In this document: positions 1 through 64,000 of the stretch, piece by piece
How positions within the stretch are numbered: the first letter of the stretch is position 1
Layout: every line of letters starts with the position of its first letter
Assembly: GCA_035529315.1 (NCBI GenBank)
Contig: DATKWZ010000016.1
Span: 88,464 to 152,463 of the forward strand
Reading direction: 5' to 3'
Source of the DNA: Anaerolineae bacterium
GTDB taxonomy: Bacteria; Desulfobacterota; Desulfobacteria; Desulfobacterales; ETH-SRB1
Length of the DNA: 64,000 nt
The notes under the pieces: model-generated
What the model was told of the DNA's origin: nothing
Database searches by the model: none
Seen by the model: the letters and a program-made list of their open reading frames with translations, nothing else
Position numbers and translations under genes: made by a program

Positions 1-1192
1 GCTTGGTAAGATTTGTTGCTTTCTTAAATTTTACACCTCTTTTAAGTTCCAGACCAGCCTCTTCCATTAATGCACCCGGCAATGTAAAATGAACCGCAAC
101 GCCCCCTTCCTCTCCGGGCAGAGGAGACTCAACCCAGATTCTTCCTTTATGTGATTCTATGACCAGCTTGCAAAAGGCAAGGCCAAGGCCATGGCCTTGC
201 CTTATCGTTCCTCTGTTTGGAGCCTGTTTGAATCTTTCAAAGATCATTTTATGGTATTTTTCCGGGATAGGGCTGCACTGGTTGGAAACAGTTAATTCCA
301 CATACTGAACAGGGCCTTTTGTTTCCTCTTTTTTCTTTGTGACTGCGATATCGATTTCGGTTCCAGTCTGGGAAGATTCAATGGCGTTACCTATAAGATT
401 TACCAATACCCGCAGTAGTAAGCCGCTGTCTCCACGGACAAGGACAGGATCGGATTTTTGCAGATCAAATCTTAGATTCTTTGATTCCATCTCTGTCTCA
501 AAGAGCCCTGAAGCCTTCTTTATCAGGTCGATAAGATTGACAGGATTAAAATCCATGTTGCTCACGGTTGATTTAAAGCATGTTATGTCCTGAGCTTTTT
601 CAAGCATTTTGCTTGAGCTTTTAAGGATATATAAGGCTTTTCTCATATAGTTCTTGGCGCTTGCGGATTCATCAAGCTCCGTCATAGCCAGTTCGAGATT
701 ACCTGAAATAGCCATATTCAAATTGGTTAAATCGTGAATGATCATGCTCGTAAAGTCTTTATTACGAGCCAATCTCTGCCTGGAATTGTCTAAAGTTTTT
801 TTCATCTTGATAAATACCTTTACGTAGGCACGGATTAAACCCTGATTAAAAGGCTTGACTATAAATCCCTCTGCCCCAGACTCAATCCCCATTTCATGAG
901 AATAAGGATCTGAAAGAGCGGTAGTAAAAATAACAGGAATATCACAGGTAGCCTTGTCGTTTTTTAATATCTTGCAAACATCAAATCCTGAAATCCCCGG
1001 CATCATGATATCGAGAATAACCAGATCCGGCTTGATATCTTTGACCAATTTCAATGCTTTTTCGCCGCCGGCAACGTAATGTATCTGATAATTATCGGGT
1101 TGGAGATATCCTTCCAAAATAATATGGGAAACAGGATCGTCGTCTACAATTAGAATTTTAGGCTGATTATCCGTATTATCTATATTAATCAT
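1..1192 (-). CDS. hybrid response regulator / histidine kinase (REC + H-box + HATPase_c); 3' end runs off the left window edge
   Basis: Absent from the ORF track because the frame is open to position 1. My reverse translation from the ATG at 1192-1190 gives MINIDNTDNQPKILIVDDDPVSHIILEGYL...DLVILDIMMPGISGFDVC (receiver domain). It continues with ...SMIIHDLTNLNMAISGNLELA (H-box-like) and ...LRVLVNLIGNAIESS...GHGLGLAFCKLVIESHKGRIWVES (N and G boxes). No stop codon down to nt 1. Confidence 0.8.
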   Translation of the reverse strand, partial: MINIDNTDNQPKILIVDDDPVSHIILEGYLQPDNYQIHYVAGGEKALKLVKDIKPDLVILDIMMPGISGFDVCKILKNDKATCDIPVIFTTALSDPYSHEMGIESGAEGFIVKPFNQGLIRAYVKVFIKMKKTLDNSRQRLARNKDFTSMIIHDLTNLNMAISGNLELAMTELDESASAKNYMRKALYILKSSSKMLEKAQDITCFKSTVSNMDFNPVNLIDLIKKASGLFETEMESKNLRFDLQKSDPVLVRGDSGLLLRVLVNLIGNAIESSQTGTEIDIAVTKKKEETKGPVQYVELTVSNQCSPIPEKYHKMIFERFKQAPNRGTIRQGHGLGLAFCKLVIESHKGRIWVESPLPGEEGGVAVHFTLPGALMEEAGLELKRGVKFKKATNLTK

Positions 1193-1261
1193 TGGGCCAT
1201 CTCCTTTCCTGGTGTTGGTCGAACAACAAAAAACCTGTATTGGGGTTTTATCTTTGTAAAT

Positions 1262-1278
1262 AGCAACTATCATGCCGG
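1262..1278 (-). promoter_or_regulatory. sigma54 (-24/-12) promoter for the REC-HK gene
   Basis: The minus strand reads cGGCATgatagTTGCta. This matches TGGCAC-N5-TTGC with exact GG-to-GC spacing (GG at 1276-1275, GC at 1264-1263). It lies ~70 nt upstream of the ATG at 1192, and sigma54 activator genes are immediately upstream. Confidence 0.6.
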
Positions 1279-1624
1279 CGGCGCTAATCTACAAAAATTC
1301 TTGGAATATCAACAGGTTATATCTCACTTAGGTTGGTCTTGAAAGAGTAGGCTCTTTTCGCCCATAAAAAAAGGGGATAGTGTTCAAAACACATCACACA
1401 TGATAGATGTTCTGTGGCGATCTGACTGGATAACAACTTGATATTAAATTATAAAAGTTGAAATGCAGGGGTGTTCAATAATCGACATGGGCTAAGCGAT
1501 TAATGATTAGTGGAGCCAAAGCATGGAAGATGCTGAATGGGTAGATTAATGGATTATTAGGATGGATAGAATATTTGAATAATATGCGGAAACCTGTGAA
1601 TAAGGAATTTATCTTGCGATTCAT

Positions 1625-1849
1625 TCAGAGGGGGACAGGCATAGCAGGCCTTTTGATATTGTATTTTTTTATTTTGCTGTACAATGTGCCGCGAGCAATT
1701 TCAAGCTTCATCGCCGCTTTTTTCAGGTTCCAGTTTGTTTCTTCCAGGACCCTGTGAATCAAGGTCGCCTCTGCTTTGGGAAGAGAATGGTCAATCAGGT
1801 CGAGGAGGATCTCATCCTTTGCTGTCTCTGTTGCGAAGTGATCTGACAT
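1625..1849 (-). CDS. stand-alone Fis-type HTH (HTH_8) DNA-binding protein, 74 aa
   Basis: LPKAEATLIHRVLEETNWNLKKAAMKLEIARGTLYSKIKKYNI is a close paralogue of the C-terminus of the neighbouring NtrC-like protein (LPRAESTLIRRVLEETNWNLKQAAKELDIARGTLYSKMKKYGI). It has its own SD (aaaGGAGcttttttt-ATG). Confidence 0.7.
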   Translation of the reverse strand: MSDHFATETAKDEILLDLIDHSLPKAEATLIHRVLEETNWNLKKAAMKLEIARGTLYSKIKKYNIKRPAMPVPL

Positions 1850-2015
1850 AAAAAAAGCTCCTTTAAAGCCGATAAATTCAAGAAAAACACCACTCCTTGT
1901 CGATGGCTCCGAATGCGGGGAGGGGCTGATAGTGGAATGTCCATTGTCTTTCTTTGATAAACAGGATGCAATTCAGATGCCAAATCAGGCTGTGGGGGTT
2001 AAGGGAAACAGATCC

Positions 2016-3386
2016 TTAAGGTTTATCTATCCCGTATTTCTTCATCTTGCTGTACAGAGTTCCCCTGGCGATATCCAATTCCTTAGCTGCCTGCTTCAGA
2101 TTCCAGTTTGTTTCCTCCAGGACTCTACGGATCAGTGTCGATTCTGCGCGGGGAAGCGACCTTGAAGAGAGTCTGAGTCCAAAAACCTTTGCTTGAGAAC
2201 CTTTTTTAATATCTTCCGGCAGGCTATCTGGAATGATCTCACTTCCTTTACAAAAAATAACAGCTCGCTCAATAACATTTGACAACTCCCTGACATTGCC
2301 GGGCCAATTGTGTTCAGTCAACATTCTCATAGCTGCTCCGGATATACGGATAATCTTCTTTTTTGTTTCCGTGCAATATTTTTTCATAAAGAAACTTGCC
2401 AGCAGAGGTATATCGGATTTTCTTTCCCGAAGCGGGGGGATGTGAATGGAAACCACATCAATCCGGTAAAACAGGTCTTCCCTGAAAAGATTTTCCTTAA
2501 CCTTTTCGGAGAGATCTTTGTTGGTTGCGCAAACAACCCTGATGTCCACCTTAACGGTCCTGGTGCCGCCTACACGCTGAAATTCTTTTAATTCAAGGAC
2601 ACGCAAAAGGGATGTCTGTGTCGGCAGCGGGATATCGCCGATCTCGTCCAGGAAAATAGTCCCTCCGTCGGCAAGTTCAAAATGCCCTTTTTTTTGAGAT
2701 GTTGCGCCTGTAAAGGCCCCCTTCTCATGACCAAACAGTTCACTGTTGATAAGTGTCTCGGTAATTGCCGCGCAGTTCACCGCAATCAAGCTATTCTCTC
2801 TTCGAAGACTGCAATGGTGTATTGCTTCAGCAACCAGCTCCTTGCCTGTCCCACTTTCTCCGGTGATTAAGACTGTAGCGTTGGTTTTAGCTACATCTGT
2901 AATCATCTGGAATACCCTGTACATTTTGGGATCCCGTCCTATGATATTTTTAAAGCAATACCCTTTTTTCAGCTCCTTTTCTGAAAAAATATTTTCCTGC
3001 AAAATCCTTTTATGGTTAATAATCTTTTTAAAGACCAGCTTAACCACATCAAAGTCAAACGGCTTTAAAATATAGTCATAAGCACCTAACTTCATGGCCT
3101 GAACCGCATTATCTATTGAGCCGTAACCGGTTACAACAAACACAAAGATGTCCGGATAGCGCTCTCTGATTTCTTTTAGCAGGCTCAGCCCATCCATGCC
3201 CGGCATCAGGACGTCGGTAATAACAATTTCTGCGGGAAAGGTTTTAAGCTTTTTTAAAGCCTCCATACCGTCAGAGGCGGTTTCGATCAAAAGTGCTTCC
3301 TCTCTCCTCATGGACCGGCAAAAACTCTCCCGATAACCTTTTTCATCATCAACAAAAAGTAATTTGGTTTTTGGTATCATAGGCAT
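2016..3386 (-). CDS. sigma54-dependent response regulator (NtrC family: REC + AAA+ + Fis HTH)
   Basis: Receiver domain KLLFVDDE...VITDVLMPGMDG. Walker A GESGTGKE. The GAFTGA loop is seen in HEKGAFTGA. C-terminal Fis HTH. The track ORF starts at GTG 3434; ATG 3386 (MPMIPKTKLLFVDD) is the more plausible start. Confidence 0.92.
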   Translation of the reverse strand: MPMIPKTKLLFVDDEKGYRESFCRSMRREEALLIETASDGMEALKKLKTFPAEIVITDVLMPGMDGLSLLKEIRERYPDIFVFVVTGYGSIDNAVQAMKLGAYDYILKPFDFDVVKLVFKKIINHKRILQENIFSEKELKKGYCFKNIIGRDPKMYRVFQMITDVAKTNATVLITGESGTGKELVAEAIHHCSLRRENSLIAVNCAAITETLINSELFGHEKGAFTGATSQKKGHFELADGGTIFLDEIGDIPLPTQTSLLRVLELKEFQRVGGTRTVKVDIRVVCATNKDLSEKVKENLFREDLFYRIDVVSIHIPPLRERKSDIPLLASFFMKKYCTETKKKIIRISGAAMRMLTEHNWPGNVRELSNVIERAVIFCKGSEIIPDSLPEDIKKGSQAKVFGLRLSSRSLPRAESTLIRRVLEETNWNLKQAAKELDIARGTLYSKMKKYGIDKP

Positions 3387-3608
3387 AAGTGGTTCTTTAA
3401 GGCTACGGTTAAATTTTAACAGATAATATAGCACAAAATAGATGTTATATCAAGTAAAAACAATTGGATAAGTCAAATTATTAGAGGTTAACAGCGAATT
3501 TTCGAGGTCTTTTTTATCAATAAAATTTGTTTTCTACACTTAAAAGCATAAAACTAAATTTTAATCAAAATTGTGGAGTTTTACGAAGGTCTCTTTTGGT
3601 CGATTCTG

Positions 3609-3686
3609 GTCATTGCGAAGAGCAAGGCGGCGCGGTGATCTCGTGGCTTATGTGTTATGAGATTGCTTCGCTTTGCTCGCAATGAC
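3609..3686. repeat. inverted-repeat element (gtcattgcgaAgagcaaGgcg ... cgctttgctcgcaatgac)
   Basis: The two arms at 3609-3629 and 3669-3686 are reverse complements apart from one indel. The spurious ORF 3657-4082 starts inside it (MRLLRFARNDV...). Confidence 0.7.
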
Positions 3687-3733
3687 GTGTTTTTTGACTT
3701 TTTACGAGCTTGTCAATACTATCCACGAGATAA

Positions 3734-4369
3734 TTATAGAAAAGATGATGCATTCCCCTGCATTATTTCAAAGTCATTCTCGGTCAAACCAGCGCCGCAA
3801 ACAATGCGTTGCGCCATGCTTTTATCGATCAAATCACCAGGATCATGCGCGTCGGTATTAATTACAAGCTTTGCGCCGATTTTACCGGCAAGCTTTGCAA
3901 CATGTCCATTGGTTAGAGAATGCCCCTTACGTGCCGATATCTCCAAAAAAATCCCCTTTTCTTTTGCTGTTAAAACATCTTCTTCGCTAATCATTCCCGG
4001 ATGCGCAAGTATATCTATATCTGCTTCCAGAGCAGCCCTGTTGGTGCCGGCAGCGACCGGTTCGACAATTGTTTCGCCATGAACGATGATGATCTTGGCG
4101 CCCAGAGAACGCGCCTTTCTGACATTGTTAGCTATCAAGGAAGGGTGAACATGTGTGATTTCTATGCCTGGGATAACCTTTATCTTTAGAACTCTATTTA
4201 GCTCTTCCGCTATTGCGACTATCCTGGGAATTATAAAATCGAGATTGGACAAATCACCATGGTCGGTAATCCCGATCCCTTTTAGCCCCGCAAATTCGGC
4301 GCGCCTGACAAGCTCGGACGGGATCAAAGCCCCATCACTAAAAATTGAATGTGTATGAAGATCAATCAT
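3734..4369 (-). CDS. PHP-domain metal-dependent phosphoesterase
   Basis: N-terminus MIDLHTHSIFSDGALIPSELV. Later motifs ITDHGD and NTDAHDPGD are typical of the PHP (polymerase/histidinol phosphatase) fold. Confidence 0.8.
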   Translation of the reverse strand: MIDLHTHSIFSDGALIPSELVRRAEFAGLKGIGITDHGDLSNLDFIIPRIVAIAEELNRVLKIKVIPGIEITHVHPSLIANNVRKARSLGAKIIIVHGETIVEPVAAGTNRAALEADIDILAHPGMISEEDVLTAKEKGIFLEISARKGHSLTNGHVAKLAGKIGAKLVINTDAHDPGDLIDKSMAQRIVCGAGLTENDFEIMQGNASSFL

Positions 4370-4438
4370 AGATTATTTATATCCTCTTAATCCTGTAATC
4401 CTTTCAGCCTTTTGCCCTTAACACTTAACACCTGTTAC

Positions 4439-4942
4439 CTATATCTTATATTTGCCGAAATCTTCTGAAGAAAGTTGTTCAAGATATTCCGCCCATTTTT
4501 TTCCTTCTTTGCTTTTGTCCACAGCTTCTGCCTTAACATCTCCATGCTTTGATTTAGCAATAACCTCATCATCAACATAAATAGGAGCGCTAAACCTCAG
4601 AGCAATGGCTATTGCATCGCTCGGACGGGCATCCATGCTGAAATTTTTCTCTTTGGAGATAAAATATATTCGGGCATAAAAGGTATTGTCCTTTAAATCA
4701 CATACCTCAACCTTTAACACATCAATATCAAGCATAGTGGTAAAATTCTTGAAAAGATCGTGTGTCATGGGACGATCGAACTTTATATTCTGAATGCTCG
4801 AAGCTATGGATGTTGCTTCGAGTAATCCAATCCATATTGGAATGGTCTGACCGTCCTCCTCTGATTTTAAAATAATAATCGGGTTGTTGGACGCAGGATC
4901 CATGGTCAAACCGGCTATGCTCACCCTGTGCAGCATAAGCAT
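4439..4942 (-). CDS. bifunctional nuclease (BFN/DUF151) family protein
   Basis: DPASNNPIIILKSEEDGQTIPIWIGLLEATSIA...RPMTHDLF matches the conserved BFN-domain core. Confidence 0.75.
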   Translation of the reverse strand: MLMLHRVSIAGLTMDPASNNPIIILKSEEDGQTIPIWIGLLEATSIASSIQNIKFDRPMTHDLFKNFTTMLDIDVLKVEVCDLKDNTFYARIYFISKEKNFSMDARPSDAIAIALRFSAPIYVDDEVIAKSKHGDVKAEAVDKSKEGKKWAEYLEQLSSEDFGKYKI

Positions 4943-4964
4943 TTTTCTCCTTTCAAACCAGTAG

Positions 4965-6332
4965 TTATTTCATTCTTACCCCTTGAAGAGAATGGGCTAA
5001 TGCTTTTTCAATCCTTACATTAATTATCTTTCCTGAAAAATTTTCATCATGTACCGAAATATCATTGCTTGAGATAAAGTTTACGATTTTGTTTGTTGAT
5101 GTCCTTCCCGTCCATTGGGCATGCTTGTTTTTTTCGTCGGTTTGAAGCTGCTTTTTGCTCAACCCTTCTACAAGTACCGGTTGTGTCGATCCTGCCAAAG
5201 CTTTGTTCTTTTTTTTCGTACAATACTCCTGTGATTTCAACAATTCCATCAACCTGTCCTTTTTATCCTGTTCAGATATCTTGTGGCGAAAAAGAGCTGA
5301 AGGAACCTTTGAACGATCGGAATACTTAAACGCAAATATATCATCATATTGCACTGTTTTGATCAGGCCCAGCGTTTCATTAAAATCATCCTCGGTCTCC
5401 CCTGGAAAACCTACAATAAAATCAGAGGTAATAGCTATGTCAGGACAAATATTTCGCAGTTTATCCACCTTTGCAAGATAATAATCTCTGGCATATTTCC
5501 GGTTCATCCTTTTTAATATCCTGTCCGATCCCGACTGTACAGGCAAATGTATATGCCTGCATAATTTATCAAGGTTTTTAAAGGCATAAATTAAATCATC
5601 TGAAAGATCCTTTGGGTGTGAAGTGGTAAATCTGATTCTTAAAAGACCGTCAATTTCATTAATAAGAGAAAGAAGTTCTGGAAATGAGCACGATTCCTCC
5701 TTTTTACCAAAACTGTTTACGTTCTGGCCAAGGAGGGTAACCTCTTTTATGCCGGATTCAACAAGGCTGCGGATCTCACTAATTATTTTTTCAGGTCTCC
5801 TGCTTGCCTCCCTGCCCCTTACAAATGGAACCACACAGTATGTGCAATAATTATCACACCCTTGCATTATAGTTACAAAACTCGTAACCTTGTCCTTATC
5901 ATTTGTGACAGCGCTAAAAACAGATTCGTCTATTAGCTCCGGCATCTCAACATCCACAATACGGCATTTTTTAGCCTCTATCCGTTCGATCATGCCCGGC
6001 AGACGGCCGATAGCATGGGTCCCGAAAACAAGGTCAAGATACGGCACACGTTCCAGCATCTTAGCCCCTTCCTGTTGTGCCATACATCCGCCAACTCCTA
6101 AAATAAGATTCGGCTTTTTTCTTTTAAGATGCGCAACACGCCCTAAAAAGCTGAATACTTTCTGCTCCGCCTTTTCCCTTATAGCGCATGTATTTGCAAT
6201 AATCAGATCAGCCTTCTCAGGAGATGAGGTCATGTTATATCGCAGCGGTTTTAATACTCTTGAAATCTGTTCGGAGTCGTAAACATTCATCTGACATCCG
6301 ATAGTATTAATGTATAAGTATTTAGTGTTCAT
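4965..6332 (-). CDS. miaB: tRNA-i6A37 methylthiotransferase MiaB (radical SAM)
   Basis: N-terminal MTTase domain YINTIGCQMNVYDSE. Radical-SAM cluster motif CDNYCTYCVVPFVRGRE. C-terminal TRAM-like region. Confidence 0.93.
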   Translation of the reverse strand: MNTKYLYINTIGCQMNVYDSEQISRVLKPLRYNMTSSPEKADLIIANTCAIREKAEQKVFSFLGRVAHLKRKKPNLILGVGGCMAQQEGAKMLERVPYLDLVFGTHAIGRLPGMIERIEAKKCRIVDVEMPELIDESVFSAVTNDKDKVTSFVTIMQGCDNYCTYCVVPFVRGREASRRPEKIISEIRSLVESGIKEVTLLGQNVNSFGKKEESCSFPELLSLINEIDGLLRIRFTTSHPKDLSDDLIYAFKNLDKLCRHIHLPVQSGSDRILKRMNRKYARDYYLAKVDKLRNICPDIAITSDFIVGFPGETEDDFNETLGLIKTVQYDDIFAFKYSDRSKVPSALFRHKISEQDKKDRLMELLKSQEYCTKKKNKALAGSTQPVLVEGLSKKQLQTDEKNKHAQWTGRTSTNKIVNFISSNDISVHDENFSGKIINVRIEKALAHSLQGVRMK

Positions 6333-6760
6333 TAATCCTTTTCAGATATCTGCCTATGAATAGTGATCCTTTTTATATCCTGCATCTCTATCCTGATATC
6401 TGCAAATGAAGATACGCCATAGCAGGGCTTGGTCTTGTCCACAATAAGCTCGATAACCTTCCCGTCTTTTAAATTCACCTTTGCCTTAACATCCTTATCC
6501 TGTAATAGAAAAAAAACAGAGTTTATCTTGTCAAAGCCTATAGATATTTCAACCTTGCCTAGTTTACCTATAAGACAGGTCAGCCCGTCACAGGAAAATT
6601 TCTCAAGCTCAATTGACACGTCAGACTGGTCTATAAGAGTTACCGCATAGTTTTCTTCAGGCTCAGGCACTGTTATAGCGTCCCCTTGTCCCATACCTCC
6701 CAGTCCAAGCGTACAAAAAGATATTATCACCACGAGGCTAAAATAGAATCCTTTTTTCAT
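6332..6760 (-). CDS. exported hypothetical protein (N-terminal signal peptide)
   Basis: MKKGFYFSLVVIISFCTLGLGG is a hydrophobic leader. It overlaps the miaB start by 1 nt and the DUF4911 stop by 4 nt (operon). Confidence 0.6.
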   Translation of the reverse strand: MKKGFYFSLVVIISFCTLGLGGMGQGDAITVPEPEENYAVTLIDQSDVSIELEKFSCDGLTCLIGKLGKVEISIGFDKINSVFFLLQDKDVKAKVNLKDGKVIELIVDKTKPCYGVSSFADIRIEMQDIKRITIHRQISEKD

Positions 6761-6996
6761 GACACCTCCCTTGATTTATCGAAATTCGCAACCGGCTCTA
6801 TCATAATCTCTTTTTTAAGATCCTGCAAAATCATCTCAACATCCTCTTCACATCCGTAAGAAATATTAAAAACCACAAAACCTGAACCAGGATCGATTGT
6901 TGTTAATATTGCGATGCCGTCATAAGCCTCAAAAATAAATCTTAAAAAGCAGATTTTTCTACGATCAACACGATAATATTTCTGTATTGTTTGCAA
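6757..6996 (-). CDS. DUF4911 domain protein
   Basis: YYRVDRRKICFLRFIFEAYDGIAILTTID resembles the DUF4911 signature, which is commonly found next to miaB. Recalled family knowledge, not searched. Confidence 0.6.
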   Translation of the reverse strand: MQTIQKYYRVDRRKICFLRFIFEAYDGIAILTTIDPGSGFVVFNISYGCEEDVEMILQDLKKEIMIEPVANFDKSREVS

Positions 6997-7230
6997 GGTA
7001 AATCCAATACAATAAGAGCCAAGATAAATTTTAAAAGTAAAATATTATTTCTTAAGCTTCGACAACAACACCAATAACAAACCACTTACGAGTTCAGTAA
7101 GTTATATATTCTTAATAGAAATCAAGGGTGCGGAACTTGAGTACTGATTACCATCATACGAATTAATTTATCAATAAAAAAGTCTTAATGGCTTGTTCAA
7201 ATTATTGATATCGGATATATAATCCTTCTC

Positions 7231-8961
7231 ATGAAAAAATGTTGGCAGCTTTTACAACCAGATATTGATGTGGTCGAAAAAATCCGCGGGGAGTTGCAAT
7301 GCAATCATGTTACAGCAACTATTCTGGTAAATCGTAAAATTATTTCAAAAGATAATGCCCTGCGCTTCCTGAAACCTTCTCTTAACGATATGCGGCCTCC
7401 ATTCTCAATGAAAGATATGGATGCTGCTGTAAAGCGTATCTATTCAGCCATAACAGATCATGAAAAAATATTAATCTTCGGCGACTACGATGTTGATGGA
7501 ATCACCGCAACAACAATCCTTTTCGAGTTTTTAAATTATACCAAAGCAGATGTTTCATATTATATCCCACATAGAACCAAAGAAGGATACGGTCTTCACA
7601 CAAAACATATAACAGATTACGCGATACCAAATAGAATAAACCTGATAATCACCGTTGACTGCGGCTCAAGCAGCAACAATGCCGTAAAAACAGCTCAAAA
7701 TTCCGGAATTGATGTAATAGTTACAGATCACCACGAAATATCCGACAAACCATCCCATGCCATTGCCGTACTAAATCCAAAGCGTGATGATTGCTCATCC
7801 GATTTTCACATACTTGCGGGTGTCGGAGTGGCTTTTTATCTTCTGATCTGCCTCCGAAAACACCTGCGCGATAATCATTTCTGGCAAAACAGGCAGGAAC
7901 TCAACCTTAAAAATCTTTGCGATCTTGTAGCTCTTGGAACCGTGGCCGACATGGTCCCCCTTATAGATGAAAACCGCATATTGGTAAAAACAGGGCTTGA
8001 AATAATAAATACAGGCGATCGATGCGGCATAAAAACCTTGATAGAATCCAGTGGAACAAAAAATAATTCCGTGGATACGGAAGATATCGCCTTCAGGCTG
8101 GCGCCAAGGTTAAATGCCGCGGGCAGGATCAATCATGCTTCAACTGCCGTTGAGCTCCTGACTGCGAACAACCTTAAAACCGCCAAACAACTTGCCCTGT
8201 CACTTAACAGCATGAACATTAAAAGGCATGACATTGAACAAAAGATAATGGAGGATATCTTCGAATATTTAGAAAACAATCAATACCTGCTCAAAAACAG
8301 CTCACTGGTCTTATCAGATAATAAATCAGGTAACATGTGGCATGAAGGAGTTCTGGGTATAGTTGCATCCAGGATGGTAAAAAAATACTTCCGGCCGGTA
8401 GCCCTTATTGCGATAAAGGACGGGATCGGCAAAGGATCGGCCAGAAGCATACCTGGATTTAATATCTATAAAGGGCTTATGTCATGCTCTGATCTTCTTG
8501 AAGCCTTTGGCGGCCATTCAATGGCGGCAGGTCTGAAAATAAAGGCCGAGAATATGGATGCATTTCAAAAAAACTTTGAAAACGCTGTTCAACAGATGAC
8601 CTCGCCGGATAATTTTGTGCAGACAATTTCCATTGATTATGAACTCAATTTTGACGACATTTCAGAAGCCTTAATCAATGAACTTGAAACCTTAAAACCT
8701 TTTGGCACAGGCAACCATGAACCTCTCTTTATGGCCAAAAATGTCAGGGTGATGGATTCAAAAATCGTTGGTAAAAACCACAGACGCATGCTTTTAAAGC
8801 AGCCTGATTCCAGGACGGGTAATTCCTTTAATGCCATCTGTTTTAATGTAGATACAAGCAAAAACCTGCAGGAAAATTTCGATCAGATCGCATTCAAACT
8901 GCAATGGAACCACTGGAACGGCGGGAAAACAGCTCAAATTGTTATCAAACATATTCTATGA
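7231..8961 (+). CDS. recJ: single-stranded-DNA-specific exonuclease RecJ
   Basis: DHH motifs ILIFGDYDVDGITA, TVDCGS and VTDHH. DHHA1-type GGHSMAAG. Confidence 0.95.
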   Translation: MKKCWQLLQPDIDVVEKIRGELQCNHVTATILVNRKIISKDNALRFLKPSLNDMRPPFSMKDMDAAVKRIYSAITDHEKILIFGDYDVDGITATTILFEFLNYTKADVSYYIPHRTKEGYGLHTKHITDYAIPNRINLIITVDCGSSSNNAVKTAQNSGIDVIVTDHHEISDKPSHAIAVLNPKRDDCSSDFHILAGVGVAFYLLICLRKHLRDNHFWQNRQELNLKNLCDLVALGTVADMVPLIDENRILVKTGLEIINTGDRCGIKTLIESSGTKNNSVDTEDIAFRLAPRLNAAGRINHASTAVELLTANNLKTAKQLALSLNSMNIKRHDIEQKIMEDIFEYLENNQYLLKNSSLVLSDNKSGNMWHEGVLGIVASRMVKKYFRPVALIAIKDGIGKGSARSIPGFNIYKGLMSCSDLLEAFGGHSMAAGLKIKAENMDAFQKNFENAVQQMTSPDNFVQTISIDYELNFDDISEALINELETLKPFGTGNHEPLFMAKNVRVMDSKIVGKNHRRMLLKQPDSRTGNSFNAICFNVDTSKNLQENFDQIAFKLQWNHWNGGKTAQIVIKHIL

Positions 8962-9951
8962 AACCCTTGAAAACACATCATCATTCATGCCTGATACCTT
9001 TCCGTCTTTTAAATAATGGTAACCGATTGCGGCAATCATTGCCGCATTGTCGCCACAAAGATCTAAAGATGGTATATGAGCTGTAATGCCTCTTTTGCCG
9101 GCATCCTGTTTTACCCTTTCTCTTAACCTGCTGTTTGCCGCCACACCCCCAACCAGAGCGATATGATCGCAGCTCTTTTCCAGCGCGGCGTTAATAACCT
9201 TATATGATAAAACATCAATGACCGATTCCTGAAATCCTGCCGCAATATCAGGAATCTGCTGTTTATAGGTGTCTTTATGAATCTTCACATACCGGCTTAC
9301 GGCTGTCTTAATCCCGCTGAAGCTAAAATCAAATTCAGACTTATCCAGATATGTCCGGGGAAAATCAATCTTCCCCGGATCCCCGTCTTTAGCAAGTCTC
9401 TCAATAACTATTCCTCCGGGATAGCCAAGACCGAGCAGTTTGGCGACCTTGTCAAATGCCTCTCCGGCAGCATCATCCCTGGTTTGCCCCATCAGCTCAA
9501 TTCCGGCATGGGAAACAACATGGACAATGCTTGTGTGGCCGCCTGATGCCAGCAGCGCCACAAAAGGAAAAGGAGGTGGGTCAGGCTCTAAAAAGACCGA
9601 ATTAATATGTCCATCAAGGTGATTTACACCCACCCATGGAATATCAAGGGCAAAAGCATATGCCTTTGCAAAGGAAAAACCGACAAGCAATGATCCAATC
9701 AACCCTGGACCCTGTGTCACGGCAATAGCATCAAGCTGTTTTAAATCAGCGCCGGACCTGCTTATTGCTTCGTTGACTACCGGAACAATAGCTTCAATAT
9801 GTTTCCTTGAAGCAAGTTCAGGCACGACTCCGCCGTATGGATGATGGATGTCTATTTGAGATGACACAACAGAGGATAAAATTTTTGTGCCGTCAACCAC
9901 AACTGCCGCGGCTGTGTCATCACATGAGGTTTCAATGCCGAGTATTATCAT
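8956..9951 (-). CDS. tsaD: tRNA N6-adenosine threonylcarbamoyltransferase TsaD
   Basis: MIILGIETSCDDTAAAV..., HIEA, GVNHLDGH and GGVAANSRLR are Kae1/TsaD hallmarks. The track start at 9960 is a TTG; ATG 9951 is chosen here. Confidence 0.93.
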   Translation of the reverse strand: MIILGIETSCDDTAAAVVVDGTKILSSVVSSQIDIHHPYGGVVPELASRKHIEAIVPVVNEAISRSGADLKQLDAIAVTQGPGLIGSLLVGFSFAKAYAFALDIPWVGVNHLDGHINSVFLEPDPPPFPFVALLASGGHTSIVHVVSHAGIELMGQTRDDAAGEAFDKVAKLLGLGYPGGIVIERLAKDGDPGKIDFPRTYLDKSEFDFSFSGIKTAVSRYVKIHKDTYKQQIPDIAAGFQESVIDVLSYKVINAALEKSCDHIALVGGVAANSRLRERVKQDAGKRGITAHIPSLDLCGDNAAMIAAIGYHYLKDGKVSGMNDDVFSRVS

Positions 9952-10118
9952 AATTTCCAAACTATTCAGGTCAGGCTGTTCGGGCTGCAGACTGTCAGTT
10001 TTTGCGCATTTTGATTCGCAATCAGTATATCAATCTTTTTTATTGAAACATATAAGATGGTCGACTATCATACAGGTGTGGTCGGTTACAACTAAAATGA
10101 TTAAAGGATATTTATTAT

Positions 10119-11468
10119 ATGAAACCTATTGTCGCCATAGTCGGCAGGCCCAACGTCGGCAAATCAACATTTTTCAATCGTATCACCAGATCAAAGGATG
10201 CTCTTGTTGACAATTTCCCTGGTGTTACAAGGGATAGAATTTATGGTGATGCAAGCTGGAATGATATTGAATTTACACTTGTTGATACAGGTGGATTTTC
10301 ATTGGAAGATAAGGATGATTTTGCGTATCAGATACGCTTCCAGGTTAAGCAGGCAATTGAAGACGCAGATGTTATTATTGTTCTGCTTGATGGAAAGCAG
10401 GGGCTCTCTCCTTTTGATATAGATATTGTCAAGATTCTCCGCTCGGTTACAAAGCCTGTTTTTTATGTAGTAAATAAAATTGACGGGCCAGAGCATGAAA
10501 AAAACATATTCGATTTTTACAGTCTTGGCATTGAAAAGTTATATTCTGTTTCCGCGGAACATCGTTACGGCATATATGACTTTCTTGATGATCTGATTCT
10601 CGCTCTTCCGAAATCTGCTCCGGAAAAATTATCAGATATCATAAAGCTTGCCGTGGTCGGCAGGCCAAATGTCGGCAAATCATCACTTATAAACCGCATT
10701 CTTGGAGAAAACCGTGTTCTTGTCAGCGATATCCCCGGCACAACGCGTGACTCTGTTGACTCTGTCTGCGATATTAACGGCAAATCATATCTTCTTATTG
10801 ATACTGCCGGAATAAGGCGAAAAGGAAAGGTGTCGAAAAAGCTTGAAAAGTTTTCAATCATAAAGGCGCTAAGAAGCCTTGACAGGTGTGACGTGGCGCT
10901 TATTGTCCTGGATGCCGGCGAAGGGATTACAGAACAGGACATAAATATCGCTGGATATGCTTTTGAGCGCGGCTGCGGCTGTATTCTTATGCTGAACAAA
11001 TGGGATCTTGTTGAAAAAGACACCAATACGGCAAAAAAATACTACGACCAGCTGAAAATGGAAGCAAAGTATCTGAGCTTTGCTCCTGCCATAACGATCT
11101 CAGCATTAACCGGTCAAAGAGTTTCAACAATCTTTAAACTTGTGGATGAAGTTTACGACCAGTATGCCCTGCGTATAGGAACCGGTCAGATAAACAGGAT
11201 ATTAGAACGGGCAGTCGAAAAAAATGAGCCGTCTATTCACATGGGAAAACGGCTTAAATTCTATTATGCCACGCAGGCATCAGCAAAACCGCCTACCTTT
11301 ATCTGTTTTGTCAATTATCCTGATGCCATCCATTTTTCCTACAAGAGATATCTTATCAATCAGATTAGGGCTGAAGCAGGTCTTGACAAAACACCTGTCC
11401 GGCTATTCTTCCGGCAGCGAACAGGAAAAGATGATAAAAGGTATTCAAAAAACAAAAAAAGAAAGTAA
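10119..11468 (+). CDS. der: ribosome-associated GTPase Der (EngA), two G domains + KH-like domain
   Basis: Two P-loops (GRPNVGKST and GRPNVGKSS), DTGG/DTAG motifs and NKID/NKWD motifs. Confidence 0.96.
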
Positions 11469-11693
11469 CATTTAAGCCATTTGAAAAAAATTAGACAGGA
11501 TAACAGGATAAACAAGATAACAACAAAAAAAAAGGTTTTGTTCAGGCACTAATTATTAATTTTGGTGAACTAAAAATTAAAATCAAACGCAAAGTAAAAG
11601 ATTTTGATGAGGATTTACAAGATGGGTTTTGATGTTTTTTTTTAATCCTGAACATCCTGTTAATCCTGTCAAAGAACTCTCGAAGGGTAAAAT

Positions 11694-13061
11694 TTGGATC
11701 TGTTTGAATATAGAGCGCAGAAGGCATCAGCCGCATCAAAACCACTGGCCGAAAGGATGCGTCCGAAGAGTCTTGATGAATTTATTGGACAAAGCCATGT
11801 TGTGGGCAACGGGACTTTGATTCGTAAAGCCATTGAAAAAGACCGAATTTTTTCAATGATTCTCTGGGGGCCTCCTGGATGCGGGAAAACAACTCTTGCC
11901 AGGATTATTGCCAATGAAACCGGTTCATATTTTGTTCATTTCTCTGCTGTGCTTTCGGGCGTCAAGGAGATAAGATCTGTTATAGAAGATGCAAAAAATC
12001 AGCAAAAGCTTTACCAGAAAAGCACCATACTTTTTGTGGATGAAATACACAGATTCAACAAGGCTCAGCAGGATGCATTTCTTCATCATGTGGAAAGCGG
12101 CCTTATAACATTAATCGGTGCTACCACGGAAAATCCTTCCTTTGAAGTAATACCGCCTCTTTTATCCAGATGCCGCCTGATAATCTTAAATACCCTGTCA
12201 TCTGATAATATTGCGGCTATAATTGATCATAGCCTGAAAGACAGTGAAAGAGGCCTTGGAAAAATGAGCCTTGTGCTTGACAGGGATGCTCTCTTATTTC
12301 TTATACAAATCGCCGAAGGGGACGCCCGCATCGCGTTAAACAACCTTGAAATAGCGGCTTCTTTGCTCATGCCTGAAACAGAACCTGTTCAAAACGCGAC
12401 AACCGGGCATATAACTTTGCAGGTTATTGAGACAGCCTTGCAGAAAAAGGCTCTTTTATATGACAAGTCAGGTGAAGAGCATTTTAATCTTATATCGGCC
12501 TTTCACAAAAGCCTGCGGGGAAGCGATCCGGACGCGGCTATTTACTGGCTCGAGCGCATGCTGTCTGCCGGAGAAAACCCCTTATATGTTGCCCGCAGGA
12601 TGGTCAGGTTTGCATCCGAAGACGTGGGGAATGCAGATCCATATGCGCTCGGAATCGCTTTAAACGCCATGGAAGCATTTAAGTTTTTAGGACACCCTGA
12701 AGGGGATCTGGCTCTAACCCAGGCTGCTGTTTATCTTGCAACAGCGCCGAAAAGCAACAGTATATACACCTCTTCTAAAATGGTTAAAAAAGAGATTGAA
12801 AGTTCAGGCTCGCAACCTGTTCCGCTGCACATAAGGAATGCTCCAACCAGATTGATGAAAGAGATAGGGTATGGAAAAGATTACAAGTATGCGCATGACT
12901 ATGAAGAAGGATTTACTCCCCAGAACTATTTGCCGGAAAAACTCCAGAGCAGGTTTTACTACTCTCCGACAAACAGGGGATATGAAAAGACAATAAAACA
13001 AAGACTTGAAAAATGGCGGGACCTCAGAAAAATTAAGACTAAAAAGGAAATCAAAACATAA
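11694..13061 (+). CDS. rarA: replication-associated recombination protein A (AAA+ ATPase RarA/MgsA)
   Basis: LAERMRPKSLDEFIGQ, Walker A GPPGCGKTT, Walker B ILFVDEIHRFNK, and the MgsA C-terminal region YDKSGEEHFNLISAFHKSLRGSD. TTG start. Confidence 0.94.
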   Translation: MDLFEYRAQKASAASKPLAERMRPKSLDEFIGQSHVVGNGTLIRKAIEKDRIFSMILWGPPGCGKTTLARIIANETGSYFVHFSAVLSGVKEIRSVIEDAKNQQKLYQKSTILFVDEIHRFNKAQQDAFLHHVESGLITLIGATTENPSFEVIPPLLSRCRLIILNTLSSDNIAAIIDHSLKDSERGLGKMSLVLDRDALLFLIQIAEGDARIALNNLEIAASLLMPETEPVQNATTGHITLQVIETALQKKALLYDKSGEEHFNLISAFHKSLRGSDPDAAIYWLERMLSAGENPLYVARRMVRFASEDVGNADPYALGIALNAMEAFKFLGHPEGDLALTQAAVYLATAPKSNSIYTSSKMVKKEIESSGSQPVPLHIRNAPTRLMKEIGYGKDYKYAHDYEEGFTPQNYLPEKLQSRFYYSPTNRGYEKTIKQRLEKWRDLRKIKTKKEIKT

Positions 13062-13101
13062 ACCATACGGCTGAGACAGGAAAAGGGCATTTTTCAGCGG
13101 A

Positions 13102-13132
13102 ATCGTGATTCGTAAAATCAGCTGATCACGAT
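13102..13132. terminator. stem-loop between convergent rarA and acs
   Basis: atcgtgat-N15-atcacgat is an 8-bp perfect stem. The right arm overlaps the acs stop codon. There is no clean U-tract, so its function as a terminator is uncertain. Confidence 0.3.
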
Positions 13133-15156
13133 GTGACCCTCCTGATTTCATCAACGATTTCAGGATTAGCCAACGTAGATACATCACCTACGTCCTTTTT
13201 ATTTGAAATAGCTCCAAGCACCCTGCGCATGATCTTGCCGGAACGTGTCTTGGGCATGTCAGATACAAGCCAGACCTTTCTCGGCCTTGCAATCTTTCCT
13301 ATTGTGTCACAAATCTTTGCTGAAATCTTCATTGCCAGTTCATCGGTCGGCTCATATCCCGGCTTTAAAGAAATATACAGATCAGGGACAACCCCCTTTA
13401 TCTCATCGGAAACAGGAACAACGGCTGCCTCGGCAACCTCCATTACCGTAAGGGCGGCAGACTCGATTTCTTTGGTTCCCAGCCTGTGGCCTGAAACATT
13501 GATTACATCGTCAATTCTACCAAGAATACGATAGTATCCGTCTTCAGCATTCATAGCGGCATCGCCTGAAAGATACGGCCAGTCTCGCCAATCTTTACTG
13601 TTTTTGTCCTTGCAGTATTTTGCATAATAGGTTGAAACATATCGATCCCTATCTCCCCATATTGTCTGAAACGCGCCAGGCCAGGGATTCCTTATACAAA
13701 TGTTGCCTGCCCTGCCCTCTCCGGCCTTTATTTCATTTCCAAGCTCATCATAAATAATCGGATAAATGCCGGGTACTCCAGGGCCGGCGCTTCCAGGCTT
13801 CATCGGTTTTACTGCCGGCACGGTGCTGCAAAGAAACCCACCGGTTTCTGTTTGCCACCATGTATCAACTATTACAGCTTCATTCTTTCCGATCACCTTA
13901 TGATACCATCGCCAGACTTCGGGTTCAATCGGCTCTCCAACAGTTGTCATATGCTTAAAATGATGATTATACTTTTTAGGCAGATCAGGATCAATTTTTC
14001 TTAATGCCCGTATAACGGTCGGAGCTGTATGGAAGATGTTTATATCAAGCTCTTCCGCTATCCTCCATGCGCGGCCCGCATCAGGATAGGTGGGGACCCC
14101 TTCGTAAATCACCGTTGAGGCACATAGAGACAGGGGACCGTAAACTATGTATGAATGGCCTGTAATCCATCCAATATCAGCCATACACCAGTAAACATCT
14201 TCCGGATGGATATCCTGAATATACTTTGATGTACCCGTCACATAGGCAAGATAGCCTCCTGTGCTGTGCTGGCACCCTTTTGGTTTTCCTGTCGTACCGC
14301 TGGTATACATGAGAAAAAGAGGATCTTCAGCCGGCATTGGAACAGAATCTACCTTTTTCCCACGGTAATCTTTAAGTAAATCATTTATAAAATAATCACG
14401 TCCTTCAATCATCGGTGCAGGAGTTGAATTTTTCCCGGGATAACGTTGCCATACAAGCACCTTATTAACATTCTGGCCGTCCTTTTTTGCAAAATCAACA
14501 GCTATATCGGCATTTTGTTTATGGTCAATCAATTTCCCGTTTCTATAATAACCGTCAATGGTAATAAGCACTTTGCTTTTAGAATCAACTATCCTGTCTG
14601 CACACGCCTTTCCACTGAACCCTCCAAATACTTCACAGTGAATAACTCCGAGCCTGGCGCAGGCAAGCATTGTTATTGGGAGTTCAGCCGTCATAGGCAA
14701 ATGAAGTGTTACCGTATCTCCTGCCTTTAAACCCGCAAAATCCTGAAGAAGTGCCGCGACCTCGTTAACCCGCACATAAAGTTCCTGATATGTGATATGC
14801 TGAACCCGTTCGTTTTCAGGTTCCGGTACAAAATGAATGGCGGTTTTGTTTTTATTCTTCTCAAGATGCCTGTCAACGCAGTTGTAACACGCGTTTATCT
14901 TTCCGCCTGTAAACCATTTCCAGCACGGGGCATCGCTTGTATCCAAAACAGTATCCCACTTCTTGTCCCAGTGTAAAAGATCAGCATATTCCGTGTAACA
15001 TTCAGGGAAATTATCCAAAGCAAAACGCTCGTAAATTGTTTTATCCTTTATGTTGGCCTGTTCAATAAATTCTTTGGAAGGATAAACATATTCCTCCTCC
15101 TTCCAGTGAACAGCTATTTGAGCTTCTGATGTTTCTACTGCTTCATTTTTTGTCAT
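13126..15156 (-). CDS. acs: acetyl-CoA synthetase (AMP-forming)
   Basis: YTSGTTGKPKG AMP-binding motif, WWQTETGG, and C-terminal PKTRSGKIMRR. The start is moved to ATG 15156 (MTKNEAVETSEAQ...), preceded by tGAGGAGGttaatt. The 49-aa extension in the track ORF has no SD. Confidence 0.94.
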   Translation of the reverse strand: MTKNEAVETSEAQIAVHWKEEEYVYPSKEFIEQANIKDKTIYERFALDNFPECYTEYADLLHWDKKWDTVLDTSDAPCWKWFTGGKINACYNCVDRHLEKNKNKTAIHFVPEPENERVQHITYQELYVRVNEVAALLQDFAGLKAGDTVTLHLPMTAELPITMLACARLGVIHCEVFGGFSGKACADRIVDSKSKVLITIDGYYRNGKLIDHKQNADIAVDFAKKDGQNVNKVLVWQRYPGKNSTPAPMIEGRDYFINDLLKDYRGKKVDSVPMPAEDPLFLMYTSGTTGKPKGCQHSTGGYLAYVTGTSKYIQDIHPEDVYWCMADIGWITGHSYIVYGPLSLCASTVIYEGVPTYPDAGRAWRIAEELDINIFHTAPTVIRALRKIDPDLPKKYNHHFKHMTTVGEPIEPEVWRWYHKVIGKNEAVIVDTWWQTETGGFLCSTVPAVKPMKPGSAGPGVPGIYPIIYDELGNEIKAGEGRAGNICIRNPWPGAFQTIWGDRDRYVSTYYAKYCKDKNSKDWRDWPYLSGDAAMNAEDGYYRILGRIDDVINVSGHRLGTKEIESAALTVMEVAEAAVVPVSDEIKGVVPDLYISLKPGYEPTDELAMKISAKICDTIGKIARPRKVWLVSDMPKTRSGKIMRRVLGAISNKKDVGDVSTLANPEIVDEIRRVTS

Positions 15157-15261
15157 AATTAACCTCCTCAAAAATGAACTACCCTGCCGCAAGCAGAGGG
15201 GTATCTTTAAAAATATTGAACGCCCCAAGGGGCGGGAAATAAAACCCTGCTGTGATTTAAC

Positions 15262-15290
15262 AAAAAAACCCTTGAAAACACCAAGGGTTG
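15262..15290 (-). terminator. rho-independent terminator after the TetR gene
   Basis: The minus strand reads caacCCTTGgtgttttCAAGGgttttttt: a 5-bp GC-containing stem (CCTTG/CAAGG) followed by a T7 run. Confidence 0.6.
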
Positions 15291-15339
15291 TTAAAAACGT
15301 CATTCTTGTTTTTTATCAATCTCAAAACTACTCTAAGCT

Positions 15340-15975
15340 CTATTTCCCCTTTTTTATTCCAAGCAAAAATACTTCAAATGCTGTTTCAAGAGCCTGTTTT
15401 AAATAATCTTTATTATTATACATTATTTTTTTACTTTCTCCCCAGAGAACAATACCGGAAAATAACGCCCACAGCTGGTCGGCAAGAGCTTCAGGTTTTT
15501 TGTCAATAATAACGCCTTTGTTAATCCCTTCATTAAATATATCGGACATTGCGCTAAGAGAGCTGTTAAAAAGTTTTTTGATATCTGCAAGGAGTTGCGG
15601 TGATAAGTTTTTGAGAATTTCACTTGATTGAAGACGAAACAGGTTTATAAGGATTAATGGATCAAATTCATAAACATCAATTATAGTCTTCTTTAATGCC
15701 TCTAATTTTTGTTGTCCATCCAACTCCTTTTCAGAGCTTACATGCCTTAATCTGATATTTAGATATTGAAGTATTCTAAGAGAAAGGGAGGCGCATAGCT
15801 CATCTTTGTTCTTGAAATAAAGATAAAGGGTGCCCGGGCTGAGTTCGGCTTCCCTGGCAATATCTTCCATTGTTACCTTGGCAAAGCCTTTATTATAAAA
15901 CACCCTTTTTGCAGCCAACATGATCTGCTGACGCCTTCTTCCCCTTTCACGCTCTTTTCTTTCCTGTATTCCCAT
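15340..15975 (-). CDS. TetR/AcrR family transcriptional regulator
   Basis: The N-terminal [43 protein letters not shown] is a typical TetR_N domain. Confidence 0.9.
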
Positions 15976-16045
15976 AATTTGCTGAATCTGATTTATTTGT
16001 TAAAACTTACTTTAATATATTTTTTTTATTTAGTCAAGAAAAAAA

Positions 16046-16291
16046 TCAGGGCGACCCTGTGAATTCAAAGCTTAATTTTGTTTGAATCTTTTCTATCCTT
16101 TTGAATATTTCTTTCAGCATTGCCTGTTCTATGCTGGAAAGTTTCTTTGGATTAACGTAATTGTCCAGCTTTCTATTTTCATCAATAACCGATGTAATCT
16201 GCCGAATAAATCTTAGCTGCATTAAAAAACTGTAGGCTTGTTCAAGTTCATTATAGTCCTGCCAGTATAAAACCTTAAAGTATTTTTTCAA
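16046..16291 (-). CDS. DUF294_C-like (putative nucleotidyltransferase substrate-binding) fragment, 81 aa
   Basis: AYSFLMQLRFIRQ...NYVNPKKLSSIEQAMLKEIFKRIEKIQTKL resembles the C-terminal helical domain of CBS/cNMP-DUF294 proteins. It lacks the catalytic N-terminal part, so it may be a gene remnant. Confidence 0.45.
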   Translation of the reverse strand: MKKYFKVLYWQDYNELEQAYSFLMQLRFIRQITSVIDENRKLDNYVNPKKLSSIEQAMLKEIFKRIEKIQTKLSFEFTGSP

Positions 16292-17225
16292 GGATGGGGT
16301 TTTCCACGATGTTGTTTAGTTTGACGGCACATTCTTGAAGCTCCTTAATAGTGTTAAACCTTAAATTTAACATATAGGTCCGGCCTTCAAAATCAGCTGG
16401 AGGGATTAGTTTTATGTCGCTGCCAAGCTTTAGCTCCTTGACATTGTTTTCAAATTCTCTTTTTGCTCTTGTTATTTCAGGAAATCGCCTCTGCTTTAAA
16501 TAAGCTCTAATTTTTTGGGTTTTTTGCGTCCGGTCAATATCCTCTCTGTTTAAAATATCCGGAAAATCGCATTTGTGCAGCGCTTCCATTATAGAGATAT
16601 TTTCGCGAAATGCGATCTCTTTAATCAGGGTAATTATTTCTTTTTGCTTATTTAAACTTAATTTAAATTCATGAAAAAGGTTTGCCAGTAAAATCGCCGC
16701 ATCCTGTTCAAGCATGCCTAACTCCACGGCTATACTTAAAGGAATACTGTTTGAAAGTATGCAATCCTGAACACCCAATGGGAGACGGCAGATATTTTTA
16801 ATTTTTTTTATCAAAGCTGGATTTTCCGGAAAACCAAGGTCCGAAGCTGCTTTAGAAAGGCTGACAGAATCTTTATAAAAGCTGGAAAGCATGCTTAACG
16901 CTTTAGACTTTTCGATCAGGTTAAGCTGCCTTTGCATGGCATTATCTGTTATTGCAATTTTTGCGCATTGAAGTCTGCTTGTATCAGAATCAAGTATTTT
17001 TGCTTCAAGAGCTGCACATCCAAGATATCGACATGCTTCAATCCTGCAGAAACCGCATATTATAATAAATGCCGATCCCTTTGCTATTAATAACGGCGGG
17101 TTTATCAACCCCACCTTATTAATGGAATTGATAAGATCATCTAGTTTTGTTTTGGTTGTTACACGGTAGGTATTATCTTCTGAATCAATACATGAGACAG
17201 GAACTGTCTTTATCTTAAAGCGCAT
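16275..17225 (-). CDS. ParB/Srx N-terminal-domain protein
   Basis: VPVSCIDSEDNTYRV...LINSINKVGLINPPLLI...IICGFCRIEACRYLG is a ParB-like nuclease-domain pattern. Confidence 0.6.
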   Translation of the reverse strand: MRFKIKTVPVSCIDSEDNTYRVTTKTKLDDLINSINKVGLINPPLLIAKGSAFIIICGFCRIEACRYLGCAALEAKILDSDTSRLQCAKIAITDNAMQRQLNLIEKSKALSMLSSFYKDSVSLSKAASDLGFPENPALIKKIKNICRLPLGVQDCILSNSIPLSIAVELGMLEQDAAILLANLFHEFKLSLNKQKEIITLIKEIAFRENISIMEALHKCDFPDILNREDIDRTQKTQKIRAYLKQRRFPEITRAKREFENNVKELKLGSDIKLIPPADFEGRTYMLNLRFNTIKELQECAVKLNNIVENPILEKIL

Positions 17226-17255
17226 AAGATTCTCGTTGATGGTTGCTGTAATCCT

Positions 17256-18155
17256 CTAACCCTCTAACCCTCTAACCCCTGTTAACAGTTTCAATGCCTG
17301 CATATATTTTTTACGTGTATTTTCAATTACTTCATTCGGGAGATTGGGCGCCGGCGGCTTTCTGTCCCAGTTTATGGAAATCAGGTAATCTCTAACATAT
17401 TGTTTGTCAAAACTTTTTTGCGAACCGCCTGGTCTGTAAGTCTCTTTTAACCAGAATCTTGATGAATCAGGTGTCAGCACCTCATCAATAAGGATTATGT
17501 CTTTACCAACGCGGCCGAATTCAAATTTTGTGTCTGCAATTATTATCCCTTTTTTATCAGCCAACTCAACACCTTTTTTATAGATTGCGATGCTAAGCTC
17601 TTTAACCCTGTTTGCATCTGCCTGCCCTATTCTCTTTGCGGTCTCTTCAAAATCTATATTTATATCATGGGTGCCTTTCTCCTCTTTTGTTGAAGGGGTA
17701 AAAACAGGTTCGGGAAGTCTGTCTGATTCTTTCAGGCCCTTAGGAAGCTTTATGCCGCAAACACTTCCTGATTTTTGGTAAGACAGCCAGCCTGATCCGG
17801 ATATATATCCTCTGACTACACATTCGACAGGAAGCGGCTCTGCTTTTTTAACGAGCATGCTTCTTCCCCGAAGTATTTCAGCATAAGGTTTGCATACAGA
17901 AGGATATTCATCCACATTGCTGGTAATAACATGGTTGGATAAAACAGACTCCATTACCTTAAACCAGAAGAGCGAAATTTGTGTTAGAATTTTTCCTTTT
18001 TCAGGAACAGGCTCCGGCATGATAACATCAAATGCGGAAATTCTATCGGTCGCTACCATTAAAAGGCATTCATCAAGGTCGTATATATCCCTCACCTTAC
18101 CGGTTTTTATTAAATTTAATTCAGGGAAATTAGTTTCAAATACTGTTTTTTCCAC
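17256..18155 (-). CDS. purC: phosphoribosylaminoimidazole-succinocarboxamide synthase (long form)
   Basis: [26 protein letters not shown] and [10 protein letters not shown] are SAICAR synthetase motifs. Confidence 0.95.
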
Positions 18156-18481
18156 AGCAAGATCCTTTCAGTTAAAGTTTTTAAAGGTCTCAAAGTTGGT
18201 TTACATATTGCCTGTCTCAGTTTAACCGAATTATATAAAACTACAAACTTCTTTTTTGTCTGTCAAATTAAATCGACTCTTGACCGGCTTGCTCCCCGCA
18301 AATCACGTGCTTGCATATTTTTGTAGCTGCGCAGGCATTCAGGCCTTAACCCTATAACTAACAGCCTTCAGCCTAAACAACCTGAATAATTACCATATTT
18401 TTTCTTGACACTCAGCCTGTTTCTTCATAAAAACAATAAGGTCGTTGACGATTCATTTATTGAAAGAAAGGGGTTAAAATT

Positions 18482-19021
18482 ATGAACCTGACATCTGTTA
18501 AAAAGAGCTTTCCTGCGACACTAATCGCAATCATGGTGGTCTTAAGTATCACAAGTTGCGTACCCATGAGACAACCACTCCAACCAAACCAAATAATGCC
18601 ACCATCCGCAAGGCTTGATAATGAAGGCGCCTATTTGTGTCCATATACACAGGATGGCGTTGTCGCTGAGTGGGTAGATAAGGCCATAAATGCCAAAATG
18701 GGTTCAACTATCGGCAAACACGCCGGTGCCTATCTTGGACAAAAAGCATTAGAGAATGTCCCCTTTGTCGGCGGATGGTTAGGAAGTATGGCCGGTGAAG
18801 CAGCGGGCCGAGCAATTGCCATTAAGGCGAGCGGCGGATGGGATTACATAAAAAGCACAAGCGATATTTCTTTTGATAATGCAAACGATCTTGCAGTGTA
18901 TATTTATGCAACATACTCTGCTAATGAACATTTCCAGGAAGTCCTCCAGGCAACCATGGAAATATACCCGGAGCTAAAAAAAGGGTATTATAACGCCCTT
19001 TTAAACGCTCCAGCCAAATAG
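18482..19021 (+). CDS. lipoprotein, unknown function
   Basis: Signal peptide plus lipobox (VVLSITSC). A Gly-rich segment GGWLGSMAGEAAGRA. First gene of a three-lipoprotein operon. Confidence 0.65.
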   Translation: MNLTSVKKSFPATLIAIMVVLSITSCVPMRQPLQPNQIMPPSARLDNEGAYLCPYTQDGVVAEWVDKAINAKMGSTIGKHAGAYLGQKALENVPFVGGWLGSMAGEAAGRAIAIKASGGWDYIKSTSDISFDNANDLAVYIYATYSANEHFQEVLQATMEIYPELKKGYYNALLNAPAK

Positions 19022-19027
19022 TACATT

Positions 19028-19690
19028 ATGGATTCAAATATGTTTTTTGCAATTAATCGTGAGTTGATAAAACTCGGTGTGGCTCTGTTTTCCCTGGCTA
19101 TTTTCTTTTCCGGTTGTGCAACAGCCCCAAGGCACGCGGGTGGTACTGCAGCGCACTATGTTGATCCAGGCCAACAGAGCGAAGTCTCCGGCGTCGGCAT
19201 TGAATCTCAAGACATCATTAATATGACCGATAAAATGATGAGCGATATACTGGCCACACCATTATTCTTCCAGACTAAGACACATCCTAAGGTTATCATT
19301 GATGCAGAATACTTTAAGAATGAAAGTTCTACGAGAATCAATAAGAATATGATTACAGATCGGCTCAGAACAGAGCTCAACCGAGCTGCTCGAGGCAAAA
19401 TGATATTTATCGGCCGAGAGTATCTGAATATGATGCTAAAAGAACTGCAATTAAAACAATTAGGCGTAATCAATGAAGGGGAATCCACATCAGAACCCAA
19501 GGCTTACGGAGGTGATTTTCGGCTGGGAGGACGTATTTCCACTATGGATTCGGTTGATCCCAAAACCGGCAGCTTTGCCCGATATCACCAGATTCTGTTT
19601 GAAATGATAGATTTAAATACCAGCGAAATAGTATGGAGCGGCTCCTATAACTTTAAAAAAGTCGGCCAGGAAGACATTATATACAGATAA
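19028..19690 (+). CDS. lipoprotein, LpoB-like (COG3417-type penicillin-binding-protein activator family; tentative)
   Basis: Lipobox FFSGC. The overall pattern (DIINMTDKMMSDIL...FRLGGRISTMD...YHQILFEMIDLNTSEIVWSG) resembles LpoB/FlgO-type lipoproteins from memory. Not searched. Confidence 0.45.
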   Translation: MDSNMFFAINRELIKLGVALFSLAIFFSGCATAPRHAGGTAAHYVDPGQQSEVSGVGIESQDIINMTDKMMSDILATPLFFQTKTHPKVIIDAEYFKNESSTRINKNMITDRLRTELNRAARGKMIFIGREYLNMMLKELQLKQLGVINEGESTSEPKAYGGDFRLGGRISTMDSVDPKTGSFARYHQILFEMIDLNTSEIVWSGSYNFKKVGQEDIIYR

Positions 19691-19814
19691 AATAATAACT
19701 AGCCGTTCACTGGTTCAGGTTTCACAAGGTTCACGGTTTTATGCAACCACTGAATGCTTTTCCGACCGGACTCCCGATTTCGCGGAAGTGACGTAAAAAT
19801 GAAAAAAGTCTGTA

Positions 19815-21035
19815 ATGCAAAATTTTAGTCGCATTAAATTTCCCTTTATCTTAGCTGCTGTTTTACTGGTTATTGCCGGTTGTGCGGGAAGACAACAATT
19901 TAAGAAAATCGATGTTCCTGATGCAGATATGCAGTCATATCTTGCCGACAAACCCGCAAAACTCAGACCTGGTTTTCGTGTCATGCTTGAGGAGGGAAAA
20001 AGAAATTATGTTTTAAATAATATGCGTGTCGGCATAGATGCTTTGAAGCTGGGGTATCGTGAGATTGCAAAAAACTGTTTTGACAATACCTTAAATTATA
20101 TTGAAGCTGTTTTTGCCGACAATGAAAAGGCAAAAAAAGCAAGAAGTTTATGGTATGAAGAGGGTATGAAAGATTTTAAGGGTGAGCCCTATGAACGCGC
20201 CATGGCATATTATTACAGGGGGCTTCTATACCTGGCAGACAAAGATTACGAGAATGCCAGAGCATGTTTCAAATCCGGCATCATCCAGGATGCCTTTGCC
20301 GAAGAAAACCAAAACCGCTGCGATTTTGCTCTGTTGTTGTTTCTGGAAGGATATTCTTCCCTGAAGCTTGGAGATCATCAATTGGCAACAGCGGCTTTTG
20401 ATGAATTGAAAAAACTGCGGCCGGACTTCATTCTTCCCCCCCGCGATTCTAATCTTCTTATAATTGTTGAGACAGGAACGTCACCGCGTAAACTTGCCGA
20501 CGGTGTCGGCCATGGAGAGCTAAAATTCTTCAGAGGCCGCAATATCATGGAAAAACGGGTTACGCTCAATATAGATGATAAGGAATTCGCAGCCTACCCG
20601 ATAGAGGATATCGCATGGCAGGCCATGACACGCGGAGGAAGACCTGTTGACAAGATAATCAAGGGTCAGATTCAATTCCGCAAAACTCACGAAAAAATCG
20701 GCACCACCTTGACGGATATCTCGTCAAACATGCTATTGGCAAGCCCTCTAACTTCGCATTCCGATACTCTGTCCGGGGTAAGCGCAGCGCTGGGGATTCT
20801 GGGTGTTGCTGAAATGGCACTTGCAGCGAGAACGCGTACTTATGCCGACACGCGCTACTGGGACAACCTGCCCGACTCGGTGCATATCCTTTGTCTTAAA
20901 ATTGCTCCAGGTTCTTACCAGTTAAGAACAAAGTATTTAAACGACTCTTCCGTTAAAGTTTCCGAAGATATTGAAAAAATCAAAATCCCTTCCCTTGATG
21001 CGAACAGCATGATACTTTTGTGGAAACGGCCCTGA
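19815..21035 (+). CDS. lipoprotein with TPR-like region
   Basis: Lipobox LVIAGCAG. TPR-like segment GEPYERAMAYYYRGLLYLADKDYENARACFKSG. Confidence 0.6.
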   Translation: MQNFSRIKFPFILAAVLLVIAGCAGRQQFKKIDVPDADMQSYLADKPAKLRPGFRVMLEEGKRNYVLNNMRVGIDALKLGYREIAKNCFDNTLNYIEAVFADNEKAKKARSLWYEEGMKDFKGEPYERAMAYYYRGLLYLADKDYENARACFKSGIIQDAFAEENQNRCDFALLLFLEGYSSLKLGDHQLATAAFDELKKLRPDFILPPRDSNLLIIVETGTSPRKLADGVGHGELKFFRGRNIMEKRVTLNIDDKEFAAYPIEDIAWQAMTRGGRPVDKIIKGQIQFRKTHEKIGTTLTDISSNMLLASPLTSHSDTLSGVSAALGILGVAEMALAARTRTYADTRYWDNLPDSVHILCLKIAPGSYQLRTKYLNDSSVKVSEDIEKIKIPSLDANSMILLWKRP

Positions 21036-21046
21036 ATAAATTTTAT

Positions 21047-21124
21047 TGGTGCGCCCGGCAGGATTCGGACCTGCGACCTACGGATTCGTAGTCCGGCGCT
21101 CTATCCGGGCTGAGCTACGGGCGC
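21047..21124 (-). tRNA. tRNA-Arg (anticodon ACG)
   Basis: Hand-folded cloverleaf: GCGCCCG / TA / GCTC-AGCCCGGATA-GAGC / G / CCGGA-CTACGAA-TCCGT / AGGTC / GCAGG-TCCGAAT-CCTGC / CGGGCGC-A-CCA. There is one mismatch at the top of the anticodon stem. Confidence 0.88.
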
Positions 21125-21217
21125 ACATAAAATCAGACTGTTTTTATGCCATACCAATCTTCATGTCAATGGTAAGTTAAAATATATTCGGAACGGTTAC
21201 TTATTTTATTTTATATC

Positions 21218-21703
21218 ATGGATACAATTCATATAAAATTTATGAAACTGGCATTAAAGGAAGCGGCAAAAGCCGAACAAAAAGATGAAGTTCCAATTGG
21301 AGCGCTTCTTGCTGCGGAATCGGGCGAAATACTCTCATCCGCACACAACCAGGTCATAAGTCTTGCCGATCCCACAGCCCATGCGGAAATATTGGCAATA
21401 CGTGAAGCAGCCAAAAAGATTCAAAATTATAGATTGTTAAAGACGACTCTGTATGTTACGATTGAACCTTGTGTTATGTGTATGGGCGCAATTATACACG
21501 CCAGAATATCAAGAGTTGTTTTTGGCGCGAATGATCCAAGATGGGGAGCGGCAGGTTCGCTGTACAGCCTGGCAGATGATATGAGGTTAAATCACAGGCC
21601 TGAAATTATTTGCAATGTTTGCAACGATGAATGCAAAAACATAATTCAGGTTTTTTTCCGCGCGAAGAGAAACAAAATCTTTTGTAACACTTTAGCCCCT
21701 TGA
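21218..21703 (+). CDS. tadA: tRNA-specific adenosine deaminase TadA
   Basis: CMP/dCMP deaminase zinc motifs HAEILAIREA and EPCVMCMGAI. Size 161 aa. Confidence 0.92.
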   Translation: MDTIHIKFMKLALKEAAKAEQKDEVPIGALLAAESGEILSSAHNQVISLADPTAHAEILAIREAAKKIQNYRLLKTTLYVTIEPCVMCMGAIIHARISRVVFGANDPRWGAAGSLYSLADDMRLNHRPEIICNVCNDECKNIIQVFFRAKRNKIFCNTLAP

Positions 21704-21757
21704 AAATAAATGCGTTTCAAGTATAATTAAATTTAAACCAGGTCTCAAAAGGAGTAA

Positions 21758-23050
<1,293 letters not shown>

Positions 23051-23146
23051 AAGGGGCAAAGGGTTCGAGGTATTTTACTTGAACCCCTGACCCCTTTAAT
23101 CCTTATAATCCTACCAACTCTTTTGGAGATGATCCTTAATTATTAA

Positions 23147-23176
23147 TTGACATATAAAGTTTATTGAAATAAAAAT
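23147..23176 (+). promoter_or_regulatory. putative sigma70 promoter for tRNA-Pro(CGG)/csp
   Basis: TTGACA-N17-TAAAAA, ending ~11 nt before the tRNA 5' end. Confidence 0.35.
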
Positions 23177-23186
23177 TGTGAAATGT

Positions 23187-23263
23187 CGGGACGTGGCTCA
23201 GCCTGGTAGAGCACAGCGTTCGGGACGCTGGGGTCGCTGGTTCAAATCCAGTCGTCCCGACCA
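23187..23263 (+). tRNA. tRNA-Pro (anticodon CGG)
   Basis: Cloverleaf: CGGGACG / TG / GCTC-AGCCTGGTA-GAGC / A / CAGCG-TTCGGGA-CGCTG / GGGTC / GCTGG-TTCAAAT-CCAGT / CGTCCCG-A-CCA. 77 nt. Confidence 0.93.
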
Positions 23264-23391
23264 AAGAGCTACGAAAAAAATACATTGAGTATTTCAAGGA
23301 TTAAGGTTTTAAGCCTTACGCCGCATCAAGGAACCGGTTCCTTTGCCGAAGCAGCGCACTTAATAATAGCTAATTTAAGGGGGTAAGTGTT

Positions 23392-23592
23392 TTGGCAGAA
23401 GGAACAGTAAAATGGTTTAGCAATAAAAAAGGATACGGCTTCATTGAGCAGGAAGGGAATAAGGACCTTTTTGTTCACCACTCAGCTATTAATATGACAG
23501 GGTTTAAAAGCCTGGGAAAGGGGGACAAGGTTAGCTTTGACGTTGAAGAAAGTGATCGCGGCCCTGAGGCAAAAAACGTCACTAAGCTGTAA
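23392..23592 (+). CDS. cold-shock protein (CspA family)
   Basis: [15 protein letters not shown] (RNP1) and DLFVHHSAI (RNP2). 66 aa, TTG start after taaGGGGGtaagtgtt. Confidence 0.93.
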
Positions 23593-23744
23593 ATAGCTTC
23601 AGTATCTGTTGATAATCCCCAAGATTGCCTCAGCTGCCCCTCATTCATCATAACTTTTCTGTTTGATAAAATCAGATAATTAATAAATTCTAATAAATAT
23701 GAACCTAACGAATAATGATGAATTCGTAAAAAGATGGTAAAAAA

Positions 23745-25097
23745 ATGGATTTAGAATTGGACCCTAGGCTGCCGCTTGTCCAGAACGCTGACTTGAAAGA
23801 TAAAATCGTTCTGGTCAGAGTAGACCATAATGTGGTTAAAAAAGGTATAATCACGGACCCGTATCGGATTGACGCTACTCTGGGAACCCTGTACAGCATT
23901 GTTGAACGAGGCGGCCGGCCGATTCTTATGACGCACGTGGGCCGAACACGGGACAAGAAAACAGGTAAAATCAAAGTTGAGAATAACACCTCTGTACAGC
24001 CTGTTGTTGAATACCTGGAACGGAAACTGCACACAAAATTCTCGGTGCCTGAGTTTCCGGTTGATCCTGATGCAGGTATTAAACAGATCGACACATCCAT
24101 CAACTGGCACATACGTGATCTGCGCGCCCGCAGAATAGGAGGCATTTATCTTCCCAACACACGCTGGTTTGAAGGAGAGGAGGCGCGGGGCGATATAAGA
24201 CAGCGTTTTACCCTGCAACTTGCCGGACTTGCCGATGTCTTTGTCAACGACGCTTTTGGTTCATGGCAGCCCCATGCTTCCACCTGTGATATAACCAGAT
24301 ACTTGCCGGGTTTTGCCGGGTTTCTAATGCAAAGGGAAATAGCTCACCTGAGAATGGTTCTGGAACCCAAAAGACCTTTTGTGGCTGTTGTAGCCGGAGC
24401 AAAATACGACACCAAAATCGGGCCGCTAACTGAGATTTACAAAAAGGTTGATCACCTGCTGCTTGGCGGAATTATTTATAATACCTTTTTATGCGCCAAA
24501 TACGATATTCGGGTGGCAGGTGTGAGTGAATCAGACATTAATGCGGCCAAAAATCTTGTCAAGCAGGATGAAAAGGCCGGAAAGGTTGTGGAGCTGCCCT
24601 TTGTAGTTGAGTCGGATACTATTGAGGGGCGTGTTAATGGAAAATACAGGACGCTCAACATCATGGATTTTAAGCCCGGAAACAAATATGGATACTTCCT
24701 TGATGTTGCTCCTGAATCGTTCGAAGTTCCACAAGTCGCCGATGTTATCGGTTCCGCAAAAACCATCTTTGTCAATGCTGTCATGGGATTTACACCGCAC
24801 TTTTTCGAAGGTTCTGAAAAACTTGACCGTACAATTGACAAGAATACACAAGCTCAAAAGCTTTACGGCGGCGGAGATACTCTCCAGGAATTCAAAAACC
24901 TCAGCCCCGGCCTTTATCTTGCGGCCATGGACAATGCCAAATACTTCTTTTTCACCGGAGGCGGCACGGTTCTTAAGGCTATAGAAGAAGGCACCCCTTA
25001 CGGCCTCGAACCGGTCAAAGCGCTTATGGAAAACAAGGAAAATAACCAGGGTGAATATAAAAATAGCGCGATTTACAAAGCCGCCCTTTTTACTTGA
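23745..25097 (+). CDS. divergent phosphoglycerate kinase family protein (450 aa)
   Basis: PGK-like motifs occur in order: VLVRVDHNV, DPYRID, THVGR, LPNTRWFEGEE, FVNDAFGSWQPHAS, PFVAVVAGAKYDTKI, LLLGG, YGGGDT and FTGGGT. It is longer than canonical PGK, and the AHR triplet is replaced (see findings). Confidence 0.7.
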   Translation: MDLELDPRLPLVQNADLKDKIVLVRVDHNVVKKGIITDPYRIDATLGTLYSIVERGGRPILMTHVGRTRDKKTGKIKVENNTSVQPVVEYLERKLHTKFSVPEFPVDPDAGIKQIDTSINWHIRDLRARRIGGIYLPNTRWFEGEEARGDIRQRFTLQLAGLADVFVNDAFGSWQPHASTCDITRYLPGFAGFLMQREIAHLRMVLEPKRPFVAVVAGAKYDTKIGPLTEIYKKVDHLLLGGIIYNTFLCAKYDIRVAGVSESDINAAKNLVKQDEKAGKVVELPFVVESDTIEGRVNGKYRTLNIMDFKPGNKYGYFLDVAPESFEVPQVADVIGSAKTIFVNAVMGFTPHFFEGSEKLDRTIDKNTQAQKLYGGGDTLQEFKNLSPGLYLAAMDNAKYFFFTGGGTVLKAIEEGTPYGLEPVKALMENKENNQGEYKNSAIYKAALFT

Positions 25098-25545
25098 CTA
25101 AAAATCTTAACAGATCGATGAGGGTAATATCGGCAACCACCCTTTTTCCATCATCCAGAACAGGCATCTCATGCGTATTGGTCCTGATCATTCTATCCAA
25201 TACCATCCCCGCCTCTTCATTTTCGGTCGCCACCACTGTTTTTCTTTTCATTATGTCCTTTGCTGTTTCAGCGGTAATCATATTGATTAAAAACCTCGGG
25301 TGGATTTGGGGTTCATGGCTTGGAGCAAATACGTGTTTTGCAAGAGTCCCCAAAGAGATGCAGCCGACAAGTTTTTTTTCATCATCCACCACATAAAGGA
25401 GGCGCCTGGGCTCAAAACTGATCACGATGTCAACCACCTCTTTAATATCGGCATTCTCATGAATAATCGGAACCCTTCTCTTTTTAAGAAGAGCAACCAG
25501 TTCGGCTACCTTTGTATTTTCTGTAACTTTTTCAACACGCTTCAT
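25090..25545 (-). CDS. CBS-domain pair protein
   Basis: 151 aa with two CBS-like repeats (VVDDEKKLVGCISLGTL ... VLDDGKRVVADITLIDLL). Confidence 0.8.
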   Translation of the reverse strand: MKRVEKVTENTKVAELVALLKKRRVPIIHENADIKEVVDIVISFEPRRLLYVVDDEKKLVGCISLGTLAKHVFAPSHEPQIHPRFLINMITAETAKDIMKRKTVVATENEEAGMVLDRMIRTNTHEMPVLDDGKRVVADITLIDLLRFLVK

Positions 25546-25554
25546 GCTCTGTCC

Positions 25555-26778
25555 TTACGCCTCCCCTGCCCTTCTAAGTGAAAACCGGACAAAAAACGGT
25601 GCTATCAGTTCATTAATTATTACCGACCCCAATACAGCGTTTACCATTATTTCCGACAGATATGTATCTCCGAACACCTCCCCTGCTGCCAGAACAAGCC
25701 CAACTGTGACTCCGGCTTTTGGCAAAAGAGCAGTGCCCAGATATTTTCTAACCGCCTCAGGCGCACCGGATATTTGAGCCCCCAAGCGGCTCCCCAGCAG
25801 CTTCCCGGTAAAACGCCCAAGTACGATAACCAGGGCGATCAACCCAGCGGTCTGCATTACCTTGAAATCCATATGAGCCCCTGCCAGTGTAAAAAACATT
25901 CCAAATATAGGCTCTTCTATGCTCTCCACCACTGCAAAAAGATCTTCACTGTGCTTTACAAAATTGACCACCACAAATCCCATCACCATATTGGCAAGCA
26001 AAGGAGATGCCTTAAGGCTTATTGCCAGACCGCCTGCTAAAAAAATGGCTCCTGTTATCACTCCAAGGATTGCCCCTTTTCGCGATACAAAACCGATCAG
26101 CTTTTGAAGGCAGATTCCCAACACGCCTCCGATAAGCAGGGAAAGAAGAATGGAAAACATGGGGGGGAAAAACAGGTTGGCAAAAGATGCGGCCTGTTGG
26201 TTTATAAAGAATTGGGCCATGGTAAAAGCAAAAGCAGCAAAGAGAATCGTAAGAGCGTCATCAAGGGCAATTACTCCCAGGAGTATGGTAGTAAACGGCC
26301 CCTTTGCCCTGTATTCATGAACAATTGCCATGATTGCGGCAGGAGCTGTGGCAGCGCTGATAGCGCCGATTACAAAGGCCATGGGAAAATACGATGTCCG
26401 GAAAGATAACTGAATCGCTCCCAGGCTGTGAATAAAATAAAAAAACAGGGAAAGCATCAGCGTCGTGGAGATGAAAGCGCCGAAACACTGCGTAAATGTA
26501 ATCCAGAAAATATGCTTTCCAAGCTTTTTCAACTTTATCAGGCTAAGAGATCCGCCGATTGAAAAGGCAATTATCGACAAAGCTATATCTGTAATTATAG
26601 TTAGTTCTTCTTTAACCAGACTCTCATGGAACAACCCCAGAAGCGAAGGGCTGAGCAGCACTCCGATTACAAGATATCCTGTCACACGGGGGGCGTTAAA
26701 GTAGTTTGCTGCTTTTCCGCCTGTATAGCTCAAGAGAAGAAGCAGGCCTATGTAAACAAGAGGATGGATTGTTTGCAT
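25555..26778 (-). CDS. cation:proton antiporter (CPA2/Kef-type Na+/H+ exchanger family)
   Basis: 407-aa polytopic membrane protein. The N-terminus LLLSYTGGKAANYFNAPRVTGYLVIGVLLSPSLLG is typical of the family. Confidence 0.8.
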   Translation of the reverse strand: MQTIHPLVYIGLLLLLSYTGGKAANYFNAPRVTGYLVIGVLLSPSLLGLFHESLVKEELTIITDIALSIIAFSIGGSLSLIKLKKLGKHIFWITFTQCFGAFISTTLMLSLFFYFIHSLGAIQLSFRTSYFPMAFVIGAISAATAPAAIMAIVHEYRAKGPFTTILLGVIALDDALTILFAAFAFTMAQFFINQQAASFANLFFPPMFSILLSLLIGGVLGICLQKLIGFVSRKGAILGVITGAIFLAGGLAISLKASPLLANMVMGFVVVNFVKHSEDLFAVVESIEEPIFGMFFTLAGAHMDFKVMQTAGLIALVIVLGRFTGKLLGSRLGAQISGAPEAVRKYLGTALLPKAGVTVGLVLAAGEVFGDTYLSEIMVNAVLGSVIINELIAPFFVRFSLRRAGEA

Positions 26779-26779
26779 A

Positions 26780-27721
26780 TTATTGAACGATCCAGACAGT
26801 CAACCCAATAGAGCTGTTTAAAATCTTTCTGGTTACACTCCCCATGAAAAGCTCCTTTATTTTTGAAAGCCCCCTGCGTCCCAATACAATTGTTCCAAAA
26901 CCGTTTTCATGCGCCTCTTTGAGAATATCGTCAGCAGCAGACCGGCTGCCGTCTATTACTTTAGTGGCGATCTGATCCTCGGAAAGCCCTGCATCAAGAA
27001 GTATTTTTTTAGCCTTTTTCATATATGGAGCAATCTGCTGGCCTGCCTTGTTTCGCCAGAACTCTTCAAGATCAGGAGCCTCTTCAAGGGCCTCCAGAGG
27101 AACAAAGCGTCTCAGATTCCTCATGGTATAAAAAATGGTTGCCTTGCAATCGGTACCGGACAGCATAAAACCGGCATGGTCAACAGCTCTCAGGGCATTT
27201 TTGGAGCTATCCACGGCAATAAGCACTTTTTTTGAACGAACACCACCCCCCACTATCCACAGTGGACAATCCCTGCCGTACTCCACAAGCCTTGTTGAGA
27301 TAGCGCCCATGATAAACGGTTTAAAATCGGTTCGTCCCCGCCTGGACATTAGAATAGTATCCGCCCCTTTATTTTTTGCCAAAAAATGAATATCTCTGGC
27401 AATAGTACTTTCGCATTGCCGGCAATGCGGCTTGATATTCTCTTCATCAAAACCTTTATCAATAAGAATTTCCATGGCTTCCGCTAAAACCCGCTCGGCT
27501 ATTTCTTTATTCTTTCTTTTAACTGAAGCCAGCGCCGACCTGATCTTCCTGTCCATTGTTTTATCGTCTGTTAACAGCGGCGGCAAAGACGGCATGACAT
27601 ACAAAAGATGGACATGCATTTTATGCTCCGGGCCAAACATAAGATCAAGATAATCCAATGATTTCAATGAATTTTTTGAACCATCAAGCGGTATGACAAT
27701 GCTTTTTTTCAACTCCCCCAT
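26780..27721 (-). CDS. tandem universal stress protein (two UspA domains)
   Basis: Two Usp-like halves (IVIPLDGSKNS...ILMSRRGR and VLIAVDSSKNA...IVLGRRGLSKIKELFMGSVT). The start is moved to ATG 27721, preceded by aAAGGAGaatatt. Confidence 0.85.
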   Translation of the reverse strand: MGELKKSIVIPLDGSKNSLKSLDYLDLMFGPEHKMHVHLLYVMPSLPPLLTDDKTMDRKIRSALASVKRKNKEIAERVLAEAMEILIDKGFDEENIKPHCRQCESTIARDIHFLAKNKGADTILMSRRGRTDFKPFIMGAISTRLVEYGRDCPLWIVGGGVRSKKVLIAVDSSKNALRAVDHAGFMLSGTDCKATIFYTMRNLRRFVPLEALEEAPDLEEFWRNKAGQQIAPYMKKAKKILLDAGLSEDQIATKVIDGSRSAADDILKEAHENGFGTIVLGRRGLSKIKELFMGSVTRKILNSSIGLTVWIVQ

Positions 27722-27870
27722 AATATTCTCCTTTATCACACTAAATCCTTTACTCCAATTTTAAAGGATATCACTGCTGTCCGGTTTAAAAATTCTGGGA
27801 GGTGCCACAGCTCATCAAATATTTCCATAATCAGTCGTGGGTTGGGTTGAACCGCAACCACTCAACCATT

Positions 27871-29151
27871 TTACTTATAGAATATAAGCTGCAGGTGTCC
27901 ATCTTTGACGTGAGTAAGGTATACTTCATCCATCCCCTGGTGATCCTGCGGGCCGAAATTAATAACCGCTCCGATTCCCACATAATGTTCTTTAATAGAC
28001 TCTAATGCCCTGATAAACCCTTCTCTTGAAATATCTCGTCCTGCCCGCCTCAAGGCTTCGATCAGAATTCTGGCGTTAATAAAGCCTTCAAAACCTACGA
28101 AGTTAGGCTTATCCTGCGGATAATATTTGGTTAACAAACGGGAATATTGATCGCCAGCAGGCAGAAGAATCCGTTCAGTGGGCGGGGGCACAACCTGGGT
28201 TATCAAGACCCCCTCAGCGTCATCACCAAGCTCCTGGACCAGTTTATCCGCCCCGACAAAAGAGACATTATGAAATAAAGGATTATACCCGCTTGCCCTG
28301 GCCTCTTTTATAAACTTGGCACATGGGCTGTATGTCCCTATCATGATGACCGCCTCAGCCTTAGAGGACTGGATTTTATCAAGTGCCTCGGCAATCTCCA
28401 TGGTTCCTCTTACAAAACTCCCGGTGGCCACCGGAGAAAGATTATATTTTTGCAGGGCAAGCTGTGTTCCCTTAAGCCCGTCAAGGCCATAGTCGTCATA
28501 TTGATAGAATACCGCTATGCGGGACAGCCCTTTTTTCTCCACAAAATAACGGACAATGGCGTTGGTTTCGTGATAGTAAGATGATCGGACATTAAAGATA
28601 TAGTGCCGGAAAGGAAAGCGAAGCTTATCGGCTCCGCTAAAAATACCAAGAAGCGGGGTTTTGGTCTTTTCAAGAATGTCTATGATCTTCAAGCTGGTCG
28701 GCGTTCCCACATAGCAAAAGAGACAAAAAACATTATCCTTATGAATCAGCCTGTTTGTATTGGCTACACATCGCGGAGGGTCATATCCATCATCATGTGT
28801 AACCACAGTGATCTTGCGGTGATGGATGCCCCCATCACTGTTTATCTGCTTGATCAAACACATTGCACCATTCAGGTATTGAGTCCCCAAAAAGCCGGCA
28901 TGTCCGCCAAGAGCCAGAGATGAACCGATTATTATCTCATCGGGAGTTACCCCTGGCGCGACGGAGACATCTGAAGCCACCGGCTGCTCTAAATCCATTT
29001 CTTCTTCTATCAGTGGCGATTTTAACTGAAGATAGCCGTAAAGGCTATAAACACCAAGACCGATCAAAACTATGATAATGCCAAGCCATATCTTTTGCAA
29101 AACGTGTTTTCTCCTTTCAACCAATTTCCCGCTTGACTGTTTTAGATTCAA
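27871..29151 (-). CDS. membrane-anchored periplasmic binding protein, Leu/Ile/Val-binding (LivK-like) family
   Basis: N-terminal TM helix. Then IIIGSSLALGGHAGFLGTQYLNGAMCLIKQINSDGGIHHRKITVVTHDDGYDP, typical of type I PBPs. Last gene of the sensor operon. Confidence 0.8.
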   Translation of the reverse strand: MNLKQSSGKLVERRKHVLQKIWLGIIIVLIGLGVYSLYGYLQLKSPLIEEEMDLEQPVASDVSVAPGVTPDEIIIGSSLALGGHAGFLGTQYLNGAMCLIKQINSDGGIHHRKITVVTHDDGYDPPRCVANTNRLIHKDNVFCLFCYVGTPTSLKIIDILEKTKTPLLGIFSGADKLRFPFRHYIFNVRSSYYHETNAIVRYFVEKKGLSRIAVFYQYDDYGLDGLKGTQLALQKYNLSPVATGSFVRGTMEIAEALDKIQSSKAEAVIMIGTYSPCAKFIKEARASGYNPLFHNVSFVGADKLVQELGDDAEGVLITQVVPPPTERILLPAGDQYSRLLTKYYPQDKPNFVGFEGFINARILIEALRRAGRDISREGFIRALESIKEHYVGIGAVINFGPQDHQGMDEVYLTHVKDGHLQLIFYK

Positions 29152-29506
29152 ATATCTTATCTATCTTGTTTATTAAGTCCATGGGACTAAATGGCTTTGT
29201 AAAATATTCGTCGGCGCCTGCGTCAAACCCTTTTTTTTTGTCCGCCTGTTGCCCCCTGGCTGTAAGCATAATGATATAGATATCCTTTGTGGCCGGGTCC
29301 TTTTTGAGAAGCCTGCACACCTCAATGCCATCCAGACCCGGCATCATAACATCCAGTAAAATAATATCCGGCATGCACTCTCGCGCTTTCCTTAAGCCCT
29401 CTTCGCCTGACGATGCATGGAGAATCTCAAAATCGCCCATAGAAATCGTAACTTCTAACAGCGCTCTTACTTTTTGCTGGTCATCAACTATCAATATCTT
29501 TCTCAT
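29117..29506 (-). CDS. single-domain response regulator (CheY-like)
   Basis: MRKILIVDDQ...IILLDVMMPGLDG...TKPFSP. Confidence 0.92.
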   Translation of the reverse strand: MRKILIVDDQQKVRALLEVTISMGDFEILHASSGEEGLRKARECMPDIILLDVMMPGLDGIEVCRLLKKDPATKDIYIIMLTARGQQADKKKGFDAGADEYFTKPFSPMDLINKIDKIFESKTVKREIG

Positions 29507-29558
29507 TTAGCTCCACATCCTTTCCGTTAGTCGACTAATTTCCTGCCGGATCACTTGA

Positions 29559-31469
29559 CTAAAGCCGAAAGAGTCCGAAACCAACCGTTGTGCCCTTGTC
29601 AAGTTCACTTTTTATTGTTACCCTCCCGCCATGAGATTCTACAATATATTTTATAATGGACATACCCAGACCTGTGCCGCTGATTTTCTCTGTTTCCTTT
29701 CGTCTTACCCGGAAAAACTTATCAAAGATATAGCGAAGATCCTGCTTTGCTATGCCGATACCATGATCTTGCACACTAATCCAGACAATATCATCTCTTG
29801 CAAAAGCCTTGCACATAATATCGCCTCCCGGAGAGTATTTAATTGCATTATCAAGAATGTTCTTTATAACCTGATCTATTCTCTCTTTATCCGCGCTTAC
29901 AAGGGGAAGATTTTCTTCTATGTCTGCAATAATGCGGTGGCCGGTCTCTGCTTTGGAATAAAAATTAATGTTTTTTGATAAGATATCAGCTAAATTAACA
30001 GGCTTTTTTGTAAAGCTAAAATCCTTTTGAGATTCTATCCGTGAGACGTCGAGCAGGTCATCAACAATATTGCTCAGATGGATTGATTCCTCACTAATAA
30101 AACCCAAAAAATCTTTTTTCTGGCTTTCTGTTAAAGTTCTTGTCAGGAGAAGTTCGCTATATCCCAGAAGAGTGGTCAAGGGTGTTCGAAGCTCATGAGA
30201 GGCTGTGCTTAAAAATTCTGACTTAGCCATGTTGGTTTCCATCAGCTCATTTTGGATTACCATTAATTCATTGTTGGCTTTTTCCAAATCCTGGGTGCGT
30301 TGCTGTACCTTTTTTTCAAGGGTTTTGCTATATTGATCTATTTTGTTCTTTGAAACCGCCAGATCTTCAGCCATACGGTTGAAAGCCGCAGCCAGAGCTC
30401 CGACCTCATCTCTGGAATTCACAACAGCCCTTTGGGAAAGATCTCCTGCCGCAAGTCCTTTTGTAACCTCCATCAGGCGCTGGATGGGTTTAATAATGGT
30501 GTTGGCTACTTGAAAGGAGAGAAATATCCCCAGGACAATGCCCATCCCGGAGATCAGCAGACCAAAGCGAAAGATTTCAGACAAACGTGCATAATATGCT
30601 GTTGCGTCATAACCGATGCTTACCACTCCTTTAAATTCACCATCAATTCTCAGCGGCATATCAAACATATATATTTTTTGACCTGGCGACAACCTGGTGT
30701 AGCTTTCAGCCCCGTTGATAATTGCCTTAACCCCCTTATCAGCGGCAATCATGCCTACCCTGTTCAAATCACTGCACGCTATGATACGGCTGTTGTCGTC
30801 GACAATCATGATCCGGGAAATAATCTCGGATTCCGATGTTAATCTGTCCACTAATCTTTGAATATGAATCAGCCTGTTTACATCCTGCATGTTTTCGATG
30901 CTGTAACTGAGCGATTCAGCCATAATGCGGCTGTCTCTCTTCATCTGGTCGGCAAGTTGCACCTGATCTTTGGGGCGCGCATACAGATATTCGCGCAATT
31001 CAAAGGCAACCTCCAGCAAACCAAAAACCTTATCCCCCCTTTTAAAAGGGTAAACCGCTGAATAGACCTGCTCTCCCATCTTGGTGTCAAATCCGCTGAC
31101 ATAGTAACCCTTTTGTAATGCGTTTGAAATAAGATAGGAAGATGCAACTTCCCCAACCTGCTCCCTGAATGTGGCGGATGTAATTCGACCACTACTATCT
31201 ATGACCCATACGCCGAAAATTCCTTCAGTCAGGGACAATTCCTCCACAAGCGCTTGCAGGCTTACCTTTTCGGCAATACTTTTCTGGTTTGTAATACCGA
31301 TAATCAGTGCGCGGTTCAAGATAACGGCATTATCCTGCATGTTGGTAAGAAGGCTCTTCTTTTCGTGCATATAGCTGGCCCAGAAGGATAGCAGCGTAAT
31401 GAAGACAAGCAATGCAACCATAGCTGCTATAATCTTGGCCCGTATGCCCATACCTTTTGAGGATTGCAT
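29559..31469 (-). CDS. sensor histidine kinase (TM - ~270-aa periplasmic domain - TM - HAMP - HisKA - HATPase_c)
   Basis: Two hydrophobic segments. HAMP-like IKPIQRLMEVTKGLAAGDLSQR. H-box SEFLSTASHELRTPL. N/G boxes NILDNAIKYS and GTGLGMSI. Confidence 0.92.
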   Translation of the reverse strand: MQSSKGMGIRAKIIAAMVALLVFITLLSFWASYMHEKKSLLTNMQDNAVILNRALIIGITNQKSIAEKVSLQALVEELSLTEGIFGVWVIDSSGRITSATFREQVGEVASSYLISNALQKGYYVSGFDTKMGEQVYSAVYPFKRGDKVFGLLEVAFELREYLYARPKDQVQLADQMKRDSRIMAESLSYSIENMQDVNRLIHIQRLVDRLTSESEIISRIMIVDDNSRIIACSDLNRVGMIAADKGVKAIINGAESYTRLSPGQKIYMFDMPLRIDGEFKGVVSIGYDATAYYARLSEIFRFGLLISGMGIVLGIFLSFQVANTIIKPIQRLMEVTKGLAAGDLSQRAVVNSRDEVGALAAAFNRMAEDLAVSKNKIDQYSKTLEKKVQQRTQDLEKANNELMVIQNELMETNMAKSEFLSTASHELRTPLTTLLGYSELLLTRTLTESQKKDFLGFISEESIHLSNIVDDLLDVSRIESQKDFSFTKKPVNLADILSKNINFYSKAETGHRIIADIEENLPLVSADKERIDQVIKNILDNAIKYSPGGDIMCKAFARDDIVWISVQDHGIGIAKQDLRYIFDKFFRVRRKETEKISGTGLGMSIIKYIVESHGGRVTIKSELDKGTTVGFGLFRL

Positions 31470-31477
31470 GTGTCGGT

Positions 31478-32353
31478 TTATTCCTTGCCGCTGAGGCCGT
31501 GCTTATAAGAAAGCATGGTTGCTGCAATCGGAATGGCTATGATTAGCCATACGATCAAAAGGATTATGGAAAAAAAAGCGCAACTACGATAGATAATATA
31601 TAATCCTTTATTTCCTTTTTCCGAAAAATTCTCAGCCACGTTTTTTATTTTTTCACCCTCAATGTTTAGCGCATGCAAGGTATTATCCAGGTACGCATAG
31701 TTTTTCGTAATCTCGTTAAAGATCAGGTTGTCTTGGCTCATTAATTCATCAATCCTCTTATCATCCTGCGCCCAGATCAAAAGATTTGTCACCGCTTCCT
31801 TCCGCTTATTCTCAAAAGAGATTTCATCCGGAGATCTGGGATGACTCCGGTAGATTATGTACCCCTTTTCATTTATGCGAATTTCCTGCAGGGCAATGAT
31901 GCCGCGTTCGGGATTCATTTTTGAATATATGACCGCCAGAATATTTTTTTCTAAGTCTCTTATCTCGGTAATGTTTTTATCAACAACTTCATGATATAAA
32001 ACTAGCTGATCAAACAATCGCTCATAAATGTTTATAGCCTCCTCCCAGATGGGAAATTCAAAAAGCTCTTCCGGCTTTTCGGCAAATGATGTTTTTTCAT
32101 AAAGAGAGAGCACCTTTCGCAACTTGATTATCTTATCTTTAACATTGTCTGGCACATCTTCTTGATGGTAGAGGAGATAACTATTTGCCTGTAATTTCAT
32201 CTCCAAGACCAACTCCTTTATCTGTATTCCACTGTCGACCAGATGGGTATATTTCGGGATGGCTTTGACATTTAATAAAATAATAGAGCCGATAATAAGA
32301 GAAAGAACAATGCAGACACTAAAGGCGATTTTAATCTCTTTGGTATTTTTCAT
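31478..32353 (-). CDS. membrane protein, unknown function (TM at both ends, helical periplasmic middle)
   Basis: N-terminal IAFSVCIVLSLIIGSIILL and C-terminal FFSIILLIVWLIIAIPIAATML. It overlaps the cytochrome gene stop by 4 nt. Confidence 0.6.
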   Translation of the reverse strand: MKNTKEIKIAFSVCIVLSLIIGSIILLNVKAIPKYTHLVDSGIQIKELVLEMKLQANSYLLYHQEDVPDNVKDKIIKLRKVLSLYEKTSFAEKPEELFEFPIWEEAINIYERLFDQLVLYHEVVDKNITEIRDLEKNILAVIYSKMNPERGIIALQEIRINEKGYIIYRSHPRSPDEISFENKRKEAVTNLLIWAQDDKRIDELMSQDNLIFNEITKNYAYLDNTLHALNIEGEKIKNVAENFSEKGNKGLYIIYRSCAFFSIILLIVWLIIAIPIAATMLSYKHGLSGKE

Positions 32354-32883
32354 TTAGAAGACACCTCTTTTCTCACTTTAGACTCGGCCCTGTGTTCAAT
32401 CCGCTTCCGGTATTTTTCATAATCAAATTCCGGGGTCCAGTTGCGATCGTGACATTTAATGCAGACACTTTGATAATCTATCTTTCTTCCGATCGGAAGC
32501 GCCTTCTTGTCGTAAGGGTTATCCTTGTGTTTGCTGCCCGGACCATGACAGGCCTCGCACTGGACACCCCTTAATTCCGGTGTAATCTTTTCGCTGACAA
32601 AGCCCTGAGATTCGCGATAGCCGGTGGTGTGACATTTTAAACAATAGGGGTTGTTTTTCATCCTTCCAAGCCGTGCAAAGGCATTGGCATGGGGGTCTTT
32701 TTCCCATTCCTTAAAGTATTCGAAATGACAGAGGCGGCATTTCCTGTTGCCGATATAGTATTGCTCTCCATTGGCAAAGACATCGCGCACATGCAGTTGG
32801 AAGAGTGAGGGTGCAAGGGAAAAGAAGACGGCCTCAAAGAGCAAGGCTGTGAATACAATAATAATGAATCGGAGTTTAGCCAT
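32350..32883 (-). CDS. membrane-anchored tetrahaem cytochrome c
   Basis: Four CxxCH motifs: CRLCH, CLKCH, CEACH and CIKCH. N-terminal hydrophobic anchor. The start is moved to ATG 32883 (MAKLRF...) after cAGGTGattgaa. Confidence 0.85.
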   Translation of the reverse strand: MAKLRFIIIVFTALLFEAVFFSLAPSLFQLHVRDVFANGEQYYIGNRKCRLCHFEYFKEWEKDPHANAFARLGRMKNNPYCLKCHTTGYRESQGFVSEKITPELRGVQCEACHGPGSKHKDNPYDKKALPIGRKIDYQSVCIKCHDRNWTPEFDYEKYRKRIEHRAESKVRKEVSSK

Positions 32884-32945
32884 TTCAATCACCTGGAGTT
32901 ATGATTACGTTTATTCACTTTTAATACAAGACCATCACTATTGAA

Positions 32946-32975
32946 TTAATATCAAAAAAATATAGTTAATGTCAA
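32946..32975 (-). promoter_or_regulatory. putative sigma70 promoter of the cytochrome/HK/RR/SBP operon
   Basis: The minus strand reads TTGACA-N18-TATTAA, ~65 nt upstream of the cytochrome start. Confidence 0.4.
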
Positions 32976-32991
32976 CCTTGCAAACCTTTCT

Positions 32992-34584
32992 CTACAAATC
33001 TATTTGTTCAGAAATCATTTCCTTTTTTGCATAGTCATAAAAAAGACGTTTTTTGACAAACAGATCATAAATATCCGGATCAATATGCTTATCCTTTTTC
33101 ATGCACTCCATGATTTTTATCGCATGGGAGAGCTTTCTGGGTTTATTATATGGTCTGTCCTTGGCAGTCAGCGCTTCAAAAATATCAGCAACAACCATAA
33201 TACGCAACTGAAAAGGCATTTCCTTTGCCGTCAAACCGCTTGGATAGCCTGATCCATCAAGTTTTTCATGGTGTGATGCAGCGTATCTCGGCACATTTGC
33301 CAGTTTTTTTGGAAAAGGGATCTGTTTTAATATCTTAAGAGTCATTTCAGCATGGTTTTCTATAATTTTGCGTTCTTCCCAGGTTAGAGTTCCTTTGCGA
33401 ATACACAGATTCTTTACCTCGTCCTCAGTAAGATAATAATGTTCTTCATTATTTAGTGAATAGGTTTTTTTTGCGATATTTTTAATTCTTTTGATTTTGT
33501 CATCATTCATAAATTCTTTTGTATTGTTACATGCTTTGATAAAATCAAGTTCATTATAAAGCATTTTTAATTCATCGCCAAGGTACTGCTCAATACGTTT
33601 TATTTTATCCCTGGAATTTTCTTCATTTTTCAGTAATTCTATTTTACGCTTTAAATATCTGTTTTTAATTAAGCCGGCTATAAGATAAAATCTGGTTTCA
33701 ATAAGAAATATACGGTCACACATGGTCTCGAGTTTTGTTGACTTGTCAATCACGTGCTCAGGTGTAGTAATTTTGCCCACATCGTGCATCCATGCTGCAA
33801 GCCTCAACTCTTCAATTTCATCTTCATTAAAATAAATATCTTTAAACGGACCATCATGAGACTTGTTTATTTCTTCTGCAATCATCATGGTAAGAAAGAC
33901 GACACGCCTTATATGGCCTCCTGTGTATGGAGATTTTTCGTCAACAGCTGTGGCAATGCTTTTGATAAAGGAATAGAATAAATTTTTCAGATCCTGGATG
34001 AGTTGTGTGTTGGTCAAAGCAACTGCGGCCTGCGAAGCAAGGGAAGCGATCAGATTTACATGTTTTGCGGGAAATGACACCACCCTGCCTGTTTTAATAT
34101 TCTTGGCATTTAATAACTGCAACACGCCAATAATATCATTTTCATGATTTTTCATTGGAATAACAATCATGGACTTTGATCTGTAGCCTGTGGTTGTATC
34201 GTATTTTTTCGGGCCGGTAAAATCAAACCCTGATGCTTTATAGACATCCGGTATGTTGATGGTTTCACCTGTAAGAGCGGTATATGATGAAACATTGGAA
34301 TGATTTGGACGTCCACTTATATAAAGAGGAACTTTAGGCAGGACAATTTTGTTCGCAATGGAGTCATTCTGCATTATCTCAAAACTAAGATGCAATTTGT
34401 CGTCATCGACTGTATACAATGTTCCTGCATCAGCATTTGAAAGATCTCTGGCTTCATCAACAATCATTTCCAGCAGCTTGCTGATATTTTTTTCAGCAGA
34501 CAGTGCCAGCCCTATCTCGGCAAGCTGTTTCATCTGCTTTTGCTGGTTGTTGATTTTCCGATCAAAATCTGACGAAGATGTCAT
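32992..34584 (-). CDS. GAF-domain HD-GYP phosphodiesterase
   Basis: GAF-like N-terminus (EARDLSNADAGTLYTV). HD motif AAWMHDVGK. HHEKLDGSGYP is the HD-GYP signature. Confidence 0.9.
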   Translation of the reverse strand: MTSSSDFDRKINNQQKQMKQLAEIGLALSAEKNISKLLEMIVDEARDLSNADAGTLYTVDDDKLHLSFEIMQNDSIANKIVLPKVPLYISGRPNHSNVSSYTALTGETINIPDVYKASGFDFTGPKKYDTTTGYRSKSMIVIPMKNHENDIIGVLQLLNAKNIKTGRVVSFPAKHVNLIASLASQAAVALTNTQLIQDLKNLFYSFIKSIATAVDEKSPYTGGHIRRVVFLTMMIAEEINKSHDGPFKDIYFNEDEIEELRLAAWMHDVGKITTPEHVIDKSTKLETMCDRIFLIETRFYLIAGLIKNRYLKRKIELLKNEENSRDKIKRIEQYLGDELKMLYNELDFIKACNNTKEFMNDDKIKRIKNIAKKTYSLNNEEHYYLTEDEVKNLCIRKGTLTWEERKIIENHAEMTLKILKQIPFPKKLANVPRYAASHHEKLDGSGYPSGLTAKEMPFQLRIMVVADIFEALTAKDRPYNKPRKLSHAIKIMECMKKDKHIDPDIYDLFVKKRLFYDYAKKEMISEQIDL

Positions 34585-34826
34585 CTTGTTTGAATCTCCA
34601 CCTGATTAACAAGACATGGTTTTTAATAAAGCTTGTTCTAAATGGTTGACAATTTTTCAAGGATCATCATCGGAAATTATTTTTACGTTTTTAATGAGTT
34701 CTTTGGCTTCTTCTTCAGACACATAGAGGTTTTACATCTCATTTATTTTGACAATATGAATTACCTTCTAAATTCGCGTAAACTGTTGATAGCAAAGACC
34801 AAATTCAAATGATTTTAATGGCTCAA

Positions 34827-35672
34827 TTAGTGTATAAGTTTTGACATTTTTCCGGCAATATCGGCAAAAGCCTTTGTTACCGGGGAATCTTTATATTTTT
34901 CCTGAAAAGAAACACCTGTATCACCACATGACACAACATTAAGGTCAAAGGGAATTTTTCCTAAAAAAGCTATTCCTGCTGTTTCAGCGGTTTTCTCTCC
35001 ACCACCTGATCCAAACAGATTATGTTTTTCACCGCAATTGGGGCATGTAAAACCGCTCATATTTTCTATAAGACCAAAAATCTCCATTTTTACGGTTTTA
35101 CAGAAATTAATTGATTTCCTGACATCTGCAAGAGCTACCTCCTGCGGTGTGGTTACTATGATTGCTCTGGCATCGGAAATAGTCTGGGCAACGGAAAGAG
35201 GTTCGTCACCTGTTCCTGGAGGAGAATCTATAATCAAGAAATCAAGCTCACCCCATTCAACATCGGCAACAAATTGTCTGATCGCAGAATGTTTGATCGG
35301 ACCTCTCCATATTATCGCATCGTCCTTATTTAGGGTTAAAGACTCTACTGATACAGCCTGGAGATTCTCAGAAAAACTCATGGGCGTAAGCTTCTGATTC
35401 TGATTCAGGGTCAGCATCCCTTCAAGCCCGAGCATTCTGGGAATATCAGGCCCGTGCAGATCAACATCCATAATCCCAACCTTATAACCTTTGTCGGCAA
35501 GGGCTATGGCAAGGTTAACAGACACGCTTGTCTTGCCGACACCGCCTTTGCCGCTCATAACAATGATTTTATTTTTTATTTTTTTTAGAGATTCATCTAC
35601 CATGGCATCATGATTAGATTTCACTTGTTGCTTTTTAGCCGCGCTACAACTTTTTTTATTAATTATTTCCAT
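34827..35672 (-). CDS. Mrp/NBP35 family Fe-S cluster carrier ATPase (ApbC-like)
   Basis: Deviant Walker A GKGGVGKTS. DSPPGTGD. CPNCG motif. Confidence 0.9.
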   Translation of the reverse strand: MEIINKKSCSAAKKQQVKSNHDAMVDESLKKIKNKIIVMSGKGGVGKTSVSVNLAIALADKGYKVGIMDVDLHGPDIPRMLGLEGMLTLNQNQKLTPMSFSENLQAVSVESLTLNKDDAIIWRGPIKHSAIRQFVADVEWGELDFLIIDSPPGTGDEPLSVAQTISDARAIIVTTPQEVALADVRKSINFCKTVKMEIFGLIENMSGFTCPNCGEKHNLFGSGGGEKTAETAGIAFLGKIPFDLNVVSCGDTGVSFQEKYKDSPVTKAFADIAGKMSKLIH

Positions 35673-35713
35673 TATATCTCCTAATATTATTGACGGGCTT
35701 GCGTGGAGCTATA

Positions 35714-35742
35714 CAAAAAAGAAAACGCCGCAAATGCGGCGC
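35714..35742 (-). terminator. rho-independent terminator downstream of tRNA-Pro(TGG)
   Basis: The minus strand reads gCGCCGCatttGCGGCGttttctttttt: a 6-bp GC stem followed by a T-rich tail. Confidence 0.65.
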
Positions 35743-35905
35743 CTAAATGAGACCTTTGAAAAATGCTCAATTTTGTTTAAGTTCAAGGAAGGCGAAAATT
35801 GTAAACGTAGGAATACATTGAGTATTTCGAGGCTTAAAATTTGAGCCTGACGCCGAAATTGGGCAAAAGGGGGCGTTTTGCAAAGGTCTCTAACTACCTG
35901 ATATT

Positions 35906-35984
<79 letters not shown>

Positions 35985-36037
35985 ATAATAGATTGGTTTT
36001 TCTATCATGCTTTATTTATTCACGCAAGTTATAATTA

Positions 36038-36814
36038 TTAGTTTTTTTCTGATAAAAAATTGTCTATTGCCCTGCTTATTGCCTCCGCAAATTCAGACAA
36101 AAGCTGTGTGTCACACAGCTTTTTCTCTTCACCCGGGTTGCTTAAATATCCGATTTCAATAAGTACAGCAGGCATATCCGCCCCTGACAGCGCTACAAGC
36201 GACGCCACGTCTATCCTGGTTTCCATATGTTTTATTCTGTCATTAATCTGAGTTTGCATTGATTCAGCCAAGGCTCTGCTTCTCGCTATATGCCTTTTTT
36301 GAATATCATCCCAGGTTGTCCGGTCGTTGCCTGAATTATAAGTCTCTGATGTTGCACCGTTAAAAGTTATATCAGAACCCGACATTTCTTTGAAATAATA
36401 TATGGTTATTCCGCTTGCTTTATGAAGAAAACTTCCACCGACATGTATGCTGACAAACAGGTCTGCTTCCATATGGTTTGCAACGGCAGTTCTGTCCGGT
36501 ATGCCAAGCAGGTAATCATCCGCCCTGGTTAAAGACGCACTGTACTTACTCCCAAGTTCGGTTGCAATCATTCTGGCAAGGCTTAGAGTTATTGTCTTTT
36601 CAAATGCTCCATCCGCTCCCCGGGCGCCTTTATCATGCCCCCCATGTCCCGGGTCTAAAACAATAATCTTCTTTTCGTGGTTAAATAAATTAGAATTTGC
36701 ATTTCCATTGGTCGTCAGAAAGCATAAAGATATTAACAAACAGATTATTAATGCAAATAATAGTTTCATCCGATTTGGTGTAATAATATTAAACATAAAA
36801 GATAAGCGCATCAA
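36038..36814 (-). CDS. N-acetylmuramoyl-L-alanine amidase (Amidase_3 family)
   Basis: VLDPGHGGHDKGA, FVSIHVGG and IEIGYLSNPGEE. Signal-like N-terminus. The start is uncertain (TTG 36814, ATG 36811 or ATG 36769). Confidence 0.88.
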   Translation of the reverse strand: MMRLSFMFNIITPNRMKLLFALIICLLISLCFLTTNGNANSNLFNHEKKIIVLDPGHGGHDKGARGADGAFEKTITLSLARMIATELGSKYSASLTRADDYLLGIPDRTAVANHMEADLFVSIHVGGSFLHKASGITIYYFKEMSGSDITFNGATSETYNSGNDRTTWDDIQKRHIARSRALAESMQTQINDRIKHMETRIDVASLVALSGADMPAVLIEIGYLSNPGEEKKLCDTQLLSEFAEAISRAIDNFLSEKN

Positions 36815-36962
36815 TTTTGCCTTGACACATATATGATGAATTCGTAAAAAGTCAGATTCATCATATATTGTTTGATAATATTTTTCTTATTATATATATA
36901 TTGATTATTAAATCAAGGTTTTTGCAACCAGCTTTAATCTGCAGATGAAATAATTGCAACCT

Positions 36963-37049
36963 GCGAGAGTGGCGGAATTGGTAGACGCACTGGACTTAGG
37001 ATCCAGCTCTGGGAACAGAGTGGGAGTTCAAATCTCCCCTTTCGCACCA
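36963..37049 (+). tRNA. tRNA-Leu (anticodon TAG), long variable arm
   Basis: GCGAGAG acceptor stem pairing with CTTTCGC. Anticodon loop CTTAGGA. Variable stem-loop CTCTGGGAACAGAG. T-arm GGGAG-TTCAAAT-CTCCC. CCA encoded. Confidence 0.92.
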
Positions 37050-37118
37050 GTTAAAAATAAAATGTAATTGCCTGAAAATCGAATATAATTTTTGATAGTT
37101 AATTGAGAAAGGAAAATT

Positions 37119-38456
37119 ATGCAAGTTATTGTAGAAGATATTAACAGTGTAAAAAAGAAACTTCATATTGAAATCCCAAATGATATGGTTGTCCAGGAAC
37201 TGGACCATGCCTATAAAAACCTCAAAAAAACCGCAAAGATAAAAGGTTATCGCCCAGGTAAAACGCCCCGCTCGGTTCTGGAAAGATTATTTAAAAAAGA
37301 TGTGCATTCAGATGTATCATCTAAATTGCTTCAGGACTCATTAATTAATGCGATCAAGGAAAAAGATCTTAAGGTTATTGGAACCCCGGAAATTGATCCA
37401 CCTGAACTTAACACAAAAGAACCTTATAAATATGATGCAATAGTCGAGATACAACCGGAAATTGACAAGCTCGATTTTAAAGGGTTAAAACTCAAAAAAA
37501 CTCTGTACAGTGTAAGTGATGAAGAAATATCTACACAGCTCAAGATGCTGCAGAAAAACCTGGCTCAGCAAAAGACGGTCGAAGAAACTCGGCCGGTTCA
37601 AAAAGGGGATTTTGCCCTCATAGATTATGAAGGTTTTAAAGACGGAAAACCATTTGCCGAAACTCAAAAGACGGAAAATTTTACATTAAAGGTCGGCAAT
37701 GGTCAAATTTTCAAGGAATTCGACGAACAACTGATCAGCATGAATCCTGGTGAGAGCAAGGAAATAAACATACATTTTCCTGAAGATTATTTTAACAAGG
37801 AACTGGCTAATCTTGATATAAGCTTTCATGTTAAACTCAATGAAATCAGAGAAGAGGTGCTCCCTGAAATAAATGATGAATTTGCCAAGAATTTCGGCAA
37901 GTATGAAACACTGGATCAACTGAAAAATGCAATTTCCGATAACCTGCAGCAGGGTTATGGAAAAAGAACCGAGCAGGAGCTTAACGAACAGATCTTTACG
38001 GCATTGATAGCAAAAAAGGGGTTTGAAGTGCCGGATACAATGGTTGAATATGAGCTGGATGGTATTATTTCAGATATTGAAAGGTCTTTTGCTAACAGCA
38101 ACACCTCAATGGAAAACCTGGGCCTTTCAAAAGAGAACCTTTCAGAAAAATATCGGGATACGGCAATAAAACAGGTTAAGCGTCATTTAATATTAAACAA
38201 GTTGATTGAGCAGGAAAACCTGACCCTTTCTGATGAAGAAATTAATAACGGCTTCGAGGAGATGTCCAGGGTTTTTAATAAACCGCTTGAAGAAATAAGC
38301 AGCTTCTATAAACAGAACAAGGATAATCTGGAATTATTTAAAAATACACTCCTTGAAAAAAAATCAATCAAGCTTATTATTGAAAATAGCATTATTGAAA
38401 ATGTTGAACCTGAAGCCGAGCAGAAAAAGCAAGAGGCTAAGGATGAAACTAATTAA
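37119..38456 (+). CDS. tig: trigger factor
   Basis: N-terminal ribosome-binding region with GYRPGKTPRSVLE (GFRxGxxP signature) and a central FKBP-like PPIase. It sits upstream of clpP-clpX-lon. Confidence 0.95.
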   Translation: MQVIVEDINSVKKKLHIEIPNDMVVQELDHAYKNLKKTAKIKGYRPGKTPRSVLERLFKKDVHSDVSSKLLQDSLINAIKEKDLKVIGTPEIDPPELNTKEPYKYDAIVEIQPEIDKLDFKGLKLKKTLYSVSDEEISTQLKMLQKNLAQQKTVEETRPVQKGDFALIDYEGFKDGKPFAETQKTENFTLKVGNGQIFKEFDEQLISMNPGESKEINIHFPEDYFNKELANLDISFHVKLNEIREEVLPEINDEFAKNFGKYETLDQLKNAISDNLQQGYGKRTEQELNEQIFTALIAKKGFEVPDTMVEYELDGIISDIERSFANSNTSMENLGLSKENLSEKYRDTAIKQVKRHLILNKLIEQENLTLSDEEINNGFEEMSRVFNKPLEEISSFYKQNKDNLELFKNTLLEKKSIKLIIENSIIENVEPEAEQKKQEAKDETN

Positions 38457-38474
38457 TTTGAAAGGAGAATATTC

Positions 38475-39092
38475 GTGCCGTTAATACCGATGGTTATAGA
38501 ACAGAGCAGCAGAGGGGAACGGGCATATGATATTTATTCAAGGCTTCTCAAGGATAGAATAATTTTTTTAGGCTCTCCGATAACCGATGAAATTGCAAAT
38601 CTTTTAATAGCCCAGCTACTGTTTCTTGAGTCTGAAGATCCTGACAAGGATATAAATTTTTATATTAATTCGCCTGGCGGAGTTGTAACAGCGGGTCTTG
38701 CCGTATATGACACACTGCAATATATTAAACCTTCTATTGCCACGGTATGTGTCGGCCAGGCCGCCAGCATGAGCGCGGTTTTACTCGCCGCAGGCGCAAA
38801 AGGGAAACGATATTCCCTTCCCAACTCCAGGATTTTGATCCACCAGCCAATGGGCGGATTCCAGGGGCAGGCATCTGATATTGCTATACAGGCCAGAGAA
38901 ATACTTCGGATGAAAGATACCTTGAATGATATACTGGTATTTCACACAAACAAGAACTTAGAGCAAATACGCATTGATACTGACCGCGATTTTTTTATGT
39001 CCGGTAAAGAAGCAAAAGAATACGGAATCATAGATCACGTGATCACCGACAGGGATGATTTCGATCAAATAAAAAAGACTGGAGGGGCGTAA
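38475..39092 (+). CDS. clpP: ATP-dependent Clp protease proteolytic subunit
   Basis: [25 protein letters not shown]. Catalytic-serine context [12 protein letters not shown] motif. Confidence 0.97.
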
Positions 39093-39093
39093 A

Positions 39094-40338
39094 ATGGCAA
39101 AAAAAAGGGGTCCAAACAATAATCTTTTCTGCTCATTTTGCGGTAAAAAACAGACTGAGGTTACAAAGTTGATTGCAGGACCCGCAGTCTATATATGCGA
39201 TGAATGCATACGATTATGCGGCGAAATAATCGATGAAGAAACTGAAAAAAAGAAGACCGATATTGAGCAAAACTTTACTCCAAAAGAGATTAAAGCCATG
39301 CTTGACGATTACGTGATTGAACAGGACAGGGCAAAAAAAATCCTCGCCGTCGCTGTCTATAACCATTACAAAAGGCTTGATAGCGCGGTTACTATGAGCG
39401 ATGTTGAAATACAAAAAAGCAACGTCCTTATTATTGGGCCAACCGGATGCGGCAAGACTCTGCTGGCTCAAACCCTTGCCAGGTTTTTAAATGTCCCGTT
39501 TACAATAGCTGATGCTACAAGTCTGACGGAAGCCGGCTATGTTGGTGAAGATGTTGAAAACATCATAGTTTCTTTGCTCCAGAATGCCGATTATGATGTG
39601 GAAAAAGCTAAACGCGGTATTGTTTATATTGATGAGATCGATAAGATTGCGCTTAAATCGGATAACCCTTCCATTACACGGGATGTTTCAGGTGAAGGGG
39701 TGCAGCAGGCATTATTAAAAATCATTGAAGGAACTACCGCCAGTGTGCCTCCCAAAGGAGGAAGAAAGCATCCTCAACAGGATTTTATCAAGGTCGACAC
39801 CTCTGATATTCTTTTTATTTGCGGAGGAACTTTTAATAATCTCGAAAAGATAATTCAGCGGCGTTTAGGATCTAAAATTATGGGCTTTGGCGCCAACATC
39901 AGCAAACAAAAAGATAAAAAAATTGGTGAAACCCTGCAGCTGATTCAACCTGAAGACCTGATCAAGTACGGGTTGATTCCTGAATTTCTCGGTCGCCTGC
40001 CTGTTATAACAACTCTTGACGAACTGGACGAATCTTCCTTGATTAAAATATTGATCGAGCCTAAAAACGCCCTGATCAAGCAGTTTAAAAAGCTTTTTGA
40101 GATCGAGGGCGTAACCCTGAGATTTACGGACAGCGCTCTTTCAGCCATTGCAAATGAGGCTTTGAAGCAAAAATCCGGAGCTCGGGGGCTTCGATCTGTT
40201 CTGGAAAATTGTCTGCTGGATATAATGTATAAAATTCCTTCCATCAAAGGTATAAAAGAATGTGTTGTTGGTGAAGATGTGATTTTAAACAAGGAAGATC
40301 CTATTCTTCTGTATGAACAAACAAAAAAACGGGCTTAA
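39094..40338 (+). CDS. clpX: ATP-dependent Clp protease ATP-binding subunit ClpX
   Basis: Zn finger CSFCGK...CDEC. Walker A GPTGCGKT. Walker [16 protein letters not shown] pore loop. Confidence 0.97.
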
Positions 40339-40350
40339 GCATAAAAATTT

Positions 40351-42798
40351 ATGATTAATTTACAAAAAATATTCAAAGATGATGAACCGGTATCGTCAAG
40401 GTTAATTCTCCCCCTGTTGCCTCTGAGAGATATTGTGGTCTTTCCCCACATGGTTTCACCTTTATTTGTAGGACGCGCAAAATCTGTACAGGCCCTTTCC
40501 GATGCGATGAATCGCGATAAAAAGGTTTTTCTTGCTACCCAGAAAAAGATGGACATTGACAATCCTCGCCCACAAGATATTTCTTCAATCGGCGCCATTG
40601 GAGATGTGCTTCAACTTCTCAGGCTGCCTGATGGCACGGTAAAGGCATTGGTTGAGGGACAAACCAGAGCCCGTATTATTCGTTTTGTTAAAAATGAAGA
40701 CTTTTTCCTTGTAGAAATAGAACCTGTCATTGAACCTGAAGTATCAACTCCTGAGATTGTGGCCCTGAACAGAGCCGTTGTTCAAAGTTTTGAAGAATAT
40801 TCCAAACTAAACAAGAGCATTTCAAAAAACCTGGTGGATAATGCTGCTTCCATCTCGGACCCTTCACAACTAGCCGATACCGTGGCAACCCATTTTTCTT
40901 TTAAAATGAATGATAAACAACGTTTGCTGGAAACAATATCACCTTCAAAACGGCTTTCCCTTCTCCTGGGCCTTATAAGGATGGAAATAGATATCTTCAA
41001 GATGGATCAAAAGATAAAAAAACGGGTTAAGAATCAGATGGAAAAGACCCAGAAGAGCTATTATCTGAATGAACAGATGCGTGCCATTAAAAAGGAAATA
41101 GGAGCTGACGAAGGCGCTGTTGATGAGCTGCAGGAGCTTGAAAAGCAGATTAAACGGAAAAGAATGTCAAAAGAGGCTTCAGGTAAAGCCAGGCAGGAAT
41201 TTAGAAAGCTCAAGATGATGACTCCGATGTCGGCCGAAGCAACGGTTGTTCGAAACTATATTGAATGGATAATCAGCCTCCCCTGGTTCGAACAGAGCAA
41301 AGTGTGTAATGACATCGAAGAGGCTGAAAAAATTCTAAACGAGGATCATTATGGGCTGAAAAAGCCAAAGGAACGCATACTGGAATATTTAGCCGTTCAA
41401 TTGCTGGTTAAAAAGATAAGGGGGCCTATACTATGCTTTGTCGGGCCACCAGGCGTGGGAAAGACTTCGCTGGCAAAATCTGTTGCAAGGGCTACAGGAA
41501 GAAAATTTATACGCCTTTCCCTTGGTGGTGTAAGGGATGAGGCTGAAATACGCGGACACAGGCGTACTTATATCGGCGCTATGCCCGGAAAAATAATTCA
41601 GTCATTAAAAAAGACCGGTGTGAACAATCCTGTCTTTTGTCTTGACGAAGTTGATAAAATGAGTATGGACTTCAGGGGTGATCCTTCTGCCGCACTTCTC
41701 GAGGTGCTTGATCCTGAGCAAAATTTCAGCTTCAACGATCACTATCTTGATATGGATTACGATCTTTCAGACATCCTTTTTATAACCACAGCCAATACTT
41801 TGCCGGACATACCGCTTCCATTACAGGACAGGATGGAAATAATACGCCTTGCAGGCTATACCGAATATGAAAAATATAATATTGCCAAAGAGTTTCTTAT
41901 TAAAAAACAGCTGAAAATGAACGGACTTGAAGATAAGGATGTTAAGTTTTCCCAAAATTCGATCCTTTATATTGTGCAGCGATATACACGTGAGGCGGGT
42001 GTCAGAAATCTCGAGCGTGAAATATCTTCTATCTGCCGGAAGATTGCGCGCGAATTTGTAAAAAATAAAAACCGCAACACACATAATATTACAACAAAGT
42101 CGGTTGAAAAACATTTGGGGCCGCCACCGTTCAAACATGGTCAGCTTGAGGATAAGGATCAGATCGGTATTGTTACAGGACTTGCCTGGACGCAGGTGGG
42201 AGGAGAGCTCCTTTGCATTGAGACCCTGATTATGCCGGGAAAAGGAGATCTGATAATGACCGGCAAATTAGGCGATGTTATGAAAGAATCCGCCCAGGCA
42301 GCGGTAAGTTATATCCGTTCACGCGCCGACAGCCTTATGATTGACAATAAATTTTATAAAAAATGCGATATCCATATACATGTTCCAGAGGGAGCCATCC
42401 CCAAGGATGGACCTTCAGCAGGCATTTCAATATGCACATCTATTGTGTCAGCCCTTATCAGAAAACCGGTATATCGTGATATTGCCATGACCGGTGAAAT
42501 AACCCTGCGTGGCAGGATTCTTCCTATCGGAGGATTAAAGGAAAAAATTCTGGCCGCTCATAGAGGAGGTATTAAAAAGATTATTATCCCAAAAGACAAT
42601 GAAAAAGATATCAGGGATATACCACCTTCTATATTAAAACAGATAGAAATTATATTAGCAGAACACATGGATGATGTACTATCCAATGCCTTGATACTTA
42701 ATGAAGGTGATACCCTTTTTAAAAAGGATTATATATCTTACCAGATAATGTCCGAAAACCCGCCCGAAAACCCGGAGGGCAGACCGGTTTTAATTTAG
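40351..42798 (+). CDS. lon: Lon protease (LonA)
   Basis: LON N-domain. Walker [10 protein letters not shown]. Catalytic-site context PKDGPSAGI. 815 aa. Confidence 0.97.
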
Positions 42799-42884
42799 GT
42801 TTAACCTTGACATTATTTTATTATATTGTTAGCAGTATTTTTTCGACGAGAAAACCACATGTCGGGAATCTTTAAGTCTCATCA

Positions 42885-42960
42885 GGGCGGGTAGCTCAGC
42901 TGGGAGAGCATCGGCCTTACAAGCCGAGGGTCACAGGTTCAAGCCCTGTTCCGCCTACCA
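42885..42960 (+). tRNA. tRNA-Val (anticodon TAC)
   Basis: GGGCGGG / TA / GCTC-AGCTGGGA-GAGC / A / TCGGC-CTTACAA-GCCGA / GGGTC / ACAGG-TTCAAGC-CCTGT / TCCGCCT-A-CCA. Two G-U pairs in the acceptor stem. Confidence 0.9.
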
Positions 42961-43035
42961 CAAATGGCCTATAGCCATTTACCTTTAGCCAATAGCTATT
43001 AGCTGTTAGCTAATGATAAAAGTGAAGCTTTTCTT

Positions 43036-43113
<78 letters not shown>

Positions 43114-43220
43114 AATAAAGTCAAGGGGTTACGAACAATTAACAATCCCTTTTTAAATGGGTAAAATTCAAATTCCAACCTCATTTCCAACCTATAAAAA
43201 CAATTTGTGGGTAATCAATT

Positions 43221-44054
43221 ATGGCAACCTACAGAAGAAAAAAAGATAGTGACACATGGCATTCGCATAAGGAATGCTCTAACTGGCCCATATCGGATTA
43301 TCAAGAACCAACAAGATATTGCAAAAAGTGTAACGAGTGTGTAGCTCTGGAGAAATTTGACAAGCAAGCACAAGATTTGCATGATACATCACCGCTGAAA
43401 AACATCCCGCATTGGTATATAGACTTAAGGTTTGATAATACTTTTAACGCTGATCCTAATCATATTTTAAGTCTTGAGACATACTGGGAAACAATAAGAT
43501 CATGTTCCTATATTTCGGCAGGTTATTATCGTCCTCATGTAAACTTAACACAAGGCTCTTATAGTCACAATAAAGGAACAGACGGTAAAGGAACAAACTG
43601 GATAGATTCACAGGATAACAATGAACTCATTGAATATTGGCGATTTCACAGCAACGGTCAATTTGTGCATTTCCTTTCAATTGAGGCCGAAAAGCAAAAC
43701 CAAATTGGAATCAATTCCATTAATAATACTATCAGAGACATTTTTAACTTTGCTGGCACATTAGCACAACATCTTAATGCCACCGCCTTTATTAAAATCC
43801 GAATAGTAAATATAAAAGGGTTCGTTCTTTATCAAGACGGGGGGTTACCTGTGTTTATTAATTCTTACCCAGCCTTTGAAGATCCTTGTCTTAATCCGAT
43901 AAAGCTGGACAAGACAGCCCTAACCTCTAAAGATATGGATAAACTCGCACGGGGAGCCACAGCTTCGATTTTTAAAAGCTTTAACGTTAATAATATCACA
44001 GAAAAAACTTTAAAGAAAATACAAAAAGATTTAAGGCCCCGCCATCTTGCTTAA
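43221..44054 (+). CDS. hypothetical protein with N-terminal Cys/His-rich motif (island cargo)
   Basis: 277 aa. The N-terminus is WHSHKECSNWP...YCKKCNEC. I recognise no family for the rest. It is followed by a strong terminator. Confidence 0.6.
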   Translation: MATYRRKKDSDTWHSHKECSNWPISDYQEPTRYCKKCNECVALEKFDKQAQDLHDTSPLKNIPHWYIDLRFDNTFNADPNHILSLETYWETIRSCSYISAGYYRPHVNLTQGSYSHNKGTDGKGTNWIDSQDNNELIEYWRFHSNGQFVHFLSIEAEKQNQIGINSINNTIRDIFNFAGTLAQHLNATAFIKIRIVNIKGFVLYQDGGLPVFINSYPAFEDPCLNPIKLDKTALTSKDMDKLARGATASIFKSFNVNNITEKTLKKIQKDLRPRHLA

Positions 44055-44094
44055 GATTAACCATCTCACTTATTTTGAAGGCCAGATAATAAAA

Positions 44095-44131
44095 CCCGGG
44101 CTCCATCACTGGAATCCGGGCTTTGATTTTT
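44095..44131. terminator. bidirectional rho-independent terminator between convergent cargo genes
   Basis: aaaaCCCGGGCTCCAtcacTGGAATCCGGGctttgattttt: an 11-bp stem with one mismatch. A-run on the left and T-run on the right. Confidence 0.7.
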
Positions 44132-44152
44132 AGGCTCGCCTATTGTGATCTG

Positions 44153-44938
44153 TTATTTTTTAACCTTCCTCCTGAACCTTGAAAAACCAAACAAACCAGA
44201 ACCTACAAGAAATATTGTGGCGGGTTCGGGCACCGGAGTGCCTGCTGCTACTCTTACCAAGTCAATGGACTCAGATCCAAAATAGGAAGTACCCCAACCA
44301 CCATTATAGGCATAATGCCAGAATGATATATTAACTCCACCAATAGAAGTGATCGCTGGTAGTGTTAATAGTGATGAATTGTTCCATAAATATTCAATCG
44401 TGTTGCCTTCCTGTATAATATCTATATCTGCTGATCCTGCTTGAGGAAAATAATCACCACGTATATAAACACCTTCTCGATATCTACCACCCACAGAAAT
44501 AAGCCCTATTCCGAAATCCATAGCCCATGGATCACAATATCCTATTGCGGTTAAAAATTTGTTCTGTGTATCAAAAAGCTCTATAAAAACAGCTTGCATA
44601 GCAAGAACCGTCTCTTGCCCTTGGCTGTTTTGGGAATCCCATGAAATATTAAAATCTATATGGAAATCAGAAAGCGGGGAAAAAGTTCTTGAAAGATTTA
44701 CTATACCCCAAGGAGTAACAGGGCCAGAACTTACATCAATATCCTGGACATCTGTAACAATAAGGTTTGTGCCTGATTCACTATAATCCCAACCCGCAGC
44801 ATTCTCAAAAGAGATTGTCCAAGCTGGGCCTAAAACCCCATTATTAAAATCATCTTCAAGGATAAGAACTGCCTCCGAAGATCCCACGGAACCTATCACA
44901 ATCAATATTGCGGAAAAAAACACCCAAAATTTTTTCAT
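44153..44938 (-). CDS. PEP-CTERM-anchored secreted protein with LamG/jelly-roll-like domain
   Basis: Signal peptide MKKFWVFFSAILIVIGSVGSSEA. DDFNNGVLGPAWT. C-terminal VPEPATIFLVGSGLFGFSRFRRKVKK, which is a PEP-CTERM sorting signal. The start is moved to ATG 44938 after GGGAGGAAAcgaaca. Confidence 0.8.
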   Translation of the reverse strand: MKKFWVFFSAILIVIGSVGSSEAVLILEDDFNNGVLGPAWTISFENAAGWDYSESGTNLIVTDVQDIDVSSGPVTPWGIVNLSRTFSPLSDFHIDFNISWDSQNSQGQETVLAMQAVFIELFDTQNKFLTAIGYCDPWAMDFGIGLISVGGRYREGVYIRGDYFPQAGSADIDIIQEGNTIEYLWNNSSLLTLPAITSIGGVNISFWHYAYNGGWGTSYFGSESIDLVRVAAGTPVPEPATIFLVGSGLFGFSRFRRKVKK

Positions 44939-45007
44939 TGTTCGTTTCCTCCCATTTATATATTTCGGTACTAACAAAGGAAGTAACAAAGCAAAATCGC
45001 CTGTATT

Positions 45008-45367
45008 TTATTTTTTATACCCTTCCCGCCTCCAGTTTTTATCATAAAAGGTTTCTTTGCCATCTTGCCTTTTAATATATCCGGTTCGGTTTCCGTTTTG
45101 GTCATAAGTTGTGCCGGTGTTATTATCCCAAACAGTTTTGCCGGTTCTGTTTTGATCTTGATCGTATTTAACAACCTCGTCATCTTTATAAATGCTGTGG
45201 CCGGTTCTATTCCAGTTTTTATCAAAGTGTGTTTCTTTGCTGTCCTCAATAACTGTATAACCGGTCAAATTGTGTTGCTGGTCATATTGCCTTATTGTTT
45301 CACCTGCAAAAACACCTTCGGCACAAAAGAAAATCATTAAAATAATAAGAAATAAAAACTTTTTCAT
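45008..45367 (-). CDS. small secreted protein made of five ~20-aa YD-like repeats
   Basis: Signal peptide MKKFLFLIILMIFFCAEGVFA. It is followed by 5 repeats of the form x[YF]D[QK]xxNRTG[YHK] (YDQQHNLTGY, FDKNWNRTGH, YDQDQNRTGK, YDQNGNRTGY, YDKNWRREGY). SD cAGGAGGtcgcggc. Confidence 0.7.
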   Translation of the reverse strand: MKKFLFLIILMIFFCAEGVFAGETIRQYDQQHNLTGYTVIEDSKETHFDKNWNRTGHSIYKDDEVVKYDQDQNRTGKTVWDNNTGTTYDQNGNRTGYIKRQDGKETFYDKNWRREGYKK

Positions 45368-45393
45368 GCCGCGACCTCCTGAATTATCTTAAT

Positions 45394-45422
45394 ATTATAA
45401 TCTCATTATCAGGTAAAAGCAA
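45394..45422 (-). promoter_or_regulatory. sigma70-type promoter for the YD-like / PEP-CTERM cargo operon
   Basis: The minus strand reads TTGCTT-N17-TATAAT, ~25 nt upstream of the ATG at 45367. Confidence 0.5.
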
Positions 45423-46021
45423 TTTTTTAACCTGCTATAACTATAAAATAACCCTTTTTATCGAAAGAAAAAGATAATTTCAGCCAAAACATCAAAACCA
45501 CCTTTTCCTAAATACATTTTTTACGCCATAGATATTCTGTAATCTCAATAGGTTGGCTGAATCTGAACCCCCGATTTAACCATATTTCTGTAATAACTAT
45601 CATAATATCGGAAAAACGCCGGAAAGCCTTTATTGATAAGGGGTTACAGTAAGTTTATATTCACTTTTAAGCCTGTTTTTAGCTAAACAATAGCTGCAAT
45701 CAGTCCGATCTTATTAAAAAACAGTAGTCAGCAAGCATATAAGACTTAATGGCTTGATATTACTGAATAATAAGCTTGTTTTAGGGCTGTAATTTCCGGC
45801 ATCCCTACTAACCTTGCAGATATACTAAAACATCATAATTACAGCATGTTAAACGTGATTTTGAATTGACTACAATACAAAGCAAAGACAGCAACCGCCA
45901 GATTGACTACAAACAGAATTTTTATAAAAGAAATGGCATTAAAACAAGGGGTTGCGACAAGTCGATTTTTCAGAAATTGCCGGAATTTCGAGGGGTGCAG
46001 TATTGCAAGATGTGTGTCAAG

Positions 46022-46050
46022 TTGACAAAAATCAAAGGGGTGGGTATATT
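46022..46050 (+). promoter_or_regulatory. near-consensus sigma70 promoter firing into an ORF-less segment
   Basis: TTGACA-N17-TATATT on the plus strand. The -35 hexamer is also an iteron-like AGTTGACA. Confidence 0.45.
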
Positions 46051-47332
46051 ATATATTTATATATCAAGTAGTTATAATGTATTGTTTATTTTGTAGTCAT
46101 GGAATGCCTGAAGGTCAAGACGGGTTATAATATTTCATTAACCACCTGAACTGCTATCTATAGCAAGTATATGGTTCTTTAAGTGTAACCATAATACCCA
46201 TAAGGTTTTACCCTTGGACTCGCTCTGTCCCTGTTGTATTGATACCCTCCAGTATCAAAGCCGACCGACCATGCCTTGATATGTTTATTATCTCTGCATC
46301 CTGCCCTTGCCTGTCTGTTGCAATCATTAAGCTGTATAGCCAGGGACAGGCTGCTTATAGGCAGGCATAAAGGGTATATACCTATTGAGTTTATATATGC
46401 CTTTTGTTTATTATTGATCTTGTTATCAAGATAAAGACAGATATAATAAACCTGTTTAACCTTCTTGATCACAGATAAAAAGATCACCTATCCGGCATCT
46501 TTTTCCCAAAAAACCAAAACAGTAAAATTTATCAATTATCACCATGTTTTTACATAGCTATCAAACTAACTTATTATAATTGTTTAGTATAATAACGACA
46601 AGCCTTGTAAAGCCTTGCTATACCTATAATCCGCTGTAAAGCCTTACAATACATAGTATTACAAAGGAATGCTGAAGACAAAGACTTTATAAGGGATAGG
46701 TAGTAATATGTTTAATGATATTGACAAGTTACAAAGCAGTAAAATAAAGCATTTGCCGTCCGATAACAGCTATTATGTAAACTTTCGTAAATTGCAGGCT
46801 GCTAAACGTTGAAAATAAAGGCTTTGGGAAAGTGCTTATAATGTCCGATAAAAAAACAAATAGCCGTTTATTTTATTCAGGTCAACGAATATTATGCAAT
46901 ACAAAAAACTAAGATCACAAATATAAAATGTTTCTTTCCGGTATCACTACAAGGTTAATGACGTAAGGATAAAAAAAACTAAACACAATATATTGATATA
47001 TCTTTAAATCAGTTACTATATATTGTGTTTTTGTGTGCCAAAAGTCGCATAATTAGCTATAATTAAGTATAATTATAACTGTTATGATGGGTTTTGCCTA
47101 TCACACCCTTTCAAAGTGTTTCAAAATGAAACATAAGGTTGTATAAGATTATAAAGCAGGATTCGGGCATATTTTAAAAATATCTTCCATATCCTGGCAG
47201 GAAAATATAAATATTAATTTCGGGAGTTTTTAGCAGGAAAACATGTTAACCGCGATTTGTTTTTGTCCTTGCGGTAAAATGTTATAAAATTGATATGTTT
47301 TGCTACGAAGATTCGAATCATAAAATACAATT

Positions 47333-47525
47333 AGTTGACCAGTTGACAACCCCCAGAGGGGGGGGTTGTCAACAACTGGTTTGGAATAAAAAAGTTGACT
47401 AAAATTCTTGTTATTATTTAAAGTAAAAACAATATGTTATATAATACCAGTTGACTAAAGTTGACCAGCTTGTTGACTTGTCAACTCGGTTGACTCAGTT
47501 GACTAAAAAGTTGACTAAAATTCTT
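47333..47525. repeat. iteron cluster / putative origin of replication of the element
   Basis: Eleven GTTGAC hexamers in ~190 bp: nine direct and two inverted. A 13-bp perfect palindrome, GTTGACAACCCCC-agaggg-GGGGGTTGTCAAC, lies at 47342-47373. An exact 21-mer, aaaaagttgactaaaattctt, occurs at 47389-47409 and again at 47505-47525. Confidence 0.75.
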
Positions 47526-49410
47526 ATCCGTTTGCGGTCATAAATCCTGATTGCGTGAGTTTGTTTTTTTGACTTAGCAAACCATCTTTAATAGCCTTTT
47601 TACGGATACGGCTGATATATGCCTTGTCAATTCCTAATATATCTGTAATTTCTGTTTGTGATAATCCTTCGTCAAGCAATTTTAATATTTCGGTTTTAGT
47701 TTCCGCCTTAATATTTCCGTATGTCCAAATATGGTTTTTATTCTCGTCAAGGGTAAGTTTAAACTCTTGATCCGATAATAAATGCAAACATTTTGTATCA
47801 ACTCTATTTTTACCAAATTGCAATATAAAACGTGCCCCATCTTCAGGGACATAATTATAAGGAGCTTTCAGCATTATACTTGTGTCAAGGTTGTCCTCAC
47901 GTGCGGAAGTCCCCCTTTGCCGTCCATCTTTAGATACATGGTGCAATAAAATTGTGCTGATTCCACAAAATCTTAACTCTAAAAGCCATTGATTTATAAT
48001 ATCCCAATCCTGCTTAGCGTTTTCATCAAGACCAGGCGCTAAGCTTGCGATATTGTCAACTACCCACAATTTGACATGCCTGCTTATTAAAATTTCCTTC
48101 ATAAGGTTTCGCCAGTCAACATCAACAAGTGACGCCCTATGCAGTCCCATTGAATTTGCATAAGCATCAGAATAAAAAAGCAGTGGATTTTTACGGGCTG
48201 AATGAAGTTTTAAATTTTCGATTCGATCCCGATCGTCTCTGATTGTCATTTCACCATCCAGAAACAAGCAGGAAACTGATTTTTTGCACTCCCAAGGGCC
48301 AAAATTTGAACCTCTTGAAACTGCGTCCAGTATTCCAAGGGCAAGCCAGGTTTTGCCGCATCCCCTCCATCCTGATATAAGATTAATCGAATCTTCTTTT
48401 AACCACGGAAATAAAAGCTCCTGCTTTTCCGGCACGTCTATTTTATAAAATTCATTTGCTGATAATATTATATCATTAATAGTGATTTTTTTAGGCGGTT
48501 CATAAATTTCGGCATTTTCAATTAAAATTGAAAACCGCTCCGCTGCTTCGTCCAAGTCGTCAAAACTGTCAAGCCAGTCAGAAAAATCGCCCCCCTCAGA
48601 CAATCCAGGCAATTCCAGTAACTGAATATTCTTTGCTATGTTTTTTATATTTTGAAAAACTTTTTCAATATGCTCGCATCCGGGTTTGTCATTGTCTGGC
48701 ACCAGTATAACTTTCTTGTTTTTGAAATATTGATTTAAATCCTCAGACCAGTTCCCGGCCCCGGCAACATTGCAAGTACCTGTGAAATTCAGCCTTCCCG
48801 CATTATTGCAATCTTTTTCACCTTCAAAAACAAAGACGGTTTCTGCATCAATAACCTTTAACAGGTTGTAAGGCACTTTCGGTTTAATACCTTTAGTTGA
48901 CCATTTCAGCCCATCCGCACTGCATTGTCTGAAGGTCTTAGGCTCAAACCTACAGTTGTAATAAAGAACTTTGCCATTTGCGTTTACATAAGGATATTTT
49001 TCAATCGGAGATCCCAACTCGTAATGCTCAAACGGGTTTGTTTTCTTGTAAGTAGTTTTGACCAACTTTAAACCAGGCATGTATCTTTTAAACAGCTCCT
49101 TGATATTCGTATCTGCAAGCCAGGCATGAAAATCAACTATATCGCCCCCTTTTTCATTACATTGACGGCACCAAAATCGTTGTTGATCTGTTCTAAAAAC
49201 AAAACGATCATTTCCGCCGCATTTAGGGCAAGGCCCGCAAAGGCTGTTTTCCGATTCTTTGCGTAAGTTCTTAACAGCCTCCGGGATGCCCGGAAGCATT
49301 GATTTTAAGGCATCAATACTGCCTTTGCTGTTTTGCACAAAATTTAAAGTCTTCTCTTCCGGATTTTCGTCAAAATTAAAATTTAATTTTTTCACATTAT
49401 TTTTTTTCAT
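47524..49410 (-). CDS. bifunctional primase / replicative helicase-like ATPase (Zn-ribbon + TOPRIM + RecA-like AAA_25 + C-terminal HTH)
   Basis: Zn ribbon CPKCGGNDRFVF...WCRQC. TOPRIM VFVFEGEKD ... LVPDNDKPG. Walker A SGWRGCGKTW. Walker B KLWVVDN. C-terminal LSQTEITDILGIDKAYISRIRKKA. The start is moved to ATG 49410 after gtGGAGGttataatt. Confidence 0.88.
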   Translation of the reverse strand: MKKNNVKKLNFNFDENPEEKTLNFVQNSKGSIDALKSMLPGIPEAVKNLRKESENSLCGPCPKCGGNDRFVFRTDQQRFWCRQCNEKGGDIVDFHAWLADTNIKELFKRYMPGLKLVKTTYKKTNPFEHYELGSPIEKYPYVNANGKVLYYNCRFEPKTFRQCSADGLKWSTKGIKPKVPYNLLKVIDAETVFVFEGEKDCNNAGRLNFTGTCNVAGAGNWSEDLNQYFKNKKVILVPDNDKPGCEHIEKVFQNIKNIAKNIQLLELPGLSEGGDFSDWLDSFDDLDEAAERFSILIENAEIYEPPKKITINDIILSANEFYKIDVPEKQELLFPWLKEDSINLISGWRGCGKTWLALGILDAVSRGSNFGPWECKKSVSCLFLDGEMTIRDDRDRIENLKLHSARKNPLLFYSDAYANSMGLHRASLVDVDWRNLMKEILISRHVKLWVVDNIASLAPGLDENAKQDWDIINQWLLELRFCGISTILLHHVSKDGRQRGTSAREDNLDTSIMLKAPYNYVPEDGARFILQFGKNRVDTKCLHLLSDQEFKLTLDENKNHIWTYGNIKAETKTEILKLLDEGLSQTEITDILGIDKAYISRIRKKAIKDGLLSQKNKLTQSGFMTANG

Positions 49411-49553
49411 AATTATAACCTCCACACGGGTCAGTTTTTGGGGTGGGCGCGCAAGTGTGTGGCCTTACGTGCCCATTAACGCCGCCGGGCGAACCCCAAG
49501 AATTAATTGCTTTGCCTCCCGTGCGGGATTAGCTAAAATTCAAATCTTGAATG

Positions 49554-49922
49554 TCAATTTTTAGAAATTATTAAATCCATATTCAGCACAACCGGGGACG
49601 CATTTGCTTCTTTCGCTTTGAATTTCGCCCATACAGTGCTAATAATCGAAGCATTGAACCTGTCACGGCTTGCATTTCCGACACTTGATTTAAAAGAAGT
49701 ATGAATAGCCGTTGCATTTGCAGGAGTATAAAATGTTTCGTCAGGTGTATCGCCCACTTGATATGTCACTGCTACGTTGCCGCCGCCGGAAGCATTAAGA
49801 TCAGCAAAATATTTTGTTTTCGGCCCACATTTGCCAAGATATATTGGAGTGGCCAGAACAATACTCGCATTCTTTGCAATTGTTCTACTTGAAAATATCG
49901 TTATTTTTTCTGTAAGTCCCAT
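49554..49922 (-). CDS. hypothetical protein, 122 aa (island core)
   Basis: ORF with SD aAGGAAAGGAAAatttccatt-ATG. No family recognised. Confidence 0.55.
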   Translation of the reverse strand: MGLTEKITIFSSRTIAKNASIVLATPIYLGKCGPKTKYFADLNASGGGNVAVTYQVGDTPDETFYTPANATAIHTSFKSSVGNASRDRFNASIISTVWAKFKAKEANASPVVLNMDLIISKN

Positions 49923-50077
49923 AATGGAAATTTTCCTTTCCTTTTGTTGTTGTTGTTGTGACGAACCGAACCAGAAACAGTCCGATTCGTCACGGATGGG
50001 CGGTCATTCGGAGGTGAACCCTAATCGCCGCCCAAGGAGGGATAATAAACTGGCCGAAGTCCCATCCCACGTTCAGA

Positions 50078-50266
50078 TTATAGTCTATTTTTTAGGCGCA
50101 AAATCAGGCATTGCCCGCTCTTTGTTTCGACTTTCACCCCTGATTCAAAGGCAACAAAGTCAAGGATATCGTCCTGCAATTCAAGTTTTTCGACTAAAAG
50201 GTTGACGTCGATTTTGTAAATTCCGGCGATTTTTTCGAGCTCAAATTTGTTTAGATTATAAAGCAT
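50078..50266 (-). CDS. hypothetical small protein, 62 aa
   Basis: The track ORF starts at 50284. ATG 50266 (MLYNLNKFELEK...) is preceded by aAAGGAGAttgagt. Confidence 0.45.
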   Translation of the reverse strand: MLYNLNKFELEKIAGIYKIDVNLLVEKLELQDDILDFVAFESGVKVETKSGQCLILRLKNRL

Positions 50267-50414
50267 ACTCAATCTCCTTTGCATTTTAAAAGTGATAGGG
50301 AGAGGCCGTTGACGTATGAAAACGGCCCAGCCCTTTTAAAGGCAGCAGCTGTAACGGCTCCCACGAACAGAAACAGCTGCGCCCATTGGCGCATCCGGTA
50401 CGCCCATGCATAAC

Positions 50415-51548
50415 TTATTTGCCTTGGCCGATCATCTGGCCGATTTCATAATCGGCTTTTGATTCCTGCATTTTGGGCATTGTCAAAATCTGCCTGCGCC
50501 GTATATCGGCCAACTCCGTGACTTTGCGGCTTATGCCTTTTGCTTTTTCTTCCTGAAGCCAGTTTGAAGCTGTCTTTGCTTCCTCGCTGAAATGCAAGAG
50601 GCAAGCATCTTCAAGAGCCTTCAACTCCGGCAAATCCTTTGCTCTCTGGATATCTTCGGCAACCGCTTTTAAGCTATTCATGGCAGTAATGTTCCTTTCG
50701 GTTTTTATAGTGCCGGAATATTTGCCTTTCAGACGAGTCAACAAACTATCCCATGATTCAATCCGATCCGCCAAACCCACATCTATTGCTTGCTCCCCGA
50801 TAAAAAGACGCCCCTGACCCATTTGTTTGTCCGCAACATCGGCAGTCACGCCCCGGTTTCTTGCAATGTCCTGGATCATCAGTCCATATAAAAAATCAAG
50901 TTTGCCTTGGATATTTTTTTCATCATCTTTACTCAATGGGTTGTACTCATTGCCAACTGCTTTGAATTTGCCAGCTTTAAGCACCGTGGGTTTGAGTCCT
51001 TTTTGTTCGTATGCTGCTGAACGATCCATGTGCAGACCGATAATGCCGATACTTCCAGCTTGCGCCGATTTGTCGGAAATAATTACTTCGTGTGCTGCGG
51101 AAGCAATAAAATACGCCGCTGAAGCTGCGAGGCCATTGCAAAAAGCAATTATTCGCTTTTTAAGCCTTGATTCATAGATTAGGTTAGTGAAAACCATCAA
51201 ACCACTTACGTTGCCCCCTGGAGAATCCACATCAAGTAAAATCGTTTCAACCGCCGGATCTGCAAGAGCTTTTTGAAAATCCCTGCCCGCAATTTCGTAA
51301 CTCGTGCCACCACTTGCAGCCGCTATAATATTCATTCTTTTTGCCAACGTGCCGTAAATTTTTATAAATGCAATGCCGTTTTCGACCTTATATCTATTTT
51401 CCGCTTGGCCCGCATCTGCCAGCGATAGTTTTGCTTCTATATCCTTCAATTCGCCAAGCTGTTTAGCTTCAACCACTTGTAAAATTTCTTCCAGTTTGTC
51501 AGGGGTGATAGCCCAGGCAGAATTAATCATCAAATCATATAATTGCAT
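50415..51548 (-). CDS. S49-family serine peptidase (phage prohead/head-maturation protease type) with C-terminal extension
   Basis: VDSPGGNVSG and CNGLAASAAYFIASAA (Ser nucleophile context), followed by a ~100-aa helical tail. SD tAGGAGGttttaaaaatt. Same family as SppA and the lambda gpC-type proteases. Confidence 0.8.
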   Translation of the reverse strand: MQLYDLMINSAWAITPDKLEEILQVVEAKQLGELKDIEAKLSLADAGQAENRYKVENGIAFIKIYGTLAKRMNIIAAASGGTSYEIAGRDFQKALADPAVETILLDVDSPGGNVSGLMVFTNLIYESRLKKRIIAFCNGLAASAAYFIASAAHEVIISDKSAQAGSIGIIGLHMDRSAAYEQKGLKPTVLKAGKFKAVGNEYNPLSKDDEKNIQGKLDFLYGLMIQDIARNRGVTADVADKQMGQGRLFIGEQAIDVGLADRIESWDSLLTRLKGKYSGTIKTERNITAMNSLKAVAEDIQRAKDLPELKALEDACLLHFSEEAKTASNWLQEEKAKGISRKVTELADIRRRQILTMPKMQESKADYEIGQMIGQGK

Positions 51549-51563
51549 AATTTTTAAAACCTC

Positions 51564-52043
51564 CTAAATAAAATATATTTCAGCCGAAGCCTTTAACGGC
51601 AGGCGTTCGCAAAGTTCTTTGTCTTCTCCTATTAAGGCCGTCCATTGTTTATTAAGATTTTCCCTCATCGCTATAAGCCCTTCGCGGTCTTTTATTGCTT
51701 TTAAAACCCTTTCGACCGCCCGTGCCTTTCTGTCTTCAAAGTTTTTTGCCTCTTTCTGAAGTTGGTAAAAATCCAAAACACAATTTAAAACGGATATTTG
51801 CCGTTCCAAGTCTTTCAATTGTGTTTCAATCTCAATTTTCTCATTCTCCAATTTTTCAATTTTCTTCTGTAATTTTTCAACCTGCAATTTATTATAATCG
51901 AAACTTAAGCGGATATTTTTATATTCCGATTCATCCGAAGCCGCCTCAAGCTTAACCTCAAGCGCATTTACTTCCGTTTGGAATACTTCCAGTTCAGCCG
52001 TAAGCTTTTGGATCTGTTTTTCAATAGGTATGTTATCCTTCAT
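51564..52043 (-). CDS. coiled-coil protein, 159 aa
   Basis: Heptad-rich sequence (LTAELEVFQTEVNALEVKLEAA..., KLQKKIEKLENEKIEIETQLKDLERQISVL). Confidence 0.6.
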   Translation of the reverse strand: MKDNIPIEKQIQKLTAELEVFQTEVNALEVKLEAASDESEYKNIRLSFDYNKLQVEKLQKKIEKLENEKIEIETQLKDLERQISVLNCVLDFYQLQKEAKNFEDRKARAVERVLKAIKDREGLIAMRENLNKQWTALIGEDKELCERLPLKASAEIYFI

Positions 52044-52061
52044 AATTTTTTCTCAAACCCC

Positions 52062-52643
52062 CTATTCATTTATTTTTTTCAAAAGAGCAACTTTTTTCTC
52101 GACCAGTCTATCCTTACTGTCCTGTGCGTCTTCAAAGGAAAGAGAACACCAAGTTTTTAAATCGCCTTTATCGAAAGGCTTTCCCGGCCTTTTTAATTTC
52201 TGAGATTGTGCAAGCTGCTGATCTGCCCGCATTTCTGAAAGATTTTTCTCCAAAGTTCTTAAGGCATCTTCTCGAAGTTTTAAAAAATCCTCTTCGGTTT
52301 TTACAGCCACCACTGCCGCCTCAAGGCGTTTCTCGTGGATTTTGCAAACCGCATCATAGCAATCTTGCAAAAATTTGTGAAAGCTGCTGTCCGAACTTCG
52401 GGAAGCAAGCAAATTCATTCTTTCAAGATTGAGACTATAAATTTCAATAAAAAATTTACCCTCATCAATACCGCACCGGCCAGACTCGCGGTTGTCATAG
52501 AAAATATGCTGGCATGTGTCGGCTAATTTTTTTTCGCAGTAATATTTATTATGTTTAGACAATTTCACACCTGGCAGCCCCTTTTGCCGCCGTGCTTCGG
52601 CCTGTTCTTCTTCCGTCAAAACTCTTATATTAGGCTCATACAT
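52062..52643 (-). CDS. hypothetical protein, 193 aa
   Basis: Its start overlaps the upstream gene stop (TAATG coupling). No family recognised. Confidence 0.55.
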   Translation of the reverse strand: MYEPNIRVLTEEEQAEARRQKGLPGVKLSKHNKYYCEKKLADTCQHIFYDNRESGRCGIDEGKFFIEIYSLNLERMNLLASRSSDSSFHKFLQDCYDAVCKIHEKRLEAAVVAVKTEEDFLKLREDALRTLEKNLSEMRADQQLAQSQKLKRPGKPFDKGDLKTWCSLSFEDAQDSKDRLVEKKVALLKKINE

Positions 52644-52879
52644 TATAAAACTCCCTTCAAAATTTCATTAATATCAACATTTTTGTATCCTGTCTTTTTT
52701 AAGCTTTTTATCGTCAAGAGCCGCTCAATGGTTGTTTCCGGCCAGTAATTACTTGCGCCATATCGGCCAAAAGACTTAAACTGTGGCACTGGTAGCCAGC
52801 CAGCCTTGACATATCGGGAAATGGTTTTACTGCTCAATCCCGTCATCTGCATCAATTTTTTTGTTCTTAATATCTTCAT
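52643..52879 (-). CDS. MerR/excisionase-like HTH protein, 78 aa
   Basis: LRTKKLMQMTGLSSKTISRYVKAGWLP is an HTH pattern. Confidence 0.6.
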   Translation of the reverse strand: MKILRTKKLMQMTGLSSKTISRYVKAGWLPVPQFKSFGRYGASNYWPETTIERLLTIKSLKKTGYKNVDINEILKGVL

Positions 52880-52928
52880 TTAAAAGTCCAAGTGTAGAAG
52901 TCAAAAGGTCAAATTTTTTTGCCTCTGC

Positions 52929-53120
52929 CTACAGCGCACCGGTTTCGATCTTGTGTGCTTCCATCCAATCAAGAACATCCTGCAATAGATATCTGACTGA
53001 CCGCCCCATCTTCACGTAAGGGAAGCCCCTGCCGCAATGTCTATCGTTGCGCAAGGTTTGCAAGGCACGGCATGTTATTTCGCAGACTTGTTTTTCGTTA
53101 ATATACTTTTTCATAGACAT
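52929..53120 (-). CDS. AlpA-family excisionase / transcriptional regulator
   Basis: YINEKQVCEITCRALQTLRNDRHCGRGFPYVKMGRSVRYLLQDVLDWM is the pattern of phage AlpA/Xis (HTH_17) proteins. It is adjacent to the integrase. Confidence 0.7.
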   Translation of the reverse strand: MSMKKYINEKQVCEITCRALQTLRNDRHCGRGFPYVKMGRSVRYLLQDVLDWMEAHKIETGAL

Positions 53121-53382
53121 TCACCCCATCAAATTTGTTTTCTTTTCTCCCAAAATGATGAAAACAAATGATTGTTTCAATCTTTTTTTGAAGATCACTG
53201 TTTTACTTTGCAATATTTTGGCAGTTGAAAACCTATAAGGCTAATAATATCAAGCAGATAATAGAAATTGAAATAATATAGGGTAAAGCAAAGGAAAAAG
53301 AAGTATGGTATTTTGTCTAAATTAAGGACTGGGGTGTGGTATTTACTAAAAAAATAAGGGGGGAATTTACTTCTTTAAAGGT

Positions 53383-54525
53383 TCACGGTCTTCCGATTTT
53401 GGATATATTTTTTACAGCATCGGCAACGATATTACCGGCCAGATTTGAAGCTGCCACAAGTGTTTCGTCTTGCAGGTGTGCATATCTCTGTGTCATTGCA
53501 GGGCCTTTGTGGGTTAGCAGTTTCTGGAGGGTGTACATATCGACCTTGCCTGAACTGGCAAGCATTGACGCAAAGACATGGCGAAGGCCGTGCAAGGGCC
53601 GGAACTTTGCAGGCAATCCAGCTTTTCTTTTTATCTTATTTATGGGTTTTGAAATATTTACTAACTGCTTGCCCTCACGTCCCGGAAATATAAAAGGGCT
53701 TTCCGTTCGTGGGTGATTTTTAAGCAGTTCTCTTGCGGCATCGTTCAGGGGGATTACTTGATCAGTGCCGCCCTTGGGATCTACAATATTTATAAATCCA
53801 CGGTCAAAATTAACGTGTTCCCATTTCAGTTTCAGCATTTCGGATCTTCTCATTCCAGAAAATAGCGCAAGTTTCATTATAGGCCCAGCTTGCGGGTGTA
53901 TGTCGTTATCAATGGCCTTCAATAAGTCTTTTATTTGTTCAGATGTTAAATCTTCAGTAACCAGGTTTGAGACTGTAGGTTTTTTGATACGGAAGGGAAG
54001 CCCAGGACATAAACCTTTTTTAATACCAAAGTTTGCGATCCAGGTGAGAAGGTTAAGAACATGTTTTACGGTTTGCGGTGATTTCTCTTTTAAAAGCTTT
54101 ATTCTAAGCCGGTCAATATCCAAGGCTAAAATATTTTTAGGTTCGGTATCACCAAAAGGGGCTTTCAAATACTTTTCATATCGGCCTAAATCAGTTTTAA
54201 GACTTTTGCCAGGTGTCCTGCCTTTGATATATTCATCAAAAAGCCTTTGGATTGTCAACTTGTCGGCCTCAGCCTCTTTGAGGGCATGCTCTTGTTTACG
54301 TTTCGCCTTTCGGGTTAATCTTTTGCCTTCGATTAATTCTGACCGTATATGTGCCGCCCTGGCCGGGGTCATGTCATCAGCATATTGACGCCCTGCTTTT
54401 TCTTCAAAAAGTTTGCCTTCCTTTTTATAGACAACATAAAAAACTTTTTCGCTCCCTTTGCCACCGATTCTTTTTGATTCCCGAAAAAATACCCCAGGAT
54501 ATGTTGTTTTTTTTCGCTTTGACAT
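53383..54525 (-). CDS. tyrosine-type site-specific integrase
   Basis: Catalytic residues in context: LFSGMRRSE (Arg), HGLRHVFAS (His-x-x-Arg) and TQRYAH (Tyr). N-terminal SAM-like domain. It lies ~280 bp inside attR. Confidence 0.93.
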   Translation of the reverse strand: MSKRKKTTYPGVFFRESKRIGGKGSEKVFYVVYKKEGKLFEEKAGRQYADDMTPARAAHIRSELIEGKRLTRKAKRKQEHALKEAEADKLTIQRLFDEYIKGRTPGKSLKTDLGRYEKYLKAPFGDTEPKNILALDIDRLRIKLLKEKSPQTVKHVLNLLTWIANFGIKKGLCPGLPFRIKKPTVSNLVTEDLTSEQIKDLLKAIDNDIHPQAGPIMKLALFSGMRRSEMLKLKWEHVNFDRGFINIVDPKGGTDQVIPLNDAARELLKNHPRTESPFIFPGREGKQLVNISKPINKIKRKAGLPAKFRPLHGLRHVFASMLASSGKVDMYTLQKLLTHKGPAMTQRYAHLQDETLVAASNLAGNIVADAVKNISKIGRP

Positions 54526-54804
54526 AAAACCTCCAATATTGTATTAATTGGATTATAATTTTAGCCGGAAACCTGTTTAACCCTCTGTGTTTACATGATA
54601 AATATTTCTTTGGTTTCCGGCTTGCAAGTCCCAAAGTTGGAAAAAGGCGGGAATTACTTTCCAACCCTATTTCCAACCTTTTTTCTATATATCAGAGTAA
54701 AAAAAAGTAAGTCAAGAAAAAAAGAAAAAAATAAATACTGTGATATTAATATGATATTAAGGGGGTTTAGTAAAAGAAGGTAAAAAGAGGTAAATTTAAG
54801 CTTA

Positions 54805-54854
54805 CGGCCTGTCAAGCCGGAGGTCGCGAGTTCAAGTCTCGTCACTCCCGCCAT
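54805..54854 (+). repeat. attR core (orphan copy of the tRNA-Asp 3' part)
   Basis: Identical to 43064-43113. The sequence in front (aaatttaagctta) has no tRNA 5' half. Confidence 0.92.
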
Positions 54855-55229
54855 TTAATGTCCGCAACCACCGGCATGACCGGCACAAGCATTTTTTATT
54901 GACATCTCCGGCATTATGCTGTTTTGAAATAGATTAATATTGTCTCGAACAGTACCTTCACAGGCTCTGTAAACTTTTACCCCCATTGCATTTAATTTGT
55001 TTATAGCACCCGCTCCAATACCGCCGACAACTATAGCATCAACAGATTCCCCATTTAACGCTTTTAAAGGATTGCACATACCATGGACATGACCCAGGTC
55101 CTGATTATTAATTGTATCTGTTGTGCTTGTTTTTGTGTCAAAAATAATAAATACCGGCGCTGATCCAAAATGGCCATATACAACACTGTCTAAACTTTTA
55201 TCCGATTCAACGGGAAAACAAATTTTCAT
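54855..55229 (-). CDS. NifB/NifX-family FeMo-cofactor-binding-domain protein
   Basis: MKICFPVESDKSLDSVVYGHFGSAPVFIIFD and AIVVGGIGAGAINKL are typical of this small family. Cys/His tail CAGHAGGCGH. Confidence 0.75.
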   Translation of the reverse strand: MKICFPVESDKSLDSVVYGHFGSAPVFIIFDTKTSTTDTINNQDLGHVHGMCNPLKALNGESVDAIVVGGIGAGAINKLNAMGVKVYRACEGTVRDNINLFQNSIMPEMSIKNACAGHAGGCGH

Positions 55230-55249
55230 TTTTTCTCCTTAATATCCGC

Positions 55250-56155
55250 CTACATACGCGCGCCACTCCACCTTAGCTTGGCTTTTAAAACATCAAAATA
55301 ATTCTGATCCGGCATCATTATCATGTTTACAGGGTGAAGCCCTTTTTGAATTATGATGGTATCATTATTATTTATCTCCAGGCCGGCCTGACCATCAAAG
55401 CTTGCAATGATATCTGATGACTTTTCTTCAAACTCGATTTTCATGCATACAGAATCAGGAACTATCAGAGGCCGAACAGTCAGTGTAAAAGGACAAATCG
55501 GGGTAATTATGATGCCCTGGACTTCCGGATGAACAATCGGGCCGCCTGCGGAAAGTGAATAGGCTGTCGAGCCGGTAGGTGTTGAAATAATAAGACCGTC
55601 GGCTCTGTAGGTAGTCAAATAGCGATCATCAATATATGTTTTTATACTTGCAAGCCCTGCAAATGCCCCTTTAGTAATGACTATATCATTTAATGCTGTT
55701 TCATCCGCCAGCTCCCTGCCCTCTCTGATTACTTTGACCTGAAGACGCATTCTGGGGTTTATATCAAACCTGGAGGTTAGAATATATTCGGCAGCGGAAA
55801 AAAGGCTTTCCTCTGCTATTTCAGCAAGAAAACCGAGTTCGCCGAATTTAACCCCTAAAATCGGAATATTCTGATCCCCTATCCAGCGAACAGCTCTCAA
55901 AAAGGTTCCATCACCGCCAAGCACAAAAACACACAACAGATCAGGCGGAGCAAATGATTTGCTTTTGCTTGAAATTTTGCGACTCGGACGCGGGCTTGTT
56001 TCCCTTATAACATCCACGCCTCTTGATCGCAGCCAGGCTTGAAGTTCATCGGCCTTCCTGCCTGCTTCTGCATCCGCTTTTACAAATAGTCCTATGCTTT
56101 TCAAAATATTCGGCCCTTTATTATTGTTGATGAATTCGTAAAAAAACGAATTCAT
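55250..56155 (-). CDS. nadK: NAD+ kinase
   Basis: VLGGDGTFL, NDIV, and TPTGSTAYSLSAGGPIV. The N-terminus is uncertain: ATG 56155 lies inside a repeat hairpin and has no SD. TTG 56104 (MKSIGLFVK...) is an alternative. Confidence 0.9.
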   Translation of the reverse strand: MNSFFYEFINNNKGPNILKSIGLFVKADAEAGRKADELQAWLRSRGVDVIRETSPRPSRKISSKSKSFAPPDLLCVFVLGGDGTFLRAVRWIGDQNIPILGVKFGELGFLAEIAEESLFSAAEYILTSRFDINPRMRLQVKVIREGRELADETALNDIVITKGAFAGLASIKTYIDDRYLTTYRADGLIISTPTGSTAYSLSAGGPIVHPEVQGIIITPICPFTLTVRPLIVPDSVCMKIEFEEKSSDIIASFDGQAGLEINNNDTIIIQKGLHPVNMIMMPDQNYFDVLKAKLRWSGARM

Positions 56156-56321
56156 CAGGTGTTAAGTGTAAAGTGTTAGGTGTTAGGTGGTTAAAGCAAT
56201 TGCCTGTTTAATCATACCCTTAACACTTAACACGGTTCACAAAAAGTGGTTTTTTGACTTTTTACGACGCCATAATATTTAAGTAATCTTCTATAATTTT
56301 ATTGCGCAACCTGTCAATCTA

Positions 56322-56382
56322 TTCCAATGGTAATAGTTCAGCCACAAAGGCACTAAGAGTGGCTGAGCCATTACCATTGGAA
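56322..56382 (+). other. long near-perfect stem-loop in the nadK/fba divergent region
   Basis: TTCCAATGGTAAT-agt-TCAGCCAC-N13-GTGGCTGA-gcc-ATTACCATTGGAA. This gives 13 + 8 bp of perfect pairing. Confidence 0.7.
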
Positions 56383-56474
56383 GCTAAGCTTGACTACTTT
56401 ATCGGTGTGTGCTTTATATTAATTTGGGACAAGATAAAATAGTCACGCAACAAGGTAGCAAAGGAGGTTTAGTT

Positions 56475-57749
56475 ATGTCGGAAGATTTTGAAAGAGCTCT
56501 TCAGATAGGTCGTCCGCCAACTGTGGCAAAGCTTTTCCCTAATTCAAAGGCATTGATAGTAAGCGGAAAGTTTATAGATAAAGCCATGATTACAAAGGGT
56601 AATGCCATAGCAATGGCCGCCAATGGAAGAAACCACTTTATAATACGTGGAGCCCTTCAGGCAGCCCAAAGGGCAAATTCGGTTATCATAATAGAAATAG
56701 CCAGATCCGAAGGTGGCGCCGATGCTTATTGCGCTGTAAATTACTGGAACATTGCCAGGCAGGTAGATGCCATATGCAACGAGCTGGGGATAACGATCCC
56801 TGTTGCCATACATGCGGATCATTACGGCATTAAAAAGGAAGAAGATATTAAAGGGGCAAAAATAGAGATCCCCACACTGTTTGAAGCAGGCATGACATCG
56901 ATCGCCATAGATGCATCACATATGCCGGATGATAAAAACCTGCTTGCAAATATTGAACTGAATCCTTTTGTACCAAAGTGGGCCGGTCTTGAAACCGAAG
57001 TGGGTGAAATCAAGGGAAAATCAGGGCTTTCCACCGTTAATGAAGCCTTGTTTCTCATGCAGGGCTTGAATGCGCATGATATTTTTCCGGACTGGATTGC
57101 CTTAAACAACGGAACAACCCACGGAATTGAGGCAAGCGACCAGGGGATACAGATTGAATTGACCGCTGAAATTCACAGCGCCCTGTTAAAATATAAGGTT
57201 TCAGGCGCCCAGCACGGCACATCCGGGAACAACTCCGATAAGTTAAGAGCCATAGCCGCTAAAACAAGAACTACCAAAGCCAATGTGGCTACTGCCCTTC
57301 AGATGATTTCATGGGGCCTTGAGGTTAATGATTATGGAAACGCCATCCTGGATGACAACGGTGATTTCATAAAGGTCAAAGATCAGGGAATGACTGAATC
57401 AATGTGGGCTGAAATGGCAGCTTATGCCGAGTCAAAGGGGATTAAGGGAGGAAACTACAAGAAACTTAACCTTCCATTTGAAAACAGGCTTCTTGGCCAA
57501 CCAAAAAAGATCAGGCAAAGGATGGCCGACAGGGTTGAAGAATTTGTCCATAACATGCTTGTGACCGTATTTAATGCAAAAGATTCAGCGCCGCTTGCCA
57601 TTGAGGCAATACTGACAACAGGTTCATACGATCCTGGATTTAAAGCAGAACGGTTTGAAAACCCTGATGAATGGACCCGTGAAAAGATAATCAGACGTGC
57701 GGCTGCAATCTCAACAGATAAGGGACAAAGCGGAAATTTCGACGATTAA
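56475..57749 (+). CDS. fba: class II fructose-1,6-bisphosphate aldolase (long form)
   Basis: AIHADHYG (metal-binding His context), IAIDASH and NNGTTHG. The start is moved to ATG 56475 after AAGGAGGtttagtt. Confidence 0.85.
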   Translation: MSEDFERALQIGRPPTVAKLFPNSKALIVSGKFIDKAMITKGNAIAMAANGRNHFIIRGALQAAQRANSVIIIEIARSEGGADAYCAVNYWNIARQVDAICNELGITIPVAIHADHYGIKKEEDIKGAKIEIPTLFEAGMTSIAIDASHMPDDKNLLANIELNPFVPKWAGLETEVGEIKGKSGLSTVNEALFLMQGLNAHDIFPDWIALNNGTTHGIEASDQGIQIELTAEIHSALLKYKVSGAQHGTSGNNSDKLRAIAAKTRTTKANVATALQMISWGLEVNDYGNAILDDNGDFIKVKDQGMTESMWAEMAAYAESKGIKGGNYKKLNLPFENRLLGQPKKIRQRMADRVEEFVHNMLVTVFNAKDSAPLAIEAILTTGSYDPGFKAERFENPDEWTREKIIRRAAAISTDKGQSGNFDD

Positions 57750-57751
57750 CC

Positions 57752-58252
57752 ATGCAAAAAAAAATATTCTGCCATTTTTGCGGAAACAGGCTTGTTGAAA
57801 AAAGGGTTAATGATAACAAACGGCTCTTCTGTGAGCAATGCAATCAGCCGATTTACGAAAACCCGATACCTGCCTCATGCATTGTTGTAATTGATAAAAA
57901 TGAAAGGGTGCTTCTTGTTAAACGGAAAGTGGAGCCCAGCAAAGGGGTTTGGTGTCTTCCTGGCGGATTCATGGAGCTTGGAGAGACTCCTGAACTTGCT
58001 GCTTTAAGAGAACTCAAAGAGGAAACAGGCCTTTCCGGTCAGATAGAGATGCTTTTAGGTATCACCTCAAACAACAGCCCTCAATATGACACCGTGTTTA
58101 TGGTCGGCTATCTTGTAAAAATCTATTCCGGCATCCTTAAAGCCGGAGATGATGCATCTGAAGCAGCATATTTCCATCCTGATGATTTGCCGGAAATCGC
58201 ATTTAAAAGCCATAAAAAATTCATCAGGATATATTACGCGGCTTACTCATGA
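57752..58252 (+). CDS. NUDIX hydrolase with N-terminal zinc ribbon
   Basis: CHFCGN...CEQC. Nudix box GGFMELGETPELAALRELKEETGL. Confidence 0.9.
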   Translation: MQKKIFCHFCGNRLVEKRVNDNKRLFCEQCNQPIYENPIPASCIVVIDKNERVLLVKRKVEPSKGVWCLPGGFMELGETPELAALRELKEETGLSGQIEMLLGITSNNSPQYDTVFMVGYLVKIYSGILKAGDDASEAAYFHPDDLPEIAFKSHKKFIRIYYAAYS

Positions 58253-58253
58253 A

Positions 58254-58540
58254 AGGTGTTAGGTGTTAGGTGTTAGGTATTAGGTGAACGTCCAACATCG
58301 AACATTGAACATCGAACGTCGAATAATGATGTCGCTCCGCTCCTCAAATTATTCTAAAATCGAATAAAAAAACAAATTTGATACTCGTAACGAAAATCTT
58401 AATTAATTCTTCTGTTTCTTCATCTTTTCCCATTCAACATTCGATGTTGGACGTTCGATGTTCGATGTTCATTTTTTTTAATCCCTCAATCCTCTAATCC
58501 TCTAATCCCCTGACCCCTGACCCCTGACCCCTGATCCCTG
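58254..58540. repeat. composite palindromic array of tandem 7-8-mers filling the NUDIX/pgi convergent spacer
   Basis: (AGGTGTT)x4.7 at 58254-58286. (GAACRTC)x5 at 58286-58323. AT-rich core. Inverted (GATGTTC)x5 at 58433-58470. (TCCTCTAA)/(CCCCTGA) arrays at 58481-58540. Confidence 0.85.
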
Positions 58541-60172
58541 TTACTCTGGCTTGAGTTTTCCGGAAAAAAGCGCGTCAAGGTAAAATTTTGCAATCGGATC
58601 CATGCCTTCAAAACTGTGGGTGCTTTTTTCATTTTTCTTTGCTATTTCATTTCTGATGCCGGATGCCATGGTTTTGCCGAGCTCAACTCCAAACTGATCA
58701 AATGGATTAATGCCCCAGACAAATGCCTCAAAAACCGTTTTAGCCTCATAAAAGGCTAAAAGACGGCCCATGTTTTCCGGCGACAGATCATTTAAGAGAA
58801 TTGTTGAGGAGGGTCTGTTGCCTGAAAAATATTTTGCCCCGTCCTTATCTTTCTTGCCGGCTGCAAGGGCCATGGGCTGAGCAATGAAATTCGCCCAGAG
58901 TTCCTGATGATTGGTAACCCCTTTTGATTTGCAATGATACTGTTCGTATTGCGGCCTGATTGCTCCGATAAAATCGATCGGAAACGCACGCCCCTGATGC
59001 GCAAGTTGAAAAAATGAATGCTGCGCATTTGTGCCGGGCTCTCCAAAAAGAACAACACCTGTGGGTTCATCAAGAATATCTCCGTCCTCGGTCACGGATT
59101 TTCCGTTGCTTTCCATATAAAGCTGCTGGATATGAGGTGCCAGCCTGTGCAATGGAGATGCGTATGGGATAATAGCCTGGTTCTGATATCCCAGGAAGTT
59201 ATTGTTCCATATACCTATCATAGCTGCAACAATGGGGAGATTCTCATGCAAAGGGGCGGATTTCGCATGATTATCCATCTCCTCTGCGCCTTTTAAAAAC
59301 CTTTCAAACCTGTCATATCCTAAAATCAGACTCAGAGGAACACCTCCGACTGCTGAGGTAACGCTGTATCTTCCCCCTATGAAATCGAACATGCGAAAAG
59401 AGTGTAAAACCGAACCGCTGCCCGAATCTCCGGGGCTACCCTTGCCTGTTACTGTTACAAGGTGTTTTGCAGGATCAAGGCCCCTGTCCTTTATAAAGCT
59501 TATTGCAAGATTAGCATTTGCAATGGTTTCAGCGGTTGTATAGCTTTTGGAAATAACTATCCAGATGGTTGTTTCAGGATCAATGCATGAGGCCACTCTT
59601 CCGAAATTGTGGATATCAACATTTGAAAGATAATGGATCTCAATCCCTTTATCCGCATAAGCATACAAGGCATTTGAAACAAACTCGCCGCCAAGATACG
59701 ACCCGCCGATTCCAATGACAACTACATGTTTAAAAGGCTTGCCTGTTGATCCCGTTATTTTTTTCTCATGCACCTTTGAGACAAATTCTTTTATATCATC
59801 TCTGACCTCTCTTATTTCAGGCATTACATCTATATTATCCACAAAAACAGGTTCACCTGAAAAGCTCCTTGATGCTGTATGAAGAGCCGCCCTGTTTTCT
59901 GTAATATTTACCTTTTCCCCGCTTGCCATGCGGTTAAAGTGATGTTTTAATTTTCTTGTCTCGGCAAGCTCAAATAAAAGATCCATACACTTCTCATCAA
60001 CTCTCTGGCGTGAAAAATCATAAAAGATGTCTGCGCCATGCAGAGAAAAATTTTCAAGTCTGTTTTTATCTTTTACAAGATTCCTCAAATGCTTTTCAGG
60101 GGTATCCATTATTTTTGCATGACGCAAAAGTTTTTGCCATGCTAAAACATCATGAAGTTTCAAGGTGTTCAT
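58541..60172 (-). CDS. pgi: glucose-6-phosphate isomerase
   Basis: 543 aa. IGIGGSYLG, FIGGRYS, and PGI signature-like GEPGTNAQHSFFQL. Confidence 0.95.
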   Translation of the reverse strand: MNTLKLHDVLAWQKLLRHAKIMDTPEKHLRNLVKDKNRLENFSLHGADIFYDFSRQRVDEKCMDLLFELAETRKLKHHFNRMASGEKVNITENRAALHTASRSFSGEPVFVDNIDVMPEIREVRDDIKEFVSKVHEKKITGSTGKPFKHVVVIGIGGSYLGGEFVSNALYAYADKGIEIHYLSNVDIHNFGRVASCIDPETTIWIVISKSYTTAETIANANLAISFIKDRGLDPAKHLVTVTGKGSPGDSGSGSVLHSFRMFDFIGGRYSVTSAVGGVPLSLILGYDRFERFLKGAEEMDNHAKSAPLHENLPIVAAMIGIWNNNFLGYQNQAIIPYASPLHRLAPHIQQLYMESNGKSVTEDGDILDEPTGVVLFGEPGTNAQHSFFQLAHQGRAFPIDFIGAIRPQYEQYHCKSKGVTNHQELWANFIAQPMALAAGKKDKDGAKYFSGNRPSSTILLNDLSPENMGRLLAFYEAKTVFEAFVWGINPFDQFGVELGKTMASGIRNEIAKKNEKSTHSFEGMDPIAKFYLDALFSGKLKPE

Positions 60173-60227
60173 GCAATCCTCATCATTAAAAACCTTAATA
60201 ATCTGTTAAATCTGCGTAATATGTGGA

Positions 60228-60416
60228 TTAAACCCTTTTTGAGCATGATACTGTTTTAGATAAAATACCGTGTATTTCATCTAAAATTTTACAGGTATCC
60301 GCACACTCGGGAAAATCATTCTGTTTGTCGCAATCCCTGCATGGGCTTTTTACAAAATATCCGATTTCAAAATCGAATATGTAATTAAACATGTTTTTTT
60401 TGGTTAAATATTTCAA
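60228..60416 (-). CDS. small Cys-rich hypothetical protein
   Basis: SPCRDCDKQNDFPECADTCKILDE: five Cys in 25 residues. The start is uncertain (M1 or M9). Confidence 0.4.
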   Translation of the reverse strand: MKYLTKKNMFNYIFDFEIGYFVKSPCRDCDKQNDFPECADTCKILDEIHGILSKTVSCSKRV

Positions 60417-60740
60417 AATATCCTGTTCTCACGCAAAGGTGCCGAGCCGCTAAAAATATAGTTTTGAGTTTTGAATTTTGAATGCAGGAAAAACCGTTTT
60501 TAATTATTAATTTAACATTCAGAACTCAAAATTAGAAATTGTTCTCTAATCCCTCAATCCTTATATTTCTACCATAATAGTTTTGACTTAAAGTTTCAAG
60601 CAAAATACAAAATCAGGTTTAAACGAAGATTTTTCCCCGGAGTTTTACAAATGCAGATGGTTTATTGCATATTAGGTGCTATCTGATATATTGTAAAATT
60701 ATATGTTGTTATACTATTTAAAAAGGAAATACTCTAATTT

Positions 60741-63632
60741 ATGAAACCTGCAGATAGCCTTCCAAAGTCGCTGGAAAACGATTTTAATATTAAATGGAAA
60801 TCGCTATGCGTTTCAGCCCGATTTGCAAAAAACATTTCGCGGGATAATCCTGAAATTTTTGCGGCCCTTAAACAGGTCTTTGCCTTTAGCGATTTTGTTG
60901 CGAGAAGCTGTATCCATACTCCTGAACTGCTCAAAAATCTTATTGAAAGCAATGATCTCCAAAGGGGTTATAAGGCGAATGAATACAACGATAAGCTTAA
61001 AACCGCCATCCAATCCCCGGCATCCAGCCTCCAGCATATTTTTAGACGATTCAGGATTTATGAAATGGTACGCATTGCCTGGCGCGACCTTGCCGGATGG
61101 GCGGATCTTAAAGAAACAATGGCTGATCTTTCAGCCCTTGCCGATGCCTGCATAACCCACGCGCTTTCACATCTGTATGACCAGCAATGTTTGAAACACG
61201 GCATACCCACAGGCCCTGACGGCTCCGAGCAACACCTTGTGGTTATAGGAATGGGCAAGCTTGGAGCGTGTGAACTCAATTTTTCTTCAGACATTGATCT
61301 AATCTTTGCCTATCCCGAACCTGGAAAAACAAAGGGTAAAACAGTATCAATAAGCAATGAAGAGTTTTTTGTGGGCCTTTGCAGACATTTTTTTAATGTT
61401 ATCAGCGCAACCACATCAGAAGGTTTTGTTTTTCGGGTAGATACACGCCTTAGACCTTATGGGGGAAGCGGCCCTCTGGTTATGAGCTTCGATAACATGG
61501 AGGCTTACTATCAGAGGCAGGGAAGAGAATGGGAACGTTACGCGTGGATCAAGGCCAGAATTGTGGCTGATGAAAAAGGGGCGGGCAAAAATCTTCTTGA
61601 AATGCTCCAGCCTTTTGTTTACCGCAGATATCTGGATTTTGGAGTCTTTGAATCTTTAAGGGAAATGAAAAATAAAATTTCACTTGAAGTTAAGAATAAA
61701 GGGATGAAAAGCAATATTAAGCTTGGCCCCGGAGGAATACGGGAGATAGAATTCTTCGGCCAGATATTTCAGCTTATACGCGGCGGCGTTACCCCTGTTC
61801 TTCGGGAACGCCGCATCCATAATGTATTAACAGCCTTATTCCAAAATAATTACATAGAGCAAGCCACTTGCGATGAACTTATAAAAGCATATAATTTTTT
61901 GCGCAACGCCGAACACCGGCTCCAGGAATTTTCCGACCGGCAAACCCACCAGCTTCCGCTGGACTCTATAGGCAGAGAACGCCTCGCCGTATCAATGGGT
62001 TTTGTTGACTGGGAATCTTTTTCTTTGCGCCTTAACAGACACATGGAAAGGGTTCATTATCATTTCAATGCATTGCTGGCTGAAAAAGAACCGGATGGCC
62101 GGATAGAATGTAATAAACAAGAAGCAAAAATAGAAATCGAATTAAAGGGCATCTGGCAAAACCTTATAGATAATGAAAAAAGTATAAATCTGCTTTCTGA
62201 TGCCGGATTTGACAAGCCTGAAAAAGTGTTACTCCTGTTGGATCATCTTCGCAACGATTCGCATACTCGCGCGCTCAGCATCGAAGGCCGGAAACGGCTC
62301 GACAGGCTAATTCCGCTTGTCCTGCAAGAAATCGGCAAATCCAGGCTCCCTTATTCCATCCTGAATCGCATAATCGATTTGATTAAAACCATTGAAAGGC
62401 GAACATGCTACATAGCCCTTCTACTGGAAAATCCGACAGCGCTTACCCATCTGATCAAGCTTGCAAATGCCGGCCCATGGATTATCTCGTTTCTATCCAA
62501 TCATCCTGTGCTTCTTGACGAACTGCTTGACCAGCGCACCTTGTATGTGCCGCCTGAAAGGAATGAACTTGAAAAAGAGGTGCAAAAAAAGCTTGAGCCG
62601 ATTCCTCATGATGATCTAGAAAGCCAGATACAGGAATTATGCATATTTAAACAGGTTAACATATTGCGAGTGGCTGCGGCAGATGTTACCGGCGCGATGA
62701 AGCTGATGAGAACCAGCGATCATCTTACCGAAATTGCGGAAACAATAGTAAATAAAGTTATTGAATTAGCCTGGAATTATCTGATTGAAAAACACGGCGC
62801 ACCAACCTGCGTTACAGGCGGACATGCAATTGACAAAGGGTTTGCTGTAATCGCCTATGGAAAACTTGGTGGGATTGAACTTGGATATGGCTCTGATCTT
62901 GACCTGGTTTTTCTTCACGCGGGCACAAAGGGGCAAACAAAGGGTGGCATGCGCCCTATTGACAATTCACAATTTTTTGCGCGCCTTGGGCAGAGAATAG
63001 TCCATATCCTGACAACGCATACTGCCGCGGGCATGCTTTATAAAATCGACATGAGGCTGCGCCCCAGCGGAAGCGCCGGCCCTCTGGTCGGCCACATTGA
63101 ATCGTTTCGTGATTATCAGATAAAAAATGCCTGGACATGGGAACACCAGGCGCTTGTAAGGGCAAGGCCGATAAGCGGCAATATTGAGCTGTTAAAATAC
63201 TTTCAAAAAATAAGAAAAGAGGCGCTCGCGCGTCCCAGGAATAAATCCTTGCTTCAAGAAGAGGTATGCGCCATGCGTGAACGTATGCGCAGGGAACTCT
63301 TAAGCCCTGAACCCGAGATGTTTGATCTGATACAGGATAAAGGTGGAATTGTTGACATTGAATTTCTGGTTCAATATCTGGTGCTTTTAAAATCTCACGA
63401 ATATGCCGAGCTTTTAAAATGGACCGATAATGTGCGTATTCTTGAAACACTGACACAAACAGGAATAATCGATAAAGACATTGCGATTCTTCTCAAAGAG
63501 GCTTTTCTCACCTATAGATCTGCGGTACACAAACTCAGGCTCCAGGAAAAACCTGCCAGAATACCTGAAAACGAATTTTATGGTTTGCGGCAAAAGGTAA
63601 AAAAAATCTGGAAACTCTTTCTTGAAGAGTAA
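60741..63632 (+). CDS. glnE: bifunctional glutamine synthetase adenylyltransferase / adenylyl-removing enzyme
   Basis: 963 aa with two nucleotidyltransferase halves (GMGKLGACELNFSSDIDLIF and AYGKLGGIELGYGSDLDLVF). Each is followed by a GlnE helical domain (FRVDTRLRPYG and YKIDMRLRPSG). Confidence 0.95.
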   Translation: MKPADSLPKSLENDFNIKWKSLCVSARFAKNISRDNPEIFAALKQVFAFSDFVARSCIHTPELLKNLIESNDLQRGYKANEYNDKLKTAIQSPASSLQHIFRRFRIYEMVRIAWRDLAGWADLKETMADLSALADACITHALSHLYDQQCLKHGIPTGPDGSEQHLVVIGMGKLGACELNFSSDIDLIFAYPEPGKTKGKTVSISNEEFFVGLCRHFFNVISATTSEGFVFRVDTRLRPYGGSGPLVMSFDNMEAYYQRQGREWERYAWIKARIVADEKGAGKNLLEMLQPFVYRRYLDFGVFESLREMKNKISLEVKNKGMKSNIKLGPGGIREIEFFGQIFQLIRGGVTPVLRERRIHNVLTALFQNNYIEQATCDELIKAYNFLRNAEHRLQEFSDRQTHQLPLDSIGRERLAVSMGFVDWESFSLRLNRHMERVHYHFNALLAEKEPDGRIECNKQEAKIEIELKGIWQNLIDNEKSINLLSDAGFDKPEKVLLLLDHLRNDSHTRALSIEGRKRLDRLIPLVLQEIGKSRLPYSILNRIIDLIKTIERRTCYIALLLENPTALTHLIKLANAGPWIISFLSNHPVLLDELLDQRTLYVPPERNELEKEVQKKLEPIPHDDLESQIQELCIFKQVNILRVAAADVTGAMKLMRTSDHLTEIAETIVNKVIELAWNYLIEKHGAPTCVTGGHAIDKGFAVIAYGKLGGIELGYGSDLDLVFLHAGTKGQTKGGMRPIDNSQFFARLGQRIVHILTTHTAAGMLYKIDMRLRPSGSAGPLVGHIESFRDYQIKNAWTWEHQALVRARPISGNIELLKYFQKIRKEALARPRNKSLLQEEVCAMRERMRRELLSPEPEMFDLIQDKGGIVDIEFLVQYLVLLKSHEYAELLKWTDNVRILETLTQTGIIDKDIAILLKEAFLTYRSAVHKLRLQEKPARIPENEFYGLRQKVKKIWKLFLEE

Positions 63633-63637
63633 AGGTT

Positions 63638-64000
63638 TTAATATCTCGAATCAGCATACTCAACCCATCCGCCCGCATCTACGAGTGATCGATCAAAATC
63701 GGAAACATTAAAAGATATCTCCTCTGTTAGTCCATCGGCTTTAATAATAAATATGTTTTTCCCAAGATCGGTTTCAAGAGATGTCTCTTTGCCGGAAAAC
63801 CTTTTAAAAACACGGTCTATGGTCACAGCGGGCAGCTCAACCGCCATCATTCCACAGTTAAACATGTTCTGCCTGAAAATCCTTGCAAAGCTTTCCGCAA
63901 TAACAAGGTTGATGTTGTTTGTTTCAAGCGCCCAGGGCGCGTGCTCTCTGGAAGATCCGCATCCAAAATTTGCCCTTGTTATAATGATATTTTTCCCTTT
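63638..64000 (-). CDS. leuD: 3-isopropylmalate dehydratase small subunit-like protein (aconitase swivel domain); 5' end beyond the right edge
   Basis: Extending the track ORF upstream in frame gives [50 protein letters not shown], the LeuD/aconitase domain-4 signature. Confidence 0.8.

Follow-up and report, generated by a model that had tools for sequence, protein, structure and literature searches.

An 11.7-kb Island Integrated at tRNA-Asp Most Likely Represents a New Phage Satellite Family With a Scaffold-Related Protease Tail

Extent and Gene Content of the Island

We identified, within a 64,000-nt stretch of DNA (hereafter the window), an integrated island that most likely represents a new phage satellite family, a reading based on its copies of two phage head-module genes, one of which is fused to a scaffold-like piece. 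This previously undescribed family probably redirects capsid assembly by means of a short competing scaffold. A satellite had been proposed from gene order by an earlier sequence-only reading, and the proposal is now supported by a conserved family of islands, by the link of two proteins (an S49 protease and p122) to phages, and by the scaffold-related tail of the protease.

The island is 11.74 kb long (window 43114-54854) and is bounded by two perfect 50-nt copies of the tRNA-Asp 3' end. The tRNA-Asp(GTC) gene lies at 43036-43112 (ARAGORN and Rfam), and a host gene encoding a NifX-like protein ends precisely at the attR repeat. The range given earlier (47524-54525) holds the core and falls short of the borders set by the direct repeats. 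Every gene of the string proposed earlier, from int to the primase-helicase, was recovered where it had been placed on the minus strand (Pfam, PHROG). The order is int, AlpA-like HTH, MerR-like HTH, p193, cc159, S49 protease with tail, p68, p122, primase-helicase and iterons, followed by a non-coding stretch of ~2 kb and three cargo genes. All core ORFs are intact. The host is a Desulfobacteraceae-like bacterium. The features are as follows:

43064..43113, plus strand: attL, the 3' 50 nt of tRNA-Asp(GTC), perfect direct repeat with 54805-54854
43221..44054, plus strand: cargo gene, 277-aa protein of unknown function, without Pfam, PHROG or PADLOC match
44153..44989, minus strand: cargo gene, secreted PEP-CTERM protein (PF07589 PEP-CTERM, 3e-7)
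45008..45367, minus strand: cargo gene, 119-aa repeat protein with signal peptide, no family match
45368..47332, no strand: gene-free stretch of ~2 kb with three conserved non-coding blocks
46404..46930, minus strand: conserved non-coding block A, matching L007 and L023 at 76-80% nt identity
46757..46784, minus strand: invariant 28-nt motif AAGTTTACATAA-N6-TTATCGGACG, candidate packaging-region or late-control signal
47333..47515, plus strand: iteron array of AGTTGAC repeats, putative replication origin, with a GC-rich palindrome at 47336-47372
47524..49425, minus strand: 633-aa primase-helicase with Zn ribbon, Toprim, AAA_25 (RepA/DnaB-like) and C-terminal wHTH
49554..49922, minus strand: p122, all-beta jelly-roll protein, homologue of a phage virion-block gene
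50078..50284, minus strand: p68, small conserved core protein, 68 aa (first ATG) or 62 aa (second ATG)
50415..51548, minus strand: S49 prohead-type serine protease with island-specific helical tail, 377 aa
50415..50681, minus strand: putative nested ORF starting at in-frame Met290 and encoding only the tail (88 aa), a would-be mini-scaffold
51564..52043, minus strand: cc159, C-terminal coiled-coil half of a ~360-aa family
52062..52643, minus strand: p193, N-terminal half of the same ~360-aa family, with fused homologues in siblings
52643..52879, minus strand: 78-aa MerR-type HTH protein, DNA-binding domain only (PF13411, 8e-8)
52929..53120, minus strand: 63-aa HTH_17/AlpA/excisionase-like protein (PF12728, 1.4e-3, short of the Pfam cut-off; phrog_66 excisionase/regulator, 2e-5)
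53383..54525, minus strand: tyrosine integrase, int (PF00589, 5e-29; phrog_1, 2e-58)
54805..54854, plus strand: attR, 100%-identical 50-nt duplicate of the tRNA-Asp 3' end

At the sensitivity of Pfam, PHROG and PADLOC, none of the 12 ORFs matched a capsid, portal, terminase, tail, lysis or conjugation gene, as the sequence-only reading had claimed. Nor was there any homology to terS, Ppi/Rpp or cos. Membership in the P4-like, cfPICI and Type A/B PICI classes was tried and rejected. The int-alpA-primase backbone, earlier called an established satellite signature, is present, but the argument is weak, since in SatelliteFinder these three genes alone correspond only to Type C PICI (PMC10085698).

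A Conserved Family of Islands

At least six further islands with the core from int to the primase-helicase were found in several metagenomes; the sibling set comprises L007, L021/L022, L023, L025/L026, the distant L059, and L010 to L012, which are identical copies. Core gene order is kept at 42-80% protein identity, and the core is constant across at least six related islands, with the protease and p122 alleles being swapped. Three of the further islands, including L007 and L021, have the same tRNA-Asp att or lie on a contig that ends in a tRNA-Asp gene; L007 and L021 both carry the 49-50-nt att of the window island. A different int-alpA-pri island without a morphogenesis module (L027) was seen at the tRNA-Asp site of a Desulfobacteraceae MAG.

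The 63-aa AlpA-like and 78-aa MerR-type proteins share 68-75% and 51-67% identity, respectively, with their sibling counterparts. The parts p193 and cc159 form one fused protein in L007, L021, L023 and L059, and the homologues of cc159 (43 representatives at 50% clustering), most of them 340-380 aa long, are aligned over their C-terminal half. Modelled with AF2 (pLDDT 87), the fused homologue P0196 combines a small alpha/beta domain with three long helices; the model had no specific match in the PDB, and the coiled-coil protein showed no fold like that of Sid, TcaP or CpmA. The 62-aa ORF noticed earlier is present, with the length given by gene callers; its first ATG yields 68 aa. This p68 is 46-55% identical in L007, L021 and L023, with no family match in Pfam or PHROG.

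Replication Module and Non-coding Region

The primase-helicase matched PF13481 (3e-25) and phrog_239 DNA primase/helicase (3.5e-27) and shares 66-80% identity with the sibling copies. Directly past its stop codon, 8 of the 12 AGTTGAC copies of the window are clustered in 183 nt. The iterons of the sequence-only reading are thus real, and their role as an origin is putative. A single iteron-related copy lies at 46015-46045.

Within the gene-free stretch, three blocks (45485-45680, 45892-46104 and 46404-46930) are conserved at 68-78% nt identity, and this conservation is non-coding, since small-ORF matches are spread over both strands and multiple frames. Siblings L007 and L023 likewise have a gap of ~2.4 kb with zero called genes. 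The stretch had no match in Rfam. Block A is inverted in L023 and missing from L021/L022, and RNAalifold, run on only three sequences, gave no support for covariation. The exact pattern of its 28-nt motif was present in 16 IMG/VR contigs; at least 10 of these have a large-terminase gene 0.3-2.5 kb downstream of the motif, and in 5-6 the motif is at most 0.9 kb from a contig end. The motif was not present in the candidate helper L018.

The Protease, Its Tail and the Link to Uncultivated Phages

The S49 protease matched PF01343 (5.5e-27) and the phrog_53 head maturation protease (4e-83), the S49 domain spanning residues 1 to ~280 and being followed by a tail of ~90 aa. Ser143 and Lys191 correspond in alignment to the catalytic dyad of SppA, and both are conserved; dN/dS is ~0.1 for this gene as well as for p122. 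Judged from its sequence, the island prohead protease is apparently active.

Full-length homologues bearing the tail are restricted to ~16 clusters, and mean column identity of the tail (alignment A2) is 66% across protease clades. The phage S49 proteases are tail-less, and a 312-aa coiled-coil protein comes next, in the position expected of a scaffold. When the tail profile was compared with phage scaffolds using hhalign, the last ~29 residues aligned with an E-value of 4-5e-5 and a modest probability of 67-70%. The C-terminal tips read EEY[AD]LGQ[AK]IG in phage scaffolds and [DE]Y[EDA]LG[QR]xIG in island tails, with Y-x-L-G-x-x-I-G in common. In the distant sibling L059, a tail (52% identical, E 1e-24) is joined to a scaffold N-domain (E 8e-21), and the gene after this fusion is homologous to the C-half of the scaffold (E 4e-16). 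The helical tail reported by the sequence-only reading was therefore confirmed and found to be scaffold-related. As the scaffold tip and the replacement of the scaffold's C-half in L059 would otherwise be hard to explain, we infer that the tail participates in shell assembly. We further infer that it could be made separately, as an 88-aa mini-scaffold from the nested start: this Met recurs in 13 of the 14 homologues, with a Shine-Dalgarno-like purine-rich AAAGGA/AAGGAG 10-13 nt upstream in all five islands for which DNA was available. The scaffold Nu3 of phage lambda is similarly nested in gene C.

Phages with related head genes were found among uncultivated phages. Only S49 and p122 were recovered when all ORFs of seven phage loci were compared with the islands using tblastn, and both lie within or adjoining the head gene block in one group of siphophage-like phages. 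The 122-aa protein formerly listed as unknown is thus present but not unrelated to phages, being a homologue of a virion-block gene in real phages. Its homologues form 73 clusters, every one unannotated, and its AF2 model (pLDDT 84) retrieved only generic jelly-roll or lectin folds with Foldseek, none of them informative. The window p122 shares 80-81% identity with phages L013, L014, L046 and L048 but only 54-58% with other islands, and those of L007, L021, L023 and L025 share 79-86% with phage L015. In the case of S49, the domains of L021, L023 and P0087 match the tail-less protease of phage L018 at 72-74% identity. For these two proteins, island-to-phage identity (74-86%) exceeds island-to-island identity (42-58%). 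Island L025 has a protease of the window type together with a p122 of the L015 type, a mosaic indicating that the modules follow phage lineages rather than island lineages. In phages, p122 stands beside two different head modules (L046 vs. L048), and it may be part of the neck, of decoration or of the glycosylation block instead of serving in capsid-size control. Sample ERZ27256828 yielded both phage contig L048 and L010, an identical copy of the island.

Proposed Mode of Action and Alternative Explanations

As a satellite, the island would excise and replicate autonomously with a backbone assigned by homology (integrase, AlpA/Xis-like and MerR-like HTH proteins, primase-helicase and iteron origin). 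Its presumed morphogenesis module consists of the S49 protease with tail, the ~360-aa coiled-coil protein (193 + 159 aa here), the 68-aa protein and p122, and the S49 catalytic domain is of the helper-phage type. Infection by, or induction of, a helper with a 443-aa capsid protein would be the trigger. The Y-x-L-G-x-x-I-G tip would then bind this capsid protein, with the tail acting either tethered to the protease or as the free 88-aa product. The phage scaffold with the same tip has 312-321 aa, and the short tail scaffold would compete with it, giving small capsids that fit 11.7 kb and not the phage genome; the fused protease would then mature these shells. p122 could serve as a helper-compatible virion component, and the helper terminase would package the island via a cis site, for which block A with its terminase-associated motif is the candidate. 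The roles of the coiled-coil protein and p122 are guesses. The SaPI1 protein CpmB, which shares just a C-terminal motif with the scaffold of its helper, redirects capsid size (PMC5644958). The proposed competition corresponds to that of CpmB with the 80alpha scaffold. The capsid-remodelling analogy drawn earlier thus stands for CpmB, through the scaffold-tip tail, but not for P4 Sid/Psu, to which no homology was found.

Packaging could also proceed without capsid-size redirection, as head-full concatemers (~8 x 11.7 kb) in normal helper capsids, with the protease-tail protein and p122 acting in interference or compatibility, e.g., by protease delivery into helper procapsids. Two helper-type phage contigs of 95 and 101 kb correspond to ~8 island lengths, so that eight copies would about fill such a head if the contigs, which may be incomplete, are near genome length. 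Marine VEIMEs and PICMIs are packaged as head-full concatemers too. The VEIME concatemers match the helper genome size, and some VEIMEs have serine proteases without capsid genes (PMC9618062); the coiled-coil protein without a Sid, TcaP or CpmA-like fold also fits this account. However, the tail bears a scaffold tip and takes the place of the scaffold's C-half in L059, and we regard packaging without redirection as unlikely. Known satellites double as defence elements. An integrative anti-phage decoy or abortive island, not transmitted in virions, would use its phage-derived copies to poison assembly and its replication for dose amplification. The two phage head-block genes, present as helper-matched alleles, would suit this role, as would an altered targeting tail that could make the protease degrade or mis-assemble procapsids; moreover, IMG/VR yielded no member of the island family, which also weighs against the satellite reading. 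This seems quite improbable, given that PADLOC returned no defence model match beyond coiled-coil or HTH noise and that the integrase, Xis-like protein, autonomous replicon, uniform size of ~11-13 kb and tRNA att are of a chromosome-leaving type. In addition, piracy and interference can coexist.

Overall, nothing supports a prophage, plasmid or integrative mobilizable element. The primase-helicase and iterons are plasmid-like, and the module-less island L027 could suggest an integrative mobilizable element or integrated plasmid with conjugative or no transfer, its phage genes having been acquired by chance. Yet no relaxase, T4CP or T4SS domain was present in any ORF, and the closest plasmid match to the replicase was 27% identical over 39% of the protein. 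The phage-derived module is moreover conserved and under purifying selection, and across at least six islands it varies in step with the phage lineages; we consider such an origin very unlikely. A decayed prophage could have left a prohead protease and one virion-block gene homologue, but this is barely credible: no further phage gene or pseudogene was found (tblastn with the seven phage loci; small-ORF analysis of the non-coding region), the same compact, intact gene set recurs across several samples, and the low dN/dS of p122 and S49 also argues against decay.

Cargo Genes

The 277-aa cargo protein has a 36%-identical homologue at the equivalent end of L007, and the 119-aa repeat protein is kept at 46-56% in L007, L021 and L023. 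The PEP-CTERM protein likely starts at the MKKF ATG near 44938, which gives 261 aa, the length called for this gene on the identical contig L010.

Gene content and boundaries of the island

The ORF listing and HMM scans bore out, on the minus strand, the gene string that the sequence-only reading had proposed for the island at tRNA-Asp. In gene order, with the cargo genes last, the island encodes:

53383-54525, minus strand: integrase
Minus strand, following the integrase: 63-aa HTH_17/AlpA-like protein
Minus strand: 78-aa MerR-type HTH protein
Within 51564-52643, minus strand: 193-aa protein
Within 51564-52643, minus strand: 159-aa coiled-coil protein
Minus strand: 377-aa S49 protease (phrog_53 "head maturation protease", E 4e-83)
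Minus strand: 68-aa ORF (p68), 62 aa if the second ATG is used
49554-49922, minus strand: 122-aa protein (p122)
Minus strand: 633-aa Zn-ribbon/Toprim/AAA_25 primase-helicase with a C-terminal HTH
Cargo genes: 119-aa repeat protein, PEP-CTERM protein and 277-aa protein

The island extends beyond the coordinates first assigned to it. Its limits are a perfect 50-nt direct repeat (copies at 43064-43113 and 54805-54854), of which the first copy forms the 3' end of tRNA-Asp, and they delimit an element of 11.74 kb. The island is flanked by Lon-tRNA-Val-tRNA-Asp and, at its opposite end, by NifX-like and NAD-kinase genes. The iteron origin proposed from the sequence is supported by eight AGTTGAC repeats within 183 nt, immediately past the helicase gene. 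Left of this origin, approximately 2 kb without a credible ORF separate it from the three cargo genes. The origin sequence containing GTTGAC lies at 47336-47366, with an extra lone copy at 46015-46045, in a conserved non-coding block; the 1.3-kb spacing between the lone copy and the iteron array recalls the ori/crr pair of P4.

None of the 12 island ORFs had an HMM match to capsid, portal, terminase, tail or lysis genes, the absence already noted by the sequence-only reading. No Pfam domain of a relaxase, a coupling protein or a T4SS, the functions that define an ICE or IME, was found in any of the 12 ORFs, and PADLOC predicted no defence system among them. A search of the island against Rfam (E ≤ 1) returned only tRNAs and a sub-threshold tmRNA-like match at attR, and the plasmids of PLSDB gave only remote, partial replicase matches.

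Sibling islands and the integration site

Searches with p122 and the S49 protein retrieved sibling islands (L007, L021/L022, L023 and L025/L026) as well as identical copies of the window island (L010-L012) from several metagenomes. They share the order integrase, HTH_17, MerR, coiled-coil gene(s), S49 protease with tail, 64-69 aa, 121-122 aa and primase-helicase, the coiled-coil slot being occupied either by the 193- and 159-aa pair or by one fused protein of 363-374 aa. Protein identities among the islands range from 42 to 80%. L007 has the same 50-nt att at both contig ends, and L021 has this att near one contig end and a tRNA-Asp gene at the other. The p122 profile had no match in GTDB genomes, where the primase-helicase profile detected only one related island, without the hijack module. 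The same primase-helicase profile found no sibling in IMG/VR, from which the island family is absent.

This related island lies in the Desulfobacteraceae MAG JAUVHU010000007.1 (L027, 7325-17148), whose Lon protein is 82% identical to that of the window's host. It is a different int-alpA-primase island of approximately 9.7 kb at the Lon-tRNA-Val-tRNA-Asp locus, with an integrase 72% and an AlpA-like protein 61% identical to those of the window island, a 780-aa primase, and no S49, p122 or coiled-coil module. Since a different island occupies the same locus, the att site is a hotspot common to several island types. The metagenome contig L010 carries the window island at 100% identity over 11.69 kb, with unrelated DNA at both ends (1-165 and 11858-13215), including tRNA-Val(GAC) and ThrRS on one side. 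It departs from the window sequence 48 nt before attL, and its flanks could mean that the island lies in tandem or in an alternative context, that the contig is recombinant, or that it was assembled chimerically.

Uncultivated phages share two genes with the islands

The p122 family comprises 73 clusters, none annotated. Its members are encoded either in the islands or within the virion gene block of uncultivated phages that have a tape-measure gene. The phage loci were found on the following contigs:

L001: 35.6 kb
L005: 101.7 kb
L009: 13.7 kb
L013-L016 (IMG/VR): 20-43 kb
L046: 95 kb
L048: 35 kb

In phages of the L015/L018 type, the genes run terminase (749 aa), portal (505 aa), a tail-less S49 protease (325 aa), a 312-aa coiled coil, 265 aa and 443 aa, the terminase, portal and scaffold labels of L018 being predicted from size, order and coiled-coil content rather than by HMM. 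The 443-aa product is likely the capsid protein, as a weak phrog_29 match on the L013 orthologue suggests. It is followed by methyltransferase and glycosyltransferase genes, a 123-aa protein, p122, lysis genes and tail genes. Among the 50,697 deposited phage genomes of INPHARED, no homologue of p122 or of the 443-aa protein was found.

When every ORF of seven phage loci was compared by tblastn with the window and its siblings, only S49 and p122 matched. This comparison brought up no homologue of the capsid, portal or terminase genes of these related phages, in agreement with the earlier account of what the island lacks. The two shared genes follow different phages in different islands. The window p122 is 80-81% identical to that of phages L013, L014, L046 and L048, but 54-58% identical to those of other islands; the p122 proteins of islands L007, L021, L023 and L025 are 79-86% identical to that of phage L015. 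The S49 domains of L021, L023 and the homologous protein P0087 are 72-74% identical to the protease of phage L018, versus 42-46% to that of the window, and L025 combines a window-type protease (83%) with an L015-type p122 (86%). This pattern indicates that the islands repeatedly swap S49 and p122 modules with specific phage lineages, as expected if each island must fit a particular helper. One ENA sample (ERZ27256828) holds both the phage contig L048 and the island copy L010.

The S49 protease and its C-terminal tail

The island protease belongs to peptidase family S49 (PF01343, 5.5e-27, in addition to its phrog_53 match), and alignment to B. subtilis SppA (3RST) showed that the Ser/Lys dyad is kept, as S143 in GLAAS and K191 in LKAGK. 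Full-length homologues including the tail form only about 16 clusters. The tail, the last ~90 residues, is strongly conserved, with 66% mean column identity over three protease clades. The phage S49 protein (L018 9410-10387) is tail-less and has instead an N-terminal extension of ~52 aa, which is missing from all island proteases. Phage and island proteases may therefore differ in the route by which they are targeted to the procapsid.

The tail ends in ...RRRQIL-x-P-x-I-x(5)-[DE]Y[EDA]LG[QR]xIG, and the phage coiled-coil proteins encoded after S49 end in ...RRAKL[FL]KTGEIK-x(n)-EEY[AD]LGQ[AK]IG[RA]GNVIPI. Using hhalign, the tail aligned with the phage scaffold profiles over its last 29 residues (E 4-5e-5, probability 67-70%). 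The strongest evidence that the tail would be a scaffold-type module is provided by the distant sibling L059, whose metagenome contig of 18.6 kb encodes a 380-aa member of the coiled-coil family. The next gene in L059 specifies a 214-aa protein that joins a match to the phage scaffold N-domain (residues 2-110, E 8e-21) to the island tail (residues 129-214; 52% identity to that of the window, E 1e-24). A third gene encodes a 230-aa homologue of the scaffold C-half (E 4e-16) with the terminus GYELGKKIGKG. From this arrangement, the tail appears to be a short alternative to the C-terminal half of the scaffold, mountable on either a helper protease or a scaffold N-domain.

The start of the tail is marked by a Met in 13 of 14 homologues, and an AAAGGA/AAGGAG-like sequence lies 10-13 nt upstream of it in all five islands with DNA available. 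The conserved Met and this Shine-Dalgarno-like sequence suggest a nested product of 88-93 aa, which would arise by internal initiation as does lambda Nu3 inside gene C. In the homologous protein P0086 (479 aa), the S49-tail ORF continues into a p68 homologue as a single product, a fusion that may represent read-through, a frameshift or a sequencing error.

The coiled-coil family and p122

The 193- and 159-aa proteins each correspond to one half of a ~360-aa family, which at 50% clustering has 43 representatives, most of them fused. In most relatives there is one coiled-coil gene of 363-380 aa (e.g., L007 2237-3361). The gene is split into two ORFs in the window (51564-52643; 193 + 159 aa) and in L025/L026 (195 + 173 aa), both in the clade with the window-type protease. 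Because the split is conserved, it is probably functional and not a frameshift error. The confident AlphaFold model of a fused member (pLDDT 87) has a small alpha/beta N-domain, three helices (64, 52 and 100 residues) and a conserved C-terminus in extended form. Foldseek searches with this model returned only unspecific coiled coils, with no Sid- or TcaP-like match and no specific PDB match; the family could conceivably act as a Sid- or TcaP-like scaffold, external or size-determining, although these searches lend no support to it.

The p122 model is a confident jelly-roll beta-sandwich (pLDDT 84). When it was compared with PDB and BFVD by Foldseek, all matches were to generic folds (jelly-roll, lectin or TNF-like), none of them a named phage protein. 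Sequence profiles of p122, the tail and the ~360-aa family yielded nothing meaningful in PDB. In the phages, p122 is encoded after the glycosylation genes and a similar-sized beta-rich protein, ahead of the genes for lysis and tail, and it occurs with two different head modules. Its role may be that of a decoration, neck or fibre protein. The protein contains six N-A-S/T tripeptides, two of which (N18-A19-S20 and N107-A108-S109) are invariant in 43 homologues. Fibre-like phage proteins near p122 are rich in "NAS" repeats, and large methyltransferase-glycosyltransferase and Gtf3-like enzymes are encoded next to the p122 and fibre-like genes (L013 3596-7840, L015 5063-8587, L046 5587-9549 and L005 3974-7604). 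Virions may thus be glycosylated at N-x-S sequons.

Conserved non-coding blocks and a 28-nt motif

Three blocks of the 2-kb gene-free stretch are conserved among islands. L007 and L023 have block A (46404-46930) at 76-80% identity, and in L023 it is inverted relative to the core genes (9587-10016). L021/L022 lack block A and carry a serine resolvase/invertase gene in that part (L021 9461-10171), which hints that the region is an invertible or cassette-like segment. A coding function of block A was ruled out, as its matches fall in several frames on both strands.

Block A of the islands includes an invariant 28-nt motif, AAGTTTACATAA-N6-TTATCGGACG (46757-46784, minus strand). When IMG/VR was scanned for the exact pattern, it was recovered in 16 contigs (L030-L045) of very different GC content and without other similarity. 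In at least 10 of the 16, the motif precedes a large-terminase gene by 0.3-2.5 kb, in either orientation. These terminases belong to different PHROG families, one phage has the motif between terS and terL, and in 5-6 contigs it is no more than 0.9 kb from a contig end. This pattern may point to a signal in the packaging or late-operon region, possibly a cos/pac site, a late promoter or an operator. Counting against such a signal, the candidate helper L018 has no copy of the motif; an alignment of three block A sequences gave no covariation support for a structured RNA, which also counts against a packaging or late signal. No nucleotide similarity indicative of cos/pac mimicry was found between the non-coding DNA of the island and the available phage loci. 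A sigma-28 promoter, a Fur box, an IHF site and a sequencing adapter were also considered for the motif and set aside on grounds of spacing or orientation.

Comparison with known satellites

To our knowledge, well-characterized satellite families are few (P4-like, PICI/SaPI, cfPICI, PLE and PICMI) and come almost all from culturable Proteobacteria and Firmicutes. We found no description of satellites in Desulfobacter-type hosts in the literature searched.

P4 is 11.6 kb long. The window island resembles P4-like elements and Gram-negative PICIs (EcCICFT073) in having an integrase, an alpA-type HTH and a primase/helicase in a tRNA gene, a size of ~11-12 kb, an iteron origin and cargo genes at one end. 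However, it lacks Sid, Psu, Delta, Epsilon, Ppi/Rpp and TerS. When compared with the int, alpA and alpha set of P4-like elements, the integrase is clear, HTH_17 scores 19.3 bits against a Pfam cut-off of 27, and the replicase is of the Toprim/AAA_25 type. No island ORF matched the psu-delta-sid operon in Pfam or PHROGs and, without Sid, Psu or Delta, the island is not P4-like.

Of the PICI components, the integrase, the alpA/stl-type regulator and pri-rep are represented by functional analogues, and neither a terminase nor Ppi, Rpp or Cpm was matched in Pfam or PHROGs; the island contains no terS or known packaging-redirection gene. Under the SatelliteFinder rules, it has three of five PICI components and would be at most a Type C PICI, a class that the authors excluded as ambiguous (PMC10085698). 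The cfPICIs also have a phage-derived prohead protease gene, but this is their only component present in the island, which lacks a capsid protein, portal, head-tail adaptor/connector, TerS/TerL and HNH.

The capsid-remodelling analogy drawn in the sequence-only reading held in part: the Sid/Psu comparison found no homology, and a CpmB-like tail tip shared with the phage scaffold speaks in its favour. CpmB of SaPI1, a helical dimer of 72 residues, resembles the 80alpha scaffold in a C-terminal motif only; it competes for the scaffold's site on the capsid protein and alters capsomer angles, which results in small capsids (PMC5644958). The ~90-aa window tail has a Y-x-L-G-x-x-I-G tip in common with the phage scaffold. 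The island would accordingly contain a short helical protein bearing the helper's C-terminal motif, alike in mechanism and not by homology. SaPI1, with helper 80alpha, is likewise an integrated island of ~12-15 kb with int, regulators and a primase-replicase. In contrast, the window island has no sequence homology to CpmA/B, Stl or TerS, its motif is not RIIK, and its putative mini-scaffold is joined to an S49 protease of helper type (in L059, to a scaffold N-domain). SaPI1 is also a Gram-positive PICI, and the host of the window island a Gram-negative Desulfobacterota. Lambda C/Nu3 offers another parallel, as the 3' third of its S49 protease gene codes for a scaffold-type domain and contains an internal start in frame, similar to the conserved Met and Shine-Dalgarno-like sequence at the tail start. 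That arrangement is the phage's own, whereas here the fusion is island-specific and the putative helper has a tail-less S49 and a separate scaffold gene.

Two further groups were compared by description, and neither has the architecture of the window island. Marine VEIMEs (module 2) are small elements with a serine or head-maturation protease and without a full capsid set (PMC9618062); they are defined by their presence in virions, whereas the window island is known from its genes. The Vibrio plasmid satellite TG93, likewise short of a full capsid set, has a protease, a MerR-like regulator, a capsid protein and TerS, but no integrase (PMC13230959).

A putative satellite family

The island would work like a PICI or P4-type satellite, yet it falls outside each named family. 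Taken broadly, as an element that relies on these phages to spread, it is quite likely to be a satellite, an estimate that adds together two explanations. Probably, it represents a satellite family that hijacks phage capsid assembly. Alternatively, the island would be packaged as concatemers, a satellite without capsid-size redirection, which we consider unlikely. A decayed prophage is very unlikely, since the family recurs, dN/dS is ~0.1 for p122 and S49, and Ser143/Lys191 are intact; prophage genes (capsid, portal, terminase, tail and lysis) were absent by HMM and by tblastn with the seven related phage loci. Returning to capsid hijacking, the specific mechanism of a competing scaffold that directs small capsids, modelled on CpmB, is possible and somewhat doubtful.

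As a whole, our fuller proposal is tentative, a shade more so than that mechanism. It envisages a new satellite family in anaerobic Desulfobacterota with a short competing scaffold mounted on a swappable helper-derived handle (prohead protease or scaffold N-domain), accompanied by the helper-matched virion protein p122 and a 360-aa coiled-coil partner. Handle and p122 alleles would be exchanged with phages to follow helper lineages, and the 28-nt signal of block A would be a broadly used packaging or late-control site marking the terminase-proximal region of many unrelated phages. If true, satellites would extend to sulfate-reducer-type Desulfobacterota from sediments, with a new route of capsid hijacking in which a helper-type maturation protease carries a tethered mini-scaffold. 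Because protease and p122 alleles are swapped as modules, it could be possible for satellites to be paired with helpers in metagenomes from sequence only, and the proposal is directly testable by co-expression of three or four genes. The analysis also brought to light the 28-nt motif associated with terminase genes and uncovered an uncultivated phage group, including two contigs of 95 and 101 kb, in which some members have a glycosylation gene set beside the virion genes.

On the 101.7-kb phage contig L005 (10375-13766), the p122 homologue lies directly before genes for a 564-aa protein, bAvd and a reverse transcriptase. The set resembles a diversity-generating retroelement that would target a probable receptor-binding protein.

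Follow-up and report, generated by a model that had tools for sequence, protein, structure and literature searches.

A putative iteron replication origin directly downstream of a primase-helicase gene in a small integrative element of the Desulfobacterales

Introduction

What does a dense field of short repeats do when it lies directly at the end of a primase-helicase gene, and which protein reads it? The question is raised by positions 47334-47515 of a 64-kb stretch of DNA from the Desulfobacterales (the window; window coordinates are used throughout). A first-pass annotation, made from the letters of the sequence, had noted a field of GTTGAC hexamers there, proposed a second and weaker cluster 1.4 kb away, likened the arrangement to the bipartite ori/crr design of P4, and named the C-terminal HTH of the primase as the candidate binder.

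The field is here read as the probable vegetative replication origin of an 11.75-kb integrative, satellite-like element (43064-54854) in a tRNA-Asp gene. That it is an iteron array tied to the primase-helicase is supported by comparison of sequences across many homologous loci. We infer the steps of binding, melting, self-loading and replication, and they are worded conditionally below.

Origins of comparable layout have been located by experiment in SaPI and Gram-negative PICI elements, where the iterons lie immediately 3' of rep and two sets of them flank an AT-rich region (PMC9371898, PMC6092414). These iterons are 6-12 penta- or hexanucleotides in opposed orientations on both sides of the AT-rich core (PMC9371898). 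Their binding partner is a self-loading initiator-helicase, which recognises them with its C-terminal winged helix (PMC9371898, PMC6092414).

Genome features

The element is bounded by exact 50-bp repeats, the left one forming part of the tRNA-Asp gene (Table 1). Two homologous elements, L081 and L083, have identical 50-bp flanks and occupy the same tRNA-Asp site. The primase-helicase is the sole replication gene of the element, and no separate non-helicase initiator of the Rep_3 or WH1-WH2 type is found among its ORFs. Literature searches returned no description of this element family.

Assembly contigs of three soil metagenomes (X1, X2 and X3) break at 43084 and 54834. Read depth over the element is ~44 in X1 and X3 compared with ~85-92 for the flanking chromosome, about half, and in X2 it is ~0.9 times the flank depth. 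Because depth is halved and contigs are broken at the attachment repeats, the element is a discrete unit carried by part of the population only. This partial carriage points to recent mobility. Depth in the three soil metagenomes gives no sign of over-replication of the element; values at or below the chromosome's fit a quiescent element and say nothing for the activity of the origin. The attachment repeat exceeds the assembler's word in length, which puts the circular junction beyond the resolution of the contigs. One joint in X2, from 54841 to 43041 (depth 2.9), was rejected as such a junction, as it looks like tandem tRNA-Asp genes of another genome.

The field holds 11 exact GTTGAC hexamers, nine on the forward strand and two inverted. 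Exact counting and shuffling confirm the number given in the first-pass annotation, and its coordinates stand for every copy but the first, which starts at 47334 and not at 47335. Over the whole window GTTGAC occurs 39 times, compared with 17.9 +/- 4.5 in dinucleotide shuffles, and 0 of 100 shuffles reached 39. Within the 182 bp of the field, the 11 copies compare with 0.08 expected from the rate outside it (Poisson P(>=11) ~2e-20).

The hexamers are arranged in two arms, with seven and four copies on either side of a 50-bp spacer of 86% A+T, and each arm includes one inverted copy. Only 9 nt separate the stop codon of the 633-aa primase-helicase from the end of the first hexamer. The 13-bp palindrome described earlier is borne out, with perfect arms of 13 nt (47342-47354 and 47361-47373) around a 6-nt loop. 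So is the exact 21-mer AAAAAGTTGACTAAAATTCTT, which occurs first at 47389-47409 and again, as had been noticed, over the stop codon of the primase-helicase.

Table 1. Positions of the iteron field, the element and related sites (window coordinates unless a homologous locus is named)
Feature	Position	Strand	Remark
Direct GTTGAC copies (starts)	47334, 47342, 47394, 47450, 47460, 47472, 47489, 47498, 47510	+	
Inverted GTTGAC copies	47368-47373, 47480-47485	-	
Putative origin arm 1, gene-proximal	47450..47515		7 GTTGAC: 6 in one orientation, 1 inverted at 47480; start-to-start 8-12 bp
A+T-rich spacer, 50 bp, 86% A+T	47400..47449		Presumed DNA melting site
Putative origin arm 2, distal arm	47334..47399		Iteron at 47394; inverted pair 47368/47342 forming the palindrome; last iteron at 47334
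Palindrome GTTGACAACCCCC / GGGGGTTGTCAAC	47342..47373		6-nt loop; G/C hairpin between two inverted iterons
21-mer AAAAAGTTGACTAAAATTCTT, second copy	47505..47525	+	Exact; 2-nt overlap with stop codon (47524-47526, - strand)
Primase-helicase-wHTH gene, 633 aa	47524..49425	-	Zinc finger and Toprim primase, RecA-type AAA_25 helicase, C-terminal winged HTH
Recognition-helix codons, residues 600-613 (DKAYISRIRKKAIK)	47587..47628	-	Predicted helix; holds ranks 1-3 of the co-variation
First-pass distal cluster	45865..46028	+	ATTGACTA at 45865 and 45902; GTTGACAA at 46021; judged to lie outside the origin
Left attachment repeat, 50 bp	43064..43113	+	3' part of tRNA-Asp (43036-43112); exact repeat of 54805-54854
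Right attachment repeat, 50 bp	54805..54854	+	Exact copy of left repeat; contig break at 54834
Tyrosine integrase	53383..54525	-	Pfam Phage_integrase 5e-29; phrog_1 integrase 2e-58
S49 head-maturation-protease homologue	50415-51548		Inside element
~50-nt motif in homologous elements	L001:5958-6010, L002:5884-5936, L005:4644-4692, L006:5281-5333		
~50-nt motif in homologous elements, continued	L007:2465-2517, L008:5984-6038, L012:5923-5974, L003:5040-5105		

The 633-aa protein matches Pfam AAA_25 (2.9e-25), with weak matches to Toprim_2 and, at its C terminus, to HTH_23, and it falls in PHROGs family phrog_239 (DNA primase/helicase). The primase zinc finger zf-CHC2 (PF01807) is present in its homologues. 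A profile of the family matched the DnaG zinc-binding domains 1d0q and 2au3 in the PDB at 1e-8; otherwise the same search gave only weak RadA and HTH matches, and the single 633-aa sequence gave no PDB match. Phage and plasmid collections hold no close annotated relative, the best match being 26% identical and labelled 'primase DnaG/twinkle'.

An AlphaFold model of the protein (mean pLDDT 79.8) was matched by Foldseek to full-length T7 gp4 (6n9w, 5ikn and 1q57, E ~3e-9) and to Twinkle (8e2l, 8e-7). Further fold matches are to DnaG, RSF1010 RepA, RadA and KaiC. The helicase matches are all RecA-type, and RSF1010 RepA aligns to the helicase domain with a TM-score of ~0.6 normalised to the target. 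Because of the Pfam AAA_25, PHROG, zinc-finger and predicted fold matches, the protein is assigned as a gp4/Twinkle-type SF4 primase-helicase with an extra C-terminal domain.

The extra domain, of ~70 residues, is predicted to fold into three helices plus a small hairpin; helix 3 spans residues 601-613 (pLDDT ~90). Modelled alone (pLDDT 82.6), it resembles the winged HTH of MarR/DtxR with query-normalised TM-scores of 0.6-0.7. The P4 origin-binding domain, 1ka8, is absent from the top 50 fold matches of this domain.

Comparative analysis

The primase-helicase family comprises 926 matches, mostly in MAGs of the Desulfobacterales and other Thermodesulfobacteriota. A scan of genome contigs with the single window protein found no close relatives; relatives were recovered by an alignment-based scan of genome contigs, and 80 genome loci were fetched. 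Each locus of ~9 kb was searched without bias for the densest cluster of any one hexamer, gene position being ignored.

Of the 38 genome loci at >=40% identity, 34 have their densest hexamer window <=150 bp from the primase stop. The copy number in these windows is 6-13, with >=7 in 32 of them, compared with at most 4-6 elsewhere in the loci. An independent set from IMG/VR and metagenomes places the densest cluster at the primase stop in 86 of 102 loci, and many of the more distant relatives of Desulfovibrio type likewise have a cluster there. No hexamer cluster was found at the stop in L031, L037, L038 and L041, whose primases are 41-47% identical. Their origins may have been lost, may have moved, or may consist of repeats missed by the scan.

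Homologous elements without any repeats beside the primase gene had been named at the outset as what would count against the proposal; repeats are present there in the 34 and the 86 loci just given. Position and architecture are kept across ~120 loci, but the hexamer itself varies by element and may be GTTGAC, GTTTCC, GTTCAC, GTTTAG, GTTTAC, GTTGCC, GTTAGC, GTTAAC or others. On the sense strand of the gene, its general form is NNNAAC.

The common layout begins at the stop codon with an arm of 4-8 mostly direct iterons, followed by the A+T-rich spacer. In most homologous fields the distal arm then runs in the order iteron, inverted iteron, C-run, loop, G-run, iteron, iteron. Spacers of 49-51 bp occur in 20 of 35 loci (window included) and of 35-39 bp in 11 of 35; in most of the 35 the spacer has an A+T content above that of its own locus. 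Every hexamer is invariant in the six fields of GTTGAC type; spacer and linkers diverge among them, and spacer length is kept.

Hairpins of the iteron-C-run/G-run-iteron kind, equivalent to the palindrome, occur in homologues with other hexamers. A perfect-arm hairpin finder missed most of the imperfect C-run/G-run hairpins, and those were checked by eye. The whole module of arms, spacer and hairpin has reversed orientation with respect to the primase gene in L010, L035, L045, L029, L008 and L039, and the putative origin therefore behaves as a self-contained cassette.

Co-variation between protein and repeat was assessed over 347 aligned columns (residues ~290-633) in 35 proteins, using permutation z-scores for iteron class. 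Raw mutual information was set aside, being dominated by high-entropy columns. The top columns are 606 (z 7.2), 603 (5.8) and 600 (5.5), and 602 ranks sixth. All four fall on one face of helix 3 in the C-terminal HTH, at its beginning. In place of an explicit phylogenetic model, the control was internal, through the ranking of columns that share one phylogeny, and was joined by prediction on held-out loci. Nearest-neighbour prediction of the iteron for 51 held-out loci was accurate at 0.68 with residues 600-607, compared with 0.20-0.49 for six other 8-residue segments of the C-terminal domain.

Single residues follow the repeat in the same way among 86 loci. Arginine at 606 goes with GT[C/A]AAC in 27 of 27 loci, glutamine (Q606) with CTAAAC in 18 of 22, and lysine (K606) with GGNAAC, GTGAAC or GTTAAC in 27 of 34. 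All 10 loci with D600 have GTCAAC, and they make up 10 of the 14 GTCAAC loci.

Because the position of the field is conserved while the hexamer tracks the recognition helix, the C-terminal winged HTH of the primase-helicase is the likely binder of the hexamer. The suggestion to this effect in the first-pass annotation thus gains support from columns 606, 603 and 600 and from the held-out prediction.

The same co-variation would apply to an array that is bound by the C-terminal domain of the primase-helicase and yet is not an origin. Such an array would serve copy-number control or handcuffing, titration, incompatibility, partition or downstream regulation, with initiation elsewhere, and iteron arrays of plasmids can have control functions (PMC4980987). 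This is judged improbable. A fixed-length A+T-rich spacer between oppositely oriented sites is the geometry of a melting site, these loci have no other repeat cluster to be the true origin, and the tested PICI counterparts use this layout as origin (PMC6092414).

Less probable still is a packaging signal (pac/cos-like) or a site for some other DNA-binding protein that the element or a helper phage encodes, the primase-helicase then having no part in its recognition. The head-maturation-protease homologue makes an interaction with capsid assembly plausible, and the binding sites of small terminase subunits can be repeat arrays. However, the co-variation of the hexamer is specific to the primase-helicase's recognition helix, the field stays at the primase stop across very diverged elements, and no terminase gene was found in the element with Pfam or PHROGs.

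Hardly any likelihood attaches to a reading of the field as clustered promoter -35 boxes (TTGACA/TTGACT), as the terminator of the primase operon or as a chance low-complexity repeat: GTTGAC does include TTGAC, the sigma-70 -35 core, one 9/12 promoter-like match runs from 47395, and the field lies at a gene end and has a G/C hairpin, but comparative data rule out the promoter cluster through homologous fields with the same architecture and hexamers unlike a -35 box (GTTTCC, GTTCAC, GTTTAG), the palindrome lacks a following T-run and does not score as an intrinsic terminator, some relatives such as L010, L035 and L045 carry the whole field in the reverse orientation to the gene, and the hexamer statistics exclude chance.

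Relation to other replicons

Read as a replication origin, the field has a closer design analogue in the PICI/SaPI origin than in P4. As in SaPI1, SaPIbov1, SaPI5 PriRep and E. coli EcCICFT073, it lies directly 3' of the gene for an initiator-helicase, which is a presumed one here. It likewise consists of short iterons (11 exact hexamers here, 6-13 in relatives), in sets around an AT-rich core, with both orientations present on either side. In both cases each element has iterons of its own, and the carrier is a small integrase-bearing island. A C-terminal winged helix serves the iterons in PICI/SaPI; its counterpart here is indicated by the predicted fold (pLDDT ~90) and by co-variation. In PICI/SaPI the pri-rep-ori segment also drives autonomous replication; for the present element, metagenome depth shows no over-replication.

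The two differ in their enzymes, since the protein described here combines a RecA-type SF4 helicase with a DnaG-type primase, whereas SaPI Reps are SF3/MCM-like AAA+ proteins (PMC9371898). The host lineage is also different, here Desulfobacterales/Thermodesulfobacteriota. Moreover, the present family adds a conserved palindrome of iteron, G/C hairpin and iteron, and a spacer kept at ~50 or ~37 bp.

P4 resembles the element in being a small integrative satellite-like unit, and its alpha protein also joins a DnaG-type primase, a hexameric helicase and a C-terminal winged helix in one polypeptide (PMC2777425). The helicase of alpha belongs to SF3 (PMC2777425), however, and that of the present protein is RecA-type SF4.

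The proposed likeness to the bipartite P4 design depended on the distal cluster. Its sites exist as written, but GTTGAC is exact in just one of them, a number equal to the background density of the window, and the degenerate pattern was fitted after the fact. Among 34 homologous loci, no second cluster of the locus-specific hexamer was found; outside the field this hexamer peaks at 1-2 copies per 300 bp, or 3 in one locus. L081 and L083, both users of GTTGAC, share the block 45892-46104 at 72-74% identity and do not keep the distal sites, having TTGCCA/TTGTCA and ACTGACTA instead. One ATTGACTA falls in a window-specific insertion of ~26 nt. The copy at 46021, the exact GTTGAC, supplies the -35 element of an 11/12 sigma-70-like match, TTGACA-17-TATATT, at 46022-46050 (+).

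For its degeneracy, its lack of conservation and the promoter-like match, the distal cluster is rejected as an analogue of crr. P4 reportedly depends on crr, a second site with iterons kilobases away from ori, a requirement attributed to Ziegelin and Lanka in 1995. The analogy to ori/crr is unsupported because the present loci have no conserved second site. For P4 replication, Ziegelin and Lanka 1995 is cited by PMC6092414 and PMC7145576.

T7 gp4 and Twinkle share with the 633-aa protein a zinc finger, a Toprim primase and a RecA-type helicase in the same order and with the same folds. The difference lies in the extra 70-residue winged HTH and in the iteron field after the gene. T7 gp4 is not known to have a sequence-specific double-stranded DNA-binding domain or to recognise an iteron origin.

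Iteron plasmids encode their initiator as a separate protein, and their iterons are ~17-22 bp long. RSF1010 divides the work among the RepC initiator, RepA helicase and RepB' primase, and the helicase domain of the present protein is like RepA. Here, in contrast, the iterons are hexamers, and the presumed initiator, helicase and primase form one chain. Common to both are direct repeats beside an A+T-rich unwinding region (PMC4980987).

A PICI/SaPI-like mode of action is proposed because the layout matches origins shown by experiment. One 633-aa chain would carry a DnaG-type primase, a RecA-type SF4 hexameric helicase and a C-terminal winged HTH. The winged HTH would read GTTGAC with residues 600-607, at the N-terminal end of its recognition helix, and the protein would assemble on the two arms, with their seven and four sites at a spacing of about one helical turn. 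The 50-bp, 86% A+T spacer between the arms would then melt, the helicase would load itself, and the primase domain would make the first primers. The palindrome of iteron, G/C hairpin and iteron in the distal arm probably helps assembly or priming.

That an SF4 enzyme may act as its own self-loading initiator is suggested because SF3 systems offer an analogy. A self-loading initiator-helicase has so far been characterised only for SF3 or MCM-type enzymes. To our knowledge, no characterised SF4 helicase serves as its own origin-binding initiator.

A wider proposition is evenly balanced in our judgement. It holds that the protein represents T7-gp4-like SF4 primase-helicases that acquired an origin-recognition domain and replicate a large, undescribed family of small integrative elements mainly of Desulfobacterales and other Thermodesulfobacteriota, that these enzymes are self-loading initiator-helicases, and that residues 600, 603 and 606 read the three variable bases of NNNAAC by a simple code. 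If true, the recognition-helix code would explain how related elements avoid cross-talk between their origins. The PICI-style origin design would extend to another helicase superfamily and phylum, and its spread could reflect convergence or modular exchange of origin-binding domains.

The ~120 natural protein/site pairs, with one architecture and >=10 hexamers, offer a natural experiment in DNA recognition. The analysis also clearly delimits a mobile element of an uncultured, little-studied lineage and gives it a precise candidate origin. The compact cassette of primase-helicase and putative origin could seed replicons for Desulfobacterota, which lack genetic tools.

Additional observations

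Eight homologous elements have a motif of ~50 nt located ~210-260 nt past the primase stop, beyond the iteron field (Table 1). It consists of GGTGTG, a stem of 5-6 bp, a loop ACCGAGYCC, the return stem and then GCGGGTGGATGGTGGGYAAAA. In the RNAalifold prediction, 6 of the 10 pairs show compensatory changes. The motif has no Rfam match and does not occur in the window. It may represent a structured RNA or else a signal in single-stranded DNA.

Rfam searches of the window and element detected tRNAs only, plus one sub-threshold tmRNA-like match at the attachment site. The int-alpA RNA (RF02996) was found above threshold, at 40.4 bits, in L006:2420-2491, a locus with GTTGAC iterons and a primase 72% identical; it has no Rfam match in the window's element.

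The ~1.9 kb between the putative origin and the next clear gene (45400-47330) are ORF-poor, with 33% G+C. The region has 24 sigma-70-like matches compared with 12 in shuffles, and blocks 46404-46930, 45892-46104 and 45485-45680 are 71-76% conserved in L081 or L083. Non-coding RNA or small genes may be encoded there. At its cargo end the element has genes for a PEP-CTERM-anchored protein (Pfam 3e-7), at 44153-44989 (-), and for a 277-aa protein without any family match, at 43221-44054 (+).

L081 and L083 are complete sister elements. Their genes encode, in order, the integrase, a 66-aa protein, a MerR-like protein, a 363-aa coiled-coil protein just upstream of the S49 protease, the protease itself, proteins of 64, 121 and 66 aa, and the primase-helicase, followed by the putative origin and variable cargo. 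The cargo of L081 includes a serine recombinase. In the window, the counterpart of the 363-aa coiled-coil protein (51564-52643, -) is broken by two in-frame stops (NE*GV*EK) into ORFs of 193 and 159 aa and is either a split gene or a pseudogene. The coiled-coil protein matches no Pfam or PHROG family.

Homologues in L084-L092 lie on IMG/VR contigs of 5-14 kb (e.g., 12,730, 10,444, 13,858 and 11,795 bp). Contigs of element size in this collection, though no proof of encapsidation, are compatible with small elements that were classed as viral or are packaged.

Follow-up and report, generated by a model that had tools for sequence, protein, structure and literature searches.

Positions 58285-58479 of the 64,000-nucleotide stretch of DNA analysed here (hereafter, the window), which lie between the convergent genes for a NUDIX hydrolase and glucose-6-phosphate isomerase (pgi), probably represent a copy, degenerate and non-autonomous, of a palindromic cassette that is dispersed over many sites. 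In its intact form, the cassette starts with an A-tract, in many copies preceded by an outer terminal inverted repeat (CATAAGCGCTAAGTTGTTTT...), and an arm of about 4-6 GAACRTC heptamers, carries a gene for a four-helix-bundle protein in its loop and ends with a conserved 3' tail, an inverted arm and a T-tract. Comparison of the copies at the sequence level shows that this cassette decays through internal deletions that remove the ORF and leave a hairpin, as in the window copy.

Organisation of the spacer between the NUDIX and pgi genes

The convergent spacer is 288 nt long and is filled by five tandem 7-8-mer arrays and a 40-nt inverted pair. Its features, together with two further array hairpins of the window, are given below, with the strand where one is assigned.

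56140-56233, no strand: second array hairpin, with a GATGAATTCG/CGAATTCATC stem (GATGAAYTCG...CGAATTCATC), an AGGTGTT-type array x5 and inverted CTTAACA x2
57752-58252, plus strand: NUDIX hydrolase gene, left convergent neighbour (ORF; PF00293 on the identical product)
58254-58286, no strand: (AGGTGTT)x4.7, STRR-like flanking array outside the element (repeat scan and L001 ortholog)
58285-58479, minus strand: whole element, probable copy of the hairpin cassette with the four-helix-bundle gene, MITE-like through deletion of the ORF (nhmmer, parent alignment)
58285-58324, minus strand: stem 3' arm in ORF sense, with the (GAACRTC)x5.4 array at 58286-58323 (parent alignment)
58322-58376, minus strand: conserved 3' tail of the cassette (copies and parent alignment)
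58377-58433, minus strand: remnant of the four-helix-bundle ORF (alignment to intact parents)
58432-58471, minus strand: stem 5' arm in ORF sense, with the inverted heptamer array x4.4 at 58440-58470 (parent alignment)
58472-58479, plus strand: T8 tract (A8 in ORF sense), conserved terminus of the element
58479-58508, no strand: (TAATCCTC)x3.8, flanking octamer array
58507-58540, no strand: (CCCCTGA)x4.9, flanking array
58541-60172, minus strand: pgi, glucose-6-phosphate isomerase gene, right convergent neighbour (ORF)
60457-60570, no strand: third array hairpin, (GTTTTGA)x3.9, a loop and an inverted copy, then TCTAATCCCTCAATCC

The ORF-sense strand of the window element is the minus strand, as for pgi, and the family motif GATGTCGCTCCGCT is located at 58328-58341 (plus strand) within the 3' tail. 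The stretch between the arms is 107 nt long and has a GC content of 30%, against 41% for the window. Arrays of period 7 or 8 with at least 3.5 copies number eight in the window, five of them in the NUDIX/pgi spacer, whereas none was observed in any of the 30 dinucleotide-preserving shuffles of the window that served as the control. The spacer is the same to the last base (100% identity) in four independent assemblies of the population, with a single orientation and a single array copy number, and recent mobility or array slippage is therefore not seen.

All the blocks described in the initial annotation are present, bounded by the NUDIX end at 58252 and the pgi end at 58541, and inverted pairs of 7-mer arrays were indeed found to recur, both in the window (56155-56233 and 60457-60570) and in related Desulfobacteraceae. 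Its description of the arms as near-perfect reverse complements is to be relaxed, as 58285-58324 and 58432-58471 form an inverted pair with 83% complementarity over 40 nt and 92% in two 24-nt sub-blocks. The proposed pairing of the outer arrays through G-U applies to RNA of the plus strand and fails on the minus strand. A single long hairpin is predicted for the plus-strand RNA of the spacer (-78.6 kcal/mol, z = -7.1), with the outer AGGUGUU and CCCCUGA arrays paired by G-U; in the centroid structure of the minus strand, the inner arms alone are paired. Since only the inner arms pair robustly on the minus strand, the outer arrays do not constitute an inverted repeat of the DNA, and the reading of the spacer as one giant palindrome is ruled out. 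What had been described as a single 287-bp palindrome thus retains its inverted arms and is otherwise a nested composite, of which the element constitutes only 58285-58479.

The dispersed element and its parent gene

The suspicion that the structure belongs to a repeat family and is not a one-off was borne out by a core motif whose exact matches in metagenome contigs number at least 120 and by another copy in this genome. The 108 unique copies among the matches listed have sharply conserved ends (...AAAGATGAACGTCC... and ...GATGTTCATTTTTTT) and unrelated flanks, and the window was matched to a full copy by nhmmer with an E-value of 7.8e-39. The second copy of the genome lies in the aconitase/lepA spacer, about 7.5 kb past the right end of the window (L081:17729-18017); it has different material inserted in its core, and its terminal flank is of the same TTTTTTTCAATCTCTTAATCC type. 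None of the relatives examined shows synteny in the aconitase/lepA region. Further copies were identified by profile search in the relatives L001, L009, L018 and L042. In many copies, an outer inverted repeat (CATAAGCGCTAAGTTGTTTT... / ...AAAACAACTTAGCGCTTATG) is present in addition to the arms. The intact cassette measures about 600-650 bp and whole elements range from 195 to 650 bp, with arms that are 40-nt heptamer arrays placed 107-450 nt apart and that vary in length between copies by whole heptamers (7-nt steps).

An intact ORF of 121 aa is present between the same arms at three loci (L190, L194 and L091), and other copies contain graded C-terminal remnants of 72, 66, 44, 33 and 30 residues. 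The 121-aa protein matches TIGR02436 ('four helix bundle protein', 3.2e-25) and PF05635 (23S_rRNA_IVP, 2e-14), and resembles PDB 2RLD (1.4e-16), an entry with five chains. The PF05635-related family takes in Avd, the accessory protein of diversity-generating retroelements (PMC10053308). The subfamily comprises at least 7,974 related protein clusters (90% identity), most of them on short contigs; the best 120 of these at least 7,974 clusters are all 83-95% identical. The dN/dS values of the intact copies (0.12-0.20) indicate purifying selection and thus a functional protein.

The 'AT-rich core' of the spacer, regarded earlier as a loop or filler, consists of the remnant of the deleted gene and the conserved 3' tail. 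Its opposite strand encodes ...EETEELIKIFVTSIK, and the start region of the ORF is joined to this C-terminal ...EETEELIKIFVTSIK where the sequence between direct repeats (GAAACAGA) was deleted; the stop-codon region was removed by another deletion. In the alignment to intact parents, the window copy retains both arms and the 3' tail; with these kept and the ORF deleted, it is best viewed as a MITE-like derivative. A live short ORF in the core was also considered and is ruled out, because the reading frame is broken differently from copy to copy.

In intact cassettes (L190 455-493; also L091 and L181), AGGAGG precedes a short leader ORF (MNIEHRTSNIEF/C*), which crosses the 5' arm in a frame other than that of the four-helix-bundle gene. 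Translation of the leader would melt the stem and could therefore couple expression of the gene to read-through translation.

The copies are intergenic in 139 of 141 cases, being located between protein-coding ORFs. Where the neighbouring genes are in tandem, the ORF of the element has the same sense as its neighbours in 31 cases and the opposite sense in 3. The ends of the element are asymmetric, the ORF-antisense strand presenting the stem followed by T7-8 and the ORF-sense strand the stem followed by TCTTTT. The orientation bias fits selection against the strong terminator-like orientation inside operons; it also fits a dependence of ORF expression on read-through transcription.

Signs of mobility were examined at the flanks. 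For copies that have the outer repeat at their ends, direct repeats in the flanks score 7.2 when both flanks belong to one copy and 4.1 when they come from different copies (p = 4e-6). These repeats are imperfect, 7-12 nt long and offset from the ends, the window copy has none, and exactly abutting target-site duplications were absent among the copies examined; as a footprint, the repeats resemble a target-site duplication. No transposase or recognised mobility gene was found in association with the element. A search of about 0.8 Mb for outer-repeat pairs 0.7-6 kb apart returned none, and thus no larger bounded element was found there. The arms do not co-vary within a copy (16.5 within versus 16.2 across copies, p = 0.24), that is, the arms of a copy match each other no better than they match those of other copies, and there is thus no direct sign of selection on pairing.

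Heptamer arrays outside the element and in other phyla

The AGGTGTT, TAATCCTC and CCCCTGA arrays that border the element are probably separate STRR-like arrays that expanded in situ. In the corresponding spacer of the relative L001, a single AACACCT unit occupies the place of the AGGTGTT array and GGATTAAGGGATTG that of the TAATCCTC/CCCCTGA arrays, and these single units suggest that the outer arrays of the window were expanded in place by slippage. The TAATCCTC module is also found after other hairpins (60548-60563 in the window; L081 18002-18025) and after the element copies L108, L110 and L136, and the CCCCTGA unit type adjoins many other copies of the element. A total of 325 arrays, with dozens of different units, occur in 826 kb of related contigs. 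Among the arrays outside elements, 19 of 157 lie within 60 nt of element ends, a zone that holds 2.5% of the bases, which amounts to an enrichment of about fivefold; most of them lie elsewhere and their units are very diverse. Protein-level gene remnants beside other arrays were absent in the window and in 80 loci of relatives, and the origin of the outer arrays is accordingly one that we infer. The GAACRTC, AGGTGTY/CCTRACA and GAAYCCTC units are shared with relatives at only 60-77% Pgi identity. Inverted heptamer pairs outside the element number 8 in 729 kb of Desulfobacteraceae relatives and 12 in 762 kb of metagenome loci, with none in 408 kb of outgroup loci.

Several of these arrays merit individual description. 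The array at 56140-56233 has CTTAACAC as its inverted partner, and its hairpin is conserved at the orthologous, divergent NADK/FBA spacer of L001 (13740-14060; 77% Pgi identity), where it is better conserved than the remaining spacer and is adjoined by a truncated arm of the four-helix-bundle element; this hairpin is found after the NUDIX stop of L001 as well. A CCCCTGA-type hairpin at 23058-23115 (GGGGCAAAGGGTTC / GAACCCCTGACCCC), followed by TTTAATCCTTATAATCC, sits between a gene end and tRNA-Pro (23187-23263). At 17244-17280, (TAAYCCTC)x4.4 and then CCCCTG, the same module pair as at 58479-58540, overlap the stop-codon end of the minus-strand ORF 17256-18155. TAACTGA-type arrays (CAGTTATCAGTTATCAGTTA) adjoin an element copy on a metagenome contig (L135, about 5400-5480). 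A (TAGCYAW)x3.7 heptamer array is located at 42986-43011, where it takes up part of the 75 nt that separate tRNA-Val from tRNA-Asp. An integrative element of about 11.7 kb (43114-54804) adjoins tRNA-Asp (43036-43112) at its 3' end, and the cargo of this element includes a tyrosine integrase (53383-54525, minus strand, PF00589), an AAA_25/HTH protein, an S49 peptidase and a PEP-CTERM protein. The sister assembly L081 joins 43113 directly to 54805, with about 50 bp duplicated at the junction, and a JGI contig ends exactly at 54805, the boundary of the integrative element.

A search by tblastn of the plasmids of cultured organisms for genes of the four-helix-bundle family yielded 31 records, mostly from Nostocales and other cyanobacteria. 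Flanking sequences were examined for 12 genes from Cyanobacteriota, Bacteroidota, Chloroflexota, Spirochaetota and Bacillota, with 46 genes as controls. The inverted-repeat scores of the 12 genes range from 10 to 33, against a mean of 8.2 and a maximum of 13 for the controls, with 9 of the 12 exceeding that maximum; heptamer arrays are present in at least one flank of 11 of the 12. In Nostoc punctiforme, (CAATTCG)x4.7 and (AATTGCG)x4.7 enclose the gene as a perfect 33-nt inverted pair, and in 50 kb of this plasmid the two strongest heptamer arrays are the pair around the only such gene. In Euhalothece and Chondrinema, units of the TAACTGR type form the stems around four-helix-bundle genes; they are of the TAACTGA kind that MacGregor (PMC4679880) reported as unexplained repeats. 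A paper stating a general link between four-helix-bundle genes and heptamer arrays was not found among open-access texts.

Four-helix-bundle genes were also noted inside defence and transport operons of plasmids from cultured bacteria (L205, L209, L210, L212, L214, L215, L217). They are placed between cas2 and cas1 in Anabaena and Nostoc, between csx2 and cas1 in Pseudanabaena, between helicase and N6-methylase genes in Chlorohelix, between DUF1156 and HEPN genes in Gloeocapsa, between RND adaptor and permease genes in Chondrinema and, unannotated, between hsdS and hsdR in Monoglobus.

An alternative view of the arrays, both in the arms and in the flanks, is that they are mainly multivalent protein-binding sites, kept for binding rather than for RNA structure, the obvious candidate for the binder being the pentameric four-helix-bundle protein itself. 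The association of gene and array in five phyla with lineage-specific units would agree with this view, as would the conservation of units between genera noted above and the occurrence of about 4-5 units per array, considering that the relative 2RLD was deposited as five chains. A mobile repeat-binding protein has, moreover, been proposed independently (MacGregor 2015, PMC4679880). However, the association is one of sequence, array copy numbers of 3 to 17 do not conform to a strict fivefold rule, and most arrays are far from any four-helix-bundle gene. Binding as the main reason for the arrays is considered doubtful.

Transcript ends, mobility and relation to known systems

It is improbable that the spacer arose on the spot, between the two convergent genes, as a dedicated bidirectional terminator or insulator. 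Such an origin would account for a long, strongly folding stem set between an A-tract and a T-tract and for the T5 runs that flank the stem on both sides in the L001 ortholog. The T8 on the plus strand comes after the stem in the manner of an intrinsic terminator and faces the NUDIX transcripts. However, the sequence belongs to a family with copies at well above 100 unrelated sites, tandem and divergent spacers among them, and has a gene remnant inside. Simple scans of 58100-58700 detected no promoter and no terminator; in place of the compact G+C-rich stem, short loop and T-run of an intrinsic terminator, the T8 follows a 40-bp stem with a loop of 107 nt. The pgi transcript corresponds to the ORF-sense strand, which is without a T-run. 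A role as terminator or insulator, as suggested in the initial annotation, is plausible in one direction only, through the stem and T8 of the plus strand, and the element may have a secondary use as a terminator. In a search of Rfam, the spacer region and the intact element matched no family, and only sub-threshold mir-3047 matches were obtained, on the hairpin at 60461-60532.

The orthologous spacer bears on a further alternative, in which recombination across the inverted heptamer arrays flips the segment between the arms as a switch. The window comes from a member of the Desulfobacteraceae, whose nearest deposited Pgi (77% identity) belongs to an Eth-SRB1 MAG, L001, the only one of the relatives examined that shares the pgi/NUDIX adjacency. 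Its pgi/NUDIX spacer has the same arms and a nearly identical inner stretch (AATAATGATGTCGCTCCGCT..TCAAATTATTCTAAAATC), and the element is inverted there relative to pgi/NUDIX as compared with the window, with the outer flanks co-linear. This opposite orientation, as well as a Logan contig break inside the left arm, would be expected of a switch, but the four assemblies show a single orientation, an adjacent recombinase gene is absent and the core has no promoter-like site in a simple scan. The difference in orientation could be explained equally well by one past inversion across the arms or by an independent insertion of a mobile element, and a switch is judged very improbable.

A REP/BIME-type element moved by a RAYT transposase is hardly credible, since the likeness to REP/BIME/REPIN repeats (dispersed intergenic palindromes, often at gene 3' ends, with possible effects on mRNA ends), which had been noted earlier and does stand, is offset by differences in unit size, architecture and associated gene: the units are of 195-650 bp with arrayed arms instead of palindromes of 20-40 nt, the parent encodes a four-helix-bundle protein rather than a Y1 transposase, and a RAYT was not noticed in the loci examined, which come from partial genomes.

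For the preferred reading, a degenerate copy of the dispersed cassette, the following course of events may be proposed. The cassette would have spread in a transposition-like manner, in which the four-helix-bundle protein may take part. In the 3' UTRs of neighbouring genes, the stem of the cassette would provide dsRNA of about 40 bp as a likely substrate of RNase III, whose cleavage has been demonstrated for the intervening sequences (IVSs) of Coxiella, Leptospira and Salmonella; the window stem with its T8 would face the NUDIX transcript and likely terminate it. The outer arrays would have grown by replication slippage from single units such as those of the L001 spacer.

The wider significance of these observations lies in the link that they suggest between two separate old puzzles, namely the intergenic heptamer repeats of cyanobacteria and large sulfur bacteria (since 1990) and the origin and purpose of the ORF-bearing IVS and its S23p protein (since 1993). 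Members of this one protein family are found inside inverted-heptamer hairpins in at least six phyla, and in the Desulfobacteraceae the cassette has the behaviour of a mobile element, losing its gene and leaving behind hairpins with array arms at the ends of genes. The four-helix-bundle protein thereby becomes a candidate for the factor behind the heptamer repeats, and RNase III processing or termination at operon ends a candidate for their role in RNA. The elements also cause breaks in metagenome assemblies and give rise to spurious calls of small ORFs, and their recognition would therefore improve annotation. The link between the four-helix-bundle gene and the heptamer arrays is the part most worthy of follow-up.

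A broader reading, offered tentatively and as less likely to be right than wrong in its entirety, is that S23p/Avd-like genes define a so far unrecognised class of mobile hairpin cassettes across bacterial phyla. Its stems may be lineage-specific inverted heptamer arrays, and the rRNA IVS may be a cassette that landed in rRNA. Many of the STRR, TAACTGA and Desulfobacteraceae arrays may be cassette stems, decayed relics or landing sites, and the pentameric protein may recognise the arrayed hairpin and help its spread or maintenance.

Among the known systems, Avd of the diversity-generating retroelements is related to PF05635 and forms a pentameric four-helix bundle with nucleic acid and reverse transcriptase as its binding partners, whereas the cassettes are without an adjacent reverse transcriptase, template repeat or variable repeat. 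The STRR heptamer repeats of cyanobacteria were reportedly described by Mazel in 1990. The TAACTGA repeats of Beggiatoaceae, Cyanobacteria and Bacteroidetes are likewise unexplained repeats (MacGregor 2015, PMC4679880). The arrays studied here share with both of these the tandem heptamers of several unit families, the intergenic location, the mixing of units within a spacer and the sharing of units across genera, but the STRR and TAACTGA repeats have been described as direct repeats, with no tie to a gene or to inverted pairing, and are not reported from Desulfobacteraceae.

The element had at first been assigned to no described class; its nearest described kin are MITEs and the ORF-bearing IVSs of 23S rRNA. 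As in MITEs such as Correia/NEMIS of Neisseria, ERIC and Nezha, the window copy is short and non-coding, has terminal inverted repeats and is one of many intergenic copies; an internal deletion of a longer coding parent, the direct repeats that flank other copies and the hairpins expected in read-through transcripts are further points in common. It differs from them in that the parent is not an IS that encodes a recognisable transposase between the same ends, the sole coding parent found being the gene for the 121-aa four-helix-bundle protein, in that its flanking duplications are imperfect (7-12 nt) and in that its inverted repeats are arrays of variable unit number.

The ORF-bearing IVSs of 23S rRNA, known from the Leptospira, Coxiella burnetii, Brucella and Xanthomonas system, were reportedly described by Ralph and McClelland in 1993. 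In Coxiella burnetii, a decaying S23p ORF occupies the hairpin loop of the IVS, which carries tandem GACAGAT heptamers whose number varies by strain and is cleaved by RNase III in the stem (Warrier et al. 2016, PMC4990558). The element differs from such IVSs in its location, since it occurs outside rRNA genes, between protein-coding genes at at least 120 sites (the window copy between NUDIX and pgi rather than in helix 25 or helix 45). Its two stem arms are wholly heptamer arrays, many copies have an outer inverted repeat, ORF-less derivatives are abundant and its RNase III processing is a prediction. Common to both are an S23p (PF05635/TIGR02436) protein encoded in the loop of a long hairpin of terminal inverted repeats, tandem heptamers of variable copy number in the 5' stem region, an ORF prone to reductive decay and a suspected mobility. 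By its architecture and its gene, the element is best described as an extra-ribosomal, MITE-forming relative of the ORF-bearing intervening sequences.
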